In this document: piece after piece, positions 1 to 64,000 of the stretch
How positions within the stretch are numbered: position 1 is the first letter of the stretch
How the letters are laid out: every line of letters starts with the position of its first letter
Notes under the pieces: model-generated
The model's input: only the letters and a program-made list of their open reading frames with translations
What the model was told of the DNA's origin: nothing
Database searches by the model: none
Source: Candidatus Amesbacteria bacterium
GTDB lineage: Bacteria; Patescibacteriota; Microgenomatia; CAZETR01; Amesbacteraceae
DNA length: 64,000 bases
Reading direction: 5' to 3'
Assembly: GCA_027371535.1 (NCBI GenBank)
Contig: DAHXMV010000001.1
Coordinates: 172,825 to 236,824 of the forward strand
Made by a program: the position numbers and the translations under genes

Positions 1-152
1 CAGACCGGCTGACAACGGAAACAGAATTTTTCGGAATGGCAGAAAATGATAAATTGTCGGGATTAAATCTGATGTAAATCTCATAGACCACCCCGATCAG
101 ACTAAAAACAGCAATACCCAGAAGGATGAGGGATAACTTATTTAACACGGCG
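1..152 (-). CDS. partial ORF at window edge, hydrophobic protein fragment; extent and start uncertain
   Basis: Minus-strand frame is open from ~152 to beyond coordinate 1 (..VLNKLSLILLGIAVFSLIGVVYEIYIRFNPDNLSF..). The only candidate start is GTG. Fewer than 60 aa are visible. Confidence 0.2.
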
Positions 153-1019
153 AGAAGATTTATGGCTGAACCAGGCTAAAAACAGGCTGGCTATAAAAGC
201 AGCTCCCAACAGAGCGATTTGAGCCAAATTACCGGTGCCGGCCAAACCTAACACAGTTGAAGCCCCAAGTACCTGGCCGGTGGTATTACCCTGTGAGGGC
301 ATGCAGCCGTTGACTGCCCGGACCTGGAAATAGTACTGCACCCCGGGTACAAGGTCATTGATTACAAAAGATGTGACATTGCCGGTGTTGGGAACGCCAA
401 AAGTGTACACCCCCGGTTTGGTACCGTAAAATATGGCGTAGTTGGTGACCGGAGAGACCGCAGTCCAGGTTAGCTGGGCAGAAGAGCCAGTCCGGGAAAC
501 GGAGACAAGCTGAGGATCGGGCGGCTGGGTGAAATTACATACCGGGGCGGTAGGCGGCCCGGAACATCCGTTACACGGCTGGGGGGCGGGGGTGGGGGTG
601 GGGGTAATCACCGGCTGACTGCAACTGATGGTAGTGTTCTGAGCCATGTACGGAGCGTCCTGCAAACCCCAGGGCAAACCGCTGGGGATATAAATCCAAC
701 CCAAATTTTTCAGGTAATTTATCTGGTCTGAAGTCAGGCTGGATATTTTCCACCAATTGGTCTGAATACCGCTATCACTGTCGGCACAAAAACACTGCAC
801 CAGTTGGGAATCGGAGACGGTGTAAACAATGTCGCTCCCTATATACTGGCCGGAATCTCCCGGAATGCCGTGGACACCGGAACTGTAATTGACAACTACG
901 GTACCGGACGGGCTCTGACAGGAAGGAAAAGCCGGGATATCAATGGCTTTTACAGGATGAGCGGCGGTCAAGAAACCGAATAATACCAGAGGTAATACAA
1001 AGATTGATTTATGTTTCAT
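138..1019 (-). CDS. secreted cell-surface protein: signal peptide, Cys-containing N-domain, Pro/Thr linker (TPTPTPAPQP), fibronectin type III-like domain, C-terminal hydrophobic anchor with basic tail
   Basis: N-terminal MKHKSIFVLPLVLFGFLTAAHPVKA looks like a signal peptide. The FN3-like stretch is LTWTAVSPVTNYAIFYGTKPGVY..YYFQVRAVNG. The C-terminus is LGLAGTGN + hydrophobic segment + HKSSRRVK. Confidence 0.6.
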   Translation of the reverse strand: MKHKSIFVLPLVLFGFLTAAHPVKAIDIPAFPSCQSPSGTVVVNYSSGVHGIPGDSGQYIGSDIVYTVSDSQLVQCFCADSDSGIQTNWWKISSLTSDQINYLKNLGWIYIPSGLPWGLQDAPYMAQNTTISCSQPVITPTPTPAPQPCNGCSGPPTAPVCNFTQPPDPQLVSVSRTGSSAQLTWTAVSPVTNYAIFYGTKPGVYTFGVPNTGNVTSFVINDLVPGVQYYFQVRAVNGCMPSQGNTTGQVLGASTVLGLAGTGNLAQIALLGAAFIASLFLAWFSHKSSRRVK

Positions 1020-1102
1020 TTTGGAGGGCGGGAGAGACAGAAAGGCAGTTGAACAGGCTTTATTATAAGCTTATTAAGCCTATAATGCAAGCAGGAAGGT
1101 TT

Positions 1103-2362
1103 TTATCCGAATAAATGAACAAAAAATGCCCTGATTCTATAAAAAATATCCGGATGTTTTGGCGATATTGTAGCTGAAATTACCCCGACTGCGGGTTTGG
1201 CCATAACAGAAACCGGCTTGTACACACCCTTTGGATCAGTAACTAATATTCCCCGGGTATTAACGTCCAGATTTAAATAAGGCAGGGTGACATTTCCGGT
1301 TTTATCTATGAGGTACGACCGGCCCAGCCAGACAGCCGTCAACCCCGGAACCGGCCGGCCCAGATCGTTTTTGACCCGTAACTTTATGTCCCGGGAAGGA
1401 GAATAGAAGCTTTTTAAAACGCCGGCTGCCGGACGGGCCTGACCTGATGTATCCCATAGCTGGGTACTGCCCCCGACACCAACCCAGTAGTTCAATCCCA
1501 AAATTTCCGGGCGGTGCGAAGCCAATACCTGTAAAACCCCATTCAGCCATTCAGCCTGCTGATTTTCAGTCTGATCGCCGGTAACGTCAGGAACGGGAGA
1601 GCCAAACTCACCGACGACAATCCTGCCGCCTGACGACCGGGCTAAATTTTCGATATCCCGGGCATAATCATCAGGGGTGCTGACATAATGATCAATGGTC
1701 ACCACACCATCCAAGCCGGCAGTAGTGGCCGGATCCATAATTAATCTGGCCACGTCGGCGTTCATAGAGGCAAAATTCGAACGGACATTTTTGCGGATTG
1801 AGGCGAAGGCGGCTTTTGTCATCTGATATTCGCTGATTAAAAACTGCCTGAAACCTGCGACATCTCCGGTGTTTCTGGGATCACCGGGTCCCCCATTTTC
1901 ACATTCGGGGCAGGGGGTAAAAATATCGCCGTCAGCAAACAAGCCAGGATTATCCAAAATAAAGGCTTTGGTTTTATCCAGATGTGACTGCCTGGTCATA
2001 GGCGGATAGCCGAACCAGCCTTCCCAACCCGACCAGTTACCCCTAAACCAAACATTCAGACCATGGCTTCTGGCAGCCAAAACCCAGAGTTTCAAGTATG
2101 GCAGAAATTCGGGGTCATAAGGAGTAGCCACAGCCACATGCGTAGCTCCGGCAGAAGCAATTTCGGTGACATGCTCCTGAATAATTCTGACAAAAGCCGG
2201 ATCGTTTAAACCCTGTCCGGCGGCATCGCGGGAGTATTTCATCGTATCCACGGACTGGATTTCCCACCAGGAATTATTTCCGGCGGCCAATACTATCCGG
2301 GGGGAAGAACCAAATAATACCAGAGTCAGGATAAATGAAATAATTAACATCGGAAATTTCAT
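1103..2362 (-). CDS. secreted glycoside hydrolase, clan GH-A TIM-barrel type (GH5/GH26/GH113-like) with C-terminal beta-sandwich region
   Basis: Has a signal peptide. Contains a VVGEFG motif typical of the nucleophile strand of clan GH-A enzymes, and W/G/N-rich TIM-barrel signatures. The family is not resolved. Confidence 0.5.
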   Translation of the reverse strand: MKFPMLIISFILTLVLFGSSPRIVLAAGNNSWWEIQSVDTMKYSRDAAGQGLNDPAFVRIIQEHVTEIASAGATHVAVATPYDPEFLPYLKLWVLAARSHGLNVWFRGNWSGWEGWFGYPPMTRQSHLDKTKAFILDNPGLFADGDIFTPCPECENGGPGDPRNTGDVAGFRQFLISEYQMTKAAFASIRKNVRSNFASMNADVARLIMDPATTAGLDGVVTIDHYVSTPDDYARDIENLARSSGGRIVVGEFGSPVPDVTGDQTENQQAEWLNGVLQVLASHRPEILGLNYWVGVGGSTQLWDTSGQARPAAGVLKSFYSPSRDIKLRVKNDLGRPVPGLTAVWLGRSYLIDKTGNVTLPYLNLDVNTRGILVTDPKGVYKPVSVMAKPAVGVISATISPKHPDIFYRIRAFFVHLFG

Positions 2363-2370
2363 AATTTTGA

Positions 2371-3288
2371 TTAAACTATAGCTTTAATCAACTTTCCGGC
2401 CGCATATTGATAAGCACCGGCCAATTCCGGCCGGCCGGTTAAAAAATAATAAAATGATCTGATCTGCATCCCAAAGATTAAAAAACCGTTAACCAGGCCG
2501 GCGGTATTCCGGTAATGGCGGCGATGAAAATGAAGCAGGCCGTCAAGATTTCGGGTCAGCAAATCCCGGGGGGATAATTTTTTGGTGGTGAAACCGCGCA
2601 GATGAACCACACGCAGGTGCCGGTTGTAGCAAATATTCAGACCGGCGGCCCGGATTCTGTGGCACCATTCCACATCTTCCATAAATAAAAACAACCCCGG
2701 GTCAAAACCACCGGTTTTCTGATAGACCTGTCTTTTTATCAGAAAAAAACTGGTAGAAAACCACTCCAGTCCGGTAACCCAGTGCCGCGGGTAGATCGGC
2801 CGGATAAGGTTTCTGGCCAACGGCAGATTTTCCAAACCCAGAGTCCATAAGACCGTCCTTGGCGGCGTTGGCAAAAAACCCCAGCTGGTCTGAGGGGAAC
2901 CGTCCGGATTTTCCAGTTTCAGACACAGGACATCACAATCCCGATTTTGACTTATGTACTTCAGGGAATTTAAAAGGGTATCTGACTTTACAAATACATC
3001 GGAGTTCAGCAGCAATATGTACGGAGTCCGGGCTCTCTTTAAGGCCAGATTATTACCCCGGGAATAACCGAGATTAGTTTTTTGAGCCAGGATTTTAACC
3101 TGAGGAAACCGGGTTCTGATTAAAGCAACCGTGCCATCAGAGGAATGATTGTCGATAACCAAAACCTGAATCCGGTTACCTAAAGCCCGGCGGCAAACCC
3201 GGACGGATTTTTCCAAATAAGAGAGATACCGGGAGGTAACTGCCCGGGTATTATAAGAAAGGATAATCACAGTTAAATCTGCCGCCAT
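2371..3288 (-). CDS. glycosyltransferase family 2
   Basis: N-terminal LTVIILSYNTRAVT...LVIDNHSSDGT is a GT2 signature. Confidence 0.7.
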   Translation of the reverse strand: MAADLTVIILSYNTRAVTSRYLSYLEKSVRVCRRALGNRIQVLVIDNHSSDGTVALIRTRFPQVKILAQKTNLGYSRGNNLALKRARTPYILLLNSDVFVKSDTLLNSLKYISQNRDCDVLCLKLENPDGSPQTSWGFLPTPPRTVLWTLGLENLPLARNLIRPIYPRHWVTGLEWFSTSFFLIKRQVYQKTGGFDPGLFLFMEDVEWCHRIRAAGLNICYNRHLRVVHLRGFTTKKLSPRDLLTRNLDGLLHFHRRHYRNTAGLVNGFLIFGMQIRSFYYFLTGRPELAGAYQYAAGKLIKAIV

Positions 3289-3290
3289 AA

Positions 3291-4916
3291 TTATTTCTGA
3301 TGAGTAAAAACGGGTTTGGTCTCTAACTGGTTTAAATATTCAGGTTTAAGTTCGTAAATGTCTGCAAAGGGATAGGATTCAACCTTGTTATAACGGGTAA
3401 AACCTTTTGTCCGGCTGACCAGTTTCCAGGTGAGATCGGAGTCGTCGTAGGTGCGCATAATAATCCATCTGGCCCAGCGGTCCGGAATATTTGTGGCAGA
3501 TTCCCAATATAAACCGGTACCCTCATGTATAAAGCGGGACATAGGCAGACCGGAAGAAAAAATTATGGCGTCATGGGAAGCCGCAGATATGAGAATAAAA
3601 CCCGGCTCGTTAGCGGCGTAAGTCTTTAACCAATTCGCCACCTGGGAGACATTTTTCTGACTGCTGCCAACCCGGGCATCATCAATGGTAACAGCGTCAC
3701 CGTTAATAAAAGCAAAAGCCAATACAAATAAAGTCAGACCTACCAAAATCAGACGGAATGATCCGGCTTTATCGATTAAAAAACCCGTAAAAACAGCAAT
3801 CGTGGGGACGAGCATCATGCCATAACGGACATTAAACCAGGTATTTCCGGACAAACCCTGAACGAAAAGAACCGAGTGGCCAAGATACAAAGCCAGAATA
3901 TTGAAAAATAAAGGCGATAAAAGGGCAATAGTGGAAAATCTGACGCCTGAAGAAATCCGGCGGTTGATCCAAAGCGTGACAGCCCCGATCAAACCTAAAA
4001 TCGCCGGAAATGTATAAGTGTTATATAAGAGGGCGTACAGATAAATTTTGGCGGATAAGTACCAATTGTTTTGCGTGAAAAGCACTCCGGCTTTGGCTAA
4101 CTGTTCCTGCTGGGTATGTGCAGAATAGGGTCCGAAAGCAAAATATAACCAGTCTTTAAAAATCAGTTGATTCCAAAACAACCAGATAAGAATTCCCAGG
4201 GCGCCAAGGGTCACAAACAGGAGGACGGAACCCTCGGCGACCTGATAACCCCTTTTTCGGAAACTATGTAAAAACACCAAACCGGTGGCAATTAACAGGA
4301 GAAACCAGCCGTCATAGCGGATGAGGGTGGAGGCCATAATAAAAAAGGCTGACTTGACAAGGTTTAGGACATTGGCATCGTCATGCCATAAAGTCAGATA
4401 GTAACAACCGGCGGTCATGGTGGCTAAAAGCAGCAGTTCGGTCATGGCAGTGGACTGTAAATAAAGCACGTTGAGATTGGCAGAGAAAATCAACACGCCC
4501 ACCAGACGCCCAAGAATTCCGACCTGCAGTTTCTCCAGATATTTGTAAATTAATATTCCGGTGGCAACGAAGGCGATCATTGACTGCAAGGCTCCGGCCA
4601 ATCCGGTATGCCACATAAAATCACTCCAAATAGTCGGTACCATCAAAAGGTGGGTCAGCGGCAGCCAAACGGAACCCAACTGGGCAATCCCGGGTTTTAA
4701 ACCTTCAACTACCCGCCGGCCGATATCCAGATGCGACCGGGCGTCGTTATAAGCCAAAGCCAGACCGTCATTTAAAAAATGCCAATAATAAAGAATGGAA
4801 ACCAGGGATAAACCCAGCATTAAAATTACCAACAGATTTTTACTCAGAAAATCCCGGAAGGTTCTTAACCTTCCGGCCGGGAAATTAAATTTGAGAGAAA
4901 AAGTTTCAGGTGTCAT
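3291..4916 (-). CDS. polytopic membrane glycosyltransferase, GT-C fold-like (PMT/ArnT/DUF2029-like)
   Basis: About 12 predicted TM helices. An early extracytoplasmic loop carries the acidic motif YNDARSHLDIGRR. The C-terminal part is soluble. Confidence 0.45.
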   Translation of the reverse strand: MTPETFSLKFNFPAGRLRTFRDFLSKNLLVILMLGLSLVSILYYWHFLNDGLALAYNDARSHLDIGRRVVEGLKPGIAQLGSVWLPLTHLLMVPTIWSDFMWHTGLAGALQSMIAFVATGILIYKYLEKLQVGILGRLVGVLIFSANLNVLYLQSTAMTELLLLATMTAGCYYLTLWHDDANVLNLVKSAFFIMASTLIRYDGWFLLLIATGLVFLHSFRKRGYQVAEGSVLLFVTLGALGILIWLFWNQLIFKDWLYFAFGPYSAHTQQEQLAKAGVLFTQNNWYLSAKIYLYALLYNTYTFPAILGLIGAVTLWINRRISSGVRFSTIALLSPLFFNILALYLGHSVLFVQGLSGNTWFNVRYGMMLVPTIAVFTGFLIDKAGSFRLILVGLTLFVLAFAFINGDAVTIDDARVGSSQKNVSQVANWLKTYAANEPGFILISAASHDAIIFSSGLPMSRFIHEGTGLYWESATNIPDRWARWIIMRTYDDSDLTWKLVSRTKGFTRYNKVESYPFADIYELKPEYLNQLETKPVFTHQK

Positions 4917-6411
4917 ATTTTAAGTAATCCAGAACATAAAAGGCGGTCAAAAACAGATACAAACCGACGACTAAGAGCAGCTGATAAATAACCGGGCTAA
5001 ACCACCCGGAAAATAAGAGATGATAAACCAGAGAGCTGGTGAAATGGTTTTGCAGCAGCTGAAGATTATACTGATAGGTGTAAGGGATGTGTGTAGACAA
5101 GGCAATTGCTTCCACTTTGGGAGGAACAGCACCGGTAGTTAGAACCCCCAAAGTATTTATATAGATGCTATAAATAAGTAAAACAAAGAAAAGACCGGCA
5201 AATAAAAGCTTTTTTTGATATTTTTTAAGCGCCGGACCGACACCTATACAAGCCGCAGCAGTGGCCGGAATCAGGTAACGGGGACCGAAAGACCAACCCC
5301 CCCATGGATCACCGAACATGGCATAAGAAATAAAATCCACCAAAATAACTGAAAACAGCAGCAGAGAAATATTTTTTAATCGGGGATGCTTTAAAACCAG
5401 CGCGAGGCCTAAAACACCGACTGCCAGTATCGGGCTGTAATAAAACCAACCCCTTTCATTACTAAAAACCAGGATATATACCCCATTAATCAGAGAACGG
5501 GAATTGTAAGCAAAACCGCCCCTTTTTTCAGAGATGGTGACTTCCTGAACCAGCTGGGGATCCAGTGATTTGGTCCGGCCATATATCTGGGCGGGAATCA
5601 GCGGTTGGCCGGTAGTCTGAAAATTGTACCAACAATAAACACCAAATAAGGGTATAAAACCTAAGAACAAGGCCAGAAGCCGAAGATTAATTTTGAATTG
5701 ATAACTGTCGTCCATCTGTATCAGAGAAAAATGTCTGAATAAAACGAATAATTCAATGGGTAATAGCATTAACAGATTCGGAATATCGATTAATAGCCCC
5801 GCACCCAAAAGCAGTCCGATAAAGATATCGTTTTTAACGGATACAGGTTTAGCGGCGAAAAATAAAGTCCCCAAAATTACGGATACGGCGTAGTGATGCT
5901 GAGTGAAAGTCTGTGAATAAGCCAACGCATCAGTGGCAAATAAAAATACCAGACCGGCAATGACCGATCCGATACGGGAAGCCCCGAGTTTCCCAGACAG
6001 GGAATATATCAAATAAACATTCAAGATGGCGAAAACAGCAGTCGTTAAGTAGGTAAACAACTGCGGAGCGCGAAGCAGATTCCCCAGCAAATACATGGGC
6101 ACACCTAAAAAGGAAACCCCGGGAGTAAAAATAGAATAATACTTCCCATTTTTACCCGCCAGATCAGGCAGGGAAAAAGCGGCTTCATCACGATCTAAAA
6201 ATATTCTGTGATCTTCTGCCAGAGCTTCTGTCAGGGCATAACGCGAAGTACTGTTGCTGGACTCAAACGGTCCGCCGACAGAAGTATTTTTATCATATTG
6301 AAAAACCAGCCGGTGATTGATTATCTGTCCCTTGACGACCAAGGCCAGAAAGACCAGGACCAGACCTATGGTAATAATGCCCGGCAATAATTTAAGCAAT
6401 TTTTTTATCAT
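4906..6411 (-). CDS. ArnT/PMT-like (GT39/GT83 family) membrane glycosyltransferase
   Basis: Multi-TM protein. The first loop carries DRDEAAFS, a DE-type motif of GT-C enzymes. Overall layout matches 4-amino-arabinose and dolichyl-P-mannose transferase families. Confidence 0.55.
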   Translation of the reverse strand: MIKKLLKLLPGIITIGLVLVFLALVVKGQIINHRLVFQYDKNTSVGGPFESSNSTSRYALTEALAEDHRIFLDRDEAAFSLPDLAGKNGKYYSIFTPGVSFLGVPMYLLGNLLRAPQLFTYLTTAVFAILNVYLIYSLSGKLGASRIGSVIAGLVFLFATDALAYSQTFTQHHYAVSVILGTLFFAAKPVSVKNDIFIGLLLGAGLLIDIPNLLMLLPIELFVLFRHFSLIQMDDSYQFKINLRLLALFLGFIPLFGVYCWYNFQTTGQPLIPAQIYGRTKSLDPQLVQEVTISEKRGGFAYNSRSLINGVYILVFSNERGWFYYSPILAVGVLGLALVLKHPRLKNISLLLFSVILVDFISYAMFGDPWGGWSFGPRYLIPATAAACIGVGPALKKYQKKLLFAGLFFVLLIYSIYINTLGVLTTGAVPPKVEAIALSTHIPYTYQYNLQLLQNHFTSSLVYHLLFSGWFSPVIYQLLLVVGLYLFLTAFYVLDYLKYDT

Positions 6412-7307
6412 TTGATTTTTTTGGTTGATTTATAGATTTTCCACATCGGGGTATAAGCAGGTGAAAAAGCGGTATAAATTAAAGATAACAAAACCAGAGC
6501 CACATAAGTAACAAAGTAGAGAGGTTGGGATAAAAAGCTGCTCCAAATAATGGAAATGGCTTTGGATATATCCAGCCTCATCGAATAAATAGTCGAGTAT
6601 GAAGTTTCTTTTTGCCTGGCTTTATGAAATTTGGAACTTTGAGCCAGAAAGTCACACAGGTTGTCAACTGATTTATAAATTATAGCTGCGGAGTCGCTTT
6701 TTACCAAAGGCAGACCGGACATGATAGCCCGGCGATAGCAGTATGAATCTTCATGTAAATCTTCCTGCCAGCGAAAATGCTTTAAAAAGTTCCGTGAAAA
6801 TAATCTGGCCCCGGTATATAGGTAAAGATTCGGAGCCGACATGGCAAATTTGAAAATATTTATTCTCAGAGAGAATCCAAAATTGATAATCCGGTTAAAC
6901 CAATTCACGGGCGGAGCCGGATAAGTCTGGCTGACTACCAGACTGAATTTACGGGATGATGGGACCGACCTGACTAAATGATGGATAAAATAGCGATCTT
7001 TCGGCAATGTATCGGCTTCGAGAATCAGCAAATAATCAGTTTTGCCGGGAAGGTGATCCAAAATTTCATTCAGTCTGGCATTTTCTCCCAGACGCCGGCG
7101 ACCGGAAATCAACGTGACTAAAGGATGATGCAAACCGGCAACTTCAGAGTCCGTATTATCATCCGAATGATCAGAGATAACCAAAACCTTAAGCAAGCGA
7201 AAATTATCCTGCTTCTGTGAAAGCAGACTTTTTAACAGCCGGCGGATATTCCCCTCTTCATTGAAGGCGGGTATTCCGATAGTGACAAACGGCAGATTAA
7301 CTGACAT
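6408..7307 (-). CDS. glycosyltransferase family 2 (polyprenyl-phosphate sugar synthase-like) with C-terminal TM segments
   Basis: FVTIGIPAFNEEGNI...VLVISDHSDDNTD is a GT2 signature. The C-terminal hydrophobic helices resemble GtrB/ArnC/DPM-synthase architecture. Confidence 0.65.
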   Translation of the reverse strand: MSVNLPFVTIGIPAFNEEGNIRRLLKSLLSQKQDNFRLLKVLVISDHSDDNTDSEVAGLHHPLVTLISGRRRLGENARLNEILDHLPGKTDYLLILEADTLPKDRYFIHHLVRSVPSSRKFSLVVSQTYPAPPVNWFNRIINFGFSLRINIFKFAMSAPNLYLYTGARLFSRNFLKHFRWQEDLHEDSYCYRRAIMSGLPLVKSDSAAIIYKSVDNLCDFLAQSSKFHKARQKETSYSTIYSMRLDISKAISIIWSSFLSQPLYFVTYVALVLLSLIYTAFSPAYTPMWKIYKSTKKIK

Positions 7308-8088
7308 AACGATTATTCCTGGACAAATAATATATTTCTTTCATTTGGGGTATATGGCCGTCTTTAAAGATGGCACGGACCTGGCTTTTATATCCTTTGA
7401 TGAGCTTGTTTTTATTTTCGGACCGTACCGGAAATTCATATTTTTTATAATCCGAAAATCTGGAATCCTTGTCGGATGATGTTAATAAGTATGGGAAGTC
7501 AGACCAGAAAATGGTTTTTGGGAAGATGAGTGAGCTGACCTTATGAACGATCACGTGATCCACATGATTACCGTTTCCCAAAGGAGAAAAGACATAATTT
7601 TTCCCCGGACTGATGATTTGGCGCAATCTCCGTCCGATTTTATCCATCAGGCTGTAATCGTTTTCAGAAATTTTGCCCCTGATCACGTGCCAGCGGTAAG
7701 TGGGGTAGATATGAATTAACTCCGGAATCAGAGGCCCAAGCCATTGGCTAACCGGATTTAATTTTTCCTTTTTTCGCCATGAACTGTCAATAAAATCCAG
7801 ATTAATCACCCGGCAGCCGATGGCCCGGAGCGTAGTTTCGTCTTCACTGATCCGGTCCCGGAATAATTTTTGCGGGTCACGGTAACCACACTGACGGAGA
7901 AACTGACGGGCAGATAAAGTGGGGGTATGGCTGTCTACTTTGGTGAACACGTTAATAATGGTCACCGGGACGTGTTTCTTACGTAATCTGTAAATCAGCG
8001 AACCTGCCGACAGGACGGCGTCATCAAGATGCGGAGAAATAAAATAACAGGGAGTTTTAGCAGTGATTAGTTTAAGCAGACGTTCCAT
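7297..8088 (-). CDS. PIG-L/LmbE family N-acetylglucosaminyl deacetylase
   Basis: ISPHLDDAVLSAGSL matches the (A/S)PHxDD zinc-binding motif of the LmbE/PIG-L family. The start is uncertain (either 8121 or 8088). Confidence 0.7.
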   Translation of the reverse strand: MERLLKLITAKTPCYFISPHLDDAVLSAGSLIYRLRKKHVPVTIINVFTKVDSHTPTLSARQFLRQCGYRDPQKLFRDRISEDETTLRAIGCRVINLDFIDSSWRKKEKLNPVSQWLGPLIPELIHIYPTYRWHVIRGKISENDYSLMDKIGRRLRQIISPGKNYVFSPLGNGNHVDHVIVHKVSSLIFPKTIFWSDFPYLLTSSDKDSRFSDYKKYEFPVRSENKNKLIKGYKSQVRAIFKDGHIPQMKEIYYLSRNNRYVS

Positions 8089-9208
8089 AATTTTTCTGTA
8101 CGGACGATAAGTAAACAGCATAACTATTTATGATCTGATTCCAGCTGAAATTTTTTGCAAATTTCCTGCCTTTTTGGGCTAAAACTTTCGACTGACGGGG
8201 GTTGTTTAATATATTTTGGATATGACGACTCAATGCGTGGACATCAAAACAGGCGGTTTTCAGACAACAATCAGCCGGCACCCATTTAAGGCCGTCGATA
8301 TCAAAAGTCACCAAAGGTTTTTGATAGGCCAAAACTTCCAAGGCAGCGAAGGAAAATGTTTCAAAACGGGATGGTACTACCACCAAATCAGCCGAAACAA
8401 ACAAAGCAAATTTTTCCCGCCCAGTTACTCTGCCAGGCAGGATTACCCTGTCAGAAAGACCCAGCCTGCCAATCATTAATTTCAGAGCACTGACTTCGGC
8501 AGCCGTACCTGAGCCGGCAATTACCAACCTACCTGAATATCCGGGCAACAGCAGTGAATACGCCCGAAGCAATAAATCCAAACCTTTCTGATTTATTTCA
8601 ATCCGACCGATAAATAAAATATAGTTACCGGAAACCGGCTTTTTAGGTAACACCGGGATATCTATACCGTTGGGAATTACTTGAATCTTGGATCCGGGGG
8701 TTTTGGAGTGTACTAACTGACGGATCTGATCACTAGTGACGTGAATATAAGAATAGGTTTTAAGGCCTAAATTTTCGGCCAGTTTAAACGGCAGATGGTA
8801 CTTGCGCTGCATATCTTCACCAGCCAACATATGGACGCTGCCGATAACCGGTTTATTGGTAAAAAGTGGCAGACAGGTAGTAGAAAACGGAGGGGTAAAA
8901 CTTTCCAACCAGATATCGAAGGGTAATCTGAAAATCAGGCTTATAAGTGACAACTGGTAGGCTAACTGACCCAGTTTAGGACCAAAATTACCGCTACCTA
9001 CATATCGATATTCAACCCCATCGATTCTTTCATTCAGACAGCCGGGATATTTACCGGCCATAACCAGCACCCGGAAACCCATTTTCTGCAAACCGGTGGC
9101 AATTTTGAGAACAGCAAAAGCCCCGCCTCCGGCATAGTACGGGTTTTTCGGGCTATCATAATTACTGATAACCAGGCGGGTTTGATGATCAGTCTGCGGG
9201 TGCATACC
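8072..9208 (-). CDS. glycosyltransferase family 4 (GT-B, group 1)
   Basis: The N-terminus contains a YYAGGG donor-binding motif. The C-terminal GT-B domain is similar to GT4 enzymes. The start is probably MHPQ. It overlaps the 3' end of the upstream giant gene by a few codons. Confidence 0.65.
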   Translation of the reverse strand, partial: GMHPQTDHQTRLVISNYDSPKNPYYAGGGAFAVLKIATGLQKMGFRVLVMAGKYPGCLNERIDGVEYRYVGSGNFGPKLGQLAYQLSLISLIFRLPFDIWLESFTPPFSTTCLPLFTNKPVIGSVHMLAGEDMQRKYHLPFKLAENLGLKTYSYIHVTSDQIRQLVHSKTPGSKIQVIPNGIDIPVLPKKPVSGNYILFIGRIEINQKGLDLLLRAYSLLLPGYSGRLVIAGSGTAAEVSALKLMIGRLGLSDRVILPGRVTGREKFALFVSADLVVVPSRFETFSFAALEVLAYQKPLVTFDIDGLKWVPADCCLKTACFDVHALSRHIQNILNNPRQSKVLAQKGRKFAKNFSWNQIINSYAVYLSSVQKNYGTSA

Positions 9209-12200
9209 AGCTTTGGGTTTGGGGCAGTTGGGTTTGAGAATTAAGACTAGATTCAATCACGGATATAAACTGGTCGGCTTTGGAATTCCAGTCGAACAAG
9301 CGCGACCAAGTCAGAGCTGCCCGGGAAAACCTAGTGAGGTTATCAGTATTTTTCACCAGATCTAGCATGACCCGGGTTAAAAATTCTATATTTTTAACCG
9401 GAACCAAAACACCCGTCCGGCCGGAGGCTACAGAGTCACGCAAACCACCCACATCTGAAGCAATCACCGGAGTGCCACAGGCATTAGCTTCAATCACGGT
9501 GATACCCCAGCCCTCAAAGGAAGAAGGCTGAAGCATGGCCCAACCCCTGCCCAGAAGTTCGCTTTTTTGTTTTTCACTGACTCTTTGGGTAAATATCACG
9601 GATTTACCAAGATGCAGTTTGGCGGCCAGGGCCCGCAGATTATCCAAATTTTCACCCCAGCCGGAAATGAAAAACCTGGCTGCAGGATAACTTTTTACCA
9701 CCACGGCAAAGGCTTTGATGGCAACATCGATATTTTTATACGGCCTGAGGCGCCCCAAATAGATGAAAGAAGGGTAGGGGGTCTTTGGACAGGGGTGAAA
9801 CATATCCGGATCAATGCCGGGATTTACTACAGAAATATCCTGAGCAGGAGCCAAACCCAGGTCAACAATATCAGTTTTGGAGGATTCGGAAACGGTGAGC
9901 ACCTGATGATGTTTATAAACCAATGGCATCACCTTCGATTCCAAAAACACAGCCAGCGAGGAAAGAGGAAATGCCAGATGTTCACGAAAAACATTCTGGT
10001 GGATATGGTGGATTAACAGAAAAACAGGCAGACGTGAATATATGGGGGTAAAAAACGGAATCCCGTTTTCACAGTCTATAATAACATCAAATTGACCCCT
10101 GAATTTAAGGAAATAATAGATGACAGCCCAGATATAGACCGTAAAGAAACCACCACGCCGGATTATCCGGACGCCATTTTTAATCTCATTCCTCCGGGAC
10201 TTACCGTCGTTCCCGCAAAAAACAGTCACCTGATAACCCTGACTGACCCAACGCTTTGACATCTCCTGGATATAAACTTCCGCACCGCCAGCCCAGACAT
10301 GTCCGGTATCCCGCCAGTTAAAAATTAACAAGCGGAGTTTTTGGGAATTGTAAATCTGATTATCAGGCAAGCCCCGGAACAAGCCTGTAAAATCCGCAAA
10401 ATTACGGATTAAATTCTTTATCTGGTCATAATACAGGTGCCCAAGGCCAACCAGAAACAGATAAAAAATGCTGTAGTAAAACATGGCATAAACAAAAGCC
10501 GTCAAATTGTTTTTGGCAGAGTATAAAAAGAGCACCTGTACGGGCGAGGTTATGACACTTAAATAACTAAAAATATACTGATGGCGGATTTGGTAGTAAT
10601 TGACAATATTACTGGCGATAGTAAAAGCCACCATAGCCAATGTAAACCACGGTAATAAACCGGAAAGAGGCAATATTTTGCTACCAAAAAGAAGGGGGGC
10701 GGTTATCTTACCGAAAACTCCGAAAACCACTGATACTGCCAGAGAAACAAGAGTAGTCACCAACAAAATCCGATAGAAAATCTGTTTGGAATTTTTTCCG
10801 GCCCCCTCTGCCCGGCTGACCAGGGGGGTAATAAACTGGGAAAAAGTCCCGCCGGCAAAATAAACCATTTTCCCGACCAGGGAAATCAGGGCATACTGAC
10901 CTGCCTGGACGGGGTTTAAAAACATTTTGGCAAAGACGATATCCAGACTCAAAAAAGACAGGGCTGAAATTCTGACCAAAAGAGAGGAAGCAAAAAATTT
11001 CCGGGGAAAATGGGTAACTGCAGCTTTATCCGGCAAGGGAGCTGAAGTTTTAAGAGTCCGAGCTGCCAGCCAGGTAAACAAAAAGGGAAACGAGGAGGCC
11101 AGGGGGATAGCTGCATAAACCAGATTGTTCCATCCTAAATGGATAAACAACATGGTCAGCAGGAATTTAATGACTGATTCCGAAACGGTAGCTACAGCCA
11201 GAATAGTAAACCGCGTATTGCCAGCTAAAAATCCGCCGTCAACTGCCGATAAAGTGCCGATAATCCATACAGGAGAAAATAATATAAAAGGAAATGCCGA
11301 ATGACTGCCGAAAACTGCCGGTAACCAGGGAGACAAAATTAACCAAAGCGCGGTTATAACCAGTGATAAACGAAAAACATTTTCCCTGATGTAGGCCCAA
11401 AATTGTTTAGGTATCAGGTTAAACCGGCCGAACAGAAAACCGCTTCTGTAGGTCACTGTCCTGGCCAAAGCACCGGCCGGAATTTCCAGCAAATTGTAAA
11501 AACTGCCCATCAGGCTGATAATCCCGAAGTCCGAAAGAGTGATTCCCGGGCTATGACTTAAAAAGGCATTGTATAAGAAATTGAAAAAATTACTGAAGAC
11601 CGAGGATGCTATCAAGGCTCCGGCTCCCAGGTTCTGGCGGGAAAAAAGCGATTTAACGGAGGTAAAATTAAAAGCCAATTCCGGGGTGAGAACGATATGT
11701 TCCGGGACAGTTTTGGGGTCCAAATTAATACCGTGGTGGGTTTTTTCCCAATAATGAGGTTTTACTACCAACTGATATACAGCCTTGACAGCGGCAAAAC
11801 TGATCATCAACCAATAAAACGGCACCAGATAAATATATTTCACCAGGTCCCAGCGGTCCCTTTTGGCGCAGCCAATCATGTAGTTATAAAAGAACATAAA
11901 GTTACCGATAACAGCCGAGAAAACAGCCATATAGAAAATTATCGGAGGATAGATAGCTTCGATTTGGGGTCCGACATACCGGTAGAGGGTAAAGTAGGCG
12001 ATAGTTGTCAACCAGAGGAAAGGATTAATAACCATAAAGGTGATACGCAAGCCGATGACCAGTTGAAAAATCAGAGCATGGATTCCGTGTTTTTTCAGAA
12101 AAGCCAAGGGGTGGCGGTTGTGGACCAAAAAAGTCTGGATGTAGCCTTTGATCCAGCGTGAACGCTGCCGGATCCAACTGGCCAGATTCCCGTTGGCTTC

Positions 12201-13814
12201 CTCGAGGGTGGTGGAATCAATCATGGCTGTCTGGAATCCGTTTTTGAATAAGCGGGCGCCCAAATCGCAATCTTCAGTGACATTGAAAGCATCCCAACCG
12301 TGGAGGGATTTCAAGACCCGGGTACGAAAATGGTTGGAGGTTCCGCCCAACGGGATAGTGGTATTAATTGATTGCAGTCCGGGCAACACCACGTCAAACC
12401 AAAGTGAATATTCAGCGGTGAACAAACGGGTAAGCAAGTTTCGGCCGGGGTTGTAAAAATTCAATTTTCCCTGCAGACAGGCCACTTTTTGTGGCGAGTT
12501 CAGAAAACCCAGATAAGCTTTTTTCAGCTGCAACGGATCCGGTTGGTCTTCGGCATCATAAACAACCACATACTCCCCCCTGACAAAGTTCAGGCCGTAA
12601 TTACAGGCTTTGGGTTTAGTTTTAGGTTGCGAATCGGGGACGATAATCGTCCTGATATATGAAGGCAATCCATAATTTTGGGCAGCGGTGATTGTGGCCT
12701 GATCATCAGCTTCCAAAAGCAGTATCACATCCAATTTATTTTTCGGCCAATCGACTCCGGTGATGGAATCTACAAAAGCCGGCAGCACACCCGCTTCCCG
12801 GTATAGAGGACACAGAATGCTATAAACAGGCAAATCCACACGGTCCAGTGAGGCCAAATCAGAGTCCGAAAAGGTTAATTCCGGCGGGAAATGCAAACTT
12901 TTCAGGACTATATACAGACTGAACAGGGTATCCAACAAATAAATTGAGGTCAGAATGGCTGTCAAAAAAATGGCAGTATTTAACGGGGTGAAATAAAAAC
13001 CTAAAAGAACTAATAACAAACAAACCAACAATCCGGCTTTCTGCCAAGGGTAGAGTGTAGGAACGGCGGAGTCTGACAGAGGCAGACGGGTATGGGTCAC
13101 AAAGCGATGTTTTTTGTGGACAATACCCGAACCGATATTATTTTCCGGGTACGGACCATTGATCGCAAAAAGTGATGGGGTATGGATTTTGGTCTTCAAG
13201 ACAGCGGTAAAATGCTGCCATGCTGAGATCTCTTCCCGATTGGCGGGGATGTCCTGGAAAACTTCAGCCACGGAATATCCAAGCTGTATGGCAGTATGCA
13301 GAAGCCAAATGTCAATGTCATTTTTACCAAGTTTTCCAAGAGGCAAATAATCTACTAAAACCCGGGGAAGAATCTTTAGGCCGGAATTGACATCATACTG
13401 AATACCCAACAAAGTCCTGGTCAGTGAATTATGAATGCGGGAGAATCTACTATTTTTGCGGCTGGCGATAATAACCTGATTCTCGGGCAGTAAATCCAGC
13501 ATCCGGGTAAAAACATCACGACTAAAAGGGGTGTTTTCGTCATAATAAGCTATAAATTCAGCCTGAGACGCGGACATTCCGTCTAACAAGGATTGGGTTT
13601 TACCATCCCGGCTGGTCTGAATAATCTTTATAGGATAATCTTTGGATAGTTTTTCCAGCGATCGTTGGTTATTTATTACTCCCCGTTCAAGTGCCAGGAT
13701 AAAAGTATACGAAATCCGGACATGATTCAGAACCTGCTGAAATTGATCTAATAGCGGGATAAGAGATCCCGATTTCCGGTTAATCCGGATAATAATATCC
13801 AGGTTATCTTTCAT
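9189..13814 (-). CDS. 1541-aa multidomain polysaccharide synthase fusion: N-terminal GT2-like domain, processive GT2 domain (DAED, TED, QRSRW motifs) with TM bundle, Wzx/MATE-like polysaccharide flippase-like TM region, C-terminal GT4 domain
   Basis: A single uninterrupted ORF. Residues ~330-560 carry PVYSILCPLYRE..YDAEDQ..TEDCDLG..QRSRWIKG, the hallmarks of cellulose/chitin/hyaluronan-synthase-like GT2. Residues ~700-1150 are about 12 TM helices. The C-terminus carries EGWGITVIEANACGTPVIASDVGG, a GT4 E-x7-E region. Confidence 0.7.
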   Translation of the reverse strand: MKDNLDIIIRINRKSGSLIPLLDQFQQVLNHVRISYTFILALERGVINNQRSLEKLSKDYPIKIIQTSRDGKTQSLLDGMSASQAEFIAYYDENTPFSRDVFTRMLDLLPENQVIIASRKNSRFSRIHNSLTRTLLGIQYDVNSGLKILPRVLVDYLPLGKLGKNDIDIWLLHTAIQLGYSVAEVFQDIPANREEISAWQHFTAVLKTKIHTPSLFAINGPYPENNIGSGIVHKKHRFVTHTRLPLSDSAVPTLYPWQKAGLLVCLLLVLLGFYFTPLNTAIFLTAILTSIYLLDTLFSLYIVLKSLHFPPELTFSDSDLASLDRVDLPVYSILCPLYREAGVLPAFVDSITGVDWPKNKLDVILLLEADDQATITAAQNYGLPSYIRTIIVPDSQPKTKPKACNYGLNFVRGEYVVVYDAEDQPDPLQLKKAYLGFLNSPQKVACLQGKLNFYNPGRNLLTRLFTAEYSLWFDVVLPGLQSINTTIPLGGTSNHFRTRVLKSLHGWDAFNVTEDCDLGARLFKNGFQTAMIDSTTLEEANGNLASWIRQRSRWIKGYIQTFLVHNRHPLAFLKKHGIHALIFQLVIGLRITFMVINPFLWLTTIAYFTLYRYVGPQIEAIYPPIIFYMAVFSAVIGNFMFFYNYMIGCAKRDRWDLVKYIYLVPFYWLMISFAAVKAVYQLVVKPHYWEKTHHGINLDPKTVPEHIVLTPELAFNFTSVKSLFSRQNLGAGALIASSVFSNFFNFLYNAFLSHSPGITLSDFGIISLMGSFYNLLEIPAGALARTVTYRSGFLFGRFNLIPKQFWAYIRENVFRLSLVITALWLILSPWLPAVFGSHSAFPFILFSPVWIIGTLSAVDGGFLAGNTRFTILAVATVSESVIKFLLTMLFIHLGWNNLVYAAIPLASSFPFLFTWLAARTLKTSAPLPDKAAVTHFPRKFFASSLLVRISALSFLSLDIVFAKMFLNPVQAGQYALISLVGKMVYFAGGTFSQFITPLVSRAEGAGKNSKQIFYRILLVTTLVSLAVSVVFGVFGKITAPLLFGSKILPLSGLLPWFTLAMVAFTIASNIVNYYQIRHQYIFSYLSVITSPVQVLFLYSAKNNLTAFVYAMFYYSIFYLFLVGLGHLYYDQIKNLIRNFADFTGLFRGLPDNQIYNSQKLRLLIFNWRDTGHVWAGGAEVYIQEMSKRWVSQGYQVTVFCGNDGKSRRNEIKNGVRIIRRGGFFTVYIWAVIYYFLKFRGQFDVIIDCENGIPFFTPIYSRLPVFLLIHHIHQNVFREHLAFPLSSLAVFLESKVMPLVYKHHQVLTVSESSKTDIVDLGLAPAQDISVVNPGIDPDMFHPCPKTPYPSFIYLGRLRPYKNIDVAIKAFAVVVKSYPAARFFISGWGENLDNLRALAAKLHLGKSVIFTQRVSEKQKSELLGRGWAMLQPSSFEGWGITVIEANACGTPVIASDVGGLRDSVASGRTGVLVPVKNIEFLTRVMLDLVKNTDNLTRFSRAALTWSRLFDWNSKADQFISVIESSLNSQTQLPQTQSWYAPAD

Positions 13815-13835
13815 AATTAGTATTAAAAAAATAAC

Positions 13836-13868
13836 CCTAGAGGGTTACTAACTATAGGATTATACCTT
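13836..13868 (-). promoter_or_regulatory. putative promoter (-10 TATAAT on minus strand at 13858-13863) plus 6-bp-arm palindrome AACCCT-AG-AGGGTT just upstream of the giant glycosyltransferase gene start
   Basis: Read directly: ggattatacc gives TATAAT on the minus strand. The palindrome sits at 13836-13849, between the -10 element and the ATG at 13814. Confidence 0.3.
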
Positions 13869-13884
13869 ATTAATAAGAAAAATT

Positions 13885-14265
13885 CTAGCCGAAGTTAAAT
13901 GAGAAGAATGTGAGAATTGTGGCAGACCCAAAAATTCCCATACTATCGATTAAAATATCCCTGACCCGGCCATCACGACCAGACACAAAAGTTTGGTGAA
14001 ATTCATCGGATGAAGCGTAAATCAGCCCGATGGCTATCAGCAGAATAATAATGCTTTTTTTAGTCAAATTTGTTGTCCGGTGCAGAGAAAAATATAACAG
14101 ACATCCCAGGATGAAATACTCGGTAACATGGGCACATTTTTTAATCAAGAAGTCCTGCCATGCGACCGGGGAGACATGCAAGGGGGGCCGGGAAGAAAAA
14201 CCGAAAATCACTACCATCCAAAATAGTGTGGGTAACCAATAATATACCCGGGGTAACGGTTTCAT
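13885..14265 (-). CDS. VanZ-like family membrane protein
   Basis: Four TM helices. The motif string CAHVTEYFILGCLLY ... SSDEFHQTFVSGRDGRVRDILIDSMG matches VanZ-like conservation. Confidence 0.6.
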   Translation of the reverse strand: MKPLPRVYYWLPTLFWMVVIFGFSSRPPLHVSPVAWQDFLIKKCAHVTEYFILGCLLYFSLHRTTNLTKKSIIILLIAIGLIYASSDEFHQTFVSGRDGRVRDILIDSMGIFGSATILTFFSFNFG

Positions 14266-15116
14266 GGCAAAGAAATTTTACTAGATTTTTTGAGTAAAAG
14301 GTAAGCGGAGATGATCATAACAAAACCGCCTAAGGCCATCAGAGCAATACCGGGTAACCGGGACGGGGAGGCCAGTTGATCTTCGGCTACCGAGAGATCC
14401 AACGCCGGGACGGCTGTTACCGAAACAGAAAGTATATTGGCGGCTAATACAGAGGAGGGTGTGGCTGCCGGAGCGGATAGAGGAGGATCGGCAATCGGAG
14501 AAGCAGCTGCAGACTGAACGGGGAAAAACGGGGTTAAGGTTGGTCTGAGGGTGGGTTTGGCAGTGGGCTGGGGAGTAATTCTGGGGGTAGGCGGAACAGA
14601 AGTGGATGTGGTTTTAGGAACGGGAACGGGAGTAGCGGTGGGCACAGGGGTGACTGTGGGGGGCGGACCGGAGAGGGAAATTGCGACAGGATCAGACCAT
14701 AAGGCCGGACTATTATCCGAGGTATAACGGCCGACTTTGAAAAAGTAGTCTCCCGGTCCGGAAAAATATTTGTCTGACGGGTCCGGTTTGACGTCCAGAC
14801 TGAGGCTGGCTACGGGTGAAGATTTGTCTATGGGGGCCAGATGAAAGTATCGGGTGGCAAGTGAACCGGGTGAATTTATCCATTCGCCCCCGTTATTTTT
14901 TGTGAATCCGAAATAATTTGTAGATTTAGGTGTATAAAATACCGCCCGGAGATAAGAGTCACCACAACCGGCAGGACAGGAAAGACTAATCTCAACCGGA
15001 AATTGACTATTTAAATCCGCCGAGGCCGGACATCCGGTGAAAGTCAGGGTAATAGCCGCTCGAATTGGGGAAAAAGATAATAAAAAGAAGACCGGACAAA
15101 TCTTCCACCAGCTCAT
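14262..15116 (-). CDS. secreted Pro/Thr-rich cell-surface protein with C-terminal hydrophobic anchor
   Basis: Has a signal peptide. A PT-rich linker is present (PPPTVTPVPTATPVPVPKTTSTSVPPTPRITPQPTAKPT). The C-terminus is SRLPGIALMALGGFVMIISAYLLL + KKSSK. Confidence 0.55.
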   Translation of the reverse strand: MSWWKICPVFFLLSFSPIRAAITLTFTGCPASADLNSQFPVEISLSCPAGCGDSYLRAVFYTPKSTNYFGFTKNNGGEWINSPGSLATRYFHLAPIDKSSPVASLSLDVKPDPSDKYFSGPGDYFFKVGRYTSDNSPALWSDPVAISLSGPPPTVTPVPTATPVPVPKTTSTSVPPTPRITPQPTAKPTLRPTLTPFFPVQSAAASPIADPPLSAPAATPSSVLAANILSVSVTAVPALDLSVAEDQLASPSRLPGIALMALGGFVMIISAYLLLKKSSKISLP

Positions 15117-15120
15117 GATG

Positions 15121-16287
15121 TCAGGACTTGATATAAGTGGAAACGGATATGATGCTGGAGGTGGAATAATGGTCGGAAAATTTCAGATCCGGCCCGAACC
15201 AGGGATCGTTCATAATATAATCCGGGCCGTTTTTAGACTTTATAACAATGAAATGCTCCGAACCGTTGGCGAATTTCAGACCGATAATTACCGGACGTCC
15301 CGCAGCCAGTTCGGAATCCACCAGTGAAAGATTACGGCCGTTATAGACTGTAAATTTAAATCCGGGTTGAGACGGCCACGGAATCCACATCAGATCCTGG
15401 AAAAAATAACTGGTATTGGAAGCAATATCAGCCGGGGTGACATTCATGCCATTTTTCTTTTGTAACATCGCCACACTGGTAATCAGGCATCCATACTGCC
15501 ATACCAGGCTGGGATTTTTTGATCCACAAGTGGTACCGATACAGGCACCGCCCCAGCGCTGGTCACGCTGGTTCATATACCAACCGTCGGGACTGGATTG
15601 AGGTGGCAAAAGACCCCCGCCTTCGGTAAACAAAGCCAGAGCGTTTCGCTGGGCTATGGCTTCATTCAGAAGTTTTTGGTAATTGGCTTCGTCGTTTTTG
15701 GTTTGTTTTAAGAGGAGGTCCTTTTGAGCCCGGAGGCTATCCAGATCAGCTTTCTGGAACTGCAGACGCTTTTTTGATGATTCGATCAGGTCCTTCTGCT
15801 GGGCATAATTTGTCTGAATAAGCTGAGTATCGTGAAGCATTTTCCGACTGGAGCTCTGGGTCTCCTGGGCATATTTAAAATGGTCCAACATCTGTGAAAA
15901 ATTATCAGATGAAAAAATCAGTTCAATAGGATCTATCTTCTCCTGCTTATAGGTGGCTACGATCTGCTTTTGCAAATATTCCACCCGCTGTTCCAGTTTG
16001 GTTTCCAAAACGTCTATTTTTTGGGATATAACGGAGATCAGATCCGTTGTCTGAGCGATTTTTAACTGGTTTAAAGTAATCTGATTGTCATAATAAGTAA
16101 TCTGACCTCCCAGAGTTTTGGCATTGCCCTGGGCCGTAGCAATTTTTTGATTAAGATCATCGATTAACTGCTGACACTCAGTCTGCTTGTCAGGCTGGTT
16201 GCAAACATCGGTCTGATCCGCGCGGACATAAGGCGCCAGGCAGAAATAGCACAAGATAAACAGTGAAAAACCTAATAATTTTTTCAT
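15121..16287 (-). CDS. PcsB/EnvC-like divisome peptidoglycan hydrolase: signal peptide, long coiled-coil, C-terminal papain-like cysteine peptidase (CHAP/C39-like) domain
   Basis: Heptad-rich region spans residues ~30-210. The C-terminal domain has a candidate catalytic Cys (WGGACIGTTCGS..YGCLITSVAML) and His (GSEHFIVIK). It lies immediately downstream of ftsEX. Confidence 0.55.
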   Translation of the reverse strand: MKKLLGFSLFILCYFCLAPYVRADQTDVCNQPDKQTECQQLIDDLNQKIATAQGNAKTLGGQITYYDNQITLNQLKIAQTTDLISVISQKIDVLETKLEQRVEYLQKQIVATYKQEKIDPIELIFSSDNFSQMLDHFKYAQETQSSSRKMLHDTQLIQTNYAQQKDLIESSKKRLQFQKADLDSLRAQKDLLLKQTKNDEANYQKLLNEAIAQRNALALFTEGGGLLPPQSSPDGWYMNQRDQRWGGACIGTTCGSKNPSLVWQYGCLITSVAMLQKKNGMNVTPADIASNTSYFFQDLMWIPWPSQPGFKFTVYNGRNLSLVDSELAAGRPVIIGLKFANGSEHFIVIKSKNGPDYIMNDPWFGPDLKFSDHYSTSSIISVSTYIKS

Positions 16288-17162
16288 GACTTGAGAAAGC
16301 GCCTGGTGGCAATTATCCCTCCCAGACTACCCACTACAACCCCCGTAGCCAATTCACCGGCCAGAAGTTTAAGCATAAACCAAACCGATACCGGTAAAAC
16401 CGGTATCCCGGAAAGGAAACTGTTTAAGAAATTCATGGAAGATAAAAGCAGAAGATACGAGACTCCCCAGGCAATCACAGCACCAAAAAGGCCGTATATT
16501 ATGCCCTCCCAAATAAACGGGGCGGATATATAACCGGAAGTGGCCCCGACCAACTGGAGAAGTAATATTTCGTCCCGGCGATTTGCTGCTTTTATTCCTA
16601 TAATAAGCAATATTATTATTAAAGTGATCAAAATATGTGTACATACAAAAGAAGCACCGATTATGCGTACAGAATTTGTCCATTGGGTTAACGAAGAGAC
16701 TATATCTTCTGCATATCTGACATCGTCTATCCCCGATTCCTTTTTCAATCGATCGGCAATGTTTTTAAGATCCTGTGGGGTCTTGGCTGAGATTTCAATT
16801 GAAGCCGGCAGCATTTCGGCAGTAACAGCTTCAATCAGGAGCGGATCAGATTTATTCAAATCACGATAAAGTTTTAATGCATCATCTTTGGAAACATATT
16901 TAAAATCAGAAACCAGCCCGGTGCCTTCAATCCGGTTTTTGATATCCGTGACCTGCTGGTTTGTGGGGACATAATCGGCGTTGAAGTAGGCGTTGACCTG
17001 GGGCCGGGTTTCAAAAAAATTGAGAACTGTCTGGGAACCGGCGGCGATTAAAAAAAAGACGCTGGCTAAAAACAAGGTCATGGTCATGATAGAAACCGCC
17101 GCAATGGTCTGATAAGGAGCCCTCCGGATACGCTGCCAGGCGACGGTGATAGCTTTAGTCAT
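16284..17162 (-). CDS. ftsX: cell division ABC transporter permease-like protein FtsX
   Basis: N-terminal TM, large extracytoplasmic loop, three C-terminal TM helices. Coupled to ftsE. Confidence 0.7.
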   Translation of the reverse strand: MTKAITVAWQRIRRAPYQTIAAVSIMTMTLFLASVFFLIAAGSQTVLNFFETRPQVNAYFNADYVPTNQQVTDIKNRIEGTGLVSDFKYVSKDDALKLYRDLNKSDPLLIEAVTAEMLPASIEISAKTPQDLKNIADRLKKESGIDDVRYAEDIVSSLTQWTNSVRIIGASFVCTHILITLIIILLIIGIKAANRRDEILLLQLVGATSGYISAPFIWEGIIYGLFGAVIAWGVSYLLLLSSMNFLNSFLSGIPVLPVSVWFMLKLLAGELATGVVVGSLGGIIATRRFLKS

Positions 17163-17832
17163 ATCGTCCTGTCGGTTCATCCTTAATTAACCTGCCTTTG
17201 TCCAAAGTGATAACCCGCAAACCGTAACGGTTGACTATTTCACTATTATGCGTGGCCATGATAACCGTGGTTTTTAAATGAGTATGAATTTCCTTAATCA
17301 GTTTAACAATAGACTGGGCAGTTTTGGGATCCAGATTGCCTGTGGGCTCATCAGCCAATAAAAGTTTGGGTTTGGCGACAATGGCCCGGGCCAAACCCAC
17401 CCGTTGCAATTCCCCTCCGGACAGCTGGGCTGGAAAAAGCCTGTTTTTACCTTTCAGACCTACCATTTCCAATGATATTTCCACCGCTTGGCGGATATCG
17501 GGGGATTTTACTCCCCTGACTTCCAGAGGCAAGGCAACATTTTCAGCCACATTCTGATCATTTAAAAGTTTAAAGTCCTGGTAAACCGTACCGATGTCCC
17601 GCCGAAACAGGGGCAGGGCCTGACCTTTGAGCTTTAGCATATCCTGACCATTTACTTCCAGTATGCCGCTATCTGGTTTAAGTTCCCGGATTAATAGCCT
17701 TAAAAAGGTGGTCTTTCCTGACCCTGATGCCCCGGTCAAGAAAACAAAATCCCCTTCCGAAACAGACAGAGACACCCGGTCCAGCGCAACCATATTTCCG
17801 AATTTTTTGGTGAGATCCCTGACAGTAACCAT
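17155..17832 (-). CDS. ftsE: cell division ATP-binding protein FtsE
   Basis: Walker A GASGSGKTT, ABC signature LSGGELQRV, Walker B LLLADEP. At 225 aa it is typical of FtsE. Confidence 0.8.
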   Translation of the reverse strand: MVTVRDLTKKFGNMVALDRVSLSVSEGDFVFLTGASGSGKTTFLRLLIRELKPDSGILEVNGQDMLKLKGQALPLFRRDIGTVYQDFKLLNDQNVAENVALPLEVRGVKSPDIRQAVEISLEMVGLKGKNRLFPAQLSGGELQRVGLARAIVAKPKLLLADEPTGNLDPKTAQSIVKLIKEIHTHLKTTVIMATHNSEIVNRYGLRVITLDKGRLIKDEPTGRYD

Positions 17833-17838
17833 GGCAGT

Positions 17839-18318
17839 TTAATCCAAAATTTTCAGTCGCCCGACATCCATCAGCCAACCTGCATACTTCGCCTGCAAAG
17901 TTTGTCCCCAGACCTGGACTTTTTTACCGACGTATGAATCCAAATCGACGACCGAGGAAACCAGATAAACAGTTTGGCTGGGGCCGCCGTCCCGGACAAG
18001 TTTATGGGTGCCTTCACCCCTGATACCACCAGCCTGAAGGGTCCCCGTGGCGGTATCTTTAAAAGTTGAGGTGTCACTGGAACCGATAATACCTGAGGCG
18101 TTGGGGGTAGTGCTGACCGTGTTACCGGTCTGTGAGGCGGCTTTGTCCGCGGCCTGGGGTTTGGCCAGAAAATAACCCGCGACAAGACCAAAAATAACTA
18201 TAAAAATATATAAAACAAAGAAGCCGTTTTTTGAGGGTGGGGAAGGATGATTTACGGCGGAATGCTGGGGAGTCAAAGTTTGCGGGTCTATAGAAGTTAC
18301 TAAAGGTTTATCTTCCAT
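17839..18318 (-). CDS. hypothetical membrane-anchored protein
   Basis: Single N-terminal TM (FFVLYIFIVIFGLVAGYFLA) and an extracytoplasmic Ser/Thr/Gly-rich domain. No recognisable family. Confidence 0.4.
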   Translation of the reverse strand: MEDKPLVTSIDPQTLTPQHSAVNHPSPPSKNGFFVLYIFIVIFGLVAGYFLAKPQAADKAASQTGNTVSTTPNASGIIGSSDTSTFKDTATGTLQAGGIRGEGTHKLVRDGGPSQTVYLVSSVVDLDSYVGKKVQVWGQTLQAKYAGWLMDVGRLKILD

Positions 18319-18337
18319 AAAATGAGTATAACATACG

Positions 18338-18874
18338 TTAACCGAAATGAACCCAGAGAAGATATTCGCTGTTACCGCCTTTATCCCCTAAAACCGGGGA
18401 TAGTTCCAGTCCGCTGATGTTAAAACCCAGGTTTTCGATTTCGTCTTTAACTTTTTGAGCAATTTTTTGGGATTCATGGAGAGCCAAATAAGCTATTTTG
18501 GATTCATAGTGGGGTTTGACCAGGGAAATAATGTCTCCGATATTGGTTTTTAAAAGGCCTGCTGCAGCGGGCATAATCAACCTCTGCGGAGTCCAGGAGA
18601 CATCGACGGTGACCAAATCCATTTTTTCCGGCAAGATGACGTGTAAAGCATTTGTCCGCTCCATAACTACTACCCGGTTTAAACGGCGCAGCTTCCAGTC
18701 CAAAACTCCATATCCGGTATCAACGGCATAGACTTTGGCAGCCCCGTTTTGGAGCAGGCAGTCGGTAAATCCACCCGTACTGCAACCCAGATCGGCACAG
18801 ACTTTACCGGATACGGTTACGGCAAATTTTGTCAGGGCATATTCCAATTTTGACCCGGCCCGGGAAACATACAT
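18338..18874 (-). CDS. TlyA-family (FtsJ-like) rRNA 2'-O-methyltransferase, lacks S4 domain
   Basis: SKLEYALTKF...ADLGCSTGGFTDCLLQNGAAKVYAVDTGYG matches the TlyA SAM-binding core. Confidence 0.7.
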   Translation of the reverse strand: MYVSRAGSKLEYALTKFAVTVSGKVCADLGCSTGGFTDCLLQNGAAKVYAVDTGYGVLDWKLRRLNRVVVMERTNALHVILPEKMDLVTVDVSWTPQRLIMPAAAGLLKTNIGDIISLVKPHYESKIAYLALHESQKIAQKVKDEIENLGFNISGLELSPVLGDKGGNSEYLLWVHFG

Positions 18875-18887
18875 AAAGGCAGAAAAA

Positions 18888-19967
18888 TTAATTTTTTAAC
18901 ATCCGGACTTCGGCATCAACAAATTCTTCTATGTTGCCATCCAAAACACTGTCCGCCTGGGAAGTTTCCACTGCAGTTCTTAGATCTTTGACCATTTTAT
19001 AAGGGTGCAGGACATAAGAACGGATCTGGTTACCCCAGGAAGCAGCTTTATAGTTGCCTTTGAGACTTTTTTCCTCGGAACCGCGTTGTTCCTGTTTTAA
19101 CTGCCAAAGTTTGGCCTTTAAAAGAGACATGGCAATTTTACGGTTCTGTTCCTGAAAGCGCTGCGTCTGACACTGGACCGAGATACCGGTGGGTTTGTGG
19201 GTCAGCCTGACTGCCGTAGAAACCTTATTAACATTCTGGCCGCCATGACCGGTAGCCCGGAAGGCTTCAAATACTATGTCATCGGATTTAATTTCGATCT
19301 GGTCATCGATTTCAGGAAGTTCAGGCAATACTTCCACCAGGGCAAAAGAGGTCTGACGCAGATTATCGGCATTAAAAGGAGACTGTCTGACCAACCTGTG
19401 GGTGCCCCGCTCCCCCACCAAGAAACCGTAAGCATACGGACCGGTGACGGTGAAGGTTACCGACTTGAATCCGGCCTCTTCACCGGAATTTTGCTCCACC
19501 ACTTCCACTCCCCAACCCCGGGATTCACAAAATTTAAGGTACATTCTCAAAAGCATAGCAGACCAGTCCATGGCTTCTACCCCGCCCTGGCCGGCATGAA
19601 TGGATACAATGGCGTTATCAGCATCGTATGGACCATTTAAAAAGGTGGACATTTCGATTTTTTCCAGCTGCCGGGAAAGCCGGTGGACGTTTTTTTGCAT
19701 TTCTTCCGTTTCTCCCACCATGTCGATTAATTCCAGGGCTTCATCCAAATCTGTCCCCAGTTTGGCGATTTTTGTCTGTTCATCCTGCAAAAAAGCCAGC
19801 CTTTTCATAGTATTCTGAGCCCGGTCCCTGTCAGTCCAGAAGTCCGGGTGCAGGGTTTGGGCTTCCAATTCCCTTATTTGCCGTTCCCTGGTGACAGGGT
19901 CGAGTTTGGTCTGAATCTGACTGAAACGATTTCCCAGATCCAGAATTGTGGTTTTAAGCTCGTTCAT
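18888..19967 (-). CDS. prfB: peptide chain release factor 2
   Basis: SPF tripeptide ([10 protein letters not shown]) and GGQ motif ([18 protein letters not shown]). The start is set at MNELKTT (ATG at 19965-19967). The frame is continuous, so there is no programmed +1 frameshift. Confidence 0.85.
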
Positions 19968-19992
19968 TAGCTGATTATAGCGGAAAGATGGC

Positions 19993-20340
19993 TCATTTCG
20001 CCGAAGACGTAGCAGCAGGCTGACAAACAAAACTTTTTAACTGGTTAAGCTGGTCGGGGGGTAAATTCCTGACTAAATTGACCAGTGTATCCAGGCTGGT
20101 ATCGGTAATTTTAACTCCCAGGACCACCGGGGAGGTCCCGCCGTGAGTTATCAGATTATCCAGTGTTTGGCTGATTTTCTTCGTAGCATCGGCAATATTT
20201 ATGTCTCTAACCCGGGTAAGATTTTTCAGACTCAGCCCGGGAGAGGATTTATTTAATTTGGGGATGACAAAGAACAGGAGAAGGACGACAATCCCCAAAA
20301 AAACAATGATTTTGAGCAGAAAACCAAACATAATAATCAA
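19993..20340 (-). CDS. hypothetical small membrane protein
   Basis: N-terminal TM helix. No family recognised. Confidence 0.35.
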
Positions 20341-20380
20341 GGTTTAGAATACCGCCGAATTTGGTACTGGTCAAACTTAA

Positions 20381-21436
20381 TTAGGACGGGGTACCCAATT
20401 CAGGATAACTTTGTGATATCAGATTGATTAAAAGTTTTTCGGCATCGGCTGCTGACATGTTGACATCAGCAGCAGCCGCGTGAGGATGCCCTCCGCCATT
20501 TTTAATTTTTCTGGCAATAACACTGACATCCCGGAATTCAGAAAGGTTATTTGAACGCAGACTGATTTTGAAAGCTTCCGGTTTTTTCTGGTAGATTACC
20601 GAAATAATTGAAGTATTTAAAACAAAAGAAAAATTATTACAAATATATTCTTTAATGCTGTCTATATATTCCGGCGGTACGTTGAATCGCGCTAGTATTT
20701 CATAGTCAACTTTGAAAATGGCGACCTTTGAATTAAAGAGCATTCTGGCATTGGCAATTACAAAACTGGCACATTCCAATACCCGGGGGTCAATACTTTT
20801 TAATTTCCAGGCCACTTCCGGCACGTTCAAATGACCCAAATTAACTAAATCCAGGGCAGATTTGAACGTTTGCGGACTGACGGAGCCTGAATAAATGAAC
20901 TGGCCGGTATCGGAAAACAAACCGGCAAACAAACAAACTGCTGCCGGAGGATTTATCTGCCAATTACATTTCAGGGATAAGAGGTAGACTATTTCGGCAG
21001 TGCATGTCCCTTCGGGAATAACCAGATTGATCTGACCGAAAGATTTATTTGAGGGATGATGGTCGATGACCAGAATAGGGATTTTTACAGGTAAAATAAC
21101 TTCCTCCAAACGGGTAAGGCGATTGAGATTTTCACAATCCGGACAGATTAACAGGTCGAAATCAGACCAGGAAATATCAGCAATATTTTTAATCAAGACT
21201 TCATTAACACCGGGGTATATTTCAGGAAACCTGGTTATTTCCGGATTTAATTTTTCTGTACTGAATACGGTCACATTCTTCCCCAAATTCTCCAGGATAT
21301 GTTTTAGGCTCAGGGCACTACCCAAAGAATCGGGATCGGCTCCCACATGGGTACCAATCAAAATTTCATGACTGTTATTTATCAGGGATATAATTTGAGG
21401 AGCAAGTTCTGTAATGGGATCGAACAGCATAATCAA
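20381..21436 (-). CDS. DHH-family phosphoesterase (NrnA-like nanoRNase/pAp phosphatase)
   Basis: DHH motif VIDHHPSN and a C-terminal GGGH motif (DHHA1). Confidence 0.7.
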   Translation of the reverse strand: MIMLFDPITELAPQIISLINNSHEILIGTHVGADPDSLGSALSLKHILENLGKNVTVFSTEKLNPEITRFPEIYPGVNEVLIKNIADISWSDFDLLICPDCENLNRLTRLEEVILPVKIPILVIDHHPSNKSFGQINLVIPEGTCTAEIVYLLSLKCNWQINPPAAVCLFAGLFSDTGQFIYSGSVSPQTFKSALDLVNLGHLNVPEVAWKLKSIDPRVLECASFVIANARMLFNSKVAIFKVDYEILARFNVPPEYIDSIKEYICNNFSFVLNTSIISVIYQKKPEAFKISLRSNNLSEFRDVSVIARKIKNGGGHPHAAAADVNMSAADAEKLLINLISQSYPELGTPS

Positions 21437-21960
21437 AGATGAATTTTATCAGGATAATCGGTAGTGTATAGTCTGGCAAAAGATTTACGGGCACGATAAA
21501 GACGGCCTTCCAGTTTCCTTGGTGAGAGCCCGAGACGGAAACAAATTTCTTTGGCAGACAGATCCTGATAGTATTTCATGTGCAGTAACTGCCGGTATTT
21601 TTCTGGCAGGATGTTTAAACAGGCATTGACGGAAGTGCAGAGTTCTTCCAGACTGAGGCGTTCATCAGGAGTTAATGACGGATCTACCAGTGTGTTGAAT
21701 TTTTCCAGCGACGGAGCAACTATTTTAGATTTATAGTGAATTTCCCGACGGTAATAATCTGCCAACCGATTTAAAGAAATCTTACATAACCAGGTGAAGT
21801 AACTGCTTTTGTGACGAAAGGCCCGGAAAGATATAAAGGCAGAGATAAATGTATCCTGGACTACAGACTCGGCAATTTCCAAATCTCCCCCTGTATGTTT
21901 CAGCAAAAAATGCAGTATGGGACGGCTGAATTTGCGGTAATTAACTGTCAGATTATCCAT
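21433..21960 (-). CDS. RNA polymerase sigma factor, sigma-70 family (ECF-like, regions 2 and 4)
   Basis: Region 2: FISFRAFRHKSSYFTWLCKISLNRLADYYR. Region 4 HTH: LSAKEICFRLGLSPRKLEGRLYRARK. The start is set at MDNLTV (ATG at 21958-21960) to avoid overlap with typA. Confidence 0.65.
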   Translation of the reverse strand: MDNLTVNYRKFSRPILHFLLKHTGGDLEIAESVVQDTFISAFISFRAFRHKSSYFTWLCKISLNRLADYYRREIHYKSKIVAPSLEKFNTLVDPSLTPDERLSLEELCTSVNACLNILPEKYRQLLHMKYYQDLSAKEICFRLGLSPRKLEGRLYRARKSFARLYTTDYPDKIHL

Positions 21961-21990
21961 ATTTTTGGTTTTTGAGGTAAAATCAGGTAC

Positions 21991-22010
21991 AGCGCTTAAC
22001 ACTTGAGCGC
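21991..22010. promoter_or_regulatory. imperfect palindrome AGCGCTTAA-CAC-TTGAGCGCT between divergent sigma-factor and typA starts
   Basis: Read directly. It lies 8 nt upstream of the typA ATG (22018). Confidence 0.3.
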
Positions 22011-22017
22011 TTTTTAT

Positions 22018-23856
22018 ATGATATCTGACATCAGAAATATTGCAATTATCGCCCATGTGGACCATGGAAAAACCACCCTGGTAGACGGGATGCTGAAACA
22101 GACCCATGAATTTCGGGAAAACCAGGCAGAAATGCAACAAACAACAATTTTAGACAGCAATGCCCTGGAAAGAGAAAAAGGGATCACAATTCTGGCTAAA
22201 AATACAGCGGTATTTTACAAAGGGGTAAAAATAAATATTATTGATACTCCGGGACATGCCGATTTCGGGGGCGAAGTGGAACGGGTTCTTAACATGGCCG
22301 ATGCGGCTTTATTGATTGTAGACGCAGCTGAAGGACCGCTGCCGCAAACTAAATTTGTGCTGCAAAAGGCCCTGCACACCGGATTAAAAATTATCCTGGT
22401 AATTAACAAAATCGACAAAAAAGACGCCCGGGTAAATGAAGTACTGGCTGAGTCTGAAGAGTTATTTTTGAAGCTGGCCACCAATACCCAGCATCTGGAT
22501 TTTCCGGTAATTTATGCGGTCGGACGGGACGGCAAAGCCTTTGACCGGTGTCCCGAAATTTATAATCCAAATGCACCGGGAGATCTGACACCACTGTTTG
22601 ATCTGATTCTGAAAGAGGTGCCCAATGCAGTAACAGGGACAGAAGAGCCGCTGCAAATGCTGATTTCGACACTGGACTTTGATAATCATCTGGGCAAATT
22701 GGGAATCGGCAGAATCCGAAGGGGGAAAATTTTCAAAGGCCAGAGAGTGGTGCAGTTAACCCCGGAAAAAATCTTAGGCACATTTGTGATTGAAAAACTT
22801 TATACCAGCCACGGGATTGTCCGGGAAGAAATTGATGAGGCCGGCAGCGGGGATATTATTACTCTCGCCGGGGTCAAAGACATCGAAATCGGGCAGACAA
22901 TCTGTGATCCGGCCGTTCCCCTGGCTTTACCGACAATCACAGTCGAAGAGCCGACTCTGAAAATTACCATCGGGGCAAATACCTCCCCATTTGCCGGAAG
23001 AGAAGGCAAGTTTGTTACCAGCAGACAGATCGGTGAAAGATTAACCAGAGAAAAAGAGACGAACCTAGGCCTAAGAATTAATGAAATCGGCGGAGGGATA
23101 TTCGAGGTAGCCGGACGGGGAGAACTTCATCTGGCAATTCTGATTGAAACCATGAGGCGGGAGGGCTATGAGATGGAGGTGTCCAAACCGCAGGTGATTT
23201 TAAAAAACGGCCTGGAACCATACGACGAAGTGGCCATTGAAGTACCCGATGAATACGTAGGCGAAATCACCAGCGAGATGGGCAAACGCCGGGGGGAAAT
23301 GCTGGATATGAAAGCCGACGGTAAGGGCGACACAAAAATGGTTTATAAAATTTCCCAACGGAACATGATCGGAGCCAGAAATACTTTGCTGACTGCTACC
23401 AGGGGCACAGCAGTGTTAAATAACGTATTTGCGGGATATGACCAGCCAGGGCCGGTTATCGGGGATTTAAGAAACGGCGTTCTGACTGCATTCGAAACCG
23501 GTAAAGCGCTGGCTTATTCTCTGGAGGCGGCCCAGCAGAGAGGGGTGACATTTATAGAACCCAACGAAGAGGTGTATGAAGGGATGATTGTGGGATTGAA
23601 CAACCGGGAAAATGACATCGATATGAATGTGACGAAAGGAAAACATTTAACAAACACCCGGTCGGCCAATAAGGACATCCGGACCATATTAACCCCGGCG
23701 TATAAAATGAGCCTGGAACAGGCACTGGATTTTATTGAAGATGACGAACTGCTGGAAGTGACGCCACAAAGCCTGAGGATGCGTAAAAAATTGCTCAATA
23801 AAATTGACCGGATCAGGTATAAGAGATCAGCAAATTCTCGACTTCAGTCCAATTAA
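22018..23856 (+). CDS. typA: translational GTPase TypA/BipA
   Basis: AHVDHGKTTL, DTPGHADF and NKID G-domain motifs. EF-G-like domain order at 613 aa. Confidence 0.85.
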   Translation: MISDIRNIAIIAHVDHGKTTLVDGMLKQTHEFRENQAEMQQTTILDSNALEREKGITILAKNTAVFYKGVKINIIDTPGHADFGGEVERVLNMADAALLIVDAAEGPLPQTKFVLQKALHTGLKIILVINKIDKKDARVNEVLAESEELFLKLATNTQHLDFPVIYAVGRDGKAFDRCPEIYNPNAPGDLTPLFDLILKEVPNAVTGTEEPLQMLISTLDFDNHLGKLGIGRIRRGKIFKGQRVVQLTPEKILGTFVIEKLYTSHGIVREEIDEAGSGDIITLAGVKDIEIGQTICDPAVPLALPTITVEEPTLKITIGANTSPFAGREGKFVTSRQIGERLTREKETNLGLRINEIGGGIFEVAGRGELHLAILIETMRREGYEMEVSKPQVILKNGLEPYDEVAIEVPDEYVGEITSEMGKRRGEMLDMKADGKGDTKMVYKISQRNMIGARNTLLTATRGTAVLNNVFAGYDQPGPVIGDLRNGVLTAFETGKALAYSLEAAQQRGVTFIEPNEEVYEGMIVGLNNRENDIDMNVTKGKHLTNTRSANKDIRTILTPAYKMSLEQALDFIEDDELLEVTPQSLRMRKKLLNKIDRIRYKRSANSRLQSN

Positions 23857-24415
23857 CCACGTTCCACCAGGCTTCCAGGTATTCAGAGCGGCGATTCTGA
23901 TATTTGAGATAGTAAGCGTGTTCCCAAACATCAACAGCCAATAAAGGATTTTTTTGTTCTGTTAACGGTGAATCCTGATTGGAAGTTTCCATAACCGACA
24001 GATGATCATGATCAATAACCAGCCAGGCCCAGCCGCTGCCGAAGTGATTTTGAGCCACTGAAAGAAACTTTTCCCTGAATGTATCCAAATTGCCGAAATC
24101 CCGATTAATGAGCTTTAAGACTGCGGTCGTGGGAGAAGGTTTAGCCGGGCTCATCCATTTCCAAAACCGGGCATGATTATCAGCGCCACCGGCGTTGTTT
24201 TTAACTTTCTGGCGGAAATTTTCCGGCACTACCGAAGGATTTTTTAATATTTCTTCGGGACTTTTAGCTAAAAGATCCGGTAAACCCGATAATAAATCAT
24301 TGTAATTCTTTACATAAGCGGCGTGATGTTTGTCGTGGTGGAAAAGCATGGTTTGCTTATCGATATAAGGCTCCAAAGCATCTGCCGGATAAGGCAATTC
24401 GGGAAGTACAAACAT
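23813..24415 (-). CDS. sodA: Fe/Mn superoxide dismutase
   Basis: N-terminal LPELPYPADALEPYIDKQTMLFHHDKHHAAYV and C-terminal DVWEHAYYL metal-ligand motifs. Confidence 0.85.
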   Translation of the reverse strand: MFVLPELPYPADALEPYIDKQTMLFHHDKHHAAYVKNYNDLLSGLPDLLAKSPEEILKNPSVVPENFRQKVKNNAGGADNHARFWKWMSPAKPSPTTAVLKLINRDFGNLDTFREKFLSVAQNHFGSGWAWLVIDHDHLSVMETSNQDSPLTEQKNPLLAVDVWEHAYYLKYQNRRSEYLEAWWNVVNWTEVENLLISYT

Positions 24416-24457
24416 ATGATTTATATTAACACAGGATAAAAAGAAAAATGTTAGAGA

Positions 24458-26920
24458 TCAGACTTTTTCCAAATGATATTTTCCCTGACCAGGGTCGGGT
24501 ATTAACCGAATATGGTCGCCGGATTTGATTTCCCCTTTTAAGATAGCCTTTCCCAGAACATCACCTAAAACAATGTCCACTACCCGGTGCATCGGCCGGG
24601 CACCAAATTCGGGTTCAAAACCGTCTTCAGCGACTTTTTTGCATAACGCGTCCGTGACTTCAAGATACAGATTCTGTTTCTTCAGATTTTCCACCAGGCT
24701 GGTCAAAGACAGGCAGGCAATACTTTCAAGTTCCGTTTGGGAGAGCGGTTTAAAAACTACCACACCGTCAAAACGGTTGAGAAATTCGGGCGAAAACAAG
24801 CCGTTTTTCTGCACATAGTTAATAATTTCCTTCTGTAATCCGTCCGGATCCATATTGGCGGAAACATACTCGCGGATTTTTTCCGCCCCGGCATTGGAGG
24901 TGGCGATGACAAACAGATGACGGGCAGAAACTTTTTTACCGAATGCATCAGTAATACTCCCCTCATCCAACAGAGATAAAAATAAATTATAGACTTCAGG
25001 AGGGGCTTTCTCGATCTCGTCCAATAATAATAGACTGGCAGGTTTATTTTTTATCGACGAAGTCAACAGACCGGGCTGATTCTTATCGATGGATCCGATC
25101 AGCCGCTCCAATCCTTCCCGTCCGGCATATTCGGCCATATCAAAACGGATGATATACTGCTCGGACCCGTAATAGACTTGGGCCAGGGTTTTAGCGGTCT
25201 GGGTTTTGCCTACACCGGTGGGCCCCAGGAAAAGAAAGGAGCCAACCGGCCGATTTTCGTTTTTAACACCTACGGTGCGTGCCCTGAGACTTTGGGCAAT
25301 TAAAGTCACGGCCTGATCCTGTCCGACCAAATTTTTATGCAACACACTTTCCAGGTCTGCCAACAGGGATTTTTCCTTCTGGGTTAAATGGGCCAGAGAA
25401 ATCCCCGTCAATTCAGCCAGGACGGAATTAACATCGTCAGGACCTGCCCGGAGAAGATTATTCTTTTCCAGATAGACGACCAGATGGTCCAATAGTTCCA
25501 GGGCTTTTTCCGGAAAAGGCGTGTCAGTGATATATTTGTCACAGCCCTCCAGCAGGGTATTTAATGACTGAACAGAAAAGACGATGTGTTTAAGTTTTTC
25601 CCAACGGGAGGCGGATTCAAAAATAATCAATAAGGCGTCTGCCTCGGAAACCGGGGGCACTTCCACGGGCTGAAAGTACTTTCTCAGGCGGTTATTAGGA
25701 AAAATAAAACGGTCATACTCAACCTGCGAACTGACGGCAATAATCTGCAGTTTTCTTTTTTCCAGATGTTTTTCCAATAAATCGGTAAAATCCATACCTT
25801 CCACATCGGGGTGGGTAAGACGGTGAAGATCCTTGATAACCAGGATAATATTTCCGGCCTGCGAAGCTTCGGAAAGAATCTCCGAAAGCTTGGTTTTTTT
25901 CTGGTTAATATCCAGGGATTGGGAAAGCAAGAAATTATAATCCAGTTCCAGAACCCGCTTATAAACCAAATCCGAACCTAATTCACCCTCCATTGCCCGT
26001 TTGGCAAATTCCAAAACCACCGTTTTTTTTCCCACTCCGGGCTGGCCAACCAAAATCACACTGTGACCTCCGGTAAGTTCCCTTTCGATACGGTTAACCA
26101 GCGATTCTCTACCGATTAGATGGTGAGAAAAATCCTGCGGCAGACTAAGGTCAGTCGAAATTTCATTCAATTTCGGGGTATATCCAAAAAGCAGTTCCAG
26201 TCCCAAACCGGGACGGCCTAGTTTCAGGTTTTCATCATCAGCTTCGGACTTATCACCGTAAACCGTGTCCCACCACCGGGCGGCCATTTTCAAATCCGCA
26301 AATGTCGCCTTTAGTTCTCTCAGCTCTTCTTCCTGCCAAACACCATCAGTGATAAATTTATTAATCAATTCTTCCAGAGTGGCCGGGATAAAACCGGAAA
26401 AATCCAAACCGGCATTTCTTGAGACAGAAATCAGGGCGGACTCTTCCAAACCGACCCGGGAAAGCCAAAATTTTCCCGGACCGGAAGACAAAAAGATACT
26501 GACCGTGTCTTCCGGGTGACGGGAGAAATTTCTTATTAAATTGGCAAATAAGCGCTGATGCTGCCTGTCACTTGTGAGATAGTAAGGGATACCTATAAAT
26601 GGCAGGCCGACCCAAAAAGCCAAACCTATCAAGCCAACCAGAAATGTGGGGGCAAATGCCAAAATACCTAATATCAACAAAAACAGTCTGACAATGGCTC
26701 CTATCCCGCGGGAAATTAGGTTATAAGAAAATTGGCGGAAAGCCTTTTCAAGATTAAAACCGATAATGGTGTCATTGTCCACCAGCCTTTTCCAGGGATA
26801 AAAAAGGGTGGGTATCAACTGCGGCAGTGAAAAATAATGCACTATCCACGCCATCAGGCGATACCATCTTTTAAGGTATAAATTCAAGCCTTCGGAATAA
26901 TGCCAGGAGATAAATTCCAT
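24458..26920 (-). CDS. membrane-anchored double AAA+ ATPase, ClpA/ClpB-like (two nucleotide-binding domains) with N-terminal multi-TM domain
   Basis: Three or four TM helices in residues ~20-130. Nucleotide-binding domain 1 (NBD1) Walker A is LVGQPGVGKKT. NBD2 Walker A is FLGPTGVGKTQTAK, with Walker B LLLLDEIEKA. It has a Clp D2-small-domain-like C-terminus. No Clp N-domain is present. Confidence 0.65.
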   Translation of the reverse strand: MEFISWHYSEGLNLYLKRWYRLMAWIVHYFSLPQLIPTLFYPWKRLVDNDTIIGFNLEKAFRQFSYNLISRGIGAIVRLFLLILGILAFAPTFLVGLIGLAFWVGLPFIGIPYYLTSDRQHQRLFANLIRNFSRHPEDTVSIFLSSGPGKFWLSRVGLEESALISVSRNAGLDFSGFIPATLEELINKFITDGVWQEEELRELKATFADLKMAARWWDTVYGDKSEADDENLKLGRPGLGLELLFGYTPKLNEISTDLSLPQDFSHHLIGRESLVNRIERELTGGHSVILVGQPGVGKKTVVLEFAKRAMEGELGSDLVYKRVLELDYNFLLSQSLDINQKKTKLSEILSEASQAGNIILVIKDLHRLTHPDVEGMDFTDLLEKHLEKRKLQIIAVSSQVEYDRFIFPNNRLRKYFQPVEVPPVSEADALLIIFESASRWEKLKHIVFSVQSLNTLLEGCDKYITDTPFPEKALELLDHLVVYLEKNNLLRAGPDDVNSVLAELTGISLAHLTQKEKSLLADLESVLHKNLVGQDQAVTLIAQSLRARTVGVKNENRPVGSFLFLGPTGVGKTQTAKTLAQVYYGSEQYIIRFDMAEYAGREGLERLIGSIDKNQPGLLTSSIKNKPASLLLLDEIEKAPPEVYNLFLSLLDEGSITDAFGKKVSARHLFVIATSNAGAEKIREYVSANMDPDGLQKEIINYVQKNGLFSPEFLNRFDGVVVFKPLSQTELESIACLSLTSLVENLKKQNLYLEVTDALCKKVAEDGFEPEFGARPMHRVVDIVLGDVLGKAILKGEIKSGDHIRLIPDPGQGKYHLEKV

Positions 26921-26966
26921 GCCTACTTCGATGATAGCATATGCAGATTAGCGGTTTTGGTTATAA

Positions 26967-28442
26967 TTGAAGGATATGGTGGAAAAAAAGAGACCACTGA
27001 GGATATTGTTTGTCGGATCAGAAATGTGGCCTTACGCCAGTGCGGGGGGCCTGAGCCGGGTGATGTCTTATTTGCCCGGGGCGCTAATGAGGACAGGTGT
27101 GGATGCCCGGGTGATGATACCCAAATACGGGATGATTGATACCGAAAAATATAAGTTCAAGAAAGTGGTGATGGGATTAAAGGTACCCACGGGAAAAATT
27201 GACAAAGAGCCGATGATAATCTGTAATGTCCTTTCCCACCAGCTGCCGGGGTCGGCGCTCACCTATTTTCTGGAAAACAGAGAGTACTACGAACTCAGGG
27301 CCAATGTTTATCAATATGCGGATGATCATATCCGCTGGGGTTTACTGCAAAAAGGAGTCTGGGAGTTTATCCGGGCATATGATGATTGGGTGCCGGACAT
27401 CGTCCATTGCCATGACTGGCATACAGGCCTGACTGCGAACTTTTTTAAACAAACCTACAGAAAGATTGAAAAGCTGGATAATATAAAGACGGTTTTTACC
27501 ATTCATAATCTGGGTTTCCAGGCGCCGTACGACCACAGATTTGTGAATCCTCTTGATGAGGATAACGGTAACCGGGAGATACCGGATATACTGGACGGAG
27601 AGTTTGCAAAGCTGAATAGCATGCGCAGAGGAATCATATATTCGGATCTGGTGACCACGGTATCTCCTACATATACCAAGGAAATATTAACAAAAGATTA
27701 CGGAGAAGGTTTGGACGAGCTGTTAGCCTCGGTGAAATACAAGCTGGTGGGGATACTCAACGGTCTGGATTATGATGATTATGATCCCCTGACAGACGTA
27801 AATATCACACAAAATTACAAGAAAGGCGAATGGGTCAGCAGATTGAAGAATAAAACCGCCCTGCAACAACAGTTTAATCTGAAAAAGGGTAACGATATAC
27901 CCATGTTTGGTATCTCTTACCGTCTGACTGATCAGAAAGGACTGAACCTCGTTACCGATATTATGGAAACGATAATTAACGAATTTGATGCCCAGTTGGT
28001 GGTCAACGGTGACGGCGAAGCTATTTATAAAACTTATTTTCTGGAGCTGTATAAAAAATATCCCCAGAACATAGGGCTAAATCTGGTATACGATGAAGTA
28101 TTACCCAGACAAATATTTGCGGGAGCGGATTTTCTTTTACATCCATCAAAATTTGAGCCCTGCGGGATTGTTCAAATGGAAGCCATGGCTTACGGCTGTA
28201 TACCCATAGTCCGGGAAGTCGGCGGTCTGGCCGATACGGTGGTAGACGAAGAAAACGGATTCACCTTTTCGGAATTTAAACCGAGTTCACTGCTGTTAAC
28301 CATGGCCAGGGCGGTAGAACTGTTCAGGCACGGGGAAATAATCAAACACATGAGAGCCGCCTGTATGGAACAGGATTTTTCCTGGAAAATTGCCGCTGAA
28401 AAATATCTCAGAAATTATAAAAAGCTGGTGGGAACAAAGTAG
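26967..28442 (+). CDS. glgA: glycogen/starch synthase (GT5, ADP-glucose type)
   Basis: N-terminal ILFVGSEMWPYASAGGLSRVMSYLP is a K/S-x-GGL donor motif. 491 aa GT-B fold. Confidence 0.75.
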   Translation: MKDMVEKKRPLRILFVGSEMWPYASAGGLSRVMSYLPGALMRTGVDARVMIPKYGMIDTEKYKFKKVVMGLKVPTGKIDKEPMIICNVLSHQLPGSALTYFLENREYYELRANVYQYADDHIRWGLLQKGVWEFIRAYDDWVPDIVHCHDWHTGLTANFFKQTYRKIEKLDNIKTVFTIHNLGFQAPYDHRFVNPLDEDNGNREIPDILDGEFAKLNSMRRGIIYSDLVTTVSPTYTKEILTKDYGEGLDELLASVKYKLVGILNGLDYDDYDPLTDVNITQNYKKGEWVSRLKNKTALQQQFNLKKGNDIPMFGISYRLTDQKGLNLVTDIMETIINEFDAQLVVNGDGEAIYKTYFLELYKKYPQNIGLNLVYDEVLPRQIFAGADFLLHPSKFEPCGIVQMEAMAYGCIPIVREVGGLADTVVDEENGFTFSEFKPSSLLLTMARAVELFRHGEIIKHMRAACMEQDFSWKIAAEKYLRNYKKLVGTK

Positions 28443-28976
28443 ATGGACCGTAGGCCAATAATTTTAGTGTTAGGCCAAGCCGCGGGAATATTGGGATTAT
28501 TTTTTTTCACTCTGGTAATCCTGACCAGTCCTGTACGCTTAGTGCCTTTTTTAGACAATGCGAACCTGTTAATACATGAGTCAGGACATACATTTTTTGC
28601 CCCTTTGGGGGAATTTATGGGTTTTTTGGGCGGATCACTAACGCAGTTGCTGGTCCCGGCAGCCTTTGCTCTATATTTTTGGTATTCGGGACATAAATTC
28701 TCCCTGGCGGCCTGCCTGTTTTGGACAGGGGAAAATCTGATAAATATCAGTGTCTATATCCGGGATGCCAGATCACAGTTATTACCGTTAATTAATAACG
28801 GGATTAATGATTGGAACTGGATATTGGGCAAGCTGCAGATGTTACAGTTTGACCAAGTAATCGGAGGTATTGTCTATGATGCGGGTTTGGCGATCTGCCT
28901 GGGCAGTCTGGTTTGGGCAATAATTATTTTTTATAACCGCACCAAGGGCCTACGTCTGCAAAAAACTTCCACGTGA
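28443..28976 (+). CDS. hypothetical integral membrane protein with HExxH motif (putative membrane metallopeptidase-like)
   Basis: Four TM helices. LLIHESGHTF sits in the first predicted loop. The start ATG abuts the glgA TAG stop. Confidence 0.35.
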   Translation: MDRRPIILVLGQAAGILGLFFFTLVILTSPVRLVPFLDNANLLIHESGHTFFAPLGEFMGFLGGSLTQLLVPAAFALYFWYSGHKFSLAACLFWTGENLINISVYIRDARSQLLPLINNGINDWNWILGKLQMLQFDQVIGGIVYDAGLAICLGSLVWAIIIFYNRTKGLRLQKTST

Positions 28977-28989
28977 TAAAATCCCGGTC

Positions 28990-29907
28990 ATGGCTAACCA
29001 GGAGACTGCAGCTGAACAAAATATAGTCATATTCAATCGTGAATGCGGAAACACCTACCCGGAATCCGTGGAGCAGATAATGGTAGATTTATGGCCCGGG
29101 GCTATCGGATGCATGGGAATTGACCAGTTTGAAAAAAATCCACAGGCGGCTGCCGGATACAATCTGGTGGTCGGAGGGGGTGATGAAACCATCAGGAACG
29201 CTGCAAATAAAGCCAGACTTTACGGGTCAAAAATATATCCCCTGCACTTTGGTACAGCCGGATCCATACCTCAGGAATTTGGCTATAAAAGAACATTACA
29301 GGAGACCATCTATATGGCTAACCAGCAAACCCAAATTGAAGGGGTGAAAATGTACGTCCGCAGAATATTAAAACAGTTGAATAACAGGAAGGTTTTGGTA
29401 GAGATATCCCCGGGAACAGTAACTACAAGTGAGACTGAATATTTTGTCTGGTCGGCCGGTATCGGTAAAGGGGCCAAGGCCCTGGCTGATATCGACAGTT
29501 GGAGAAAAAAGGGCCTCAGGTATGAGATGAGGGTGTTAAGAGCTCTTTTGGAAGCGGCAGGCAGTTTCAGACAAAGCCGCGTACATGAGATGACTATTCC
29601 TGAAAAGGATCTACAAATACAGATTATAGAAGCCGAAATAATAAAAGATCCGTTCAATTCAATTGGCGGGGTGCCGATAGTGCCGAAAATACCGGGAAAT
29701 AAAGTCTTATTTATTGAAGCTCCGAATGAAAAAAACTTCACGGATAAATTTGTCAGAGTTTTTATAGACGGGGCTTTAATGATTTTCGGGAAACCCAGAA
29801 TGGCCGGGGGGAATAGAAATCTCCGAAACTTCAGGACAGGTGACTGTTTCAGGGAAACTAGAAAACATTCATGTGGATTCCAGTGTAAACATAAGACGCA
29901 GGGGTAA
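28990..29907 (+). CDS. putative lipid kinase, DAGK-catalytic-domain-like (YegS/NAD-kinase fold)
   Basis: NLVVGGGDETIRNAAN...YPLHFGTAGS resembles the GGDGT and P-x-GTxND signatures of diacylglycerol-kinase catalytic domains. The match is degenerate. Confidence 0.35.
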   Translation: MANQETAAEQNIVIFNRECGNTYPESVEQIMVDLWPGAIGCMGIDQFEKNPQAAAGYNLVVGGGDETIRNAANKARLYGSKIYPLHFGTAGSIPQEFGYKRTLQETIYMANQQTQIEGVKMYVRRILKQLNNRKVLVEISPGTVTTSETEYFVWSAGIGKGAKALADIDSWRKKGLRYEMRVLRALLEAAGSFRQSRVHEMTIPEKDLQIQIIEAEIIKDPFNSIGGVPIVPKIPGNKVLFIEAPNEKNFTDKFVRVFIDGALMIFGKPRMAGGNRNLRNFRTGDCFRETRKHSCGFQCKHKTQG

Positions 29908-29979
29908 TAAAATAGTTGTGATACCACAGCCAGACCCGGAAATCCTACCTAAATACCTGTTTTGGCGGAATACTGAATG

Positions 29980-30252
29980 CTAATAAGCTTCAAAAAAGGG
30001 AAAGTTCCTTACCGGTCCTGTTTTGACTTTAAAATCTTTAATCTTAATCGGGGAAGGAATGGTTTTACACCATTCAACAAACTTTTCCAAATCACTGTTT
30101 TGGCCTTCTACTGCCAAACTCACACCTCCGTCCGGTTCATTCCTTACCCAACCGGTAAGATTAAGATTTTTGGCTTTTTGACTGCAGCTATAACGAAATC
30201 CAACACCCTGCACCCGGCCGGTGACGAAAATATCCAAATGAATTTTGAGCAT
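29980..30252 (-). CDS. acyP: acylphosphatase
   Basis: VTGRVQGVGFR and GWVRNEPDGGV motifs. 90 aa. Confidence 0.8.
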   Translation of the reverse strand: MLKIHLDIFVTGRVQGVGFRYSCSQKAKNLNLTGWVRNEPDGGVSLAVEGQNSDLEKFVEWCKTIPSPIKIKDFKVKTGPVRNFPFFEAY

Positions 30253-30258
30253 CAGATT

Positions 30259-30714
30259 TCAGACCGCCTGTAAAATTTCCCCCGCATGACCTTTGGGAGT
30301 GACGTGGGGAAAAACCTTATTTATTATACCTTTGGGATCTATCAGGTAAGTCATTCGCCTGGTTCCGGTAAATTCCCGGCCCATAAATTTTTTAGTGCCC
30401 CAGGCACCGTAATTTTGAATGACGGATTTGGATTCGTCACTTAGGAGGGGGAAATTGAGCTTATATTTACCGGAAAATCCGGCATGAGAAGTGACAGAAT
30501 CTTTAGATATTCCCAACACTATAATTTTTTTATCGGCCAGATCTTTGAAACTGTCTCTGAATTCACAGGCTTCCACGGTACAACCCGGGGTATCATCCCT
30601 GGGGTAAAAATAGACTACCACCCACCTGCCCCGATAATCACTTAACCGATGCAGTTTACCATCCTGATCGGGCAGGGAAAAATCCGGGGCATGGGTACCG
30701 ACAGCCGGTTCCAT
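30259..30714 (-). CDS. bcp: peroxiredoxin, Bcp/PrxQ type
   Basis: VVVYFYPRDDTPGCTVEAC carries the peroxidatic Cys motif. 151 aa. Confidence 0.8.
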   Translation of the reverse strand: MEPAVGTHAPDFSLPDQDGKLHRLSDYRGRWVVVYFYPRDDTPGCTVEACEFRDSFKDLADKKIIVLGISKDSVTSHAGFSGKYKLNFPLLSDESKSVIQNYGAWGTKKFMGREFTGTRRMTYLIDPKGIINKVFPHVTPKGHAGEILQAV

Positions 30715-30726
30715 ATAATATTAAAC

Positions 30727-31320
30727 TCAGGATAACACAATTTTCATAATATAACCCGAACCTCTTAAAGTATAAATGAGAGGTTTATCATTAATACCAA
30801 CTTTAAGTTTACGCCGCAAATAACGAAATTAGGTTTCGATAATATTTGACATACCGGAATAATCATAATTCCAGATATTATCCATAATCCGCTGTTTGGT
30901 CAGGACTACATTTGGATGGCGCAGGAAGTACTCCAGTAAAGCAAATCCGCGGCCGGCGGCTTTTTTTCTGTCTAAAAATTTGCGGACTTTTTTAACCAAA
31001 CCGGTCAACGAAAAAGGCTTTGTCAGGTAATCATCCGCCCCGGCATTCAAAAAAGACACCGGCGAACAATGAAGATCTTCCGGAACCAATACCGGTACAG
31101 AAAAAGCAGGGTGTTCCCGACGCAGTCTGTGAAGGTAATCCAACAAATCTCCTCCGGCAATTTCCACATCGGCTATCAGCAGGTTGAATTTACCCACGCG
31201 GTTTACCGGAGGTAATTCATCCACCCGGAAGACCAGACAAATTCCGAAACCATCCGCCATCAAACCCCGCCTGATAAAATTAGCGATTTTGGCTTCCGAT
31301 TCGGCTACCAGAATATGCAT
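30727..31320 (-). pseudogene. OmpR-family response regulator interrupted by an in-frame TAA (at 30829-30831); receiver domain atypical
   Basis: The ORF track ends at ..DYSGMSNIIET. Translating the same frame past the TAA gives FRYLRRKLKVGINDKPLIYTLRGSGYIMKIVLS, the conserved C-terminal wing of OmpR-type DNA-binding domains (stop at 30727-30729). Confidence 0.6.
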
Positions 31321-31371
31321 ACAGGAAAAACAATTTAGGTGAAAAACTATGGGAATTCTGTGAGATTTTAA

Positions 31372-32568
31372 TCAACTCCACGAAATCAGATATACCACAG
31401 CTACCAAAAGTCCCAAACCCGCAGTTACCAAAAACCCGGTACTTAAAGACAGGGCGGTAATTACAAAACCCATGACCAGAGGTCCGGCAGTCTGACCAAT
31501 ATCCATCACAGAGCTGAGGGCACCTAAAAAACTACCCAGTTCATTTTGTCTGGAAAGTTCAGCTACCCGGGCGCTGGTGGCCACGGTCCCAAAAGACATC
31601 CCCAACCCAAATATCAATCCTATACCTACAAGAACAAAAAAATTACCCGAGACAGTAAACAAAGCGGCTGACAGACTTAAAACAAGCAGGCCGAATACAA
31701 TCTGCAAACGTTTATCAATCCGGTCTGCCAACCGCCCGAAAAACGGCTGGGTCAGGGCTATGCTAAAAACCTGAAGTGAAAAAATCAGGCCTATTTCAGC
31801 CGAAGCTATGCCTTTCGACGCCAGATAGAGCGGCAGAAAGGTTTCGTACACCCCGTATATAAAGTAGGTGATTAATTGAACCAGCGAGGTCATAAAAACC
31901 GGGCGGCTGTGACCAAAATCAACCAGGGTCAGTATCAGACTGCGGATATTAAAGCCGCCTGTTATCCGGATAGCAGGCGCTGTTTGACGGGGAATTAAGA
32001 CGGTAAATATCAATATCGGCAGAGAAAGCAAAAAGGCTGCCAAATAAACCAGCCGGAAATTTGCCAGATGCCCCCAATAGGCAAAATACTGGATGATAAA
32101 ACCTCCCAAAAGCGGAGCCAGCATCCGGCCAAAAAGGGTGGAGGATGAGTACAGACCCAGACCTTCAGCCCGGCGGTGCTCATAGACACTGACTATCAAG
32201 GCTGCGGCAATCGGGCCTAAAATGGCCGTGGCCAACCCGTGAAAAAACCTGACCGGCAGGAGCCACCAGGGATTGGTAACCAGGAGATAGAGCAGAGGGG
32301 CCAAAGTAAAAATAAAAGCTGCGACCAGCAGCAGTTTCTTTTTTCCCAGTTTATCGGCCAAAAAGCCGACCGGAAAGCTGAATAAAATTCCCGCCAAGGG
32401 CGAAAGTGCCGATAATATGCCCAGTAATGAAGTGTCTGCCCCCAGACTTTTGGCAAACAGCGGCAGAACGGGATTTTTGGAGATGGTGGTGGAAAAAATC
32501 CCGAAAAAACCAATCAGACAAAGCAAATAAATAATTTGTTTATTATGATCCGAGGTTTTTTCCGACAC
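31372..32568 (-). CDS. MFS transporter
   Basis: Twelve TM helices. MFS loop motif GFLADKLGKKKLL between TM2 and TM3. Confidence 0.7.
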   Translation of the reverse strand: MSEKTSDHNKQIIYLLCLIGFFGIFSTTISKNPVLPLFAKSLGADTSLLGILSALSPLAGILFSFPVGFLADKLGKKKLLLVAAFIFTLAPLLYLLVTNPWWLLPVRFFHGLATAILGPIAAALIVSVYEHRRAEGLGLYSSSTLFGRMLAPLLGGFIIQYFAYWGHLANFRLVYLAAFLLSLPILIFTVLIPRQTAPAIRITGGFNIRSLILTLVDFGHSRPVFMTSLVQLITYFIYGVYETFLPLYLASKGIASAEIGLIFSLQVFSIALTQPFFGRLADRIDKRLQIVFGLLVLSLSAALFTVSGNFFVLVGIGLIFGLGMSFGTVATSARVAELSRQNELGSFLGALSSVMDIGQTAGPLVMGFVITALSLSTGFLVTAGLGLLVAVVYLISWS

Positions 32569-32701
32569 AGTCAGATTATGCCAGCTTTATATATCAGAAT
32601 AAATAACCTATAATTATTTATGGTTAAAAAAGAAAAAGATGACCTTTCCAGAATTTTTAAAATCTTTTGGGAAAACCCAATCATTAAACCGGTGAAATAC
32701 A

Positions 32702-32941
32702 CTATTTCTCGAGGTCTTTTTTCATTTCTTCAAATTGTTTTTTATCAATTTCCCCTTTGGCATAGCGCTCCTTCAGAATATCCAAGGGAGTTTTTTCGGG
32801 TCCTTCTGTCCATGGATGGTGACCCGAATACATGAATAATCTGTAAAACAGAAATATTAACACCAGCCAAAATAGTACAGCGGGGATAAGGCTCAATAAA
32901 CTCCAACCTCCCCAAGGATAATACCAGCTATATCTCATCAT
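32702..32941 (-). CDS. SHOCT-domain small membrane protein
   Basis: Two TM helices followed by LKERYAKGEIDKKQFEEMKKDL, the SHOCT consensus. Confidence 0.55.
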   Translation of the reverse strand: MMRYSWYYPWGGWSLLSLIPAVLFWLVLIFLFYRLFMYSGHHPWTEGPEKTPLDILKERYAKGEIDKKQFEEMKKDLEK

Positions 32942-33129
32942 AGTTTCCGATTAAACCACAACAAACTGAGAAAAGGCTGACAGATGATTTGAATATTCCG
33001 GAATAGAATTACTAAAACCAGGAAGGAACAAATCGCCGAAGGCGGTGAATGATTCAGGGCAAAAACAATTAGTGGCTGTTGCCATACGACTAACGGCCAG
33101 AAAAACGGGAAAATACCGGATCACTCAAC

Positions 33130-33552
33130 TTATGGGCGGGGTTGCTTCTGGGTTTCGAAAACTTCGCGGAGAGTTTTCCTGGCTTCAGCAACTATTTTCG
33201 GACTCACATGATCCGGTAAACGGACTACAATACAGACGGGATTCTTACCCTGGAGCAAAAATTGGAAAGATCTATTTGAGCCCATAAACAAAACATTTTT
33301 ATTTTGGTGATGAATTACAGTCACCGGGACATCCGTGCCATACCGCCGACTAAACAGCTCTTCCGCTTCTTCCAGGACGCATTCTTCCAGGGCGGCAATA
33401 AATAAATTTTCGGGAAGTATTTCCTGCCGGTAGACTAAGGTATTGTCCGGATCAAGATCGTAAAGCTCCAAAACGGAATTTACCGACCCTTTGACCCGGT
33501 TTTTCCATTCTTCATCTGCCACATCGGCCAATAAAACATCAAGATCGGTCAT
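33130..33552 (-). CDS. hypothetical protein
   Basis: A 140-aa acidic ORF with coding-like composition. No family recognised. Confidence 0.4.
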   Translation of the reverse strand: MTDLDVLLADVADEEWKNRVKGSVNSVLELYDLDPDNTLVYRQEILPENLFIAALEECVLEEAEELFSRRYGTDVPVTVIHHQNKNVLFMGSNRSFQFLLQGKNPVCIVVRLPDHVSPKIVAEARKTLREVFETQKQPRP

Positions 33553-33584
33553 ACGGTTTTAGTTTAACACATAACGATTCAAAT

Positions 33585-35147
33585 TTACTCTTCGAACACC
33601 TGAGTCTGAAAGACGGAAATGACCGACTGCGGATCTTTGTAACAGTCAGCAGGCAATCCGGCCTTTTGCAGGCAAAGCTGTTCCAAAAAGGCGGTTTCAT
33701 CCCAGTGATTTTCCGCGGCTACCTGGGGGAGAAAAGTGCCTGCATGCCGGCCATTTTGAATTACCACCCCATCCCGGCCATAACGGATCATCCGCCAGGA
33801 AGAAATTTGTTTGGGCGGGGTCATGACGGATAATTCAATGTGAACCCGGTCCAGATCGCTTTTTGGCAGCGGATCAAATCTGGGATCCTGAGCAGCGGAT
33901 TTAACAATAGTCCGCTGAATAACCCGGTATAAAGGATCCGCGGGTTCAAACTCACCGATACAGCCGCGCAGTTGTCCGTTTTGGGTAAGAGTCACAAATA
34001 CCCCCAGGGGTTTTAACAGATCGGGGTTTTTGGGTTTTTCCGAACGGAATTTTTTACCGTTTAAATAATCCGCCAGGGCCTGCCGGGCTATTGTAACCGC
34101 TTCTTTCTCGGCAGGCCGGGAGAGGATGATTTTCGGCGATTCCAATTGATCTTTTACCCCAACAACCGCACCATATCCGACTACCCGGGCAGGATCACCT
34201 CCCGGAATATCTCCGGAATTGGCATATTTAACCAACTGAAAATCGGTAATATTTAATTTTGCCGCCACCAATAAGGCGATTTTTATGGCTTCCTGACCGC
34301 AGGCACTGGTAGCCAGATTTGAATAATTTTTGTCAGCTTGTTTATCGATGACCTGTGTAAATTTCCCAACCTCTCCCGTAAGGATGGCTGCCAGAGTCTG
34401 GTGGTCAACGATATTTGCCGTTTGCCGGTCGGGATAATGCGACAGGTCAGTACTGACCACCAGTAAAGTATCGTCATCAAAATTATCGGCAATGGCAGCA
34501 GCTAATTGATCCCGCAGGGTTTCTGAGGGCTGGCTGACTAAAATGGGAACTATGGTAAAGTCTTTCATTACAGACTGCAAAAAGATCAACTCCATTTCCA
34601 GAGAATGTTCATTTAAATGAACCGAGGCATCTGACCGGATGCCGATAGCGGGATTGATCAAATATGCTGCCAAAGCGGCATTGACGGGGATATCCCCCAG
34701 CGGGGTGCGCCAGACACCGTCGGGAAAAACAGCTGCCTCGGTAAAAGCATAATTATGGCTGGGACCTAAAAGGATGATTTTGGAATATTTAAACCCTTGA
34801 AGCTGGTCAAAACCGGCCGCAGCCACATAACCAGCATATTCAATACCGGCATGGGGAACAATCAGGATCCGGGGTTTTTGGGTGACGGTTTTTTTGGCCC
34901 CGGCCAAATCAATACGCATGACTGCCCGGAGGGATATGGGGTCGCCGGGATAAAAAGAACCCGAAACGGCGGGGTCTCTGATAACTGCGGCCGCATCCGG
35001 GTTTTGAGAGTTCGGAGCAAAACTGAGACCGGACTGGGGAGAAATGGTATTCCGGGGAGAGTTTTTTTTAAAAATTAAAAACCATATCAGAAAGACGGCG
35101 ACAACCAAAACCGACAAAACAGCTAAAGGTTCCCTGGAAGCCCCCAT
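33585..35147 (-). CDS. membrane-anchored fusion of MEMO1-like (AmmeMemoRadiSam system protein B) and AMMECR1 (protein A) domains
   Basis: N-terminal TM helix. The MEMO-like region is ILVPHAGIEYAGYVAAAGFDQL...IILLGPSHNY...VVSTDLSHY. The C-terminal AMMECR1 region carries LGVFVTLTQNGQLRGCIGEF. Confidence 0.65.
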   Translation of the reverse strand: MGASREPLAVLSVLVVAVFLIWFLIFKKNSPRNTISPQSGLSFAPNSQNPDAAAVIRDPAVSGSFYPGDPISLRAVMRIDLAGAKKTVTQKPRILIVPHAGIEYAGYVAAAGFDQLQGFKYSKIILLGPSHNYAFTEAAVFPDGVWRTPLGDIPVNAALAAYLINPAIGIRSDASVHLNEHSLEMELIFLQSVMKDFTIVPILVSQPSETLRDQLAAAIADNFDDDTLLVVSTDLSHYPDRQTANIVDHQTLAAILTGEVGKFTQVIDKQADKNYSNLATSACGQEAIKIALLVAAKLNITDFQLVKYANSGDIPGGDPARVVGYGAVVGVKDQLESPKIILSRPAEKEAVTIARQALADYLNGKKFRSEKPKNPDLLKPLGVFVTLTQNGQLRGCIGEFEPADPLYRVIQRTIVKSAAQDPRFDPLPKSDLDRVHIELSVMTPPKQISSWRMIRYGRDGVVIQNGRHAGTFLPQVAAENHWDETAFLEQLCLQKAGLPADCYKDPQSVISVFQTQVFEE

Positions 35148-35170
35148 TGAAAATAATTATAACCCCCGCG

Positions 35171-36361
35171 TTAACAATAATTATTTTTTTGACAAAATGA
35201 TTCCAAACGGTCAAAAGCCAGATTAATTATCTGCGGACCGGCGGAAAAAGACAGGCGTAAATGTCCCTTGCCGGACGGACCCATACTATCACCGGGAATG
35301 GTGATGACTTGAGCCTCATCAACCAGGCGTTTGGCCAAATCCAGGGCAGATAAACCGGGAGGTAGGATTCTGGGAAAAAGATAAAAAGATCCATGAGGCG
35401 GATTGAAGGCAAAAAGTTTTGACAGAGATGCCATCCGCTGACAGATAACTTCCCGGCTTTTGGTAATTTCAGATTTAAATTCTTTCATCGCCCCCTGACC
35501 GCGGGGATCATTCAAAACAATCGTCGCAGCCACGATGGAAATTGTGGCGGGGTTAAGGGAAAAGTGCAGGTGAATGCTGGATATCTTTCTGATAATTTCA
35601 GGATCAGCCACCACATAACCGATTCGCCAGCCGGTCATGGCAAATTCTTTGGAAAAACTTTTGGAGAGGATAATTCTTTGCCGAAGTTCGGGTATGAACA
35701 TCGGACTATAAAGTTCCCGGTCATAGGTCAGGTAAGCATAAGCTTCATCAACCACCAAATATAAATTATGCTTCAGGATAATACGGGAGAGTTGTTCAAC
35801 CTGTTCCCGGGAAAGGACGGTGCCGGTGGGATTATTGGGGTTTGTCAGAATCACAGCTTTGGTTTTGGGGGTGACGGCAGCGGTTAATTTGTCCATATCC
35901 GGGGACCAATCGCGTTTTTCATCCAGGGGAACAAAGACCGGTTTGGCCTGGGCCAGGGCCAGCTGGGACAGATGCAGGGGGTAGCCGGGGTCAAAATAAA
36001 TGACCTCGTCTCCCGGTTCCAAAATAGACATCAAAGAGGCAAACAAACCCCCGATGCCGCCCAAAGTCAGATAGATCTGATTGCGGTCCGGTGTAAATCC
36101 GTATTTTTCCGATATATCTTTAATCAAAAGTTCTTTTAAAGGAGACTGAATCTTATCGTTTTCGGAGTTGTACGAACCCAAGAGCGGATCGGTTTTGGAT
36201 CTGGCATATAATTCGTCATAAACAAATTGCGGGGTTTTAAACTGAGGAGCACCCTGGCCAAGAGAAATGACGTCAGAATAGCGGGCGGCGTAACTCATGA
36301 TGGTGCCGATGCCGGAATCGGGGACATCCGCCACACGGCGGGAAAAATTATAATTGCCCAT
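35171..36361 (-). CDS. class I/II PLP-dependent aminotransferase
   Basis: SKSFSKEFAMTGWRIGY carries the Schiff-base Lys. 396 aa. Confidence 0.75.
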   Translation of the reverse strand: MGNYNFSRRVADVPDSGIGTIMSYAARYSDVISLGQGAPQFKTPQFVYDELYARSKTDPLLGSYNSENDKIQSPLKELLIKDISEKYGFTPDRNQIYLTLGGIGGLFASLMSILEPGDEVIYFDPGYPLHLSQLALAQAKPVFVPLDEKRDWSPDMDKLTAAVTPKTKAVILTNPNNPTGTVLSREQVEQLSRIILKHNLYLVVDEAYAYLTYDRELYSPMFIPELRQRIILSKSFSKEFAMTGWRIGYVVADPEIIRKISSIHLHFSLNPATISIVAATIVLNDPRGQGAMKEFKSEITKSREVICQRMASLSKLFAFNPPHGSFYLFPRILPPGLSALDLAKRLVDEAQVITIPGDSMGPSGKGHLRLSFSAGPQIINLAFDRLESFCQKNNYC

Positions 36362-36387
36362 GTTTATCTCTATTTTAGCAAAAGGCC

Positions 36388-38283
36388 TCAGGGGACGCAG
36401 GCAGAAGTGCCGGTAAAGCTCTTTGTACCGTCCGGGCGGGTGCAGTAAGTTCCGACATTGACCAACCTCTGACTGCCACAGGTAACATATACCTGGGGGC
36501 TACTTAGCCAACTGGTAGAGCACAACTGGTTATTGGCGGGGCACCAGTTATACCCACTGAAACCATAACCGGTATACCAGGTGCTCGAAGTACATCCGGG
36601 TGAAGCAGTGACGTTGACAGTGACATAATTTGACCATGGTATTTGGACAGGATTGATACGGGTTTCTCCGCTGACAGCTTCGTTTGGCACCCAGATTCTA
36701 AAAGGAGAATAATAAGTTCCGACTCCACCGGGGTTTGATACTCTGACCAAGCCATTATCTACCCACAGCCACTTACGGCCATTACCAGATTCCAGATAAC
36801 CGGTATAGGGGGGAGAAACTCTCAGATAATATCCCTGATTTTGGCCGACGGAAACCGCGGAAGAATAATTAACCCCGTCGGAGCTGACCTGGACAGTTAA
36901 CTGCGGGTTCTGAAAATAATTTTTTAACTTCATGACAAAACTGGGATTTTGGATGGTGTCATCCCAGCAGTCGCTATCAGACGCACACATCGGCGAGTAT
37001 TGGTTTGCCGCACCGGCATAGCGATTAAAAGTTTTTGAGATCATCTGGACCAAACCGATACCTTTGACATAATACCAGGATTCTCTGTTGGCCATATCGG
37101 TATAAGCAGTCTTGAATCCTTCATAGTAGTCTATCCGCAGGGCTTCACCGGAATAATTAAACTGACCCGGGCCATAATTAATATTCACATAATCTTTATC
37201 GACACGAATTTTCCAGGAGCCCAGATAGTTCGGATCGGGGTTGGTGACCAACATCGTCGGGACGTAAGGAATTCCGGCCTGTACAGGATAATAAGAAGTC
37301 CCCTTCTGGTAATTAATGTATGGCAAAGCAGCTGTTTTGGGAGCCAGATTGTATGAGGGGTACTGAGTACCGGTATTTTTGTAAACGTGCGAACCTAACT
37401 CGCCGGAAAAATTGATGTCATGCCAGCCCCAGGAAGTGTCCGGCCGGCTGTAATTGGTGTCAGCAAAACCCCAGATAAAATTATTGTAACCGGGTATGGG
37501 AGAATAATAGAAGTTGGGGTCGGTAATAAACCAGCGCAGATCACGTTTGCCATCGTTGACTCCGGGAATGACGGCCGCCCAGTAAAGGTTGGGGTTGGTT
37601 TTGGTATAACGCCAGGGAATGATATTGATGCCGCTTTTGGAAATTTCCTGCTCCATCTGAATCCGGGTGGTCCCGGTAGTACCGGTCAAATTGTCGGTAC
37701 TATCATAAAGATAGGTATAGCCCGGTTTATAAACAATATAATCAGTCATGTTATAAACCGGCCGGGAGTTGGTCAGTGTGCCGGTAAAGGTAATTCTGGC
37801 GGGATTGCTCCAGTCATAAGCAGTCCCGGCCGGCCGGACCCGAAAATTAGTTGAGAAGTTATTTGGCCATGGGCCATCCAGATCAATCCGGGCAATTCCC
37901 TGCTGATTTGACCGGTAAGTCCCCCAGTTGGCGGTGGTAATCCAGCCGCTACAATTATTACCCGCCCCGTCACATCTTTGGGATAAAACATCAAAATTGG
38001 CGGAACACGGCTGGCCACCGGAGGTCACATGAACATAGTATTTTGTAGGCACGCCAGATGGCAGGGAAATACTGCCGGACGGGGTCTTGCCATCTGCGGA
38101 GACCTGCAAAAGGATATAACCGCAAGAGGCAGCCCGGCTTTTGAATATCTGTTTGCGGAAGACGCCAAAAGTGATTCCCAAAGCCAAAATCACCAGCAGA
38201 GATATCAAAAAGAAGATTTGTTTGGAGAATTCGGATCTTTTGACCACTAGACAGAGAGTGACATATTTTTTATAACCAGTCAA
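36388..38283 (-). CDS. large secreted/extracytoplasmic protein (N-terminal signal-anchor), Tyr/Trp/Gly/Asn-rich, Cys-containing; function unknown
   Basis: TM at residues ~25-45. The rest is hydrophilic and aromatic-rich, with Cys clustered at both ends. Confidence 0.45.
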   Translation of the reverse strand: MTGYKKYVTLCLVVKRSEFSKQIFFLISLLVILALGITFGVFRKQIFKSRAASCGYILLQVSADGKTPSGSISLPSGVPTKYYVHVTSGGQPCSANFDVLSQRCDGAGNNCSGWITTANWGTYRSNQQGIARIDLDGPWPNNFSTNFRVRPAGTAYDWSNPARITFTGTLTNSRPVYNMTDYIVYKPGYTYLYDSTDNLTGTTGTTRIQMEQEISKSGINIIPWRYTKTNPNLYWAAVIPGVNDGKRDLRWFITDPNFYYSPIPGYNNFIWGFADTNYSRPDTSWGWHDINFSGELGSHVYKNTGTQYPSYNLAPKTAALPYINYQKGTSYYPVQAGIPYVPTMLVTNPDPNYLGSWKIRVDKDYVNINYGPGQFNYSGEALRIDYYEGFKTAYTDMANRESWYYVKGIGLVQMISKTFNRYAGAANQYSPMCASDSDCWDDTIQNPSFVMKLKNYFQNPQLTVQVSSDGVNYSSAVSVGQNQGYYLRVSPPYTGYLESGNGRKWLWVDNGLVRVSNPGGVGTYYSPFRIWVPNEAVSGETRINPVQIPWSNYVTVNVTASPGCTSSTWYTGYGFSGYNWCPANNQLCSTSWLSSPQVYVTCGSQRLVNVGTYCTRPDGTKSFTGTSACVP

Positions 38284-38298
38284 GGGAAGAACATAAAC

Positions 38299-38937
38299 TT
38301 ATAGCAGTAGCCTGATGTGATCTTTATCGATAAGAATAGCCTGGCTTTCATTGATTTTGGTCAGACGGAATTTTTGTCCGAAATCCCGACAGATGCCGTC
38401 TATTATCTCCTGATATTTGGGATTATCCGCATGGGGCACGGGTACAAAATCCACCAAACCCAGACCCCGATAGTCATTTAGTTTGGGGCCCAGATGCCGA
38501 TGGTCAAAATAAGTATCAATTTCCACATCCGGCCCGGCCAATACCGAGCCTGCGCTGGCCCCGATATAAATTTTTCCCTCATCCAGCAAATTTTTTATAA
38601 TCTGATCAAAACCGCTTTTTTTCACCTCATTAAGCAAATAGCTGGTGGTGCCTCCGGAAACAAATATTAAATCTTTGGACCGGAGTTTATTTAATAATTT
38701 GTCTTTGGAATAAGCTTTTAAATCAATGTCTGCGACAGAAAAACCCAGATCGAGAAATTTCTGCCGGTCGGCTGCCAACCAGGGTTTTTCGGAATATAAA
38801 TCAGCCGCGGTGGGGATGAAAGCCACGGATAATTCCCGGGGAGGTGCGGGCAGATAAGGAAGCAGCAATTGTAAAGTTCTTGAAGCCTGAGAAGTCAGAA
38901 ATACAGTCATTAGAATATAGTTTATATCAGGCGTCAA
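38299..38937 (-). CDS. peptidase S51 (dipeptidase E-like) family protein
   Basis: FVSGGTTSYLL and IGASAGSVLAG (Ser nucleophile) motifs. Confidence 0.65.
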   Translation of the reverse strand: MTPDINYILMTVFLTSQASRTLQLLLPYLPAPPRELSVAFIPTAADLYSEKPWLAADRQKFLDLGFSVADIDLKAYSKDKLLNKLRSKDLIFVSGGTTSYLLNEVKKSGFDQIIKNLLDEGKIYIGASAGSVLAGPDVEIDTYFDHRHLGPKLNDYRGLGLVDFVPVPHADNPKYQEIIDGICRDFGQKFRLTKINESQAILIDKDHIRLLL

Positions 38938-38949
38938 GTAACCCTTTTC

Positions 38950-39170
38950 TTAGACCGGTTTTTCTAAACACGCTTGGAGTTGATGGTAATACCGGAGTTT
39001 GAATTTTGTGGGAGGCATTTTCAGGGTAGTGTGAATCCTTTTGTGGTTGTAATAGTTAATAGCCTGATAGATAGCTTCCACCAGTTCTCCGAGGGTGCCG
39101 AAACGATCAAATTCCAACCCTAAATCAGTCATAAAGATAACCCACAACCTTACGGTCGGGGATTCAAGTT
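38950..39170 (-). mobile_element. remnant of a DDE transposase (C-terminal end of rve/integrase core); decayed IS
   Basis: TDLGLEFDRFG...YNHKRIHTTLKMPPTKF is the characteristic C-terminus of IS3/IS481-type transposases. The upstream frame is closed by a stop at 39169-39171. The following ~250 bp is non-coding. Confidence 0.5.
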
Positions 39171-39416
39171 AGGTTGGTTGAATTAAACCCGTTATTTCCC
39201 ATCAAGGCCAACAGGTTAAAATGGCCCATCAGAGGGTTATTAATGATGTATGACAATTCGTCCCAGACGAAACTATTGGCCAAAATATGAATATAAATTA
39301 CAAACCCGATGAGGATAAAAAAAGGACGGCTTTTTTAACAGTCAGCGGACGGAACCAGTCGTTTTGAGTGGAATCTTTGGCACCAGGCACAAGGCTATTA
39401 TAAGACGACCGGCGGG

Positions 39417-40055
39417 TTAATGAGTCAGCGTGTAGACGGTCATTTTGGCAGACATGCCATTTTTGATATCCGGATTTTGACCGGCGTCATACCGGGCATA
39501 AACTGTGAATTGCTGGGTGGGACGTTCCGATGACGTGGAAAATGAAAATACCGGGGCTACGGCACTGGGGGAAACTTCATCAATATATCCCCAAAAAGTC
39601 CGTCCCGGTAAAGCATCGACGGTAAAAGAAACCACCTGGCCGACTTTGATGTCCGTCAGGCCCTTATTTTCATCGATGGTACCGACCACCCTCAGGTTAA
39701 CCGGCCGAATCATCTGTATCAGCTGTGTTTGAGGCCCAACAACAGAACCGGTTAAATCGGGGGCTAAGATAATAAGGCCGTCGGCAGCCGCCCGAAGGGT
39801 TTCCGAACCTACCACGGCCAAAGCGTCACCAGGGCCTACCAGCTGGCCTTCGCGAACATCCATTTCCAAAACTTTAGCGGTGGATGAAGGCGAAACCGTG
39901 ATTACCGGGGCCTGGATGGTGGAATTGTCGATAAAAACCCGGCCGCGGCCGAGCTGATAAAACAAGAAAATTCCCATAATAATCAGCAGACAAAGAATTC
40001 CGGCAAAAATTTTAACCTGCGGACGATTTAAAAAAGCCGATGCGGGTTTTTTCAT
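39417..40055 (-). CDS. HlyD-family membrane fusion (periplasmic adaptor) protein
   Basis: N-terminal TM followed by biotin-lipoyl-like and beta-barrel hairpins. Confidence 0.55.
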   Translation of the reverse strand: MKKPASAFLNRPQVKIFAGILCLLIIMGIFLFYQLGRGRVFIDNSTIQAPVITVSPSSTAKVLEMDVREGQLVGPGDALAVVGSETLRAAADGLIILAPDLTGSVVGPQTQLIQMIRPVNLRVVGTIDENKGLTDIKVGQVVSFTVDALPGRTFWGYIDEVSPSAVAPVFSFSTSSERPTQQFTVYARYDAGQNPDIKNGMSAKMTVYTLTH

Positions 40056-41200
40056 AGCAGAGGATACTTTGGAGCGGTTAAAGATTTCGGATCGGTAATA
40101 ATCCTGTCCCGGGGAGACAACCCGGCGGTAACTTCGATTTTATCCCCATGAACAGCTCCCACAGTCACTTCTCTCAGCTGAGACTGACCGTTATTATCTA
40201 CCCAAATATACCGGCCGCCCAGGACTGTCCAGGCAGGCACCAGAGCTACATTTTCGGAATGGGTGGTAATAATGGCAGTGCCGGTCATGTCCAATTTGGC
40301 GTTTTTTTGCAATTGGCTATTTTCGATATCGACCTGATAAACGGACTGGCCGCCGGGGGTGACAACTTTCGTAGGATAAATCCTGGTAACCACACCCGTA
40401 AGTTTGTCCGGCAACCCGTCGATAGCCAAAGTCACCTGACTGCCGACAGACACATAATAGATATTTTCCAGGGGGATGTTTGCCCTAAACACCATGGAAG
40501 CCGGATCGGCAAGAGTAAAAGTGGTTGCCGGTGAAATATTTAAACCGGGGACAGTCACATCCTCACGGGTAATCACGCCCTTAAACGGCGCGGTCAACCG
40601 GGATAATTCCAGGGCATAGTTGGCAATCTCGACATTAATAACCGAATTATCCAAACCCGCCTGGCTCTGATCCAAAAGTCTTTTAATGGCATCGTCCACC
40701 GCGGTGGTAAAGTCCATCTGGGCGTTGGTATAAGCAGGAGAAACCTGGGATTTTAAGAGCTGGTCCTGATAATTTTGCTGTGTCTGGTCAAAATTTTCAC
40801 GGGTGGTTTTATAGGCATTTAAAGCCAGGGTGAGCTGGCGCTGTAAAATATAGGAATCCAGCTGGGCGATTGTCCTGCCGGCCGGAACCATATCGCCGAC
40901 TTTATAAGGGACATAAACCAGTTTTCCTCCGGTCTGAAAATTCAGGTTGGCCGTAGTCTGGGCAGTGACAACACCGTCTGTGACTATGGTAGAACTGACG
41001 AACTGAACCGAGGTGGTAGCGGTTTTGACGGGAGAACCGAAAGCCGTGAGGTGCGGAAAAACCAGCACGGTGAAACCGGCTGCCAAAAACAGCAGGAAAA
41101 TCAGCAAATATGACAAAGATTTAGGCCAGATTTTCATTAAGTTTTTGGAATCTTCGGGTAATGGTTTTAACAAGGTCATAAAGCTTTTCCTGTTCATCAC
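40052..41200 (-). CDS. HlyD-family membrane fusion (efflux adaptor) protein
   Basis: TM, coiled-coil region (ALNAYKTTRENFDQTQQNYQDQL) and barrel domain. The start is probably internal (around 41137-41179), which limits overlap with marR. Confidence 0.6.
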   Translation of the reverse strand: MMNRKSFMTLLKPLPEDSKNLMKIWPKSLSYLLIFLLFLAAGFTVLVFPHLTAFGSPVKTATTSVQFVSSTIVTDGVVTAQTTANLNFQTGGKLVYVPYKVGDMVPAGRTIAQLDSYILQRQLTLALNAYKTTRENFDQTQQNYQDQLLKSQVSPAYTNAQMDFTTAVDDAIKRLLDQSQAGLDNSVINVEIANYALELSRLTAPFKGVITREDVTVPGLNISPATTFTLADPASMVFRANIPLENIYYVSVGSQVTLAIDGLPDKLTGVVTRIYPTKVVTPGGQSVYQVDIENSQLQKNAKLDMTGTAIITTHSENVALVPAWTVLGGRYIWVDNNGQSQLREVTVGAVHGDKIEVTAGLSPRDRIITDPKSLTAPKYPLL

Positions 41201-41567
41201 CTGTTAAATATGATAGAACTTTTTTCAGCTTTTTTCTGCGGGCACACAAGGCTTCATCCAAAAGTTTTTCCCCCTGGGCCGTGAGGCTGATTCTCGTCAG
41301 ACGGCGGTCCGTTTTATCCACATGGCGGGTGACAAGCCGGTGGGCGTACAATTTATTTAAGAGGCTTGTTGCCGACGGAAGCTCGATCCCGAAGTACCTG
41401 GCAATTTCATTCATGGGCACATTTTTATGCTTACTCAAAAAAAACAGTGTCTGAATTTGTAAAATGCTCAGATGGGTGAGTTTACCGGTATAGGACATAT
41501 GAGCTTTCAAAAGCCTGGCAGTATTAAAGATGGTTTCCACTAATTCCGAGGTTTTATCCCGGGCCAT
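41121..41567 (-). CDS. MarR-family transcriptional regulator
   Basis: Winged-HTH region LTHLSILQIQTLFFLSKHKNVPMNEIARYFGIELPSATSLLNKLYAHRLV. Confidence 0.75.
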   Translation of the reverse strand: MARDKTSELVETIFNTARLLKAHMSYTGKLTHLSILQIQTLFFLSKHKNVPMNEIARYFGIELPSATSLLNKLYAHRLVTRHVDKTDRRLTRISLTAQGEKLLDEALCARRKKLKKVLSYLTGDEQEKLYDLVKTITRRFQKLNENLA

Positions 41568-41579
41568 AATTCAACTTAG

Positions 41580-41592
41580 TTAGATTATCTAA
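41580..41592. promoter_or_regulatory. perfect 13-bp palindrome TTAGAT-T-ATCTAA (likely MarR operator) with adjacent TATAAT -10 element (41604-41609) in the marR/ABC divergent intergenic region
   Basis: Read directly from the sequence. Confidence 0.45.
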
Positions 41593-41633
41593 TTATTATA
41601 TAGTATAATCTTTTTAATCCCGGGTGTCAATTT

Positions 41634-43373
41634 ATGATAAAACTACTACGATTTCTTGAGCCCTACAGATGGTGGCTGATACTGATTTCCATTCTGGCTA
41701 TCGGACAGTCAGTAGCCAATCTCTATCTGCCAAACCTGATGTCTGACATTGTGAATAAAGGAATTGCGGCTTTTGACACCGGGTTCATCTGGAGAACGGG
41801 GGGGATAATGCTGATTGTGGCCATCGGGGGAACGGTCTGTGCCACTGTCGGGGTATATTATGCTTCAAAAGTGGCTGTGGGGATGAGTACGGCTCTGAGG
41901 CGGGAGATTTTTAACCGGGTCCAGCAATTCTCACTGCATGAATTTGACACTCTGAGTACGGCATCACTTATCACCCGGACCACAAATGATACCAACCAAA
42001 TCCAGCAGGTAATGGTGATGATACTGGGCATGCTGATCACGGCGCCGATAACCCTGGTGGCCGGGGTTATTCTGGCTCTCGACCAGGACGTAACTTTATC
42101 CTGGATACTGGTGGCAATTATGCCGGTGCTGGTGTCGGTAATTTTGTTTTTACTGTTCAAGGCAGTACCGCTGTTTACAGCCATGCAGGTGAAAATTGAT
42201 AAGTTAAATCTGATTCTGGATGAAAATCTGACGGGAGTAAGAGTGGTGAGGGCATTTGACAGAATCGGCCATGAAGAACAGCGGTTTGATGAGGCTAACC
42301 ATGAAGTGACTGATATTGCCATCAGAGTCAACCAACTGATTTCCATCATGATGCCGGTAATGATGCTTCTGATAAATGTTTCCAGTGTAGCCATCATCTG
42401 GTTTGGCAGCCAGAGGGTAACCGGCGGACATTTACAAATCGGGGCGATGTTTGCCTTTTTGCAATATGCCTTCCAGATATTGTTTTCACTTTTGATGGTA
42501 GCCCTGCTTTTTATCATGATTCCCAGAGCAGAAGCTTCGGCGAAAAGAATTAATGAAGTATTTGAGATGACCCCGGAGATTAACGATCCGACCAAACCGG
42601 TCAAAAATCCACTCCTGCACGGATCGGTAGAATTTGACCGGGTGACTTTTTCCTACCATGGGGCGGAAAAACCGGCATTAGTAGATATTTCCTTCAAAGC
42701 CTTACCCGGACAGGTGACTGCGATTATCGGCGGGACCGGAGCGGGCAAGTCCACACTGGTCAATCTGATACCCCGGTTTTATGATATCGATTCGGGGAAA
42801 ATATTAATCGACGGAGCCCCAATCCAATCCTTAACCCAGCAGAACCTGCGTTCCAAAATCGGCTTTGTACCGCAAAAGGCAATTCTGTTTGCGGGGACAA
42901 TTAATGAAAATCTGCGTTTCGGAAAAGAAAATGCGACCGAGGCCGAAATCAAACATGCAGCCCAAATTGCCCAAGCCACAGAATTTATTTCCAAAATGCC
43001 GGAGGGTTTTGAAACCCAGATTGCCCAGGGAGGAACAAATGTTTCGGGCGGCCAGAAGCAGCGGTTATCCATTGCCAGGGCATTGGTGAGAAAACCGGAA
43101 ATTTACATTTTTGATGATACGTTTTCGGCATTGGATTTTAAAACCGATGCCAATCTCAGGGAGGCTTTAAAAAAAGAGACCCGGGAGGCGACGGTAATCA
43201 TCGTGGCCCAAAGAGTCAGTACGGTAATGGACACGGACCAGATAATTGTTTTGGAAGACGGCAAACTGGCCGGAGTAGGAAAACACAGGGAGTTGTTACA
43301 AATATCGGAAGTTTACCGGGGAATTGTGATGTCGCAGTTATCCCCTGATGAAATAGCCAGACAAAATACATGA
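41634..43373 (+). CDS. ABC exporter, fused permease/ATPase subunit (heterodimer partner 1)
   Basis: Six TM helices plus a nucleotide-binding domain: GGTGAGKST, LSGGQKQRLSIARAL, IFDDTFSALD. Confidence 0.8.
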   Translation: MIKLLRFLEPYRWWLILISILAIGQSVANLYLPNLMSDIVNKGIAAFDTGFIWRTGGIMLIVAIGGTVCATVGVYYASKVAVGMSTALRREIFNRVQQFSLHEFDTLSTASLITRTTNDTNQIQQVMVMILGMLITAPITLVAGVILALDQDVTLSWILVAIMPVLVSVILFLLFKAVPLFTAMQVKIDKLNLILDENLTGVRVVRAFDRIGHEEQRFDEANHEVTDIAIRVNQLISIMMPVMMLLINVSSVAIIWFGSQRVTGGHLQIGAMFAFLQYAFQILFSLLMVALLFIMIPRAEASAKRINEVFEMTPEINDPTKPVKNPLLHGSVEFDRVTFSYHGAEKPALVDISFKALPGQVTAIIGGTGAGKSTLVNLIPRFYDIDSGKILIDGAPIQSLTQQNLRSKIGFVPQKAILFAGTINENLRFGKENATEAEIKHAAQIAQATEFISKMPEGFETQIAQGGTNVSGGQKQRLSIARALVRKPEIYIFDDTFSALDFKTDANLREALKKETREATVIIVAQRVSTVMDTDQIIVLEDGKLAGVGKHRELLQISEVYRGIVMSQLSPDEIARQNT

Positions 43374-45310
43374 AAGACCAAGGCAAAACCAATCCGATGC
43401 GGACTGCCCCGGGGCCAATGGGCCGGGGTTTCGGGGCTATGGGCAGACCGGTAGAAAAAGCCAAAGATTTCAGGGGGACATTAAAAAGACTTCTGGCGTA
43501 TTTTGCCCCCGAAAAAAACAGGCTGCTGGTTATTGTCACAGCTGCTGTTTTCGGAACTATTTTTAATATCGTCGGACCCAAAGTCCTGGGTCTGGCAACG
43601 ACCAAACTGTTTGATAACCTGATTGCCAGTTTTATCATCCAAGCCAGAAACGTCGCCATTAAGAAAGAATTGCTCGTGAATCCCTACCTGTCCATTCATG
43701 CGTCACCCATACCGGGAATTGAATTCGGTTATATAGGCAAAATCATGCTGATATTACTCGGGTTATACATCATCAGCGCCGTGTTTATTTTCATCCAACA
43801 ATATCTGATGGCCGGGGTAGCCCAAAGAACCATCTATAAACTCAGAAAAGAGGTGGATGAAAAACTGTCCAGGTTACCCCTCTCATATTTTGACGGCCGG
43901 ACTCACGGGGAGATTTTGAGCAGGGCGGTGAACGATATGGACAATATCAGCTCTACATTACAACAAAGTATCGCCCAACTGATCACGTCTATACTGACAG
44001 TCCTGGGGGTTTTGGTAATGATGCTGTCCATCAGCTGGCTGTTAACAATCATTGTCCTGTTAACCCTGCCCTTGTCAATGGTAATTGTGGTGGGAATAGC
44101 CAAACGCTCACAGGATTATTTCCGCAAACAACAGGGCAGCCTGGGGGAGCTAAACGGCCATGTGGAAGAGATGTATACCGGCCACAAGATTGTCAAAGCC
44201 TTCGGCCATGAAGAAAAAGCAATTTCGGAATTTGGGGTGTTAAATGATAAATTATATGACGCGGGCTGGCGGGCCCAGTTCGTATCGGGAATCATCATGC
44301 CACTGATGAGATTTGTCGGCAATATAGGCTATATCCTGGTAGCCATTGCCGGCGGAGTGATGGCCACCCAGGGGACTATTTCAATCGGTGATGTACAGGC
44401 TTTTATCCAATATTCAGCCCAGTTTACCCAACCGATTGCCCAGCTGGCCAATATTGCCAATGTCATCCAGTCAGCCATTGCCTCGTCAGAAAGGGTATTT
44501 GAATTATTAGACGAGCAGGAACAGGTTCCGGAAGCAGGACATCCGCTAACCATTACCAACCCCCGGGGGGCAGTGGAATTCAAGCACGTCAGATTTGGTT
44601 ACAGTCCCGATAAAATTTTACTGGAAGACATGAATATTGACGTCAAGCCCGGCCAAATGATAGCCATTGTGGGACCGACAGGTGCGGGGAAGACGACTCT
44701 CATCAATCTATTGATGCGTTTTTACGAAGTGAACGGGGGGCAGATTCTGGTAGACCGTGTGGATATTACCAAAATGAGGCGCGGGGATTTGAGGCGGCAT
44801 TTCGGAATGGTGTTGCAGGATACCTGGCTCTTTCACGGAACTTTAAAGGATAATATTGCCTACGGACGGGAAAATGCCACCGAAGACGAAATTGTAAAGG
44901 CTTCCACGGCCGCGTACGCCGATCATTTCATCAGGACCCTACCCGAAGGTTATAACCTGGTATTAAATGAAGAGGCCACGAATATTTCGCAGGGGCAAAA
45001 ACAACTGCTTACCATTGCCAGGGCCTTTTTAGCGGACCCGGAAATCCTGATTCTGGACGAAGCAACCAGCAGCGTGGATACCAGGACCGAGCAGCTGATC
45101 CAGTCGGCCATGGAAAAGCTGATGCACGGACGGACCAGTTTTGTGATTGCCCACAGGTTATCCACGATCAAAAATGCGGACCTGATACTGGTCATGAATC
45201 ACGGAACCATTATTGAAAGCGGTTCACATGATACGCTGCTTTCCAAAAAGGGTTTTTATGCAGATTTGTATAACAGCCAGTTTCAGCATGCCGAAGAAGT
45301 AACAGCTTAA
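43370..45310 (+). CDS. ABC exporter, fused permease/ATPase subunit (heterodimer partner 2)
   Basis: Six TM helices. GPTGAGKTT, ISQGQKQLLTIARAF, ILILDEATSSVD. Overlaps the partner by 4 nt. Confidence 0.8.
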   Translation: MKDQGKTNPMRTAPGPMGRGFGAMGRPVEKAKDFRGTLKRLLAYFAPEKNRLLVIVTAAVFGTIFNIVGPKVLGLATTKLFDNLIASFIIQARNVAIKKELLVNPYLSIHASPIPGIEFGYIGKIMLILLGLYIISAVFIFIQQYLMAGVAQRTIYKLRKEVDEKLSRLPLSYFDGRTHGEILSRAVNDMDNISSTLQQSIAQLITSILTVLGVLVMMLSISWLLTIIVLLTLPLSMVIVVGIAKRSQDYFRKQQGSLGELNGHVEEMYTGHKIVKAFGHEEKAISEFGVLNDKLYDAGWRAQFVSGIIMPLMRFVGNIGYILVAIAGGVMATQGTISIGDVQAFIQYSAQFTQPIAQLANIANVIQSAIASSERVFELLDEQEQVPEAGHPLTITNPRGAVEFKHVRFGYSPDKILLEDMNIDVKPGQMIAIVGPTGAGKTTLINLLMRFYEVNGGQILVDRVDITKMRRGDLRRHFGMVLQDTWLFHGTLKDNIAYGRENATEDEIVKASTAAYADHFIRTLPEGYNLVLNEEATNISQGQKQLLTIARAFLADPEILILDEATSSVDTRTEQLIQSAMEKLMHGRTSFVIAHRLSTIKNADLILVMNHGTIIESGSHDTLLSKKGFYADLYNSQFQHAEEVTA

Positions 45311-46362
45311 ACTTTCTCCAGCAGCCTCCAGAAATTTAAAACCCAGGCCCCCGGTGAATAATCACCGGATAATGAAGAATAAAAAACAAGTTCGGGAGTT
45401 TGGGTGGTAACATAAGCAGGGACCACCGGATCCGGCCTGGCATTGGGCCAATTACAATCCGGACAGGTTATTAATTGTTTATTTCGAATTTCGTTTTCCC
45501 GGATTTTGTTTTCAGGTTTCCAGCCGCACCTGGGGCAAATAATTTCACGACAGGAAGCATGCTCATGGGAGTCTCCCCCGTTTTGCCCCGAACTGCCTAA
45601 AAAGGCGCCGTTGGACGGACCACAGCCGGAACCAGATAAATCAATGCTACCGCCGATATTCATCATTATTTTTTCCGCTTGCAGCCCGGTAATGTAGGGG
45701 TTAATTTTATTTTTATTTGCCAATTCCAAGATTTGGGAAACCGGAGCCATGGCTTCTATTTTTTTACGGCATCGTTCTTTTATTTCACCGGATTCAACCT
45801 GATTCCAGATTTCGGCCGGTAGCGCAATATATAACCTGCCCGTAGAGTAAAGGTTAGTATTTTCGGAAAAAGTTGCAGACAAAGGTGTCATTTCGATATC
45901 GGTTGGGTTTTCCAGAAACGGAATACCGGGATAGTCCGACAATAACCTGAAACGGTTTAAAAGACCGACAACATCCTTAATACTTTCACGGTGACGGATA
46001 CCGTAAGCTTCAAAGGTTATAACACCGGAATCATTGGTGACCAAAAAAATATTTACCCGATTTTCGGGATAGGCATATCCCGGACTAACCCACACCACAA
46101 TCCGTTTTTGATTTTCGGGAGTTTCTTTTACCAACCTCTCGGTATCCAAAGCTGCCCAAGTAGAAGCAAAATATTTTTCCGTGGGGCTTAGTTCTGGAGG
46201 AAAATGATCATAGTACCATACATTATCAGGATCAATTGGTTTTTCTGTTATCAGGGCTTCGGTATGTAAAGAGGCGGCGTCTTCGGCGGCTTTCGAAAAA
46301 TCACCGGTATAAAAAAGGGTATAGAATGCGGGGCGGGTTTCGACTGACATAATTTCCTGCAC
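45307..46362 (-). CDS. hypothetical protein with C-terminal Cys4 zinc-ribbon (CPRCG...CPDCN)
   Basis: 351-aa ORF. No family recognised. Two CxxC pairs lie near the C-terminus. Confidence 0.4.
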   Translation of the reverse strand: MQEIMSVETRPAFYTLFYTGDFSKAAEDAASLHTEALITEKPIDPDNVWYYDHFPPELSPTEKYFASTWAALDTERLVKETPENQKRIVVWVSPGYAYPENRVNIFLVTNDSGVITFEAYGIRHRESIKDVVGLLNRFRLLSDYPGIPFLENPTDIEMTPLSATFSENTNLYSTGRLYIALPAEIWNQVESGEIKERCRKKIEAMAPVSQILELANKNKINPYITGLQAEKIMMNIGGSIDLSGSGCGPSNGAFLGSSGQNGGDSHEHASCREIICPRCGWKPENKIRENEIRNKQLITCPDCNWPNARPDPVVPAYVTTQTPELVFYSSLSGDYSPGAWVLNFWRLLEKV

Positions 46363-46545
46363 GGGAAAAATAGGGGTTGTTAGTTTTCTGGCTTTAACAG
46401 TTGCGGCACAGCCGGGGAATTTCGCCCCGATTCCTTAAACACAACCTGTAGAGTTACTATAAATAAATCTAAGTTATTGTCAATAATTGTTAATTGGGAA
46501 ATAGAAATGACTAGGCCACTATACATGCAGAACGGTTGAGAAGTA

Positions 46546-47562
46546 ATGTCAGGTAGGTACAATGGCTGCTACATGCGCGGTTTCAAAATACTTCCGGTGA
46601 TGTCGTTATCCCGTATATCCACTTTGTCCAGGGATGGCTTGAAGCGGTTGGAGTGGATTGATTGGTACTATACCCACGAGAAGAATGCTGAAGGCACTTG
46701 CAGACATTTCAGTCTGTCCAAATCAGTGTTTTACCGGTGGTTAAACCGGTTTGACAAGTACAACCTGGCTACGCTGGAGTTTGATACCCAAACCAGGAGG
46801 CCAGAACATCTGAGAAAGATGACTACTCCAAGAGAGGTTATCAGTTTGGTATGCCAGATTCGGAAAGACGATCCAGAAAAATCAAAGTATGAAATACAGG
46901 CTGAACTCAGAGAAATACATGGAGTAACTTTGGGTTACAACACCATCCAAAAGATTATCAACCGAGACCCCAGACTAGCCATTTTGAAGAAGAAAATCAA
47001 ACGTCACAAAAATCACAAGATTGACCGGATGCCAGCTGCATATGATCTCAAAGACCGGGATGTGGGGTCTTTGGTTCAGGTAGACACCAAGCACTATTAT
47101 GTCCTGGGAGAGAGGTATTACATATTTGCGGCAGTAGACTGTAAATCCAGATATGCCTATACCTACGCCTACACCAGAATCTCTTCCAGTTCTGCCCAGG
47201 ATTTTTTAACCAGAGTAAAAGCTTATTTTCCTTTTCCCATGTCAGCCATTAATACAGACAACGGATCAGAATATCTTTTGTATTTTCACAAATTAACTAA
47301 AGATTTAGGCATACCCCATTACTTTTCCCGGCCCCGAACCCCCACCATGAACTCCAGGGTGGAAAGACTAATTCAAACGCTGGAGTATGAATTTTTAAAC
47401 TATCAAACCATTAGTCCGGAGATTTCCCAGGTGAGAGAAATGTGTGAAAAATTTAATACAAAATACAATCAACAGAGGTATCACCGGGCTTTAAATTATC
47501 AAACACCACAGATGTATGTTAAAACCTATTTACAGAAAGGAGGTCAACCGTTCTCTATCTAG
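46546..47562 (+). mobile_element. IS481-family-like insertion sequence: single DDE transposase ORF (HTH + rve integrase core); element ends not determined
   Basis: HTH region SKSVFYRWLNRF. DDE triad context LVQVDTKHYY / FAAVDCKSRYAY / INTDNGSEY. C-terminal YNQQRYHRALNYQTP. Flanked by ~180 bp and ~375 bp of non-coding DNA. Terminal inverted repeats could not be confirmed by eye. Confidence 0.6.
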
Positions 47563-47939
47563 GTGGCCAGCACAAGAAATTGAAAGCACTCCGGATCAGG
47601 GGATAAACTATATCAGGCATATAGCCTCATATATATCGGATGACCTAAAAGTACACGGTTTGCCGAGGTACCTAAAACGCCCGGACCGGAAAAAGACTTT
47701 CCGATAAATTTTTTTGCAGGGATACATTCTTTCCGCCCAATATCAGACAACCCGGCGGTACGCGACTTAGTAGGATAAATTTGCATATAACTGCTTTTTT
47801 ACCTTCTAAATTAACCAGAGAGGAAACGGAAAATCCGAAGGTTTGGAGGTACATACCCTGAACGCTATCAGTGCTCTTAAAATATTTTTCTGGGCCGACC
47901 CGGCTGAAATTTTGAAGAAATATTTAAGCGCGCAATGAA

Positions 47940-48599
47940 TTACCAGGGACGGATCCGGCCGGCAAACCAGAAATTGCCGGTTGGATGAGAACGGGTCACC
48001 AATTCATACAATTCTTTGGCGGGAAATTCGGGTTCTCTGGGAGCCTGCGGACCTCCCATGTCCGTTTTTACCCAACCCGGGTCAAAAGCCGATACTGTGA
48101 TGTTTTTAAGACGATCTGCCAGGGTTTTGAGATACATATTGAGGGCGGTCTTGCTGATCCTGTAAGCCGGACAAACTCCGTTATCAAATCGGGTCAGGGA
48201 AGACATCATTGAGGAAACGGCAACTATCTGGCCATCGGACTTAATCAGAGGCAATATTCCCTCCGTAAAAGCGATCGTTCCGATTAGATTTATTTCCAAA
48301 ACCCGGCGGAGTACAGAGATATCGATCCGGTTTTCATCCGGTTCAAAACTGGCACCGGCGCAATTTATTAAAACGTCAATTTAGGGATATTTTTTAGTAA
48401 TATTTTGTACAGCTGAAGAAATACTTTCGGGATCGCTTAAATCCGTTACAAAATGGACATAGTTTGGGTGTTTGAGGTTTCTGTTTTCAGATGTCGAGGC
48501 ACCCAAAACCAACCAACCTTCAGCCAGAAATTTTTTGGCGGCAGCTAAACCGATTCCCCGGCTGGAACCGGTAATAAGAACTTTATTTTCTGTGTTCAT
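47940..48599 (-). pseudogene. short-chain dehydrogenase/reductase (SDR) interrupted by an in-frame TAA at 48381-48383
   Basis: The N-terminal part has TGSSRGIGLAAAK (Rossmann). The same frame continues past the TAA as IDVLINCAGASFEPDE... and then into the catalytic part ...SSLTRFDNGVCPAYRISKTALNMY (YxxxK). The ORF track shows this as two pieces. Confidence 0.6.
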
Positions 48600-49002
48600 T
48601 TGGCGTACTGCAATTGGAATAAGTTTCCTGATTGTTTTCCATTATAAAAGCCGTGTCACCTTTGCTCCAGAAGATAAAGGATTCGTCGCCATTGGCATAA
48701 CGAATACCGCTGCCTGAAAGCGTCTGGGGCAGTGATAACTGCCTGCCATCACTAAGAACCAAATTCACTTTTCCGGAAGGAACAGGCGGTTGACCGACCT
48801 GGGGAGTGATTTCCGGACCCTGATAGAAGACAGCCGTAACTTCTTTTTTACCATCACACTGATAAGTGACTTGGGAAATTAGTTTATAATCGCTAACCGG
48901 AACGGAATTTATTTTAACTGTATGTATTTTAAGGGAAAAAAACAGATAGCCGGCGGATATGAATACTAAAACCAGAATATACAAAAAAAATACTTTATTC
49001 AT
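48583..49002 (-). CDS. MliC-family (membrane-bound lysozyme inhibitor of C-type lysozyme)-like secreted protein
   Basis: Has a signal peptide. YQCDGKKEVTAVFY ... SGSGIRYANGDESFIFWSKGDTAFI matches the MliC conserved core. Confidence 0.5.
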   Translation of the reverse strand: MNKVFFLYILVLVFISAGYLFFSLKIHTVKINSVPVSDYKLISQVTYQCDGKKEVTAVFYQGPEITPQVGQPPVPSGKVNLVLSDGRQLSLPQTLSGSGIRYANGDESFIFWSKGDTAFIMENNQETYSNCSTPNEHRK

Positions 49003-49050
49003 TTACTTTTAAGACAAATTATACTTATAGATTGGTATAATACGCAAACC

Positions 49051-49434
49051 ATGTCTCCCCTACCTTATGAAACTTTTATTTTCAGCCAGCGATGCAGTGA
49101 ACCCGCTATCGAAGAATTTCTGAATCTTAACCCATCCCGGGACGGGGTATATACCACTGTGGTAGGGAATCAGGCTAACAGGGAAATACTGTTACAGGAA
49201 TTGGGTTTACCTTTAGATTTGAAAAATTGCCCGCCCATAGAGCATGGTTATAATAATAATGGAAGAGAATTCAGGGTTTTTTCCACAAACAGGCCAAACG
49301 TATATATCAGCCAGGAAAGAAAAAGTAAAAGATCGGGAAGAGAACCATGGAGTTATTTTCAGGTAAAGATGTTGGGGGTACATATCAACGAGGCATATCG
49401 GAAATCGATACAAAATTTTGATTTACACCGGTAA
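49051..49434 (+). CDS. hypothetical protein
   Basis: 127-aa ORF with no family. Lies at the edge of the low-GC island. Confidence 0.3.
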   Translation: MSPLPYETFIFSQRCSEPAIEEFLNLNPSRDGVYTTVVGNQANREILLQELGLPLDLKNCPPIEHGYNNNGREFRVFSTNRPNVYISQERKSKRSGREPWSYFQVKMLGVHINEAYRKSIQNFDLHR

Positions 49435-49727
49435 TCATTACGTGTTATAAAAAGGCAGGTGGTTCCCAGGAATATAACTTCGCCGTGGCCGATACGGAAA
49501 ATACTGCTAGATATCTGATTTATTTAACCGGTGAATTAATATGATAATGGACGAAAACCAAAGTATTTTTAGAACCATACCTGATTTCTTCCTCCCCTAC
49601 CAACAACGGAATTTCTTTAATTTCTTTGATTAATTTGTCGGAATCCTCATATCAGGTTCCGGAAATTCCGGTATAAACGAAGGATTTGCAAATTTGTCTT
49701 TTCTTATAACTAACCTTCTTTATAATT

Positions 49728-50318
49728 CTAAAAAGGTTCATATATCGAGGTATCCGGGTACACTGTACAAGTTTGGGCGCCTATATGAAAAGTTAAACTA
49801 TATCCTCTCTCATATTTGTCACCCGGTATTGTATCTGTTAACAACTCTGCATAGTATGCGTGAGTATCCTTAGGGTTATACGCCCGATAGTCAGTATTAA
49901 GATTCCCCCGGACCTTAATAGCCGTTAACTCATCGGGTGAAGGTCTTATTGTTGAAGTATCGTCACTAATGTTTAATGTTGACAACCGAACATGTTGGAG
50001 TTTGGTATATTTGCGGGCATTCTGAGTTATATATGAAATTAGGCATCCTTTTGCCGATGATAAACCAATCTCTTTATAACGAGACCGTAAATTGTTATCT
50101 TTCCATTCATTCGCAGACCCTCCATAGGCACAACCTAAACTATCACCACGACCACCGCAGTAAGACTGCCTGTAGCAAGTTTTATCAACTAAACAGCTAC
50201 CAGTCCTCAGAGAAAATTGGTCAATTAAAAAGTATCGGCTCACGGGAATTGCCAAACTTAATCCAATAACAATAGCCAGAGAACCAATTACCCAAAAACC
50301 ACGCTTAAGTACCTTCAC
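49728..50318 (-). CDS. hypothetical membrane-anchored extracytoplasmic Cys-containing protein (island cassette 1)
   Basis: N-terminal TM (FWVIGSLAIVIGLSLAI), 8 Cys, AT-rich codon usage. Preceded on its upstream side by direct repeat R1. Confidence 0.45.
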   Translation of the reverse strand: MKVLKRGFWVIGSLAIVIGLSLAIPVSRYFLIDQFSLRTGSCLVDKTCYRQSYCGGRGDSLGCAYGGSANEWKDNNLRSRYKEIGLSSAKGCLISYITQNARKYTKLQHVRLSTLNISDDTSTIRPSPDELTAIKVRGNLNTDYRAYNPKDTHAYYAELLTDTIPGDKYERGYSLTFHIGAQTCTVYPDTSIYEPF

Positions 50319-50398
50319 AAGAATAGCTTACCAGAATTTAGAAGAATTATTTGATGAGTTTGTTCTTAAAATGGAGGGTATGGATAAAGGTATTATAA

Positions 50399-50460
50399 CT
50401 ATATATGACCTTTAATTAGGATAGTGACATTTTTTGAAGTGTCATCAAAACAGGGTACCA
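50399..50460. repeat. direct repeat R1, copy of secA 3' end + flank (minus-strand reads stop-H-F-K-K-C-H-Y-P-N-stop)
   Basis: ctatatatgacctttaattaggatagtgacattttttgaagtgtca... aligns with R2 and with the genuine secA terminus (R3). Confidence 0.7.
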
Positions 50461-50482
50461 CAAAAAAGTTTGTTAAATACTA

Positions 50483-51535
50483 TTAAAAACCGGTTATTTG
50501 TCGGCTTATTTGTTTGCTGTAACAATCCCATTCTTTCTTCGGGTCGTTTAGGTTATTTTTCAAACAATCATTTGTTGTTGAATCCGGATACGATGACCTA
50601 TAACATTTATTGGCCTCTAAATAAAACTGCTGAAGGATAATAGTCATATCGCTATTTTCAATAGTACATGAGCCATCCAGTTTACCTGTAGGCTTACAAG
50701 TCTTATCCTCGGCTTTTCGTTTATTACTGTTTGCAACATCAAGGCAATTTCTTAAGAGATAATCATACGGAGTTGGAGTGGGGACCAGTGGAGTCAGCAC
50801 GAAAGTTTGTGCTATTTGTTGAAATATATTAACCATGTCTTCCTGAGTGGGGGTGGCACTGGGGGTGCCATAGATGGCTTTGTTATAAGCATTAACCATA
50901 TCTCCCCAATTGCTATCTTTATAAAAATCCATTTCCTGCATTGGATTTTGGTAATTTAGTTCCAGTCGGACATAGTAATATAGGTTGTTTCCGAGTATTT
51001 CATAAACCAGATACTGGGTTTTGGTAGACACTTCCCGGATCTGCATGTATTTTGCCTTGATTCCATCTATGAGCACCTCTTTTTCGCTTAATGCCTGAAA
51101 TGTTTTCCCGTCAATTTGGCTTTGGTTCGTATGAAATACTTTTATCGGGCTTTCAATACTCGAATAACCATAGGCATAAGCACAACTGCCCTCCCCAGGG
51201 AACTCAATATGGGGGGTCATCTCTGGGGGATAGGATATTTTATAACCATCGTATTTACATTCGTTCGTCTTCCAACCGACTGGGATTTGAACTTTTTTTA
51301 AATTTGGTCTTACTTGTGAAACTGAAGTTCGGCTAGTCATTTTCGTTCCAAGTAACATATAAAAACCAACGACAACGCACATAATTATTAATGCCGATAA
51401 TATAGTTATTAAAAATTTAAACTTATGAGTGGGTTTTTGATCTGTATTGGTCAAGATGTTCACTTCAGGCAACTGAGACGAAGACATTTGTGTTTGTTGA
51501 GAAGATTCGTCTGCTGACTGGAGAAAAGGTTCCAT
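50483..51535 (-). CDS. hypothetical membrane-anchored extracytoplasmic protein, Cys- and Tyr-rich (island cassette 2)
   Basis: TM at residues ~40-62. PTPTPY linker. 12 Cys. Low GC. Confidence 0.45.
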   Translation of the reverse strand: MEPFLQSADESSQQTQMSSSQLPEVNILTNTDQKPTHKFKFLITILSALIIMCVVVGFYMLLGTKMTSRTSVSQVRPNLKKVQIPVGWKTNECKYDGYKISYPPEMTPHIEFPGEGSCAYAYGYSSIESPIKVFHTNQSQIDGKTFQALSEKEVLIDGIKAKYMQIREVSTKTQYLVYEILGNNLYYYVRLELNYQNPMQEMDFYKDSNWGDMVNAYNKAIYGTPSATPTQEDMVNIFQQIAQTFVLTPLVPTPTPYDYLLRNCLDVANSNKRKAEDKTCKPTGKLDGSCTIENSDMTIILQQFYLEANKCYRSSYPDSTTNDCLKNNLNDPKKEWDCYSKQISRQITGF

Positions 51536-51701
51536 GTGTTTTAAGTATTACAAATGCAACTTTTAAAAGCAATTTACTACCATGTGGTAACCTAAAGTTG
51601 TCAGTAACCAGATCACTGAGGCTGGGAATCAGAAATTAGATTTGATCCGGTTTGTTCTTAACAACTAGATTTTGTTAGAAGTGTATTTTATTCCTATGTA
51701 T

Positions 51702-51758
51702 CGGCCTAATTAGGATAGTGGCATTTTTTGAAGTGTCAGCAATAATGGGTACCGTACA
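51702..51758. repeat. direct repeat R2, second copy of secA 3'-end-derived sequence (minus-strand reads stop-H-F-K-K-C-H-Y-P-N-stop)
   Basis: cctaattaggatagtggcattttttgaagtgtcagcaataatgggtacc is about 85% identical to R1 over ~50 bp. Confidence 0.7.
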
Positions 51759-51766
51759 GATTACGG

Positions 51767-52300
51767 TCACTTACAATCGGAATCGTCCAAATTTCCATAA
51801 TGAAGCGGGCCGGATTCTACAATTTTCAAATCAGAGCAGATGGTTGTCCTTTCAGTCTTAAAAAAGTTTAAATCCGACGCGTAACCATCGCGAGAAATCT
51901 TACAATTTGTATTTCTGTCTAATTTAACCCGATAAATTTCAGTTTGAGCATATGACTCCCATGTGGAATATTCCGAACGTAAAAAGGCCCCCTGACATCT
52001 GACTGATGCCTGAAGCAAACAGTTTACCTTAGCTTGGGTTGAATTTAAATCATCATACCGGGGGATGTTATTGTCACCTACTTGGGAAGGAAAACTAGCA
52101 CCGAATTTAATCGTTCCACAATTAAGCATGTTTAAATTTTTTAAATCATAATATTTATCTAATATCATTGGAAAAATAATGAAACCTGCAAATTTATATA
52201 AAAAATAAAAGACAACCGATATAACAAAAAACAGTATCACGATGAAAATGTATAACTTCCTCGGATTCTGGGCTTTTCTATCCTGTGCAAGTTTTTCCAT
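51767..52300 (-). CDS. hypothetical membrane-anchored extracytoplasmic Cys-containing protein (island cassette 3)
   Basis: TM at residues ~17-40. 8 Cys. Low GC. Confidence 0.45.
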   Translation of the reverse strand: MEKLAQDRKAQNPRKLYIFIVILFFVISVVFYFLYKFAGFIIFPMILDKYYDLKNLNMLNCGTIKFGASFPSQVGDNNIPRYDDLNSTQAKVNCLLQASVRCQGAFLRSEYSTWESYAQTEIYRVKLDRNTNCKISRDGYASDLNFFKTERTTICSDLKIVESGPLHYGNLDDSDCK

Positions 52301-52390
52301 TTTGACTACATCGTATCATTCTATGACTTATTCGACAATTTATATACAAAATAAACTAGAGTTATGTAATCACCAATATGTATATAGCGC

Positions 52391-52428
52391 CTATATATAG
52401 ACCTTAATTTGGATAGTGGCACTTTTTG
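52391..52428. repeat. R3: genuine secA 3' terminus (..KKCHYPN-stop) and 13 bp downstream, prototype of R1/R2
   Basis: ctatatatagaccttaatttggatagtggcactttttg overlaps secA codons for KKCHYPN plus the TAA (52404-52406). Confidence 0.7.
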
Positions 52429-55220
52429 TACTTCTTGCCTGAGCCGCACCAGCAGGGGTCGTTGCGGCCGAGGTTTTTGTGAGAATTCTGGGCGCCGACA
52501 TTCTCTAGCGTTTGGAATGCGGTCATAAATTCGGGAGAAACACTTTTCGGACCTTTGCCCAGAATGGTCTTCACTTTTTCGGCAGCCCCGGCATAAGCAG
52601 ATCCTGCCTGACGTCCGGCAACATCAAGATTGTCCGTAGGAGCAGTCGGAGAAGACATGTCAAATTCGGGTTTAAGCTCGATGATCTGCGGGGTCCGGAT
52701 TTGTTCCGGCTGGCCGATCTGAATTCTGAACAGGCGTTTGGAAAATTCCGTTTCAATCTGAGCTACCAAACGTTCAAACATGGCAAAGGCTTCGGCTTTG
52801 TATTCCACCAGGGGGTCACGCTGGCCATATCCCCGGAGGCCAATGCCCGAGCGGAGATCATCCACGGCATCCAGATGATCTACCCAGAGGTGATCGATAG
52901 AGGACAGGTAAGAGAACTTAATGATCTGTTTCCAATTTTCTTCACCCACCTGGTTTTTGCGGCTATCGAAAGCTTCGGCAATAATTTTATCGGTCATATT
53001 ACCGATTTCTTCAGCAGTACCCAGTTGTTTAAACTGATCGGAAAGGGCTGACTGAGACAAATCATCAAAAGGAATAATATCAACCAGGGCGGTAGTGATA
53101 GGCAAAACCTCCGATTCCACAATCCCCCTGGGGGCATAAATGGCAATGACGTTTTTGATGGTAGTCCGAAGTTTTTCCAAAATTTCCCCGTCGGTGATTT
53201 CGTAATTCAATACCCGATTTCTGAGACCATAAACAATTTCCCGCTGTTTATTCATGACGTCATCGTATTCGACGACACTTTTTCTGGCATCAAAATTAAA
53301 ACCCTCAACTTTCACCTGGGCCTGTTCGATTGCCCGGCTGACCATACCATGCTCGATCGGCTCGTCTTCGGGAATCTTTAAAAAATTCATAATTTTGGCA
53401 ACCTGCTCCCCGCCGAATATTCTCATGATATCGTCGTCCAGGGAGAGATAAAAACGGGTGGAGCCCGGATCTCCCTGGCGGCCAGAACGGCCCCGGAGCT
53501 GGTTATCTATTCTTCTGGATTCATGGCGCTCGGTACCGATGACAAACAGACCCCCCGAAGCCACTACTTCATCATGGACAGCCTGCCATTTGGCCAGAGC
53601 TTTCTTATATTCGGCGTCGGTAAGTTTATCCTCGCCCAGTACAAATTTCGGATTGGGCGGCGGGGTACCCCCTAATATAATATCCACACCGCGGCCGGCA
53701 ATATTGGTGGCAATTGTGACCGCGCCTTTGCGGCCGGCTTCGGAGATAATAACAGCCTCCCTTTCATGATTTTTGGCATTCAGGATCTGGTGGGGAATTT
53801 TTTTATGGGTCAATAAATCGGAGACAATTTCGTTCTTTTCAATCGAAGTGGTCCCGACCAGGACCGGCTGGCCGGAGTGGTAAATTTCAGCGATCTGTGA
53901 CGCCAGTGCCGAATATTTGGCCCGGGCGGTTTTGTAAACCACATCCGGCATATCAGACCTGACCATGGGTTTGTGGGTGGGGATGACGATGACTTCAAGT
54001 TTGTAAATTTTCTGTAACTCTTCGGCTTCGGTGGCCGCAGTCCCGGTCATACCGGCTAATTTTTCATACATTCTAAAATAGTTCTGGAAGGAGATAGTGG
54101 CCATGGTTTTGGATTCTTGCTGGATTTTTACATTTTCCTTGGCTTCGACGGCCTGATGAATGCCCTCCGACCAGCGGCGTCCGGGCATTAAACGGCCGGT
54201 AAACTCATCAACGATTACCACCTCACCGTCTCTGACTATATAGTCCTTGTCCCTGATAAACAGGGCCCGGGCTTTTAAGGCATTTTCCAGATGATGGATC
54301 ATCTCAAAATCCTTTTCGTAAAGATTATCCACATTCATAATTTTTTCCACTTTTTTTAAACCGTATTCGGTCAGATTGGCAGTGCGGTGTTTTTCATCAA
54401 TGGTATAGTCGGTATCGGGGGAAAGACGGTCCACCAGTTTGGCGAAATCGTAATATTTCTGGGTGGGTTCGGTGTCTGGCATGGAAATTATCAGAGGTGT
54501 CCTAGCCTCATCGATTAAAATAGAATCAACTTCGTCGACGATGGCGAAATGATGCCCGCGCTGAACTTTATCTTTCAAATCCCCGACCATGTTATCTCTT
54601 AAATAATCAAACCCGAATTCGTTATTGGTGCCGTAGGTAATATCGGCGGCATAGGCTTCCTGACGGGTGCAAGGCTTTAAGTGGGCCAGACGGTCATCTC
54701 CGTGACTGGGATCAAAATATGCCGGATCGTAGAGAAAAGACTGGTCATGAACAATGATACCGACAGATAATCCCAAAAGATGAAAAGTAGCGCCATTCCA
54801 GCCGCCATCACGCCGGGCCAGATAGTCATTAACGGTGACCAGATGTGCACCCTTTCCGGTCAGCGCGTTCAAATAAAGCGCGGGAACAGCAGATAAAGTT
54901 TTACCTTCGCCGGTTTTTTGTTCGGCCACCTTGCCTTCATGAAAGGCGGTGGCAGCCATTAATTGAACGTCAAAAGGCCGAAGGCCAATCCCCTTCATAG
55001 AAGCCTCGCGCACCAGGGCAAAGGCCTCGGGAAGCAAAGCATCCAAAGTTTCCCCCCCGGCAAAACGGGATTTAAATTCGGCAGTCTTGGCGGCAAAATC
55101 CTTGGGACTTTTAAGGTTGGTAAAATCCGGACCCAGCAGATTGATACCGTCGACTTTGACTTTTAACTTGTCAACTTCCCGCTGATTGAAATCCAGAAAT
55201 TTGGAAAAGATTTTGAGCAT
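52404..55220 (-). CDS. secA: preprotein translocase ATPase SecA
   Basis: 938 aa with DEAD-like motor motifs and the C-terminal zinc finger CWCGSGKKYKKCH. Confidence 0.9.
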   Translation of the reverse strand: MLKIFSKFLDFNQREVDKLKVKVDGINLLGPDFTNLKSPKDFAAKTAEFKSRFAGGETLDALLPEAFALVREASMKGIGLRPFDVQLMAATAFHEGKVAEQKTGEGKTLSAVPALYLNALTGKGAHLVTVNDYLARRDGGWNGATFHLLGLSVGIIVHDQSFLYDPAYFDPSHGDDRLAHLKPCTRQEAYAADITYGTNNEFGFDYLRDNMVGDLKDKVQRGHHFAIVDEVDSILIDEARTPLIISMPDTEPTQKYYDFAKLVDRLSPDTDYTIDEKHRTANLTEYGLKKVEKIMNVDNLYEKDFEMIHHLENALKARALFIRDKDYIVRDGEVVIVDEFTGRLMPGRRWSEGIHQAVEAKENVKIQQESKTMATISFQNYFRMYEKLAGMTGTAATEAEELQKIYKLEVIVIPTHKPMVRSDMPDVVYKTARAKYSALASQIAEIYHSGQPVLVGTTSIEKNEIVSDLLTHKKIPHQILNAKNHEREAVIISEAGRKGAVTIATNIAGRGVDIILGGTPPPNPKFVLGEDKLTDAEYKKALAKWQAVHDEVVASGGLFVIGTERHESRRIDNQLRGRSGRQGDPGSTRFYLSLDDDIMRIFGGEQVAKIMNFLKIPEDEPIEHGMVSRAIEQAQVKVEGFNFDARKSVVEYDDVMNKQREIVYGLRNRVLNYEITDGEILEKLRTTIKNVIAIYAPRGIVESEVLPITTALVDIIPFDDLSQSALSDQFKQLGTAEEIGNMTDKIIAEAFDSRKNQVGEENWKQIIKFSYLSSIDHLWVDHLDAVDDLRSGIGLRGYGQRDPLVEYKAEAFAMFERLVAQIETEFSKRLFRIQIGQPEQIRTPQIIELKPEFDMSSPTAPTDNLDVAGRQAGSAYAGAAEKVKTILGKGPKSVSPEFMTAFQTLENVGAQNSHKNLGRNDPCWCGSGKKYKKCHYPN

Positions 55221-55259
55221 AGGTGATCGGTTTGATATCAGCCTTAAATTATAACTTAA

Positions 55260-55877
55260 TTACCCACAAATTATTAGTAAATTGGTGAGTTTGCGGGCAA
55301 GTTCCACCCGGGGAAAAATAATTTTTAATTTTTCGACCAGATCTCCCGCTTTGGCCTGTTTTTCCGGATCATAAAAAAGATGGTTAAAAATGACGCAGGA
55401 TCCAAGCAACTTGAGTTTCCTGAGAAACTTGTCAGAATAGACAAATACGGGGAGCTGATCGCCATAGTACATATCAACGAGGATAAAATCGAAGCATGAT
55501 TTTTGATTCATGATATATGAATGGGCGTCGGCATTAATAATTTCCAGGCAGGGAATTTTAGTCAGATCCAAATATTTTTTTCCCAGGTCAATCATTAACG
55601 GATCAATCTCCACACCGGTGATTTTTTCGGGTCTTAATTTATCCGATATGGTTTTGGCTATAGTCCCGCCGGCCAAACCAAGAATAAGCCAGGATTTGTT
55701 TTTTTGACCATATTTGCTTAAGACTCCTTCCCAGACCTCCTTTACCAATCCCCCGCTCTGGGTAAGCATCCCCGTGGCAATATATTTATAGCCCCACCCG
55801 GAAATGACTTTGACATCACCACTATATTCGGACCGGCGGCGTTCTATAATTTTAGGTCCCAAATGTAACCAGGACAT
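55260..55877 (-). CDS. class I SAM-dependent methyltransferase, spermidine/spermine synthase-like
   Basis: ILGLAGGTIAK (a G-rich SAM loop) and VDMYYGD. 205 aa. Confidence 0.5.
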   Translation of the reverse strand: MSWLHLGPKIIERRRSEYSGDVKVISGWGYKYIATGMLTQSGGLVKEVWEGVLSKYGQKNKSWLILGLAGGTIAKTISDKLRPEKITGVEIDPLMIDLGKKYLDLTKIPCLEIINADAHSYIMNQKSCFDFILVDMYYGDQLPVFVYSDKFLRKLKLLGSCVIFNHLFYDPEKQAKAGDLVEKLKIIFPRVELARKLTNLLIICG

Positions 55878-55878
55878 A

Positions 55879-56328
55879 TCAGCCTGAACCGAGATCCCGC
55901 TGGCCCTCGTTTTTGTAAAAATAATACAGCAGAGCGCCTTTGGTTTTTCTCAAGGCGTGAATTTTTTTCAGAATCTGGATGTAAGCGTCGTGCAGGTGCT
56001 GATTTAAAAGCATGGGCAGTCTCAGTTCCAATTGCCTGACACGATGATCCAGGGCTTCTGTTCTGGCCATAAGCTGACCCTCGGCGGTCCGGGCTTTGAA
56101 AGCCTCCAGATCATCAAGATTATCCCATTCACCGGATTCTATACGGGACTGCAATTCTTTTTCGGGGCTGGCCGGTCCGGAATACTGTGACTGCTGGGAG
56201 GAAGGCGGGGCCGTAAAATCATGTTCATCCACCACTACCCCCTCCAGGACTTCATCCTCCCTGACAGTCTGCTCATTTTGGAAATTCAGCTGTCTGGCCA
56301 GATCGTCCGTGATAACTTGATTTACCAT
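55879..56328 (-). CDS. hypothetical acidic protein
   Basis: 149-aa ORF. No family. Confidence 0.35.
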   Translation of the reverse strand: MVNQVITDDLARQLNFQNEQTVREDEVLEGVVVDEHDFTAPPSSQQSQYSGPASPEKELQSRIESGEWDNLDDLEAFKARTAEGQLMARTEALDHRVRQLELRLPMLLNQHLHDAYIQILKKIHALRKTKGALLYYFYKNEGQRDLGSG

Positions 56329-56352
56329 TTCATCATTTTACCATTTAACAAT

Positions 56353-58176
56353 TTATTGATAGCTTTTGGCCTGCAGATTAAACAAGCGGGCATATTCCTT
56401 GCCGGCAGCCAATAGCTGGTCATGGGTACCGGTTTCAGTGATTTGACCGTGGTCTAAAACTATAATCTTATCCGCCCGACGGACAGTGTTGAATCTGTGG
56501 GATATAAAAATAAGAATTTTTTCCCGGCCAAGTTTTAGAACCTGATCAAAAATGTCTTCCTCGGCCTGCGGATCAACACTGGAAGTCGGTTCATCCAAAA
56601 TCAATATCTGAGAATCTTTGATCAGCGACCGGGCGATACCGATTCTTTGCCATTGACCCATGGAAGGTTTGATACCTTTTTCGTAATAAGGAGACAGGGG
56701 GGTATCGTAAGCTTTAGGCAACCCCATAATCCAACTGTCGATATCTGCCGTTTGGGCATATTGCCTGATTATCGGCAAATTGTCCACGTTTTCAATGTTC
56801 CCGACAGAAATGCTTTCCCGGGCGGAAAAATCATAACCTTCGAAATCCTGAAAGAGAACGGAAAGATTTTTCCACAGGCTCGCTTTGGAATATTTCGTGA
56901 CATCAGTGTTATCTATGAGGACATGGCCTCTGGTGGGTTTATAAAAACCGGCCAATAATTTAATCAAGGTGGTTTTACCGGCGCCGTTTAAGCCGACCAA
57001 GGCACAATTTTCCCGGGCAGAAATGTGCAAATTTACCCCCCGGAGGACAAAATTATCAGCGTGGGGATATTTAAACCAGACATCTGTAAACTTGATAGTA
57101 TGCCCGACGCCCGGGGAAAATGTCCGATTACCGGAAAGACCTGCTTCGGGATGCAGTTCTAAAAACCAGGTAAGATCCGCAACATACAGGAAATTTTCGT
57201 AAAACTGGATGATCGAGCCGACTAAATTGAATAAATTGGTGTTAAACGAAGAGATGGCCCGGATATAAGCCTGGGCAGAACCGACAGTAATTTTACCGAT
57301 TAATGCGTTATAGGCAAAATAAAAATCCAGGGAATAGGAAAAAATATTCTGCGGAATAACCACCAAACTACGGGAAACGATCCGTTCATGACTTAAAGAA
57401 TTCCAGGCGTCATTAATGGTTTTTTGCGTTGACACCAGACGGGAAACCAGATAATCGGAGATCTGTAAAAGGCGCAATTCCAGGTAACTTTTGGCCCGGA
57501 TCAAATAATAGGAAAGCATACCCCCCAACCGGTTGGGGGTTCTTAATTTTTCATTTATCCCGTAGCGTTTTCTGACCAAACGGGCGTCGATGAAAAATTG
57601 GGGAATGAGAGTCAGGATGGCAAAAACCACAATCCAAGGCTGGAAGAAAACGAAAATCAGCAGGGAAGAGATAATACCGCTGATACTACCGGGAAAATCC
57701 GCAAATGAGGAAACCAGGCGATAAGCCCGGCTGCTGCCTTCAGCCTGAATTTTCTGATAACGGTCCTGAAATTCTGGGTTTTCAATAGTGGGAATGTCCA
57801 AACTTGTATATTTTTCGGCCATCAGGGCGTCCAGCTTGGAACCGAATTCCCGGGAGAGAATGTCGTCATAATTTCCGGCTATCCGGCTCATCAGGCCGGT
57901 AAACATGCCGATAAATAACCGGGCCAGAACGACTAAACCGATTACCTGGAGAGCAGGAGCCAGATTTTTGACGCCGACATTTTTGATGATGGTATCGATA
58001 AAGATTTTATCCAGATAGACTGAGGGTAAAATCACGGCACTATACAAAATATTGGCAATAACAGTAATCAAAAAAGCCCTGGAATTTGTCTGCCATAAAA
58101 GCCGGCCCAAACGGCTGATTACAAAAACCAGCTGGCGGAAAGGCGACAACTCCTTTCCGGATAGATACGTCTGCAT
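56353..58176 (-). CDS. ABC exporter, fused permease/ATPase
   Basis: Six TM helices. Walker A GLNGAGKTT. Degenerate signature SMGQWQRIGIARSL. Walker B ILILDEPTSSVD. Confidence 0.75.
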   Translation of the reverse strand: MQTYLSGKELSPFRQLVFVISRLGRLLWQTNSRAFLITVIANILYSAVILPSVYLDKIFIDTIIKNVGVKNLAPALQVIGLVVLARLFIGMFTGLMSRIAGNYDDILSREFGSKLDALMAEKYTSLDIPTIENPEFQDRYQKIQAEGSSRAYRLVSSFADFPGSISGIISSLLIFVFFQPWIVVFAILTLIPQFFIDARLVRKRYGINEKLRTPNRLGGMLSYYLIRAKSYLELRLLQISDYLVSRLVSTQKTINDAWNSLSHERIVSRSLVVIPQNIFSYSLDFYFAYNALIGKITVGSAQAYIRAISSFNTNLFNLVGSIIQFYENFLYVADLTWFLELHPEAGLSGNRTFSPGVGHTIKFTDVWFKYPHADNFVLRGVNLHISARENCALVGLNGAGKTTLIKLLAGFYKPTRGHVLIDNTDVTKYSKASLWKNLSVLFQDFEGYDFSARESISVGNIENVDNLPIIRQYAQTADIDSWIMGLPKAYDTPLSPYYEKGIKPSMGQWQRIGIARSLIKDSQILILDEPTSSVDPQAEEDIFDQVLKLGREKILIFISHRFNTVRRADKIIVLDHGQITETGTHDQLLAAGKEYARLFNLQAKSYQ

Positions 58177-58182
58177 AAATTA

Positions 58183-59418
58183 CTAACGGGGTGAAATTTT
58201 ATCCGTACCCATGAACGGCCGAAGGATTTCGGGAACAGTGACTGATCCGTCGGCATTCTGGTAGTTTTCCAAAATGGCCAGCGGAACCCGGGAAGAAACC
58301 AGGGCGGTGCCGTTCAACATATGGACAAAATCCGATTTATCCGGGGGATTTTTATAACGGATATTTAAGTTTCTCGCCTGATAATCGGTACAATTACTCG
58401 TGGAGGTAACTTCACCATAATCCCCACGTCCGGGCATCCAGGCTTCAATATCATACTTTTTGGCTGCAGTAGCCCCTAAATCACCGGTGCACATTTCCAG
58501 AATCCGATAAGGCAGCCCCAAATCCTGATAAATGGACTCCTCGTTTTGGAGAATCTCCCGGTGGTATTTATCCGAATCTTCGGGCAGACAATAGACAAAC
58601 ATCTCGACTTTGGTAAATTGGTGAACCCGATAAAGACCTTTGGAATATTTGCCGTACGCCCCGGATTCCTGGCGGAAACAATGAGAATAGCCAACGTATT
58701 TTAGGGGTAATTTATCAGCCGGGATGACCTCGTCCGCGTGTTTTCCGGCCAAAGTAACTTCGGCGGTGGCAATCAAACCCAGGTCCTGACCTTCGATAAC
58801 ATAAGTCTGGGCCTCGTTGCCTTTAGGGGCATAGCCCGTACCCAAATAAAAACGCGATTTTGCCAGATCGGGGGTAATTACCGGGGTAAAACCGGCTTTT
58901 TGTAATTTTTGCATGGCATATTGGACCAGGGCCAGCTCCAGAAGCGCTCCGGCACCATACCAATAAAAAAACTGGGAACCGGTGACTTTGGCGCCGGTCG
59001 GGAAATCCAAAATACCCAAAGCCTCCCCCAATTGAAGATGATCTTTGACGGGAAAATCAAAATTTTTGGGAGTCCCCCAGCGGCTGATTTCCACATTATC
59101 GGCTTCGGATTTACCGGACGGCACATCCGGCAGGGGCAGATTGGGAATCTGGCTTAGGGTAAAACCGATCTGGTGGTCGATTTTTTCAAGTTCCGGTTCC
59201 AGTTTTTTCAGCTGCTCTTTGACATGCCTGCCCAGCTCCTGCCGGTCTTTATCGATTTTGTTCCGGTCGGCCCGCAGCTCTTCTATCTCACCCAGCAGTT
59301 TTCTCCTGTATATATCCAGACGCAAGGCCTCATCGACCAAGTCAGCGGAATAGCCTTTAGCCCGGATGCCGGCTTTGACAAAGTCAGGTTTTTCGCGGAT
59401 AAGTTTGATATCCAGCAT
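58183..59418 (-). CDS. serS: seryl-tRNA synthetase
   Basis: N-terminal coiled-coil arm (MLDIKLIREKPDF..) and class II catalytic core. 411 aa. Confidence 0.85.
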   Translation of the reverse strand: MLDIKLIREKPDFVKAGIRAKGYSADLVDEALRLDIYRRKLLGEIEELRADRNKIDKDRQELGRHVKEQLKKLEPELEKIDHQIGFTLSQIPNLPLPDVPSGKSEADNVEISRWGTPKNFDFPVKDHLQLGEALGILDFPTGAKVTGSQFFYWYGAGALLELALVQYAMQKLQKAGFTPVITPDLAKSRFYLGTGYAPKGNEAQTYVIEGQDLGLIATAEVTLAGKHADEVIPADKLPLKYVGYSHCFRQESGAYGKYSKGLYRVHQFTKVEMFVYCLPEDSDKYHREILQNEESIYQDLGLPYRILEMCTGDLGATAAKKYDIEAWMPGRGDYGEVTSTSNCTDYQARNLNIRYKNPPDKSDFVHMLNGTALVSSRVPLAILENYQNADGSVTVPEILRPFMGTDKISPR

Positions 59419-59445
59419 GTGAATATTATATCTTAAATCAAGGAT

Positions 59446-60708
59446 ATGCGGAATTTTATAATAAAAATTGTTCCGGCTGTATTTATAGCAGCGTCAATTT
59501 TAGTCTTTCCGGCAAAGTTATATTCTGACCGGCATTTGGACACACTGAGCCTGGCGCAAATGATACTAAAAGGGGATTTTGTAGTTTTCGACATCCATCA
59601 AGATATTTACGGGCTGAAAGCAATGTTTTTAAAACAAGATCCTTACCGGGATTTGGGGCCTGCTCTCAAAACATTCGGGCTGGATTATACCGCCCGCCAC
59701 CCGTCACCACATCCCCCGACGGCTTTTTTATTAACTTTTCCCGTAGTTTTTTTACCCATAAAAATATCGGCCATGGTGTGGGCCTGGTTAATGCTTTTTA
59801 TATTTGCCATAGGTCTTTTAATTTATGGATATAAAACCGGGGACGTGATACTTATTTGTGCACTGAGCCTGCTTTGGCCGACTACGGTCACCTCACTGGT
59901 CCAGCTGACCATTATCTGGCTGACCTGCATACTGGCGGCCTACAAATTCAGAAATACCCGGCCGTTGATCTCCGGGATATTTATTGGTCTGGCATCTCTC
60001 TCCAAATTCTCTCCGGCGGTCCTGTTAATACCATTTTTATTAAGGAGGAAATGGCGTGCAGTGGCGGGTTTTTTGATAGTATGGGTGATCGCTGCGCTCT
60101 TAATTTTGGCGTTTGCCCCCGAAACGATAATGCGGTATCTGGAAGTGGCAAAACAAACGTCTGTGCAAATGATGCTAAGGACCGATAACGCCTCTCCGGG
60201 GGCATTTTTAGGGCTGTATTTCGAAACAGCGGGCTGGATAGCGGCCGGGGGGCTGGGAATGCTGTTTTTATATTTGACCAGGAAAATCTGGCTGAAAATA
60301 CCGCATGGGAACATGGCCGCAAACGAATGGAATTTCTATTCCTATCTGGCAGTGATAGTTTTACCTGTCACCTGGTCGTATTCCATCCTGCCTTTATTTC
60401 CGATTTTAGCCATGACTTTTCAAAAAGGCGGCCGGGGAAAATATCTGGCGGTATTGACGCTGGCTGTAGCGATACTTATGCCGGCTTTCGGCACCATCAC
60501 GCCATATTATGTCTTTATATTGGTATTGTTATTCGGGGTGATGATAATCATCCGGGAACAGCCAAATATTATAAACCGATTTCCGGGGTCGCGGACTGCA
60601 TGGCTGAAAGAGAAACACTTACGAATTCTTCCAAAGACAGGCCGAGTTTATCCTGACACAGGGCAATTTCGTCACGGCGGGTACCCCGGGCAAAACCGGG
60701 TTCCTTAA
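59446..60708 (+). CDS. polytopic membrane protein, putative GT87/DUF2029-like glycosyltransferase; 3' end uncertain (overlaps convergent HD gene)
   Basis: Ten or more TM helices. Hydrophilic tail after ~60540. Confidence 0.45.
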   Translation: MRNFIIKIVPAVFIAASILVFPAKLYSDRHLDTLSLAQMILKGDFVVFDIHQDIYGLKAMFLKQDPYRDLGPALKTFGLDYTARHPSPHPPTAFLLTFPVVFLPIKISAMVWAWLMLFIFAIGLLIYGYKTGDVILICALSLLWPTTVTSLVQLTIIWLTCILAAYKFRNTRPLISGIFIGLASLSKFSPAVLLIPFLLRRKWRAVAGFLIVWVIAALLILAFAPETIMRYLEVAKQTSVQMMLRTDNASPGAFLGLYFETAGWIAAGGLGMLFLYLTRKIWLKIPHGNMAANEWNFYSYLAVIVLPVTWSYSILPLFPILAMTFQKGGRGKYLAVLTLAVAILMPAFGTITPYYVFILVLLFGVMIIIREQPNIINRFPGSRTAWLKEKHLRILPKTGRVYPDTGQFRHGGYPGQNRVP

Positions 60709-61144
60709 AACGCTTTAAAACCGAACTAAGTTTGACGTCAGCAATTTTTTTTGACGGCAGGACCAAAGTGGCAGCGACGATTAAACCGGTAAGGGAATCG
60801 GCACAAAAAATAGACCAATCCATGAGATTTTCGGGCTCCACACCGGTATTATGCCAATTGTGGGCCGCCATGGCATGAGCCACGTGGGGAGGAATTTCAA
60901 AACCAGCCTCTTTGATCCAGCCGGCAATCTGAATCCCCTGCATTTGGGGCGGAACGGAATCCGTATAGTCACCGTCGTGCAATAAACCGGCAATGTACCA
61001 ATCTTCCCTGGCGGAACCAGCGTTTGGCTGCAACCTGTCATATAAGGCACCCATAACCGCGGCCAAAGCCAACATATGTTTAATGATGTTTTCATTAGTC
61101 ACATGGGACCGGATAAGTGAAAGAGCTTGTTCTTTAGTAATCAT
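60569..61144 (-). CDS. HD-domain phosphohydrolase
   Basis: H..HD motif: IKHMLALAAVMG ... AGLLHDGDY. 191 aa. Confidence 0.65.
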   Translation of the reverse strand: MITKEQALSLIRSHVTNENIIKHMLALAAVMGALYDRLQPNAGSAREDWYIAGLLHDGDYTDSVPPQMQGIQIAGWIKEAGFEIPPHVAHAMAAHNWHNTGVEPENLMDWSIFCADSLTGLIVAATLVLPSKKIADVKLSSVLKRFKEPGFARGTRRDEIALCQDKLGLSLEEFVSVSLSAMQSATPEIGL

Positions 61145-61148
61145 AGGA

Positions 61149-62957
61149 TTATTTCCATAAAGGAAATTTTCCGGTTAACAAATCGACTTTATCCTTGGGA
61201 CCGAATATGCCGATACCCGCGTAGATTATTTCATTATCGGTTTTCCCGGAAATCATTTCCGCCAATTTTTTATCATTGGTAGTGTCCATCATTTCCGGAA
61301 TATAACCTATATAGAGCAAGTCAGTAGACCGCACCTGATCCATAAGCATTTTCAATTCCGTTTTTGAAGCTGTCAGTGTCACAATCGGATACTGGGAATT
61401 TCTGGGTAAATTTACACCGTCTTTGGTAGAAAAATGCGATCCGGAATCAAAAGGCTGCCGCATTTTATTACCTAAAAATGAAGCTATATGCCCGGAAGTA
61501 TTCATAATCTGCCAGGGGGGTAAATCAGGATTAATAACAATTACGGATTTTTGGCTAAAGTCTTGTTTAGATGTAGCAGAATCCGGACGAAGCAGAGGGA
61601 ATAAAACGCACTCCCGGCTGGGCTTGTCGGCTAAAAATGAAAACAGGCGCTCTGAGACGCCAAATCCGGAAACCGGCGGCATACCATATTCCAAAGCTTC
61701 TACAAAATCTTTATCGTACATCTGGGCTTCGGCATCGCCATTATCTCTAAGTGCCTGCTGCCGGGAAAACCTGGCGGCCTGGTCTATGGGATCATTTAAT
61801 TCCGAATAGCCGTTTCCCAATTCGGAGCCGGCAATAATCACCTGATAGCGTTCCACAAAACCGGGGTTTTGGGCCTGACGTTTGGCCAGCGGAGACACTG
61901 CCACCGGATGCCCGACCAAAAATGCCGGACCGGAAATGGTCTTCCTGACTTCCTTCCATAATTCATCAATTTTTCTGGCGTCATCCATCTGCCTGATATC
62001 CCGGCCGGTTTTTTCTAAAATTGTCCGGGTGTAATCTATTTTGGGCCATGCCTGGTTTAAATTTACGTGATGACCGTAAATATCAAATTCCAGTTTTCCG
62101 AAAGTCCGTTCGGCCACTGCTTTATACATTTCCTCCACCAAGGCCATGGAATCCTCAAAATCGGCATAAGCCCAGTAAAACTCCATCTGGGTGTAGTCCT
62201 GGAGGTGTTCGCGGCTTAAACCTTCATTTCTGAATTGCCGCCCGATTTCAAATGTCTTTTCGAATCCGGCTACCATCAGACGCTTCTGCCACAGCTCACC
62301 CATGGAGATACGCAGATACAGATCGATGTCCAGGGCATTGTGATGGGTAATAAACGGAGCGGCATCCGCCCCGCCGAAGACATTTTCCAATACCGGAGTT
62401 TCCACTTCCAAAAAACCTTTGGCTTTCAGAAAATTGCGTACACTGTCCCAAAATTCGGTCTTTTGGCGGAAAAGCCGGGGTAAGCGGTCATCGAGCAATA
62501 AGTCCAGATAACGCCTCCTATACCTTTCTTCTTCGTCTTTTAAACCGTGCCAGTCGTCAGGCAGGGGTCTGATGGATTTTGATAGAAGTTCAAAGGAAGT
62601 TACGTCCACCGTGATTTCCCCCGATTGAGTGATCATAATTTTTCCCGTAACACCTATAAAATCACCGACATCAAACAGTTTTAAGAGCGGAAATCTGTCC
62701 GGGATATTATTTTTCTGGAATAACAACTGGATCTGACCAGAACTATCCCGTAAATCGGCAAAAACCACATTTCCATGTTCCCTAAAACGCCAAAGTCTGC
62801 CGACAACCGACACTTCTCCATGTTCACTACGGGCTTTTGATATAGTGATGAAAGTTTTTGAAAATTTGGCTGGATAGGGGTTGATATTCAAACTTCTTAA
62901 CTTGGCAAGTTTGGACAGGCGGTTATTTCTGATTTCTGCTAAACGGGTCTGTGGCAT
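61149..62957 (-). CDS. lysS: lysyl-tRNA synthetase (class II) with ~140-aa C-terminal extension of unknown function
   Basis: N-terminal OB anticodon-binding region, then class II motifs (FRNEG, GGADA..). The extension covers residues ~465-602 and has no obvious family. Confidence 0.8.
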   Translation of the reverse strand: MPQTRLAEIRNNRLSKLAKLRSLNINPYPAKFSKTFITISKARSEHGEVSVVGRLWRFREHGNVVFADLRDSSGQIQLLFQKNNIPDRFPLLKLFDVGDFIGVTGKIMITQSGEITVDVTSFELLSKSIRPLPDDWHGLKDEEERYRRRYLDLLLDDRLPRLFRQKTEFWDSVRNFLKAKGFLEVETPVLENVFGGADAAPFITHHNALDIDLYLRISMGELWQKRLMVAGFEKTFEIGRQFRNEGLSREHLQDYTQMEFYWAYADFEDSMALVEEMYKAVAERTFGKLEFDIYGHHVNLNQAWPKIDYTRTILEKTGRDIRQMDDARKIDELWKEVRKTISGPAFLVGHPVAVSPLAKRQAQNPGFVERYQVIIAGSELGNGYSELNDPIDQAARFSRQQALRDNGDAEAQMYDKDFVEALEYGMPPVSGFGVSERLFSFLADKPSRECVLFPLLRPDSATSKQDFSQKSVIVINPDLPPWQIMNTSGHIASFLGNKMRQPFDSGSHFSTKDGVNLPRNSQYPIVTLTASKTELKMLMDQVRSTDLLYIGYIPEMMDTTNDKKLAEMISGKTDNEIIYAGIGIFGPKDKVDLLTGKFPLWK

Positions 62958-62969
62958 ACAAATATTTTA

Positions 62970-64000
62970 CTAGGCCCGGGTAATATAAGCCAGAATTAAG
63001 TCTTTGAGCTGATTTAAGGCCGTAATCGAAATTCTTTCATTTACGGTATGAGGATTTTGGCAACCATCGCCGATAGTGATGACCCTGAAACCATGGGCGG
63101 CAAAAACATTGCTGTCACTGGCTCCGTAGATTTTTTCAGGGACTACATTCAACTTTTGATGTTTCATGACATTTATGATTGAGGTTACGGACGGATCATC
63201 AGGCCGGAATTCATAGCCCCGGCAATACAGGGCGGAATTGAATTCCAAGACTGCCTGAGACGCTTTGGTAATTTTTGAAAAGCCGGCTAATATTTTATCC
63301 TGGGCAACGGTTAAATGTTTTTGGCTGAAACTCCTGATTTCACCGACCATTTTAACCCGGCCGGGGACGGTATTCATGGCAGTGCCTCCGGAGATTAATC
63401 CCAGATTGGCTACGGTATCCGGGTTTAGCCGACCCCACTTGGCCGCGGAAATCGCCCGGGCAGCAACGGTCAAAGCATTGATAGCTGATTCCGGAAGGCT
63501 GGCATGGGCAGGTTTGCCGATAATTTCCAGTTCCAAATTCATGATCCAGGGTGAGGCCGTGACCAGATAACCCAAATCAGCTCCGAGATCCGGGATCAAA
63601 CCCTCCCTACTTTCCAGCCTTGAGAAATCGAATGAGCCGATGCCGCTGTCAGTTTCCTCGCGGACGGAGAAAACGACTTCCAGGTGACGGTTTTTTTGGG
63701 GAGGACATTCAGCGATTGATTGCATGATCGCGGCTAATGCTCCTTTATTGTCCGCCCCCAGAATTGTGTCTCCTCCACTTTGAATAATTTCGTCTGTAAT
63801 CCGGGGACGGATACCCCGACCCGGTTCTACCGTATCCATATGGGCACTCAAAATGAGCGGCGGATTACGTCCGGGAATATCGACAAATAAGTTTCCGGAC
63901 CGGTCGATTTCGGGTTTTAACCCCTGGTTTCTGAACCAATCGGAAATAAAAAGACTGACCTCGGATTCAAAACCCGACGGGCTGTCGATTTTGACCAGCT
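62970..64000 (-). CDS. M20-family metallopeptidase (peptidase T/ArgE/DapE-like), 5' end beyond window
   Basis: SAHMDTV and GADNKGALA metal-binding motifs. The frame stays open upstream to the window edge (..LVKIDSPSGFESEVSLFISDWFRNQGLKPEIDRSGNLFVDIPGRNPPLIL). Confidence 0.7.
   Translation of the reverse strand, partial: LVKIDSPSGFESEVSLFISDWFRNQGLKPEIDRSGNLFVDIPGRNPPLILSAHMDTVEPGRGIRPRITDEIIQSGGDTILGADNKGALAAIMQSIAECPPQKNRHLEVVFSVREETDSGIGSFDFSRLESREGLIPDLGADLGYLVTASPWIMNLELEIIGKPAHASLPESAINALTVAARAISAAKWGRLNPDTVANLGLISGGTAMNTVPGRVKMVGEIRSFSQKHLTVAQDKILAGFSKITKASQAVLEFNSALYCRGYEFRPDDPSVTSIINVMKHQKLNVVPEKIYGASDSNVFAAHGFRVITIGDGCQNPHTVNERISITALNQLKDLILAYITRA

What the first reader, a model, noticed from the sequence alone, without database searches (positions are those of the whole stretch)
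33585..35147. Membrane-anchored MEMO1-AMMECR1 fusion without the radical-SAM partner
The AmmeMemoRadiSam system normally has three separate proteins: AMMECR1, a MEMO1-like protein, and a radical SAM enzyme. Here the MEMO-like and AMMECR1 (LRGCIGEF) domains are fused behind an N-terminal TM helix. No radical SAM gene is in the window. The flanking genes are an aminotransferase and a hypothetical protein.
Basis: partly seen in the sequence, partly recalled or inferred. Interest (0 to 1): 0.5.

Follow-up and report, generated by a model that had tools for sequence, protein, structure and literature searches.

The report
Solitary membrane-anchored Memo–AMMECR1 fusion enzyme
This gene encodes an intact Memo–AMMECR1 fusion protein held on the cell membrane by one N-terminal helix; it is an ordinary member of a large, already-annotated family, and that family's relatives suggest this enigmatic enzyme system also works at the cell envelope, not only inside the cell.

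Summary
ORF 33585-35147 (-) encodes 520 aa: a TM helix (6-26), a disordered tether (27-54), a Memo domain (TIGR04336, 217 bits) and an AMMECR1 domain (TIGR04335, 165 bits). All predicted catalytic residues are intact. No radical SAM (RS) gene lies in the window or in 15 kb of extra flank.

It is not unusual. The Memo-AMMECR1 fusion was reported in 2007 and occurs in at least 585 species-representative genomes. All 120 best database hits are such fusions, and about three quarters have an N-terminal anchor. Among 29 Patescibacteria loci with anchored fusions, 20 show no RS gene within about 10 kb, as here.

Other relatives do carry the TIGR04337 RS nearby, and it has its own targeting sequence. 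In Patescibacteria this is an N-terminal helix. In Bacteroidota, Ignavibacteriota and Chlorobiota it is a Tat-like signal, next to fusions with lipoprotein or Sec signals. A polytopic spermine-synthase-like membrane protein accompanies these RS genes, as does a DsbD_2 protein in Patescibacteria.

The window gene is therefore a solitary copy of an envelope-associated variant of the system. Two things remain open: which side of the membrane it faces (I lean outward, about 0.6), and whether an RS cluster lies elsewhere in this genome.

The parts
33585..35147 (-). Complete ORF (520 aa plus stop) for the anchored Memo-AMMECR1 (AmmeMemoRadiSam B-A) fusion protein.
35070..35132 (-). N-terminal transmembrane helix, residues 6-26 (EPLAVLSVLVVAVFLIWFLIF). 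It has no lipobox Cys, no AxA cleavage site and no twin-arginine motif. One K/R precedes it (R5, net charge 0 with E6); K27, K28 and R32 follow it.
34986..35069 (-). Flexible S/P/N/Q-rich tether, residues 27-54. pLDDT is below 50 for residues 28-52.
34155..34985 (-). Memo (protein B) domain, residues 55-331. The putative metal-site residues H99, H131, D234, H237 and C283 are all conserved.
34119..34154 (-). Short interdomain linker, residues 332-343.
33588..34118 (-). AMMECR1 (protein A) domain, residues 344-520.
33954..33971 (-). LRGCIG (residues 393-398). This is the RGChG active-site motif, with the invariant Cys396.
33876..33887 (-). DPRF (residues 421-424). This is the DxRa active-site motif.
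35171..36361 (-). Context only: a class I/II aminotransferase whose stop lies 23 nt upstream, so it is probably co-transcribed. It is not conserved next to the fusion in relatives.

Best explanation
**What it is (shown).** The gene is an intact member of a distinct, widespread lineage of AmmeMemoRadiSam B-A fusion proteins that carry an N-terminal membrane anchor or export signal. The protein has one N-terminal helix, a flexible tether of about 25 residues, and then a compact Memo domain and an AMMECR1 domain.

**How it most likely works (inferred).**
- The helix holds the two catalytic domains at the surface of the cytoplasmic membrane. I lean towards the outer face, with probability about 0.6.
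- The Memo domain carries a His/His/Asp/His/Cys metal centre. The AMMECR1 domain carries a cleft with the invariant Cys396.
- The two domains carry out consecutive steps on a membrane- or envelope-associated substrate, not on cytoplasmic RNA.

**The partner (shown in relatives, inferred here).** In this lineage the cognate TIGR04337 radical SAM enzyme is itself anchored or Tat-tagged. It sits in a cluster with a polytopic spermine-synthase-like membrane protein and, in Patescibacteria, a DsbD_2 membrane protein. That cluster is often not adjacent to the fusion gene. In this genome it is therefore either encoded elsewhere or has been lost. In the latter case the B-A pair would act without a radical SAM partner, as MEMO1 and AMMECR1 do in eukaryotes.
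For: **Identity and intactness**
- Both domains score far above their curated cut-offs.
- The predicted structure is confident (pLDDT 90). It matches MEMO1 at TM 0.82 and PH0010/AMMECR1 at TM 0.78.
- H99, H131, D234, H237, C283, G395, C396, G398, D421, R423 and F424 are invariant in a 33-sequence alignment. C283 and C396 are invariant in 198 fusion sequences.
- The metal-site residues align with the equivalent MEMO1 motifs.

**A distinct lineage**
- The window protein is 44-54% identical to the 119 best database hits other than itself, and all of them are fusions.
- It is only 33% and 41% identical to the stand-alone B and A proteins of L003, but 51% identical to the anchored fusion encoded next to them.

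**The anchor is conserved**
- 91 of the 120 best hits have an N-terminal hydrophobic segment. At least one 'unanchored' database entry (P0082) is a truncated gene call.

**The whole system has an envelope version**
- 73 of the 120 best Patescibacteria-type RS hits carry an 'MKKxLxGL...' N-terminal helix. They are bona fide TIGR04337 members at 382-391 bits against a cut-off of 220, and the profile match starts only at residue 41-43.
- All 27 diderm RS proteins with an N-terminal extension have a twin-basic Tat-like motif, against 0 of 46 soluble RS proteins.
- Two of seven tested N-termini pass TIGR01409.
- Diderm fusions have Sec or lipoprotein-type signals.
- A membrane spermine-synthase-like protein accompanies 29 of the 32 loci that have an anchored or Tat-like RS, and none of the loci that have only a soluble RS (L092, which carries both RS types, also has it).
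- DsbD_2 (65-75 bits against a gathering threshold of 24.9) occurs in Patescibacteria clusters L009, L016, L088, L089 and L092.

**Solitary copies are normal**
- 20 of 29 Patescibacteria loci with anchored fusions have no RS gene in the fetched flanks.
Against: **Topology is not settled**
- In the window protein one K/R precedes the helix and three follow it.
- Across 81 TM-type relatives, K+R averages 1.6 before the helix and 3.5 in the 15 residues after it. The C-side count is higher in 62 of 81. Taken alone, the positive-inside rule therefore predicts cytoplasmic domains.
- A soluble RS gene lies directly beside a TM-type fusion in L003, L030, L054 and L092.
- An Fe-S radical SAM enzyme behind a plain hydrophobic helix cannot be exported by Sec. 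The Patescibacteria anchors give no Tat-signal hit.
- No residue or cysteine signature separates anchored from unanchored fusions.

**Other gaps**
- No substrate is known for any member of the system.
- None of the accessory genes (RS, DsbD_2, membrane spermine-synthase-like) is within the 79 kb examined.
- The window's flanking genes are not conserved next to the fusion in relatives.
Confidence: 0.6

Rival explanations
1. **Cytoplasm-facing tether (N-out/C-in).** The helix only docks the B-A enzyme on the inner face of the membrane. There it works with cytoplasmic radical SAM enzymes (soluble or anchored in the same way) on a lipid-embedded substrate.
For: - The positive-inside rule favours this orientation: the window protein has 1 K/R before the helix and 3 after it, and the C-side count is higher in 62 of 81 relatives.
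- A soluble RS gene lies directly beside a TM-type fusion in L003, L030, L054 and L092.
- Fe-S cluster and SAM chemistry is expected in the cytoplasm. This rests on established knowledge of radical SAM enzymes, not on a tool result.
- The Patescibacteria RS anchors give no Tat-signal hit.
Against: - Patescibacteria relatives in the same lineage have canonical lipoboxes at the end of the hydrophobic segment: P0056, P0069, P0085, P0100, P0120, L008 and L015.
- Diderm orthologues have cleavable Sec or lipoprotein signals, and their RS proteins carry Tat-like signals.
- A DsbD_2 family protein is linked to the clusters.
- The N-termini of both proteins usually begin 'MKK/MRK', which is typical of N-in signal anchors.
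- By net charge, the RS anchors favour N-in in 45 of 73 sequences.
Confidence: 0.38
2. **Radical-SAM-independent enzyme.** This lineage has lost the RS gene, and the B-A pair works alone at the membrane, as MEMO1 and AMMECR1 do in eukaryotes.
For: - No RS gene lies in the 79 kb examined.
- 20 of 29 Patescibacteria loci with anchored fusions lack an RS gene in their flanks. These include the three closest relatives on long contigs.
- Eukaryotes keep MEMO1 and AMMECR1 without the TIGR04337 enzyme. This is my own knowledge and was not tested here.
Against: - Only about a quarter of the 320-kb contig could be seen, and none of the rest of the genome.
- Close relatives at 47-50% identity (P0029, P0043, P0062, P0069, P0077) share contigs with anchored RS genes.
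- In L092 the anchored RS cluster and the fusion are separate units, so absence from the neighbourhood says little.
Confidence: 0.3
3. **Membrane-tethered RNA or nucleotide base-modification enzyme.** This is the classical prediction for AMMECR1.
For: - Balaji & Aravind 2007 and Burroughs & Aravind 2014 predicted an RNA base modification from the RAGNYA fold and from archaeal gene neighbourhoods.
- The catalytic motifs are the same as in the archaeal proteins.
Against: - Anchors, lipoprotein signals and Tat-like signals are conserved on all components.
- The linked genes encode membrane proteins (spermine-synthase-like, DsbD_2).
- No RNA-related gene is consistently linked in the 86 distinct loci surveyed.
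Confidence: 0.05
4. **Decaying relic.** The gene is a non-functional remnant of a lost system.
For: The gene is solitary. An IS element and several truncated genes lie nearby in the window.
Against: - The reading frame is full-length and every conserved catalytic residue is retained.
- The fold prediction is confident.
- The same solitary arrangement recurs across many divergent lineages at 44-54% identity, which implies purifying selection.
Confidence: 0.03

Closest known systems
Annotated 'AmmeMemoRadiSam system protein B/protein A' fusion proteins of Patescibacteria (for example P0029 from a Microgenomates-group MAG, or P0002)
   Same: - The architecture is identical: N-terminal helix, tether, Memo domain, AMMECR1 domain, at about 500-520 aa.
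- Identity is 44-54%, with the same invariant residues.
   Different: - The window protein is a new sequence: it forms a singleton cluster and its best relative is 54% identical.
- Some relatives (P0029/L088, P0069/L089) sit in clusters with an anchored RS, DsbD_2 and a spermine-synthase-like membrane protein. The window copy is solitary.
Canonical three-gene AmmeMemoRadiSam system (TIGR04337 RS, TIGR04336 B, TIGR04335 A as separate soluble proteins; for example L003 7673-9985)
   Same: - Both B and A domains pass the family models.
- The catalytic motifs are the same.
- In L003 the anchored fusion lies immediately downstream of such a triad.
   Different: - Here B and A are fused and carry a TM anchor.
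- Identity to the stand-alone B and A of L003 is only 33% and 41%.
- No RS gene lies in the 79 kb examined.
Human MEMO1 (PDB 3BCZ, 7KQ8 iron-bound, 7L5C copper-bound)
   Same: - The fold is the same (Foldseek TM 0.82 normalised to MEMO1, 24% identity).
- The His/His/Asp/His/Cys site aligns.
   Different: - MEMO1 is a soluble, single-domain cytosolic protein with no AMMECR1 fusion.
- Its described roles (metal binding, redox, signalling adaptor) come from the literature (PMC7694686) and cannot be transferred to this protein.
Archaeal AMMECR1 homologues PH0010 (1VAJ), ST0229 (1WSC) and MM0484 (1ZQ7)
   Same: - The fold is the same: TM 0.78, rmsd 1.9 Å and 39% identity to PH0010.
- The RGChG and DxRa motifs are present.
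   Different: - The archaeal proteins are stand-alone cytoplasmic proteins of unknown function.
- They have been linked by prediction to RNA modification.
- Here the domain is fused to Memo and tethered to the membrane.
Bacteroidota/Ignavibacteriota/Chlorobiota cluster: lipoprotein-type B-A fusion, membrane spermine-synthase-like protein, Tat-like RS (for example L036, L049, L062)
   Same: - The B-A fusion is homologous (36-39% identity).
- It also carries an N-terminal targeting sequence.
   Different: - The signals there are cleavable Sec or lipoprotein signals rather than a TM helix.
- The gene sits in a conserved three-gene operon with the RS and the spermine-synthase-like gene. The window has neither of those genes.

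Membership tests
AmmeMemoRadiSam system protein B / Memo (TIGR04336, PF01875) | Profile score above the curated cut-off over the full domain | tested here: met
   TIGR04336 scores 217 bits against a cut-off of 26, covering profile positions 1-269 of 270. Pfam Memo scores 184 bits against 27.
AmmeMemoRadiSam system protein B / Memo (TIGR04336, PF01875) | Conserved metal-site residues (His, His, Asp, His, Cys) and a LigB/MEMO1-type fold | tested here: met
   H99, H131, D234, H237 and C283 are invariant. They align with the MEMO1 motifs. The Foldseek TM-score to MEMO1 is 0.82.
AmmeMemoRadiSam system protein A / AMMECR1 (TIGR04335, PF01871) | Profile score above the curated cut-off | tested here: met
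   TIGR04335 scores 165 bits against a cut-off of 99. Pfam AMMECR1 scores 168 bits against 25, covering positions 1-168 of 168.
AmmeMemoRadiSam system protein A / AMMECR1 (TIGR04335, PF01871) | RGChG and DxRa active-site motifs (Balaji & Aravind 2007) and the PH0010-type fold | tested here: met
   R394-G-C396-I-G398 and D421-P-R423-F424 are present. The TM-score to 1VAJ is 0.78.
Complete AmmeMemoRadiSam system (three components) | A TIGR04337 radical SAM enzyme encoded nearby | tested here: not met
   No CX3CX2C motif and no phmmer hit in the window or in 15.3 kb of flank, about 79 kb in all.
Complete AmmeMemoRadiSam system (three components) | A TIGR04337 radical SAM enzyme anywhere in the same genome | not testable with these tools
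   The rest of the 320,099-bp contig and the rest of the MAG could not be fetched. No RS hit with that contig length appeared among the best 120, which is inconclusive.
Anchored/exported variant of the system (as seen in L009, L016, L088, L089, L092 and the diderm clusters) | N-terminal anchor or signal on the B-A fusion | tested here: met
   Helix at residues 6-26. The feature is conserved in 91 of the 120 best hits.
Anchored/exported variant of the system (as seen in L009, L016, L088, L089, L092 and the diderm clusters) | Linked anchored or Tat-like RS, membrane spermine-synthase-like protein and (in Patescibacteria) DsbD_2 | tested here: not met
   phmmer finds none of these in the window or its flanks. 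The only hit is a small soluble Spermine_synth-like ORF at 55260-55877.
Bacterial lipoprotein (signal peptidase II substrate) | Lipobox [LVI][ASTVI][GAS]C at the end of the hydrophobic region | tested here: not met
   The window protein has no Cys in its first 60 residues. Some relatives do have a lipobox.
Tat substrate | Twin-arginine motif in the N-terminal region | tested here: not met
   The window protein has the N-terminal region MGASRE with a single Arg. The Tat-like motif is seen only on the RS proteins of diderm relatives.
Extracytoplasmic (outward-facing) protein | The C-terminal domains lie outside the cytoplasmic membrane | tested here: inconclusive
   Signals in relatives and the DsbD_2 linkage favour an outward orientation. 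Flank charges and adjacency to soluble RS genes favour an inward one. No topology predictor or experiment was available.

The most novel reading that the evidence does not exclude
**Claim.** The window protein would be the solitary B-A component of an extracytoplasmic version of the AmmeMemoRadiSam system. As far as I could check, this version has not been described.

**What that version would look like.**
- Even the radical SAM enzyme is exported or anchored: through a Tat-type signal in Bacteroidota, Ignavibacteriota and Chlorobiota, and through an N-terminal anchor in Patescibacteria.
- It works with a polytopic spermine-synthase-like membrane protein and a DsbD_2 protein on a cell-envelope substrate.

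**What would follow if true.**
- This would be a radical SAM enzyme acting outside the cytoplasm.
- The biochemical role of the conserved MEMO1/AMMECR1 pair would move from RNA modification towards membrane or envelope chemistry.

**Caveat.** Burroughs et al. 2019 (JBC 294:10211; PMC6664185), which analysed Memo gene contexts, could not be read here. It may already describe some of this.
Probability: 0.3. Interest if true: 0.8.

Novelty: new member of a known kind. Interest (0 to 1): 0.42.

Why it matters
- **An open question.** MEMO1 and AMMECR1 are conserved from archaea to humans and are linked to human disease, yet neither has a known reaction. The prokaryotic three-gene system is the main lead, and no functional study of it turned up in the literature searches.
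- **The window gene itself is ordinary.** It is one more solitary anchored copy in a Patescibacteria-type genome.
- **What the family context adds.** Placing the gene in context exposes a coherent variant of the whole system. Every component is membrane-bound or carries an export signal, and two further membrane proteins are linked to it.
- **Consequences.**
  - The possible substrates narrow to membrane or envelope molecules.
  - The variant is hard to reconcile with a purely RNA-directed function.
  - If the Tat-type signals are functional, radical SAM chemistry would occur outside the cytoplasm.
- **Testable materials.** The Bacteroidota operons in cultivable relatives, and solitary B-A copies that may work without the radical SAM enzyme, as in eukaryotes.

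Tried and rejected
1. **RS gene in or near the window.** Searched with the CX3CX2C motif in six frames, with phmmer using a TIGR04337 enzyme, and by extending both ends of the window. Nothing was found. Two of the extension look-ups failed because my start calls for ORFs 62970-63851 and 61149-62957 did not match the recorded genes.
2. **RS gene elsewhere in the same genome.** I searched the protein database with a Patescibacteria RS profile and looked for the contig length 320,099. It was not among the best 120 hits, which is inconclusive. The genome is not among the species representatives returned. The cluster look-up gave no name or accession.
3. **Conserved neighbours of the window gene.** I tested the aminotransferase, the 140-aa protein, the 631-aa protein and SHOCT. 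None recurs next to fusions elsewhere, so I reject a functional operon link.
4. **A sequence signature of compartment.** I compared cysteine content and discriminating columns between anchored and unanchored fusions. There is none.
5. **Positive-inside analysis of the anchors.** It gives conflicting answers depending on whether K+R counts or net charges are used.
6. **Formal Tat-signal HMMs.**
   - TIGR01409 passes for only 2 of 7 diderm RS N-termini and is borderline for one more.
   - Pfam TAT_signal stays below threshold.
   - So 'Tat-like' remains an inference from the motif.
7. **Tat genes next to the clusters.** TatA or TatC genes were found only once: a TatA-like ORF in L081.
8. **An apparent exception.** P0082 looked like an unanchored fusion beside an anchored RS. 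It turned out to be a truncated gene call.
9. **An alternative internal start.** A conserved Met just before the Memo domain is only modestly enriched (13 of 109 against 3.4% expected). I did not pursue it.
10. **Burroughs et al. 2019.** The paper could not be retrieved.
Full report
**1. The observation**

The minus-strand ORF 33585-35147 encodes 520 aa. Both domains are confirmed by profile searches:
- Pfam Memo covers residues 59-328 (184 bits) and Pfam AMMECR1 covers 351-518 (168 bits).
- NCBIfam assigns AmmeMemoRadiSam protein B (TIGR04336, 217 bits against a cut-off of 26) and protein A (TIGR04335, 165 bits against 99).

The structural evidence agrees:
- An AlphaFold2 model built on 33 homologues is confident (pLDDT 90.2, pTM 0.77). 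It shows a helix at 6-26, a disordered tether at 28-52, a Memo domain at 55-331 and an AMMECR1 domain at 344-519.
- The model matches MEMO1 at TM 0.82 and PH0010 at TM 0.78.

The TM helix cannot be removed by choosing another start codon.

The window holds no radical SAM gene:
- CX3CX2C is absent from every ORF of 70 aa or more. In six frames it occurs only in open stretches of 20 and 13 codons.
- A TIGR04337-type query finds nothing.
- I extended the view by 9.9 kb on the left and 5.4 kb on the right. The result was the same.

**2. The protein is intact**

- The Memo residues H99, H131, D234, H237 and C283 are invariant among relatives. They align with the MEMO1 motifs PHAGY, GPSHH, SSDFCHW and ICG.
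- The AMMECR1 active-site motifs defined by Balaji & Aravind (RGChG and DxRa) are present as R394-G-C396-I-G398 and D421-P-R423-F424.
- C283 and C396 are conserved in all 198 fusion sequences compared.

**3. It is not unusual**

- The AMMECR1-dioxygenase fusion and its radical SAM neighbourhood were described in 2007 (PMC2034487).
- Of 5,632 database hits, the best 120 all carry both domains at about 460-560 aa. The 119 other than the query's own entry are 44-54% identical to it. Where named, they are called 'AmmeMemoRadiSam system protein B/protein A' and come from Microgenomates or Patescibacteria MAGs.
- A scan of species-representative genomes found at least 585 loci. They fall in Patescibacteria, Bacteroidota, Ignavibacteriota, Chlorobiota, Campylobacterota, Desulfobulbaceae and Anaerolineae.
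- The anchor is the rule: 91 of the 120 best hits have an N-terminal hydrophobic segment. At least one 'unanchored' entry is a truncated gene call.
- The window protein is 51% identical to the anchored fusion of L003. It is only 33% and 41% identical to the stand-alone B and A proteins encoded right beside that fusion. The anchored fusions are therefore a paralogous lineage of their own.

**4. Where the radical SAM partner is**

I surveyed 86 distinct loci. The patterns were as follows.

(a) Patescibacteria loci with anchored fusions, 29 including the window:
- 20 have no RS gene in the fetched flanks. These include the three nearest relatives on long contigs.
- 6 have an RS with an N-terminal TM helix: L009, L012, L016, L088, L089 and L092.
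- 4 have a soluble RS beside the fusion: L003, L030, L054 and L092, which has both types.

(b) Truly unanchored fusions (L011, L026) have a soluble RS directly upstream.

(c) In Bacteroidota, Ignavibacteriota and Chlorobiota there is a conserved operon. It runs from a fusion with a Sec or lipoprotein-type signal, through a 700-860 aa polytopic membrane protein, to an RS of 372-398 aa. The RS has an N-terminal extension of about 50 residues.

The extended RS proteins are genuine TIGR04337 members (349-391 bits against a cut-off of 220). The profile match begins only at residue 41-62.

A database search with a Patescibacteria RS profile showed that 73 of the best 120 hits carry the anchor 'MKKxLxGL plus a helix of about 20 aa'. 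Several of them share contigs with close relatives of the window protein.

**5. Accessory genes**

- **Spermine-synthase-like membrane protein.**
  - The intervening membrane protein has a Spermine_synth domain (PF01564, 53-79 bits against a threshold of 22.9).
  - Homologues accompany 29 of the 32 loci that have an anchored or Tat-like RS.
  - None of the loci that have only a soluble RS has one. L092, which has both RS types, also carries it.
- **DsbD_2.** A DsbD_2 protein (PF13386, 65-75 bits against 24.9) is present in L009, L016, L088, L089 and L092.
- **MJ0753_N-like module.** This Cys-rich module is a separate gene in Patescibacteria. It matches part of the larger spermine-synthase-like proteins of Bacteroidota.
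- **In the window.** None of these genes is in the window. The only related ORF is a small soluble Spermine_synth-like one at 55260-55877.

**6. Which side of the membrane**

Evidence for outward-facing:
- Diderm fusions have typical cleavable signals, many ending in Cys.
- A Patescibacteria subclade has canonical lipoboxes, such as LSGC and LAGC followed by a conserved K-x-D-K-x-L motif.
- All 27 extended diderm RS proteins have a twin-basic motif. 24 of them fit [STNGI][KR]R.F[LIV][KRQG], against 0 of 46 soluble RS proteins. Many are followed by a Gly/Ala-rich hydrophobic region, and several by an AxA-like site.
- TIGR01409 passes for 2 of 7 tested N-termini and is borderline for one more.
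- A DsbD-family membrane protein is linked to the clusters.

Evidence for inward-facing:
- In the window protein and in 62 of 81 TM-type relatives, more K/R follow the helix than precede it.
- Soluble RS genes abut TM-type fusions in four loci.
- An Fe-S enzyme behind a plain hydrophobic helix cannot use Sec. The Patescibacteria anchors show no Tat signature.
- Net charge around the RS anchors points the other way, favouring N-in in 45 of 73.

I could not run a topology predictor. My judgement is about 0.6 outward for the window protein. It rests mainly on the prior that N-terminal 'MKK-helix' proteins are signal anchors and on the export signals of homologues.

**7. Mechanism**

Shown: the protein is a tethered, two-domain enzyme with both predicted active sites intact.

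Inferred:
- It acts at the membrane surface on a membrane- or envelope-associated molecule.
- The Memo metal centre and the AMMECR1 thiol cleft perform consecutive steps.
- Where the RS is present, it performs a radical step in the same pathway.

The classical prediction is an RNA base modification. It does not fit a version in which every component is membrane-bound or carries an export signal. From memory, the abstract of Burroughs et al. 2019 links Memo contexts to 'nucleotide base and aliphatic isoprenoid modification'. That would be compatible with a lipid substrate, but I could not read the paper.

**8. Novelty and verdict**

- The window gene is a new sequence of a known, annotated kind.
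- Its solitary state is typical for its clade and is shown for only 79 kb.
- The wider pattern is the interesting by-product: an anchored or Tat-tagged RS, a spermine-synthase-like membrane protein and DsbD_2. It deserves follow-up in cultivable Bacteroidota. It is not encoded in this window and may be partly published already.
- Interest: moderate.

Noticed in passing
L036, L038, L039, L042, L043, L045, L046, L049, L053, L057, L062, L066, L072-L074, L077, L081 and others (for example L036 236-5537): In Bacteroidota, Ignavibacteriota and Chlorobiota there is a conserved operon. It runs from a lipoprotein- or Sec-signal B-A fusion, through a 700-860 aa polytopic Spermine_synth-domain membrane protein, to a TIGR04337 radical SAM enzyme. 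The RS has an N-terminal extension of about 50 aa bearing a Tat-like [ST][KR]RxF[IL][KR] motif, mostly K-R rather than R-R. This would imply a periplasmic radical SAM enzyme.
   Followed up: partly
L088 4450-11162; L089 7469-11065; L092 4435-11431; L009; L016: In Patescibacteria there are clusters joining a DsbD_2 membrane protein, an MJ0753_N-like Cys-rich protein, a TIGR04337 RS with an N-terminal TM helix, a spermine-synthase-like membrane protein (absent from L089) and the anchored B-A fusion. L092 additionally has a second, soluble RS directly upstream of the fusion.
   Followed up: partly
L092 about 9890-10000 (upstream of P0082): The database gene call for fusion P0082 starts at an internal Met. 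An in-frame upstream ATG adds a TM helix (MKPIIVIASTAVIIFGLLLFL...). Some 'unanchored' entries are therefore start-call artefacts. A Met 2-4 residues before the conserved Arg of the Memo domain is mildly enriched (13 of 109). It could be the ancestral start or an alternative one.
   Followed up: partly
window 29980-30252 (-) and L003 7341-7613: An acylphosphatase gene lies 3.3 kb downstream of the fusion in the window. Its homologue (E 6e-23) lies directly upstream of the RS-B-A-fusion set in L003. This is the only window neighbour that recurs near the system.
   Followed up: partly
window 55260-55877 (-): A small (205 aa) soluble Spermine_synth-like methyltransferase-fold ORF (Pfam 31 bits). 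It is only weakly similar to the membrane spermine-synthase-like proteins of the clusters and lies 20 kb from the fusion.
   Followed up: partly
window 46546-47562 (+) and 38950-39147 (-): An IS-type transposase (HTH plus rve integrase core), and a separate 65-aa ORF that looks like the C-terminal fragment of another rve integrase. Together they point to mobile-element activity in this region.
   Followed up: no
window 30829-31320 (-): An OmpR-type response regulator that appears truncated. It is 163 aa, and the Trans_reg_C match covers only profile positions 9-47 of 77.
   Followed up: no
window 47940-48599 (-): Two adjacent same-strand ORFs of 72 aa and 119 aa. The first starts with an SDR-like 'LITGSSRGIGLA' motif. 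They look like one short-chain dehydrogenase split by a frameshift or stop, next to the IS element. This was judged from the translation only.
   Followed up: no
window 1103-13814 (-) and L090 10872-11411: A long run of glycosyltransferase and membrane genes, including a 1,541-aa multi-GT protein (9189-13814). A sortase gene lies just outside the left end of the window. Both fit a monoderm-type, surface-decorated Patescibacteria envelope.
   Followed up: no
window 23813-24415 (-) and 30259-30714 (-): A Fe/Mn superoxide dismutase and an AhpC/TSA peroxiredoxin lie within 10 kb of the fusion. The organism therefore meets oxygen stress, which is relevant if the Memo domain uses O2 or redox-active metal.
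   Followed up: no

Follow-up and report, generated by a model that had tools for sequence, protein, structure and literature searches.

Two described systems come closest to the locus reported here: the SCC elements at rlmH and the cassette arrays of integrons. Relevant background also comes from the islands that tyrosine integrases insert at the 3' ends of tRNA and protein genes. Such an element brings a surrogate 3' end for its target gene, and its attL and attR sites are direct repeats of that gene end. Site-specific accretion can then give tandem arrays that include integrase-less elements, as with the CIMEs that adjoin ICESt1/ICESt3 at the 3' end of fda in Streptococcus thermophilus. In these systems, some strains normally have an element with an integrase at that site. 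Tandem re-insertion at a regenerated target is also known from casposons and CRISPR arrays. Here we describe what looks like a site-specific and previously undescribed form of gene capture at the end of secA in an uncultivated bacterium of CPR/Microgenomates type and in many relatives. If our reading holds, small foreign cassettes stack directly behind an essential gene, each with its own copy of the last eight codons of secA.

We analyzed a stretch of 64 kb, referred to as the window. Its secA has its nearest relatives among Microgenomates/Gottesmanbacteria-type sequences. Coordinates are given on the minus strand, the coding strand of secA, and the orientation of each feature is listed. Reading downstream from secA, the features are:

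52404-55220, minus strand: secA (938 aa), the putative target gene, ending in CWCGSGKKYKKCHYPN-stop; Pfam SecA_DEAD, P-loop_SecA, SecA_SW, SecA_PP_bind and SEC-C
52390-52427, minus strand: attL-like repeat copy 3, made up of the true final 8 codons of secA with the stop (52404-52427) and about 14 nt of post-stop sequence, GGTCTATATATAGG
51767-52300, minus strand: c3, a cassette gene with a GC3 of 0.34; its 177-aa product has 6 Cys and a single N-terminal TM helix
51692-51758, minus strand: repeat copy 2, an internal attP-like junction; left arm GGTACCCATTATTGCTGACACTTC (51730-51758), core (51706-51729) and palindrome-like post-stop sequence GGCCGATACATAGG
51578-51661, minus strand: putative P' (right-arm) backbone of c2, in which TTAAGAACAAA spans 51651-51661 and the palindrome TACCACATGGTA spans 51578-51589
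50483-51535, minus strand: c2, a cassette gene; its 350-aa product has 9 Cys and a single TM helix near residues 41-63
50399-50464, minus strand: repeat copy 1, also an internal junction; its left arm spans 50436-50464 and its core 50412-50435, with AGGTCATATATAG past the stop
49728-50318, minus strand: c1, a cassette gene; its 196-aa product has 6 Cys and an N-terminal TM helix
48583-49434, both strands: distal part of the low-GC block; orf127 (49051-49434, plus) and an MliC-like lipoprotein gene (48583-49002, minus)
47940-48599, minus strand: short-chain dehydrogenase (SDR) gene, here as two ORFs; its translation has an internal stop
46546-47562, plus strand: IS481-type DDE transposase; Pfam rve, rve_3 and HTH_32

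Windowed GC is 0.31-0.40 over about 48.8-52.4 kb and 0.45-0.51 in the flanks, in line with the AT-rich stretch noted in the preliminary description. GC3 likewise falls to 0.33-0.39 in the island genes, compared with 0.50-0.52 in secA, the SDR gene and an ABC transporter. Gene order is the same in an independent assembly (ENA k141 contig, L203), and the two assemblies agree; both break at the IS481-type transposase.

The 24-nt core AAAAARTGYCACTATCCWAATTAR, which reads K-K-C-H-Y-P-N-stop, occurs as three direct copies (52404-52427, 51706-51729 and 50412-50435), the first of which is the true end of secA. Allowing up to 3 mismatches, the 64 kb contain exactly these three matches, and 100 dinucleotide shuffles contain none. 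A profile search with arm and core found no further copy in the window (nhmmer E = 7.8e-16 for copy 2 and 2e-17 for copy 1). About 13-14 nt past the stop (AGGTCnATAyATAG) are also common to all three copies. The repeat proposed earlier is thus real, but its length of about 55 bp does not apply throughout: the stretch common to all three is about 38 nt, and a further 28-nt upstream arm, GGTACCCnnTnTTGnTGACACTTC, is confined to copies 1 and 2 (50436-50464 and 51730-51758). These two copies translate as stop-H-F-KKCHYPN-stop, as had been claimed. The three substitutions within the core (AAG/AAA, CCA/CCT and TGC/TGT) all fall at third positions and are all synonymous.

Each copy sits 95-170 nt 5' of a gene whose product is membrane-anchored and rich in Cys. 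The three proteins are as unrelated as first described: each has a single N-terminal hydrophobic helix and 6-9 Cys, their sizes differ, Pfam gives no match for any of them, and their best mutual BLASTP hit has E = 0.56. Among 1.84 billion representatives, c3 has only 4 distant homologues, all of which have an N-terminal hydrophobic segment and keep all 6 Cys. The sole homologue of c2 is one partial match (51% identity) in an unrelated gene context, and c1, judged from such searches, is a true ORFan. Structure predictions of the cassette proteins reached a pLDDT of 41-42 (41 for c1 with AlphaFold2), too low to be of use. An effector role in an epibiont, as suggested earlier, is a candidate function for these ORFan products. 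Next to these genes, the MliC-like assignment at 48583-49002 was borne out by Pfam (MliC, E = 3.9e-12), and GC3 in the distal block is 0.39. We did not detect the terminal repeat in the block comprising c1, orf127 and MliC, including by profile search. One distal candidate (48595-48618) was rejected; it matches at 14/24 positions, a score that 0.9% of window positions reach. Only c3 and c2 are cleanly bounded by repeats in the window.

We compared secA ends across 105 loci, made up of 104 metagenome loci and the window. Beyond the secA terminus itself, 36 additional direct cores lie downstream in 27 of the 105 loci; 2 cores lie upstream, and none is inverted. This polarity, together with the three copies in 64 kb, does not fit a generic genome-wide repeat. 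In about a quarter of the related loci, this site has other cassette contents. Three comparisons show empty sites in relatives, a check that the preliminary description had proposed. In L119, whose SecA is 74% identical, 8 nt separate the secA stop from an SDR orthologue, whereas low-GC sequence fills 3.8 kb in the window; the distal block, too, is not present between these genes in L119. In L172, the gene that follows secA overlaps the secA stop with its start and is, from its sequence, a predicted NAD(P)H-hydrate dehydratase, while L188 has secA-O-[452-aa TM protein]-P-O and 125 nt before the same predicted gene (O, core; P, left arm). Directly past the secA stop, there is a 1.29-kb difference between L142 and L132. 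No relative was found to carry the same three genes without the repeats. The window SDR shares 67-73% amino acid identity with the SDRs of L119 and L106, in the latter of which the gene lies 5 kb downstream of secA. Comparative gene order thus identifies the SDR gene as the ancestral direct downstream neighbour of secA, marking the far edge of the insertion.

The substitution pattern bears on target-site duplication as a source of such repeats. In that case, a transposase or casposase-like enzyme would make staggered cuts flanking the secA terminus (24-40 nt), which gap repair would then duplicate. This would account for inserts flanked by direct target repeats and for element ends that are conserved but different, and the tandem re-insertion of casposons and CRISPR arrays offers a precedent. 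Duplicates made in situ, however, start out identical, and the non-coding one should drift randomly. We retrieved loci through their own secA end and found copies without regard to codon position. Four copies (L130 +1767, L141 +825, L140 +104 and L149 +2473) differ by 3-6 nt each from their own secA end, and 20/20 differences are synonymous. Window copy 2 matches the L003 secA end at every position of the core. In L135 and L117, the secA tail itself has been replaced and now reads KKCH-LSSGLA or KKCH-LGSDSA, with the P arm and the old tail, KKCHYPN-stop, lying 5.2 kb (L135) and 2.1 kb (L117) downstream; such replacement requires exchange inside the core. The length of secA homology also differs among copies, we saw no Cas1 or transposase in the arrays, and the two element ends are not mutual inverted repeats. 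We consider target-site duplication very unlikely. A cassette can also be common to divergent genomes: the first cassette of L130 and the second of L195 are 89.8% identical over 853 nt, while their secA genes are 69.9% identical. Synonymous-only changes, empty sites, replaced tails and this shared cassette lend support to the accretion first proposed, in which insertions occurred in tandem at the secA 3' end and the terminus appears to have been regenerated each time.

The account we favor, and hold to be probably correct, is that the secA 3' end serves as an attB-like attachment site for a family of small cassettes that lack a recombinase gene. Each cassette would consist of a copy of the last 8 secA codons (O), arms P and P', and usually one cargo gene. 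P would be the conserved left arm of about 28 nt (tGTGGTACCCTATTTAGCTGACACTTC), and P' a right arm of up to about 135 nt with GGCTATATATAGCC, TTAAGAACAAAC and TACCAYATGGTA in that order. A putative circular form (P-O-P'-cargo) would insert at the chromosomal secA end in Campbell fashion, with the exchange inside the KKCH codons or just left of them. The incoming O would become the working terminus, and the prior one would be displaced downstream with P now before it. Repeated rounds would yield secA-O-P'[c3]P-O-P'[c2]P-O-P'[c1...], with the newest cassette nearest secA. Old junctions would decay over time, which we propose as the reason that the distal repeat is missing in the window. Cassettes may be expressed by read-through from secA or from a promoter-like TGACA-N16-TATCCT that P and O jointly provide.

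The arms are conserved between genomes. P is kept in about 18 distinct genomes with SecA identities of 55-75%. TTAAGAACAAA, which also follows copy 1 at 50359-50369, and the palindrome TACCACATGGTA recur with unchanged offsets behind cores of L130, L141, L195, L135 and L097; the palindrome occurs 10 times in 767 kb, with 6 of the 10 at 113-135 nt past a core. In window copy 2, P' is nearer to its counterparts in L130, L141 and L195 than to those of the other window copies. This relationship argues against in-situ tandem duplication of the secA end and a downstream gene followed by fast divergence, and against the repeat being a regulatory element of secreted-protein genes. The position of each copy before such a gene and the promoter-like match would fit these ideas, but the dissimilar proteins of different sizes, the synonymous-only changes, the empty sites and the restriction of the repeat to this part of the window do not. 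We regard them as largely refuted and extremely improbable.

The arms also bear on insertion by homology or microhomology, in which a RecA-type or illegitimate single crossover of circles or fragments carrying a secA 3' segment would need no dedicated enzyme, and the arms would be promoter and terminator modules. The sigma-70-like match in P and O is compatible with such modules, although promoter-like matches are not enriched over shuffles. The left edge of secA homology varies, as this idea would allow: it mostly lies at the KK codons but reaches 3-9 codons further in L191, L095, L184, L170 and L189. Homology-driven edges should nevertheless spread along secA, whereas the boundaries in about 45 copies cluster within its last 8-17 codons. 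A core of 24 nt is at or under the usual minimum for efficient homologous recombination, and conserved arms totaling about 190 nt with a palindrome at a fixed offset resemble a dedicated site. L195 has lost a core by microhomology deletion, and the lack of a recombinase in our searches would suit this route. Even so, we judge it unlikely. Several lineages carry 44-63-nt units without a gene, a feature not expected from a simple cassette model.

The preliminary description saw no integrase inside the array, and we found none in any annotated array (Pfam of cargo and ORF lists), among the ORFs tested across the 64-kb window apart from the IS481-type DDE transposase, or in a crude motif screen of 774 ORFs. 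That transposase, also pointed out earlier, has no homologue in any other array locus and is probably unrelated to the array. Neither a circular form nor a phage- or plasmid-borne attP was seen (0 IMG/VR matches). Together with the variable left boundary, the gene-less units and the missing distal junction, these results count against the cassette model. Under that model, a site-specific recombinase would be encoded elsewhere in the genome; long arms with repeated GGTACC-type motifs would fit a tyrosine integrase with arm-type sites, though this is a guess. A host enzyme would also explain the absence of an element-encoded one if XerCD inserted IMEX-like cassettes at a dif-like site, with the replication terminus adjoining secA. 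Bulk GC and AT skew shift near 50 kb, and an FtsK-gamma domain is encoded as a protein of its own in the L091 island. When same-strand genes are compared, however, GC and AT skews at third codon positions are equal to the left and right of the island (p = 0.6 and 0.5) and thus give no sign of a terminus. Nor do gene orientations converge there, and by eye the core does not resemble the bacterial dif consensus. Xer-mediated insertion is highly improbable.

An integron-like platform in the strict sense would use attC-like folded single-stranded sites, an integron-type integrase and the secA end as attI. The arrays have a suitable appearance, with mostly single-gene, co-oriented cassettes of 0.7-1.5 kb (units span 0.7-5 kb overall), a recombination-site-like repeat for each, and toxin-antitoxin pairs and ORFans among them. 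Overall, cargo is mostly single genes, for ORFan membrane-anchored Cys-rich proteins, toxin-antitoxins and copper resistance. In the subclade of L111, L123 and L140, the core pairs with a co-varying complement just past the stop, with complementarity of at least 8 nt in 4 cases versus 0.8 expected under shuffled pairing. In contrast, shuffles fold as well as the window repeats do, whichever strand is used (z = +0.3 to +1.1). The TGACA/TGTCA inverted repeat described earlier is perfect in copy 1 alone, forms no stable hairpin and is not significant. RYYYAAC/GTTRRRY boxes are not visible in the repeats, no locus has an integrase adjoining secA, and the repeats keep their sequence, not structure alone. 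We think a strict integron quite unlikely.

The cassette arrays nonetheless share a layout with those of integrons, including CALINs and sedentary chromosomal ones. Cassettes are small and co-oriented and mostly hold a single gene, many are ORFans or toxin-antitoxin pairs, each has one recombination site, and insertion is at one fixed site adjoining a gene able to supply transcription. They differ in that no IntI gene adjoins the site, the repeats are sequence-conserved, double-strand-type mimics of a gene terminus rather than structure-conserved attC hairpins, and the insertion point lies inside coding sequence. Compared with tyrosine-integrase islands and CIMEs, the surrogate gene end, direct-repeat attL/attR and integrase-less tandem accretion recur, but units are far smaller and no integrase-bearing element was seen in about 27 secA arrays. 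Relative to the SCC family, the target is secA, the host belongs to the CPR Microgenomates, the units measure 0.7-5 kb and mostly hold one gene rather than spanning 3-60 kb, and the repeats, at 24-40 nt, are longer and retain the ability to code; SCC elements also include autonomous CcrAB/CcrC serine recombinase members, whereas no recombinase was seen in the secA arrays. As in SCC, SCCmec and pseudo-SCC elements at the rlmH/orfX 3' end, the attachment site would overlap the terminal codons of a housekeeping gene that is conserved and stays intact, terminus-containing direct repeats delimit each element, elements accumulate in tandem as in composite islands, some lack recombinase genes as pseudo-SCC elements do, and metal resistance is among the cargo (PMC6243372).

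The secA gene of this Candidatus Amesbacteria genome ends in a sequence that recurs twice downstream of it. The protein closes with ...CWCGSGKKYKKCHYPN-stop, and the 24 nt encoding its final KKCHYPN-stop (the core, O) are repeated in the same orientation as the secA end. The window contains the following features.

52404-55220, minus strand: secA, 938 aa (Pfam SecA_DEAD, P-loop_SecA, SecA_SW, SEC-C)
52404-52427, minus strand: core copy 3, the secA end
51706-51729, minus strand: core copy 2
50412-50435, minus strand: core copy 1
51767-52300, minus strand: cassette gene c3
50483-51535, minus strand: cassette gene c2
49728-50318, minus strand: cassette gene c1
46546-47562, plus strand: IS481-type transposase gene (Pfam rve, rve_3, HTH_32)

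The preliminary description of this DNA took the third copy for the authentic secA end, and that copy does close the 938-aa SecA ORF. Exactly three core matches with up to three mismatches occur in the 64-kb window, compared with none in 100 dinucleotide shuffles. The repeat had been described as a direct repeat of about 55 bp; its three direct copies are real, but the stretch common to all of them is about 38 nt. About 13 nt 3' of the stop are common to the three copies, and copies 1 and 2 share an additional 28-nt arm 5' of the core, GGTACCCnnTnTTGnTGACACTTC. A profile of arm plus core found no further copy in the window. Substitutions among the window cores are limited to AAG/AAA, CCA/CCT and TGC/TGT, all of them synonymous. 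secA itself is intact, with a full-length ORF that includes the SEC-C motif, and direct repeats of its 3' end flank the inserts. Its neighbors are methyltransferase-like, hypothetical and ABC transporter genes upstream and the cassettes downstream, and a second, independent assembly (ENA contig, locus L203) has the same gene order. The low GC content previously noted for the island is borne out by windowed values of 0.31-0.40 versus 0.45-0.51 in the flanks, and by GC3 values of 0.33-0.39 in island genes versus 0.50-0.52 in the secA, SDR and ABC transporter genes.

Several candidate features of the repeat were rejected. A possible decayed fourth copy at the MliC/SDR junction (48595-48618) matches at only 14/24 positions, a value equaled by 0.9% of positions, and the profile search returned nothing there. 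The left arm (P) does not represent diverged secA coding sequence, as 8/27 positions match in a by-eye comparison, which is the level of chance. No small ORF starting from ATG/GTG within the core, after the SD-like GAAGGAGGAC of some loci, is conserved. An Rfam search for a known RNA family returned nothing. The left arm and displaced core together form a sigma-70-like sequence (CTGACA/ATGACA-N16-TATCCT; 51712-51739 and 50418-50445, minus strand; 9/12 matches) directed into the next gene. We treat it as a lead only; promoter-like sites are not enriched in the region overall.

The secA hotspot is widespread in its clade. We scanned JGI metagenome contigs once with the degenerate core AAAAARTGYCAYTAYCCWAAYTAR, and at least 120 contigs matched. 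When loci were oriented on secA, 105 among the matches listed had a secA end (104 from metagenomes plus the window), and 27 of these 105 carried extra core-like copies, 36 in total at up to five mismatches. All 36 lie downstream in direct orientation, and none is inverted on either side (about 370 kb of downstream and 400 kb of upstream DNA). Two core copies found upstream of an assigned secA end are array members. The longest arrays among the matches listed have five copies (L106) and four copies (L111). Some matches to the core pattern (L143/L192 and L118) were dismissed as chance occurrences within unrelated ORFs. Short-read assemblies break exactly at the secA locus owing to these repeats.

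We compared the region downstream of secA among relatives. The closest species-representative genomes are of Candidatus Gottesmanbacteria and Microgenomates, with SecA identities of 52% in the C-terminal 398 aa and about 60% for the protein as a whole. Several of the closest species-representative genomes contain the KKCHYPN-stop end as a single copy. At metagenome locus L119, where SecA is 74% identical to that of the window, an intact SDR gene starts 8 nt after the secA stop and is 67-71% identical to the split SDR gene of the window. Because the SDR gene adjoins secA in L119, the 3.8 kb in the window that comprises c3, c2, c1, orf127 and the MliC gene is an insertion relative to the ancestral arrangement of secA next to the SDR gene. 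The window SDR gene (47940-48599, minus strand) is broken into ORFs of 72 and 119 aa, as a pseudogene or by a frameshift. This split may follow from its separation from secA by the island.

Two other pairs of loci gave the same picture. The gene after secA in L172, a putative NAD(P)H-hydrate dehydratase gene as read from sequence alone, begins in overlap with the secA stop. The secA 3' end of L188 is 88% identical to that of L172, and there secA is followed by O, a gene for a 452-aa TM protein, a P arm, O, 125 nt and the same next gene. L142 and L132 have downstream DNA that is 90% identical, with an additional 1.29 kb in L132 immediately after the stop. In each comparison (L119/window, L172/L188, L142/L132), the insert boundary lies at the repeat and the site is unoccupied in the relative. 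Relatives thus have both empty sites (L119, L172, L142) and differing cassette contents. The preliminary description proposed tandem site-specific integration at the secA terminus, and our reading is essentially the same, with comparative support now added.

We examined the copies as coding sequence. Since the scan pattern allows synonymous variants only, the test was limited to loci found via their own secA end, in which other copies were sought by a mismatch threshold blind to codon position. Four copies (L130 +1767, L141 +825, L140 +104, and L149 +2473) are each 3-6 nt off their own secA end, and 20/20 of these differences are synonymous; other copies show partial decay. A synonymous-only pattern cannot come from local duplication and later neutral drift. 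Such a pattern would be expected if each copy had once served as a working secA terminus, in this lineage or an earlier host. In addition, window copy 2 and the secA end of L003 have the same sequence throughout the core. If a staggered-cut enzyme had duplicated the target site, as with a transposon or casposon, the copies would have been identical at first and would then have drifted neutrally. In addition, P and the right arm (P') are not inverted repeats of each other, and the annotated arrays contain no transposase or Cas1, making this explanation very unlikely. The possibility that the repeat was duplicated in situ or is purely regulatory is scarcely credible: the copy differences are synonymous only, and P' of window copy 2 is nearer to P' arms from other genomes than to the ones beside it in the window, which counts against in-situ duplication.

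Some secA tails have been exchanged. In L135 and L117, the SecA tail after KKCH reads LSSGLA or LGSDSA, and the canonical KKCHYPN-stop, together with a P arm, is displaced 5.2 kb (L135) or 2.1 kb (L117) downstream.

L135, 3445: secA end
L135, 8658-8681: displaced copy

These replaced tails indicate that the new tail, from the His codon on, came with the inserted DNA. The exchange is thereby placed in, or left of, the KKCH codons.

The core lies within a conserved backbone. P (tGTGGTACCCTATTTAGCTGACACTTC) is kept in about 18 distinct genomes with SecA proteins 55-75% identical to that of the window. P' (up to about 135 nt) is common to window copy 2, L130, L141, and L195, and includes GGCTATAyATAGG followed by TTAAGAACAAAC, CCAGCCTCAATGATCTAGTT and the palindrome TACCAYATGGTA. 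In 767 kb there are 10 instances of this palindrome, six of them 113-135 nt past a core.

51651-51661 and 50359-50369 (window): P' motif TTAAGAACAAAC
51578-51589 (window): palindrome TACCAYATGGTA

The roughly 190 nt of conserved arms around the core match a complex attP in size, and the GGTACC-type motifs that each arm carries are candidates for arm-type binding sites. One clear case suggests that cassettes move between lineages. The first cassette of L130 (+44 to +896 relative to the secA stop, encoding a 249-aa TM protein) and the second cassette of L195 (+1520 to +2372) have 89.8% nucleotide identity, versus 69.9% for the last 1.8 kb of secA. At the L195 junction ahead of the shared cassette, the core was lost by deletion at a TTAG microhomology, and arm-only remnants are present in L149 and L127. 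Old junctions therefore decay, which accounts for the missing distal repeat in the window, where position matching and a profile search found no terminal repeat for the distal block (c1, orf127, MliC).

Two features do not follow from our model. The left boundary of secA homology is variable, with some copies holding 11-17 codons, and one subclade has gene-less units of 44-63 nt just after secA. Each unit consists of the KKCHYPN-stop core, a co-varying complement of the core's own 5' half and a GCGAMCTTCGKTC mini-hairpin. Examples of core/complement pairs are AAACGTTG..CAACGTTT and AAAAAGTGC..GCACTTTTT. The co-varying complement after the stop is confined to the subclade of L111, L123, and L140; the unit types in L111 and L140 are the same, but their order differs. 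A second, SD-like module (GTCC..GAGC..CGAAGGAGGAC) lies ahead of some cores.

L111, 8537-8664, minus strand: gene-less units
L140, 3280-3407: gene-less units
L123, 1702-1873: gene-less units
L109, L096, L106, L098, L163, L165: gene-less units also present

The cargo is diverse. The window cassettes were originally described as encoding three unrelated, Cys-rich, anchored proteins, and we agree: c1, c2, and c3 each have one N-terminal hydrophobic helix and 6-9 Cys, with no Pfam match and no similarity to one another. A search of 5.8 billion clustered proteins gave no homologue of c1. For c2 there is a single partial homologue, whose context is unrelated. The family of c3 is very small; its members share an N-terminal hydrophobic segment and six Cys that do not vary. 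Because they lie at unrelated loci, the homologues of c2 and c3 gave no guidance on context. The AlphaFold2 models obtained for c1 and c2 could not be used (pLDDT 41 and 42, respectively). Cargo at other loci includes an FtsK-gamma protein, GT2, GH26, a cytochrome b5 domain and an MNT/HepT toxin-antitoxin pair (L091); Fic, a methyltransferase and a glyoxalase (L106); ribonucleotide reductase and CYTH (L096); DUF5671 (L149); and an HNH-repeat protein (L101). Judging from ORF translations alone, L149 likely also carries a VapBC-type toxin-antitoxin pair, L117 likely carries GNAT-type acetyltransferase and peptidase genes, and the L135 insert is a putative copper-resistance block whose ORFs read as a CsoR-like repressor, a DUF305-like protein, a P-type ATPase and an HMA-domain protein. 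Single-TM ORFans are numerous in the arrays.

Two loci have an HNH-type ORF on the strand opposite secA that touches or overlaps its stop. The L101 ORF matches Pfam HNH_repeat, and the L091 ORF has an HNH-like motif by eye and no Pfam match. A stand-alone FtsK-gamma domain protein is encoded in the L091 island as well.

L091, 2235-2543, minus strand: HNH-type ORF
L101, 2563-3168, minus strand: HNH-type ORF
L091, 2763-3065: FtsK-gamma domain protein

We searched for the recombinase responsible. A Pfam scan covered 40 window ORFs (those around the island and most other non-overlapping ORFs of at least 110 aa, leaving out a few of the largest) and detected no recombinase besides the IS481-type DDE transposase. 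The earlier observations that the array lacks an integrase and has an IS481 transposase nearby therefore hold for the ORFs scanned. About 15 arrays, annotated with Pfam or by inspecting their ORFs, yielded no gene for a tyrosine or serine recombinase, and neither did a crude, low-weight motif screen of 774 ORFs. The array-locus DNA examined showed no ccr-like gene. A phage or plasmid source of attP was sought in IMG/VR and rejected, with 0 matches for the core or for arm plus core. The IS481 transposase was rejected as the agent because it has no homologue at any other array locus among the matches listed and its chemistry does not yield such repeats. Both short-read assemblies of the region (L001 and L203) stop in or beside the IS481-type gene, which is thus probably multi-copy in the genome. 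A 351-aa ORF (45307-46362, minus strand) between the IS481 element and the ABC transporter genes has weak, sub-threshold zinc-ribbon and Cys-rich matches. Homology- or microhomology-driven insertion would need no dedicated enzyme at all, and we consider it unlikely.

A strict integron-type, single-strand mechanism is quite unlikely. No intI adjoins secA in the window Pfam scan or in the annotated arrays of other loci, and the GTTRRRY/RYYYAAC pair is not visible in the window repeats. An inverted repeat, TGACA...TGTCA, had been reported in the repeats; it is perfect in copy 1 alone and has no stable fold. An attC-like hairpin was rejected for the window, as neither strand of any of its three repeats folds more stably than shuffled sequence (z = +0.30 to +1.14, above zero on both strands). 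The repeats are also conserved in sequence across genomes, unlike attC sites, which are imperfect palindromes bearing R''/R' boxes and keep their structure, not their sequence.

Xer/dif-type integration was suggested by a change in bulk skew. Around 48-52 kb, the bulk GC and AT skews go to approximately zero right of the island, and cumulative GC skew peaks near 50 kb. Third-position skews (GC3 and AT3) of same-strand genes are constant on both sides of the island, with no switch, indicating that the shift reflects amino-acid composition and not a replication terminus. We therefore rejected a terminus or dif site near 50 kb. Gene orientation does not converge on the site either, and we regard Xer/dif-type integration as highly improbable. 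Compared by eye, the core shows no resemblance to the dif consensus of bacteria.

Our results are best described by Campbell-type, site-specific insertion of small circular cassettes, which we think is the probable origin of the arrays. A circular cassette of the form P-O-P'-cargo would enter the secA terminus, successive insertions there would build the array, and the recombinase would act in trans. A broader and doubtful, though possible, extension is that CPR/Microgenomates have their own integron-like platform for capturing single-gene cassettes. The terminus of secA, an essential and well-expressed gene, would be the docking site, and the recombination site of each cassette would be a coding mimic of the secA tail. 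Insertion, excision and shuffling of cassettes would be the work of a recombinase whose gene lies elsewhere in the genome or belongs to the host, and the newest cassette would be expressed by secA read-through. If so, a second cassette-array system would have evolved independently, and it would also be a major exchange route for surface and secreted proteins, toxin-antitoxin pairs and metal-resistance genes in reduced-genome epibionts.

CPR bacteria have tiny genomes, and to our knowledge little is known about how they acquire genes. The secA terminus provides a concrete, recurrent hotspot for gene acquisition in CPR (27 of 105 loci among the matches listed). With the P-O-P' backbone of about 190 nt as a query, metagenomes can be screened to list the mobile genes of these organisms, find the recombinase and test movement between lineages. 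An enzyme that proved to be new, or to act in trans on a site that must double as code for a zinc-finger tail, would matter to mobile-element biology and as a site-specific integration tool. We found no description of a secA 3'-end attachment site or of CPR cassette arrays in the literature searched, in agreement with the preliminary description, which knew of no such hotspot.

We compared the secA arrays with known systems. Transposons and casposons have terminal inverted repeats and a transposase or Cas1, which the annotated arrays do not have. IMEX/dif modules use a 28-bp dif-like XerC/XerD site, which for chromosomal dif is at the replication terminus, and neither skew nor gene orientation at secA fits this arrangement. 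Integrons are similar in cassette size, content and array logic, but differ by an adjacent intI and attC hairpins, both absent here. Integrase islands (tRNA-type islands, ICEs, and CIMEs) are flanked by direct repeats of an intact gene's 3' end and have an unoccupied site in relatives with the boundary at the repeat, as we see at secA. Autonomous members are expected to carry a tyrosine or serine recombinase, which was not found in the approximately 15 arrays. Closest in architecture are the SCC and pseudo-SCC composite islands at the rlmH/orfX 3' end (PMC6243372). SCC elements are defined by ccr genes for large serine recombinases, which we did not see in the DNA examined, and by an integration-site sequence within the last codons of their target gene, which is also where the site at secA lies. 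The accretion of integrase-less remnants at the 3' ends of genes is also among the closest in architecture.
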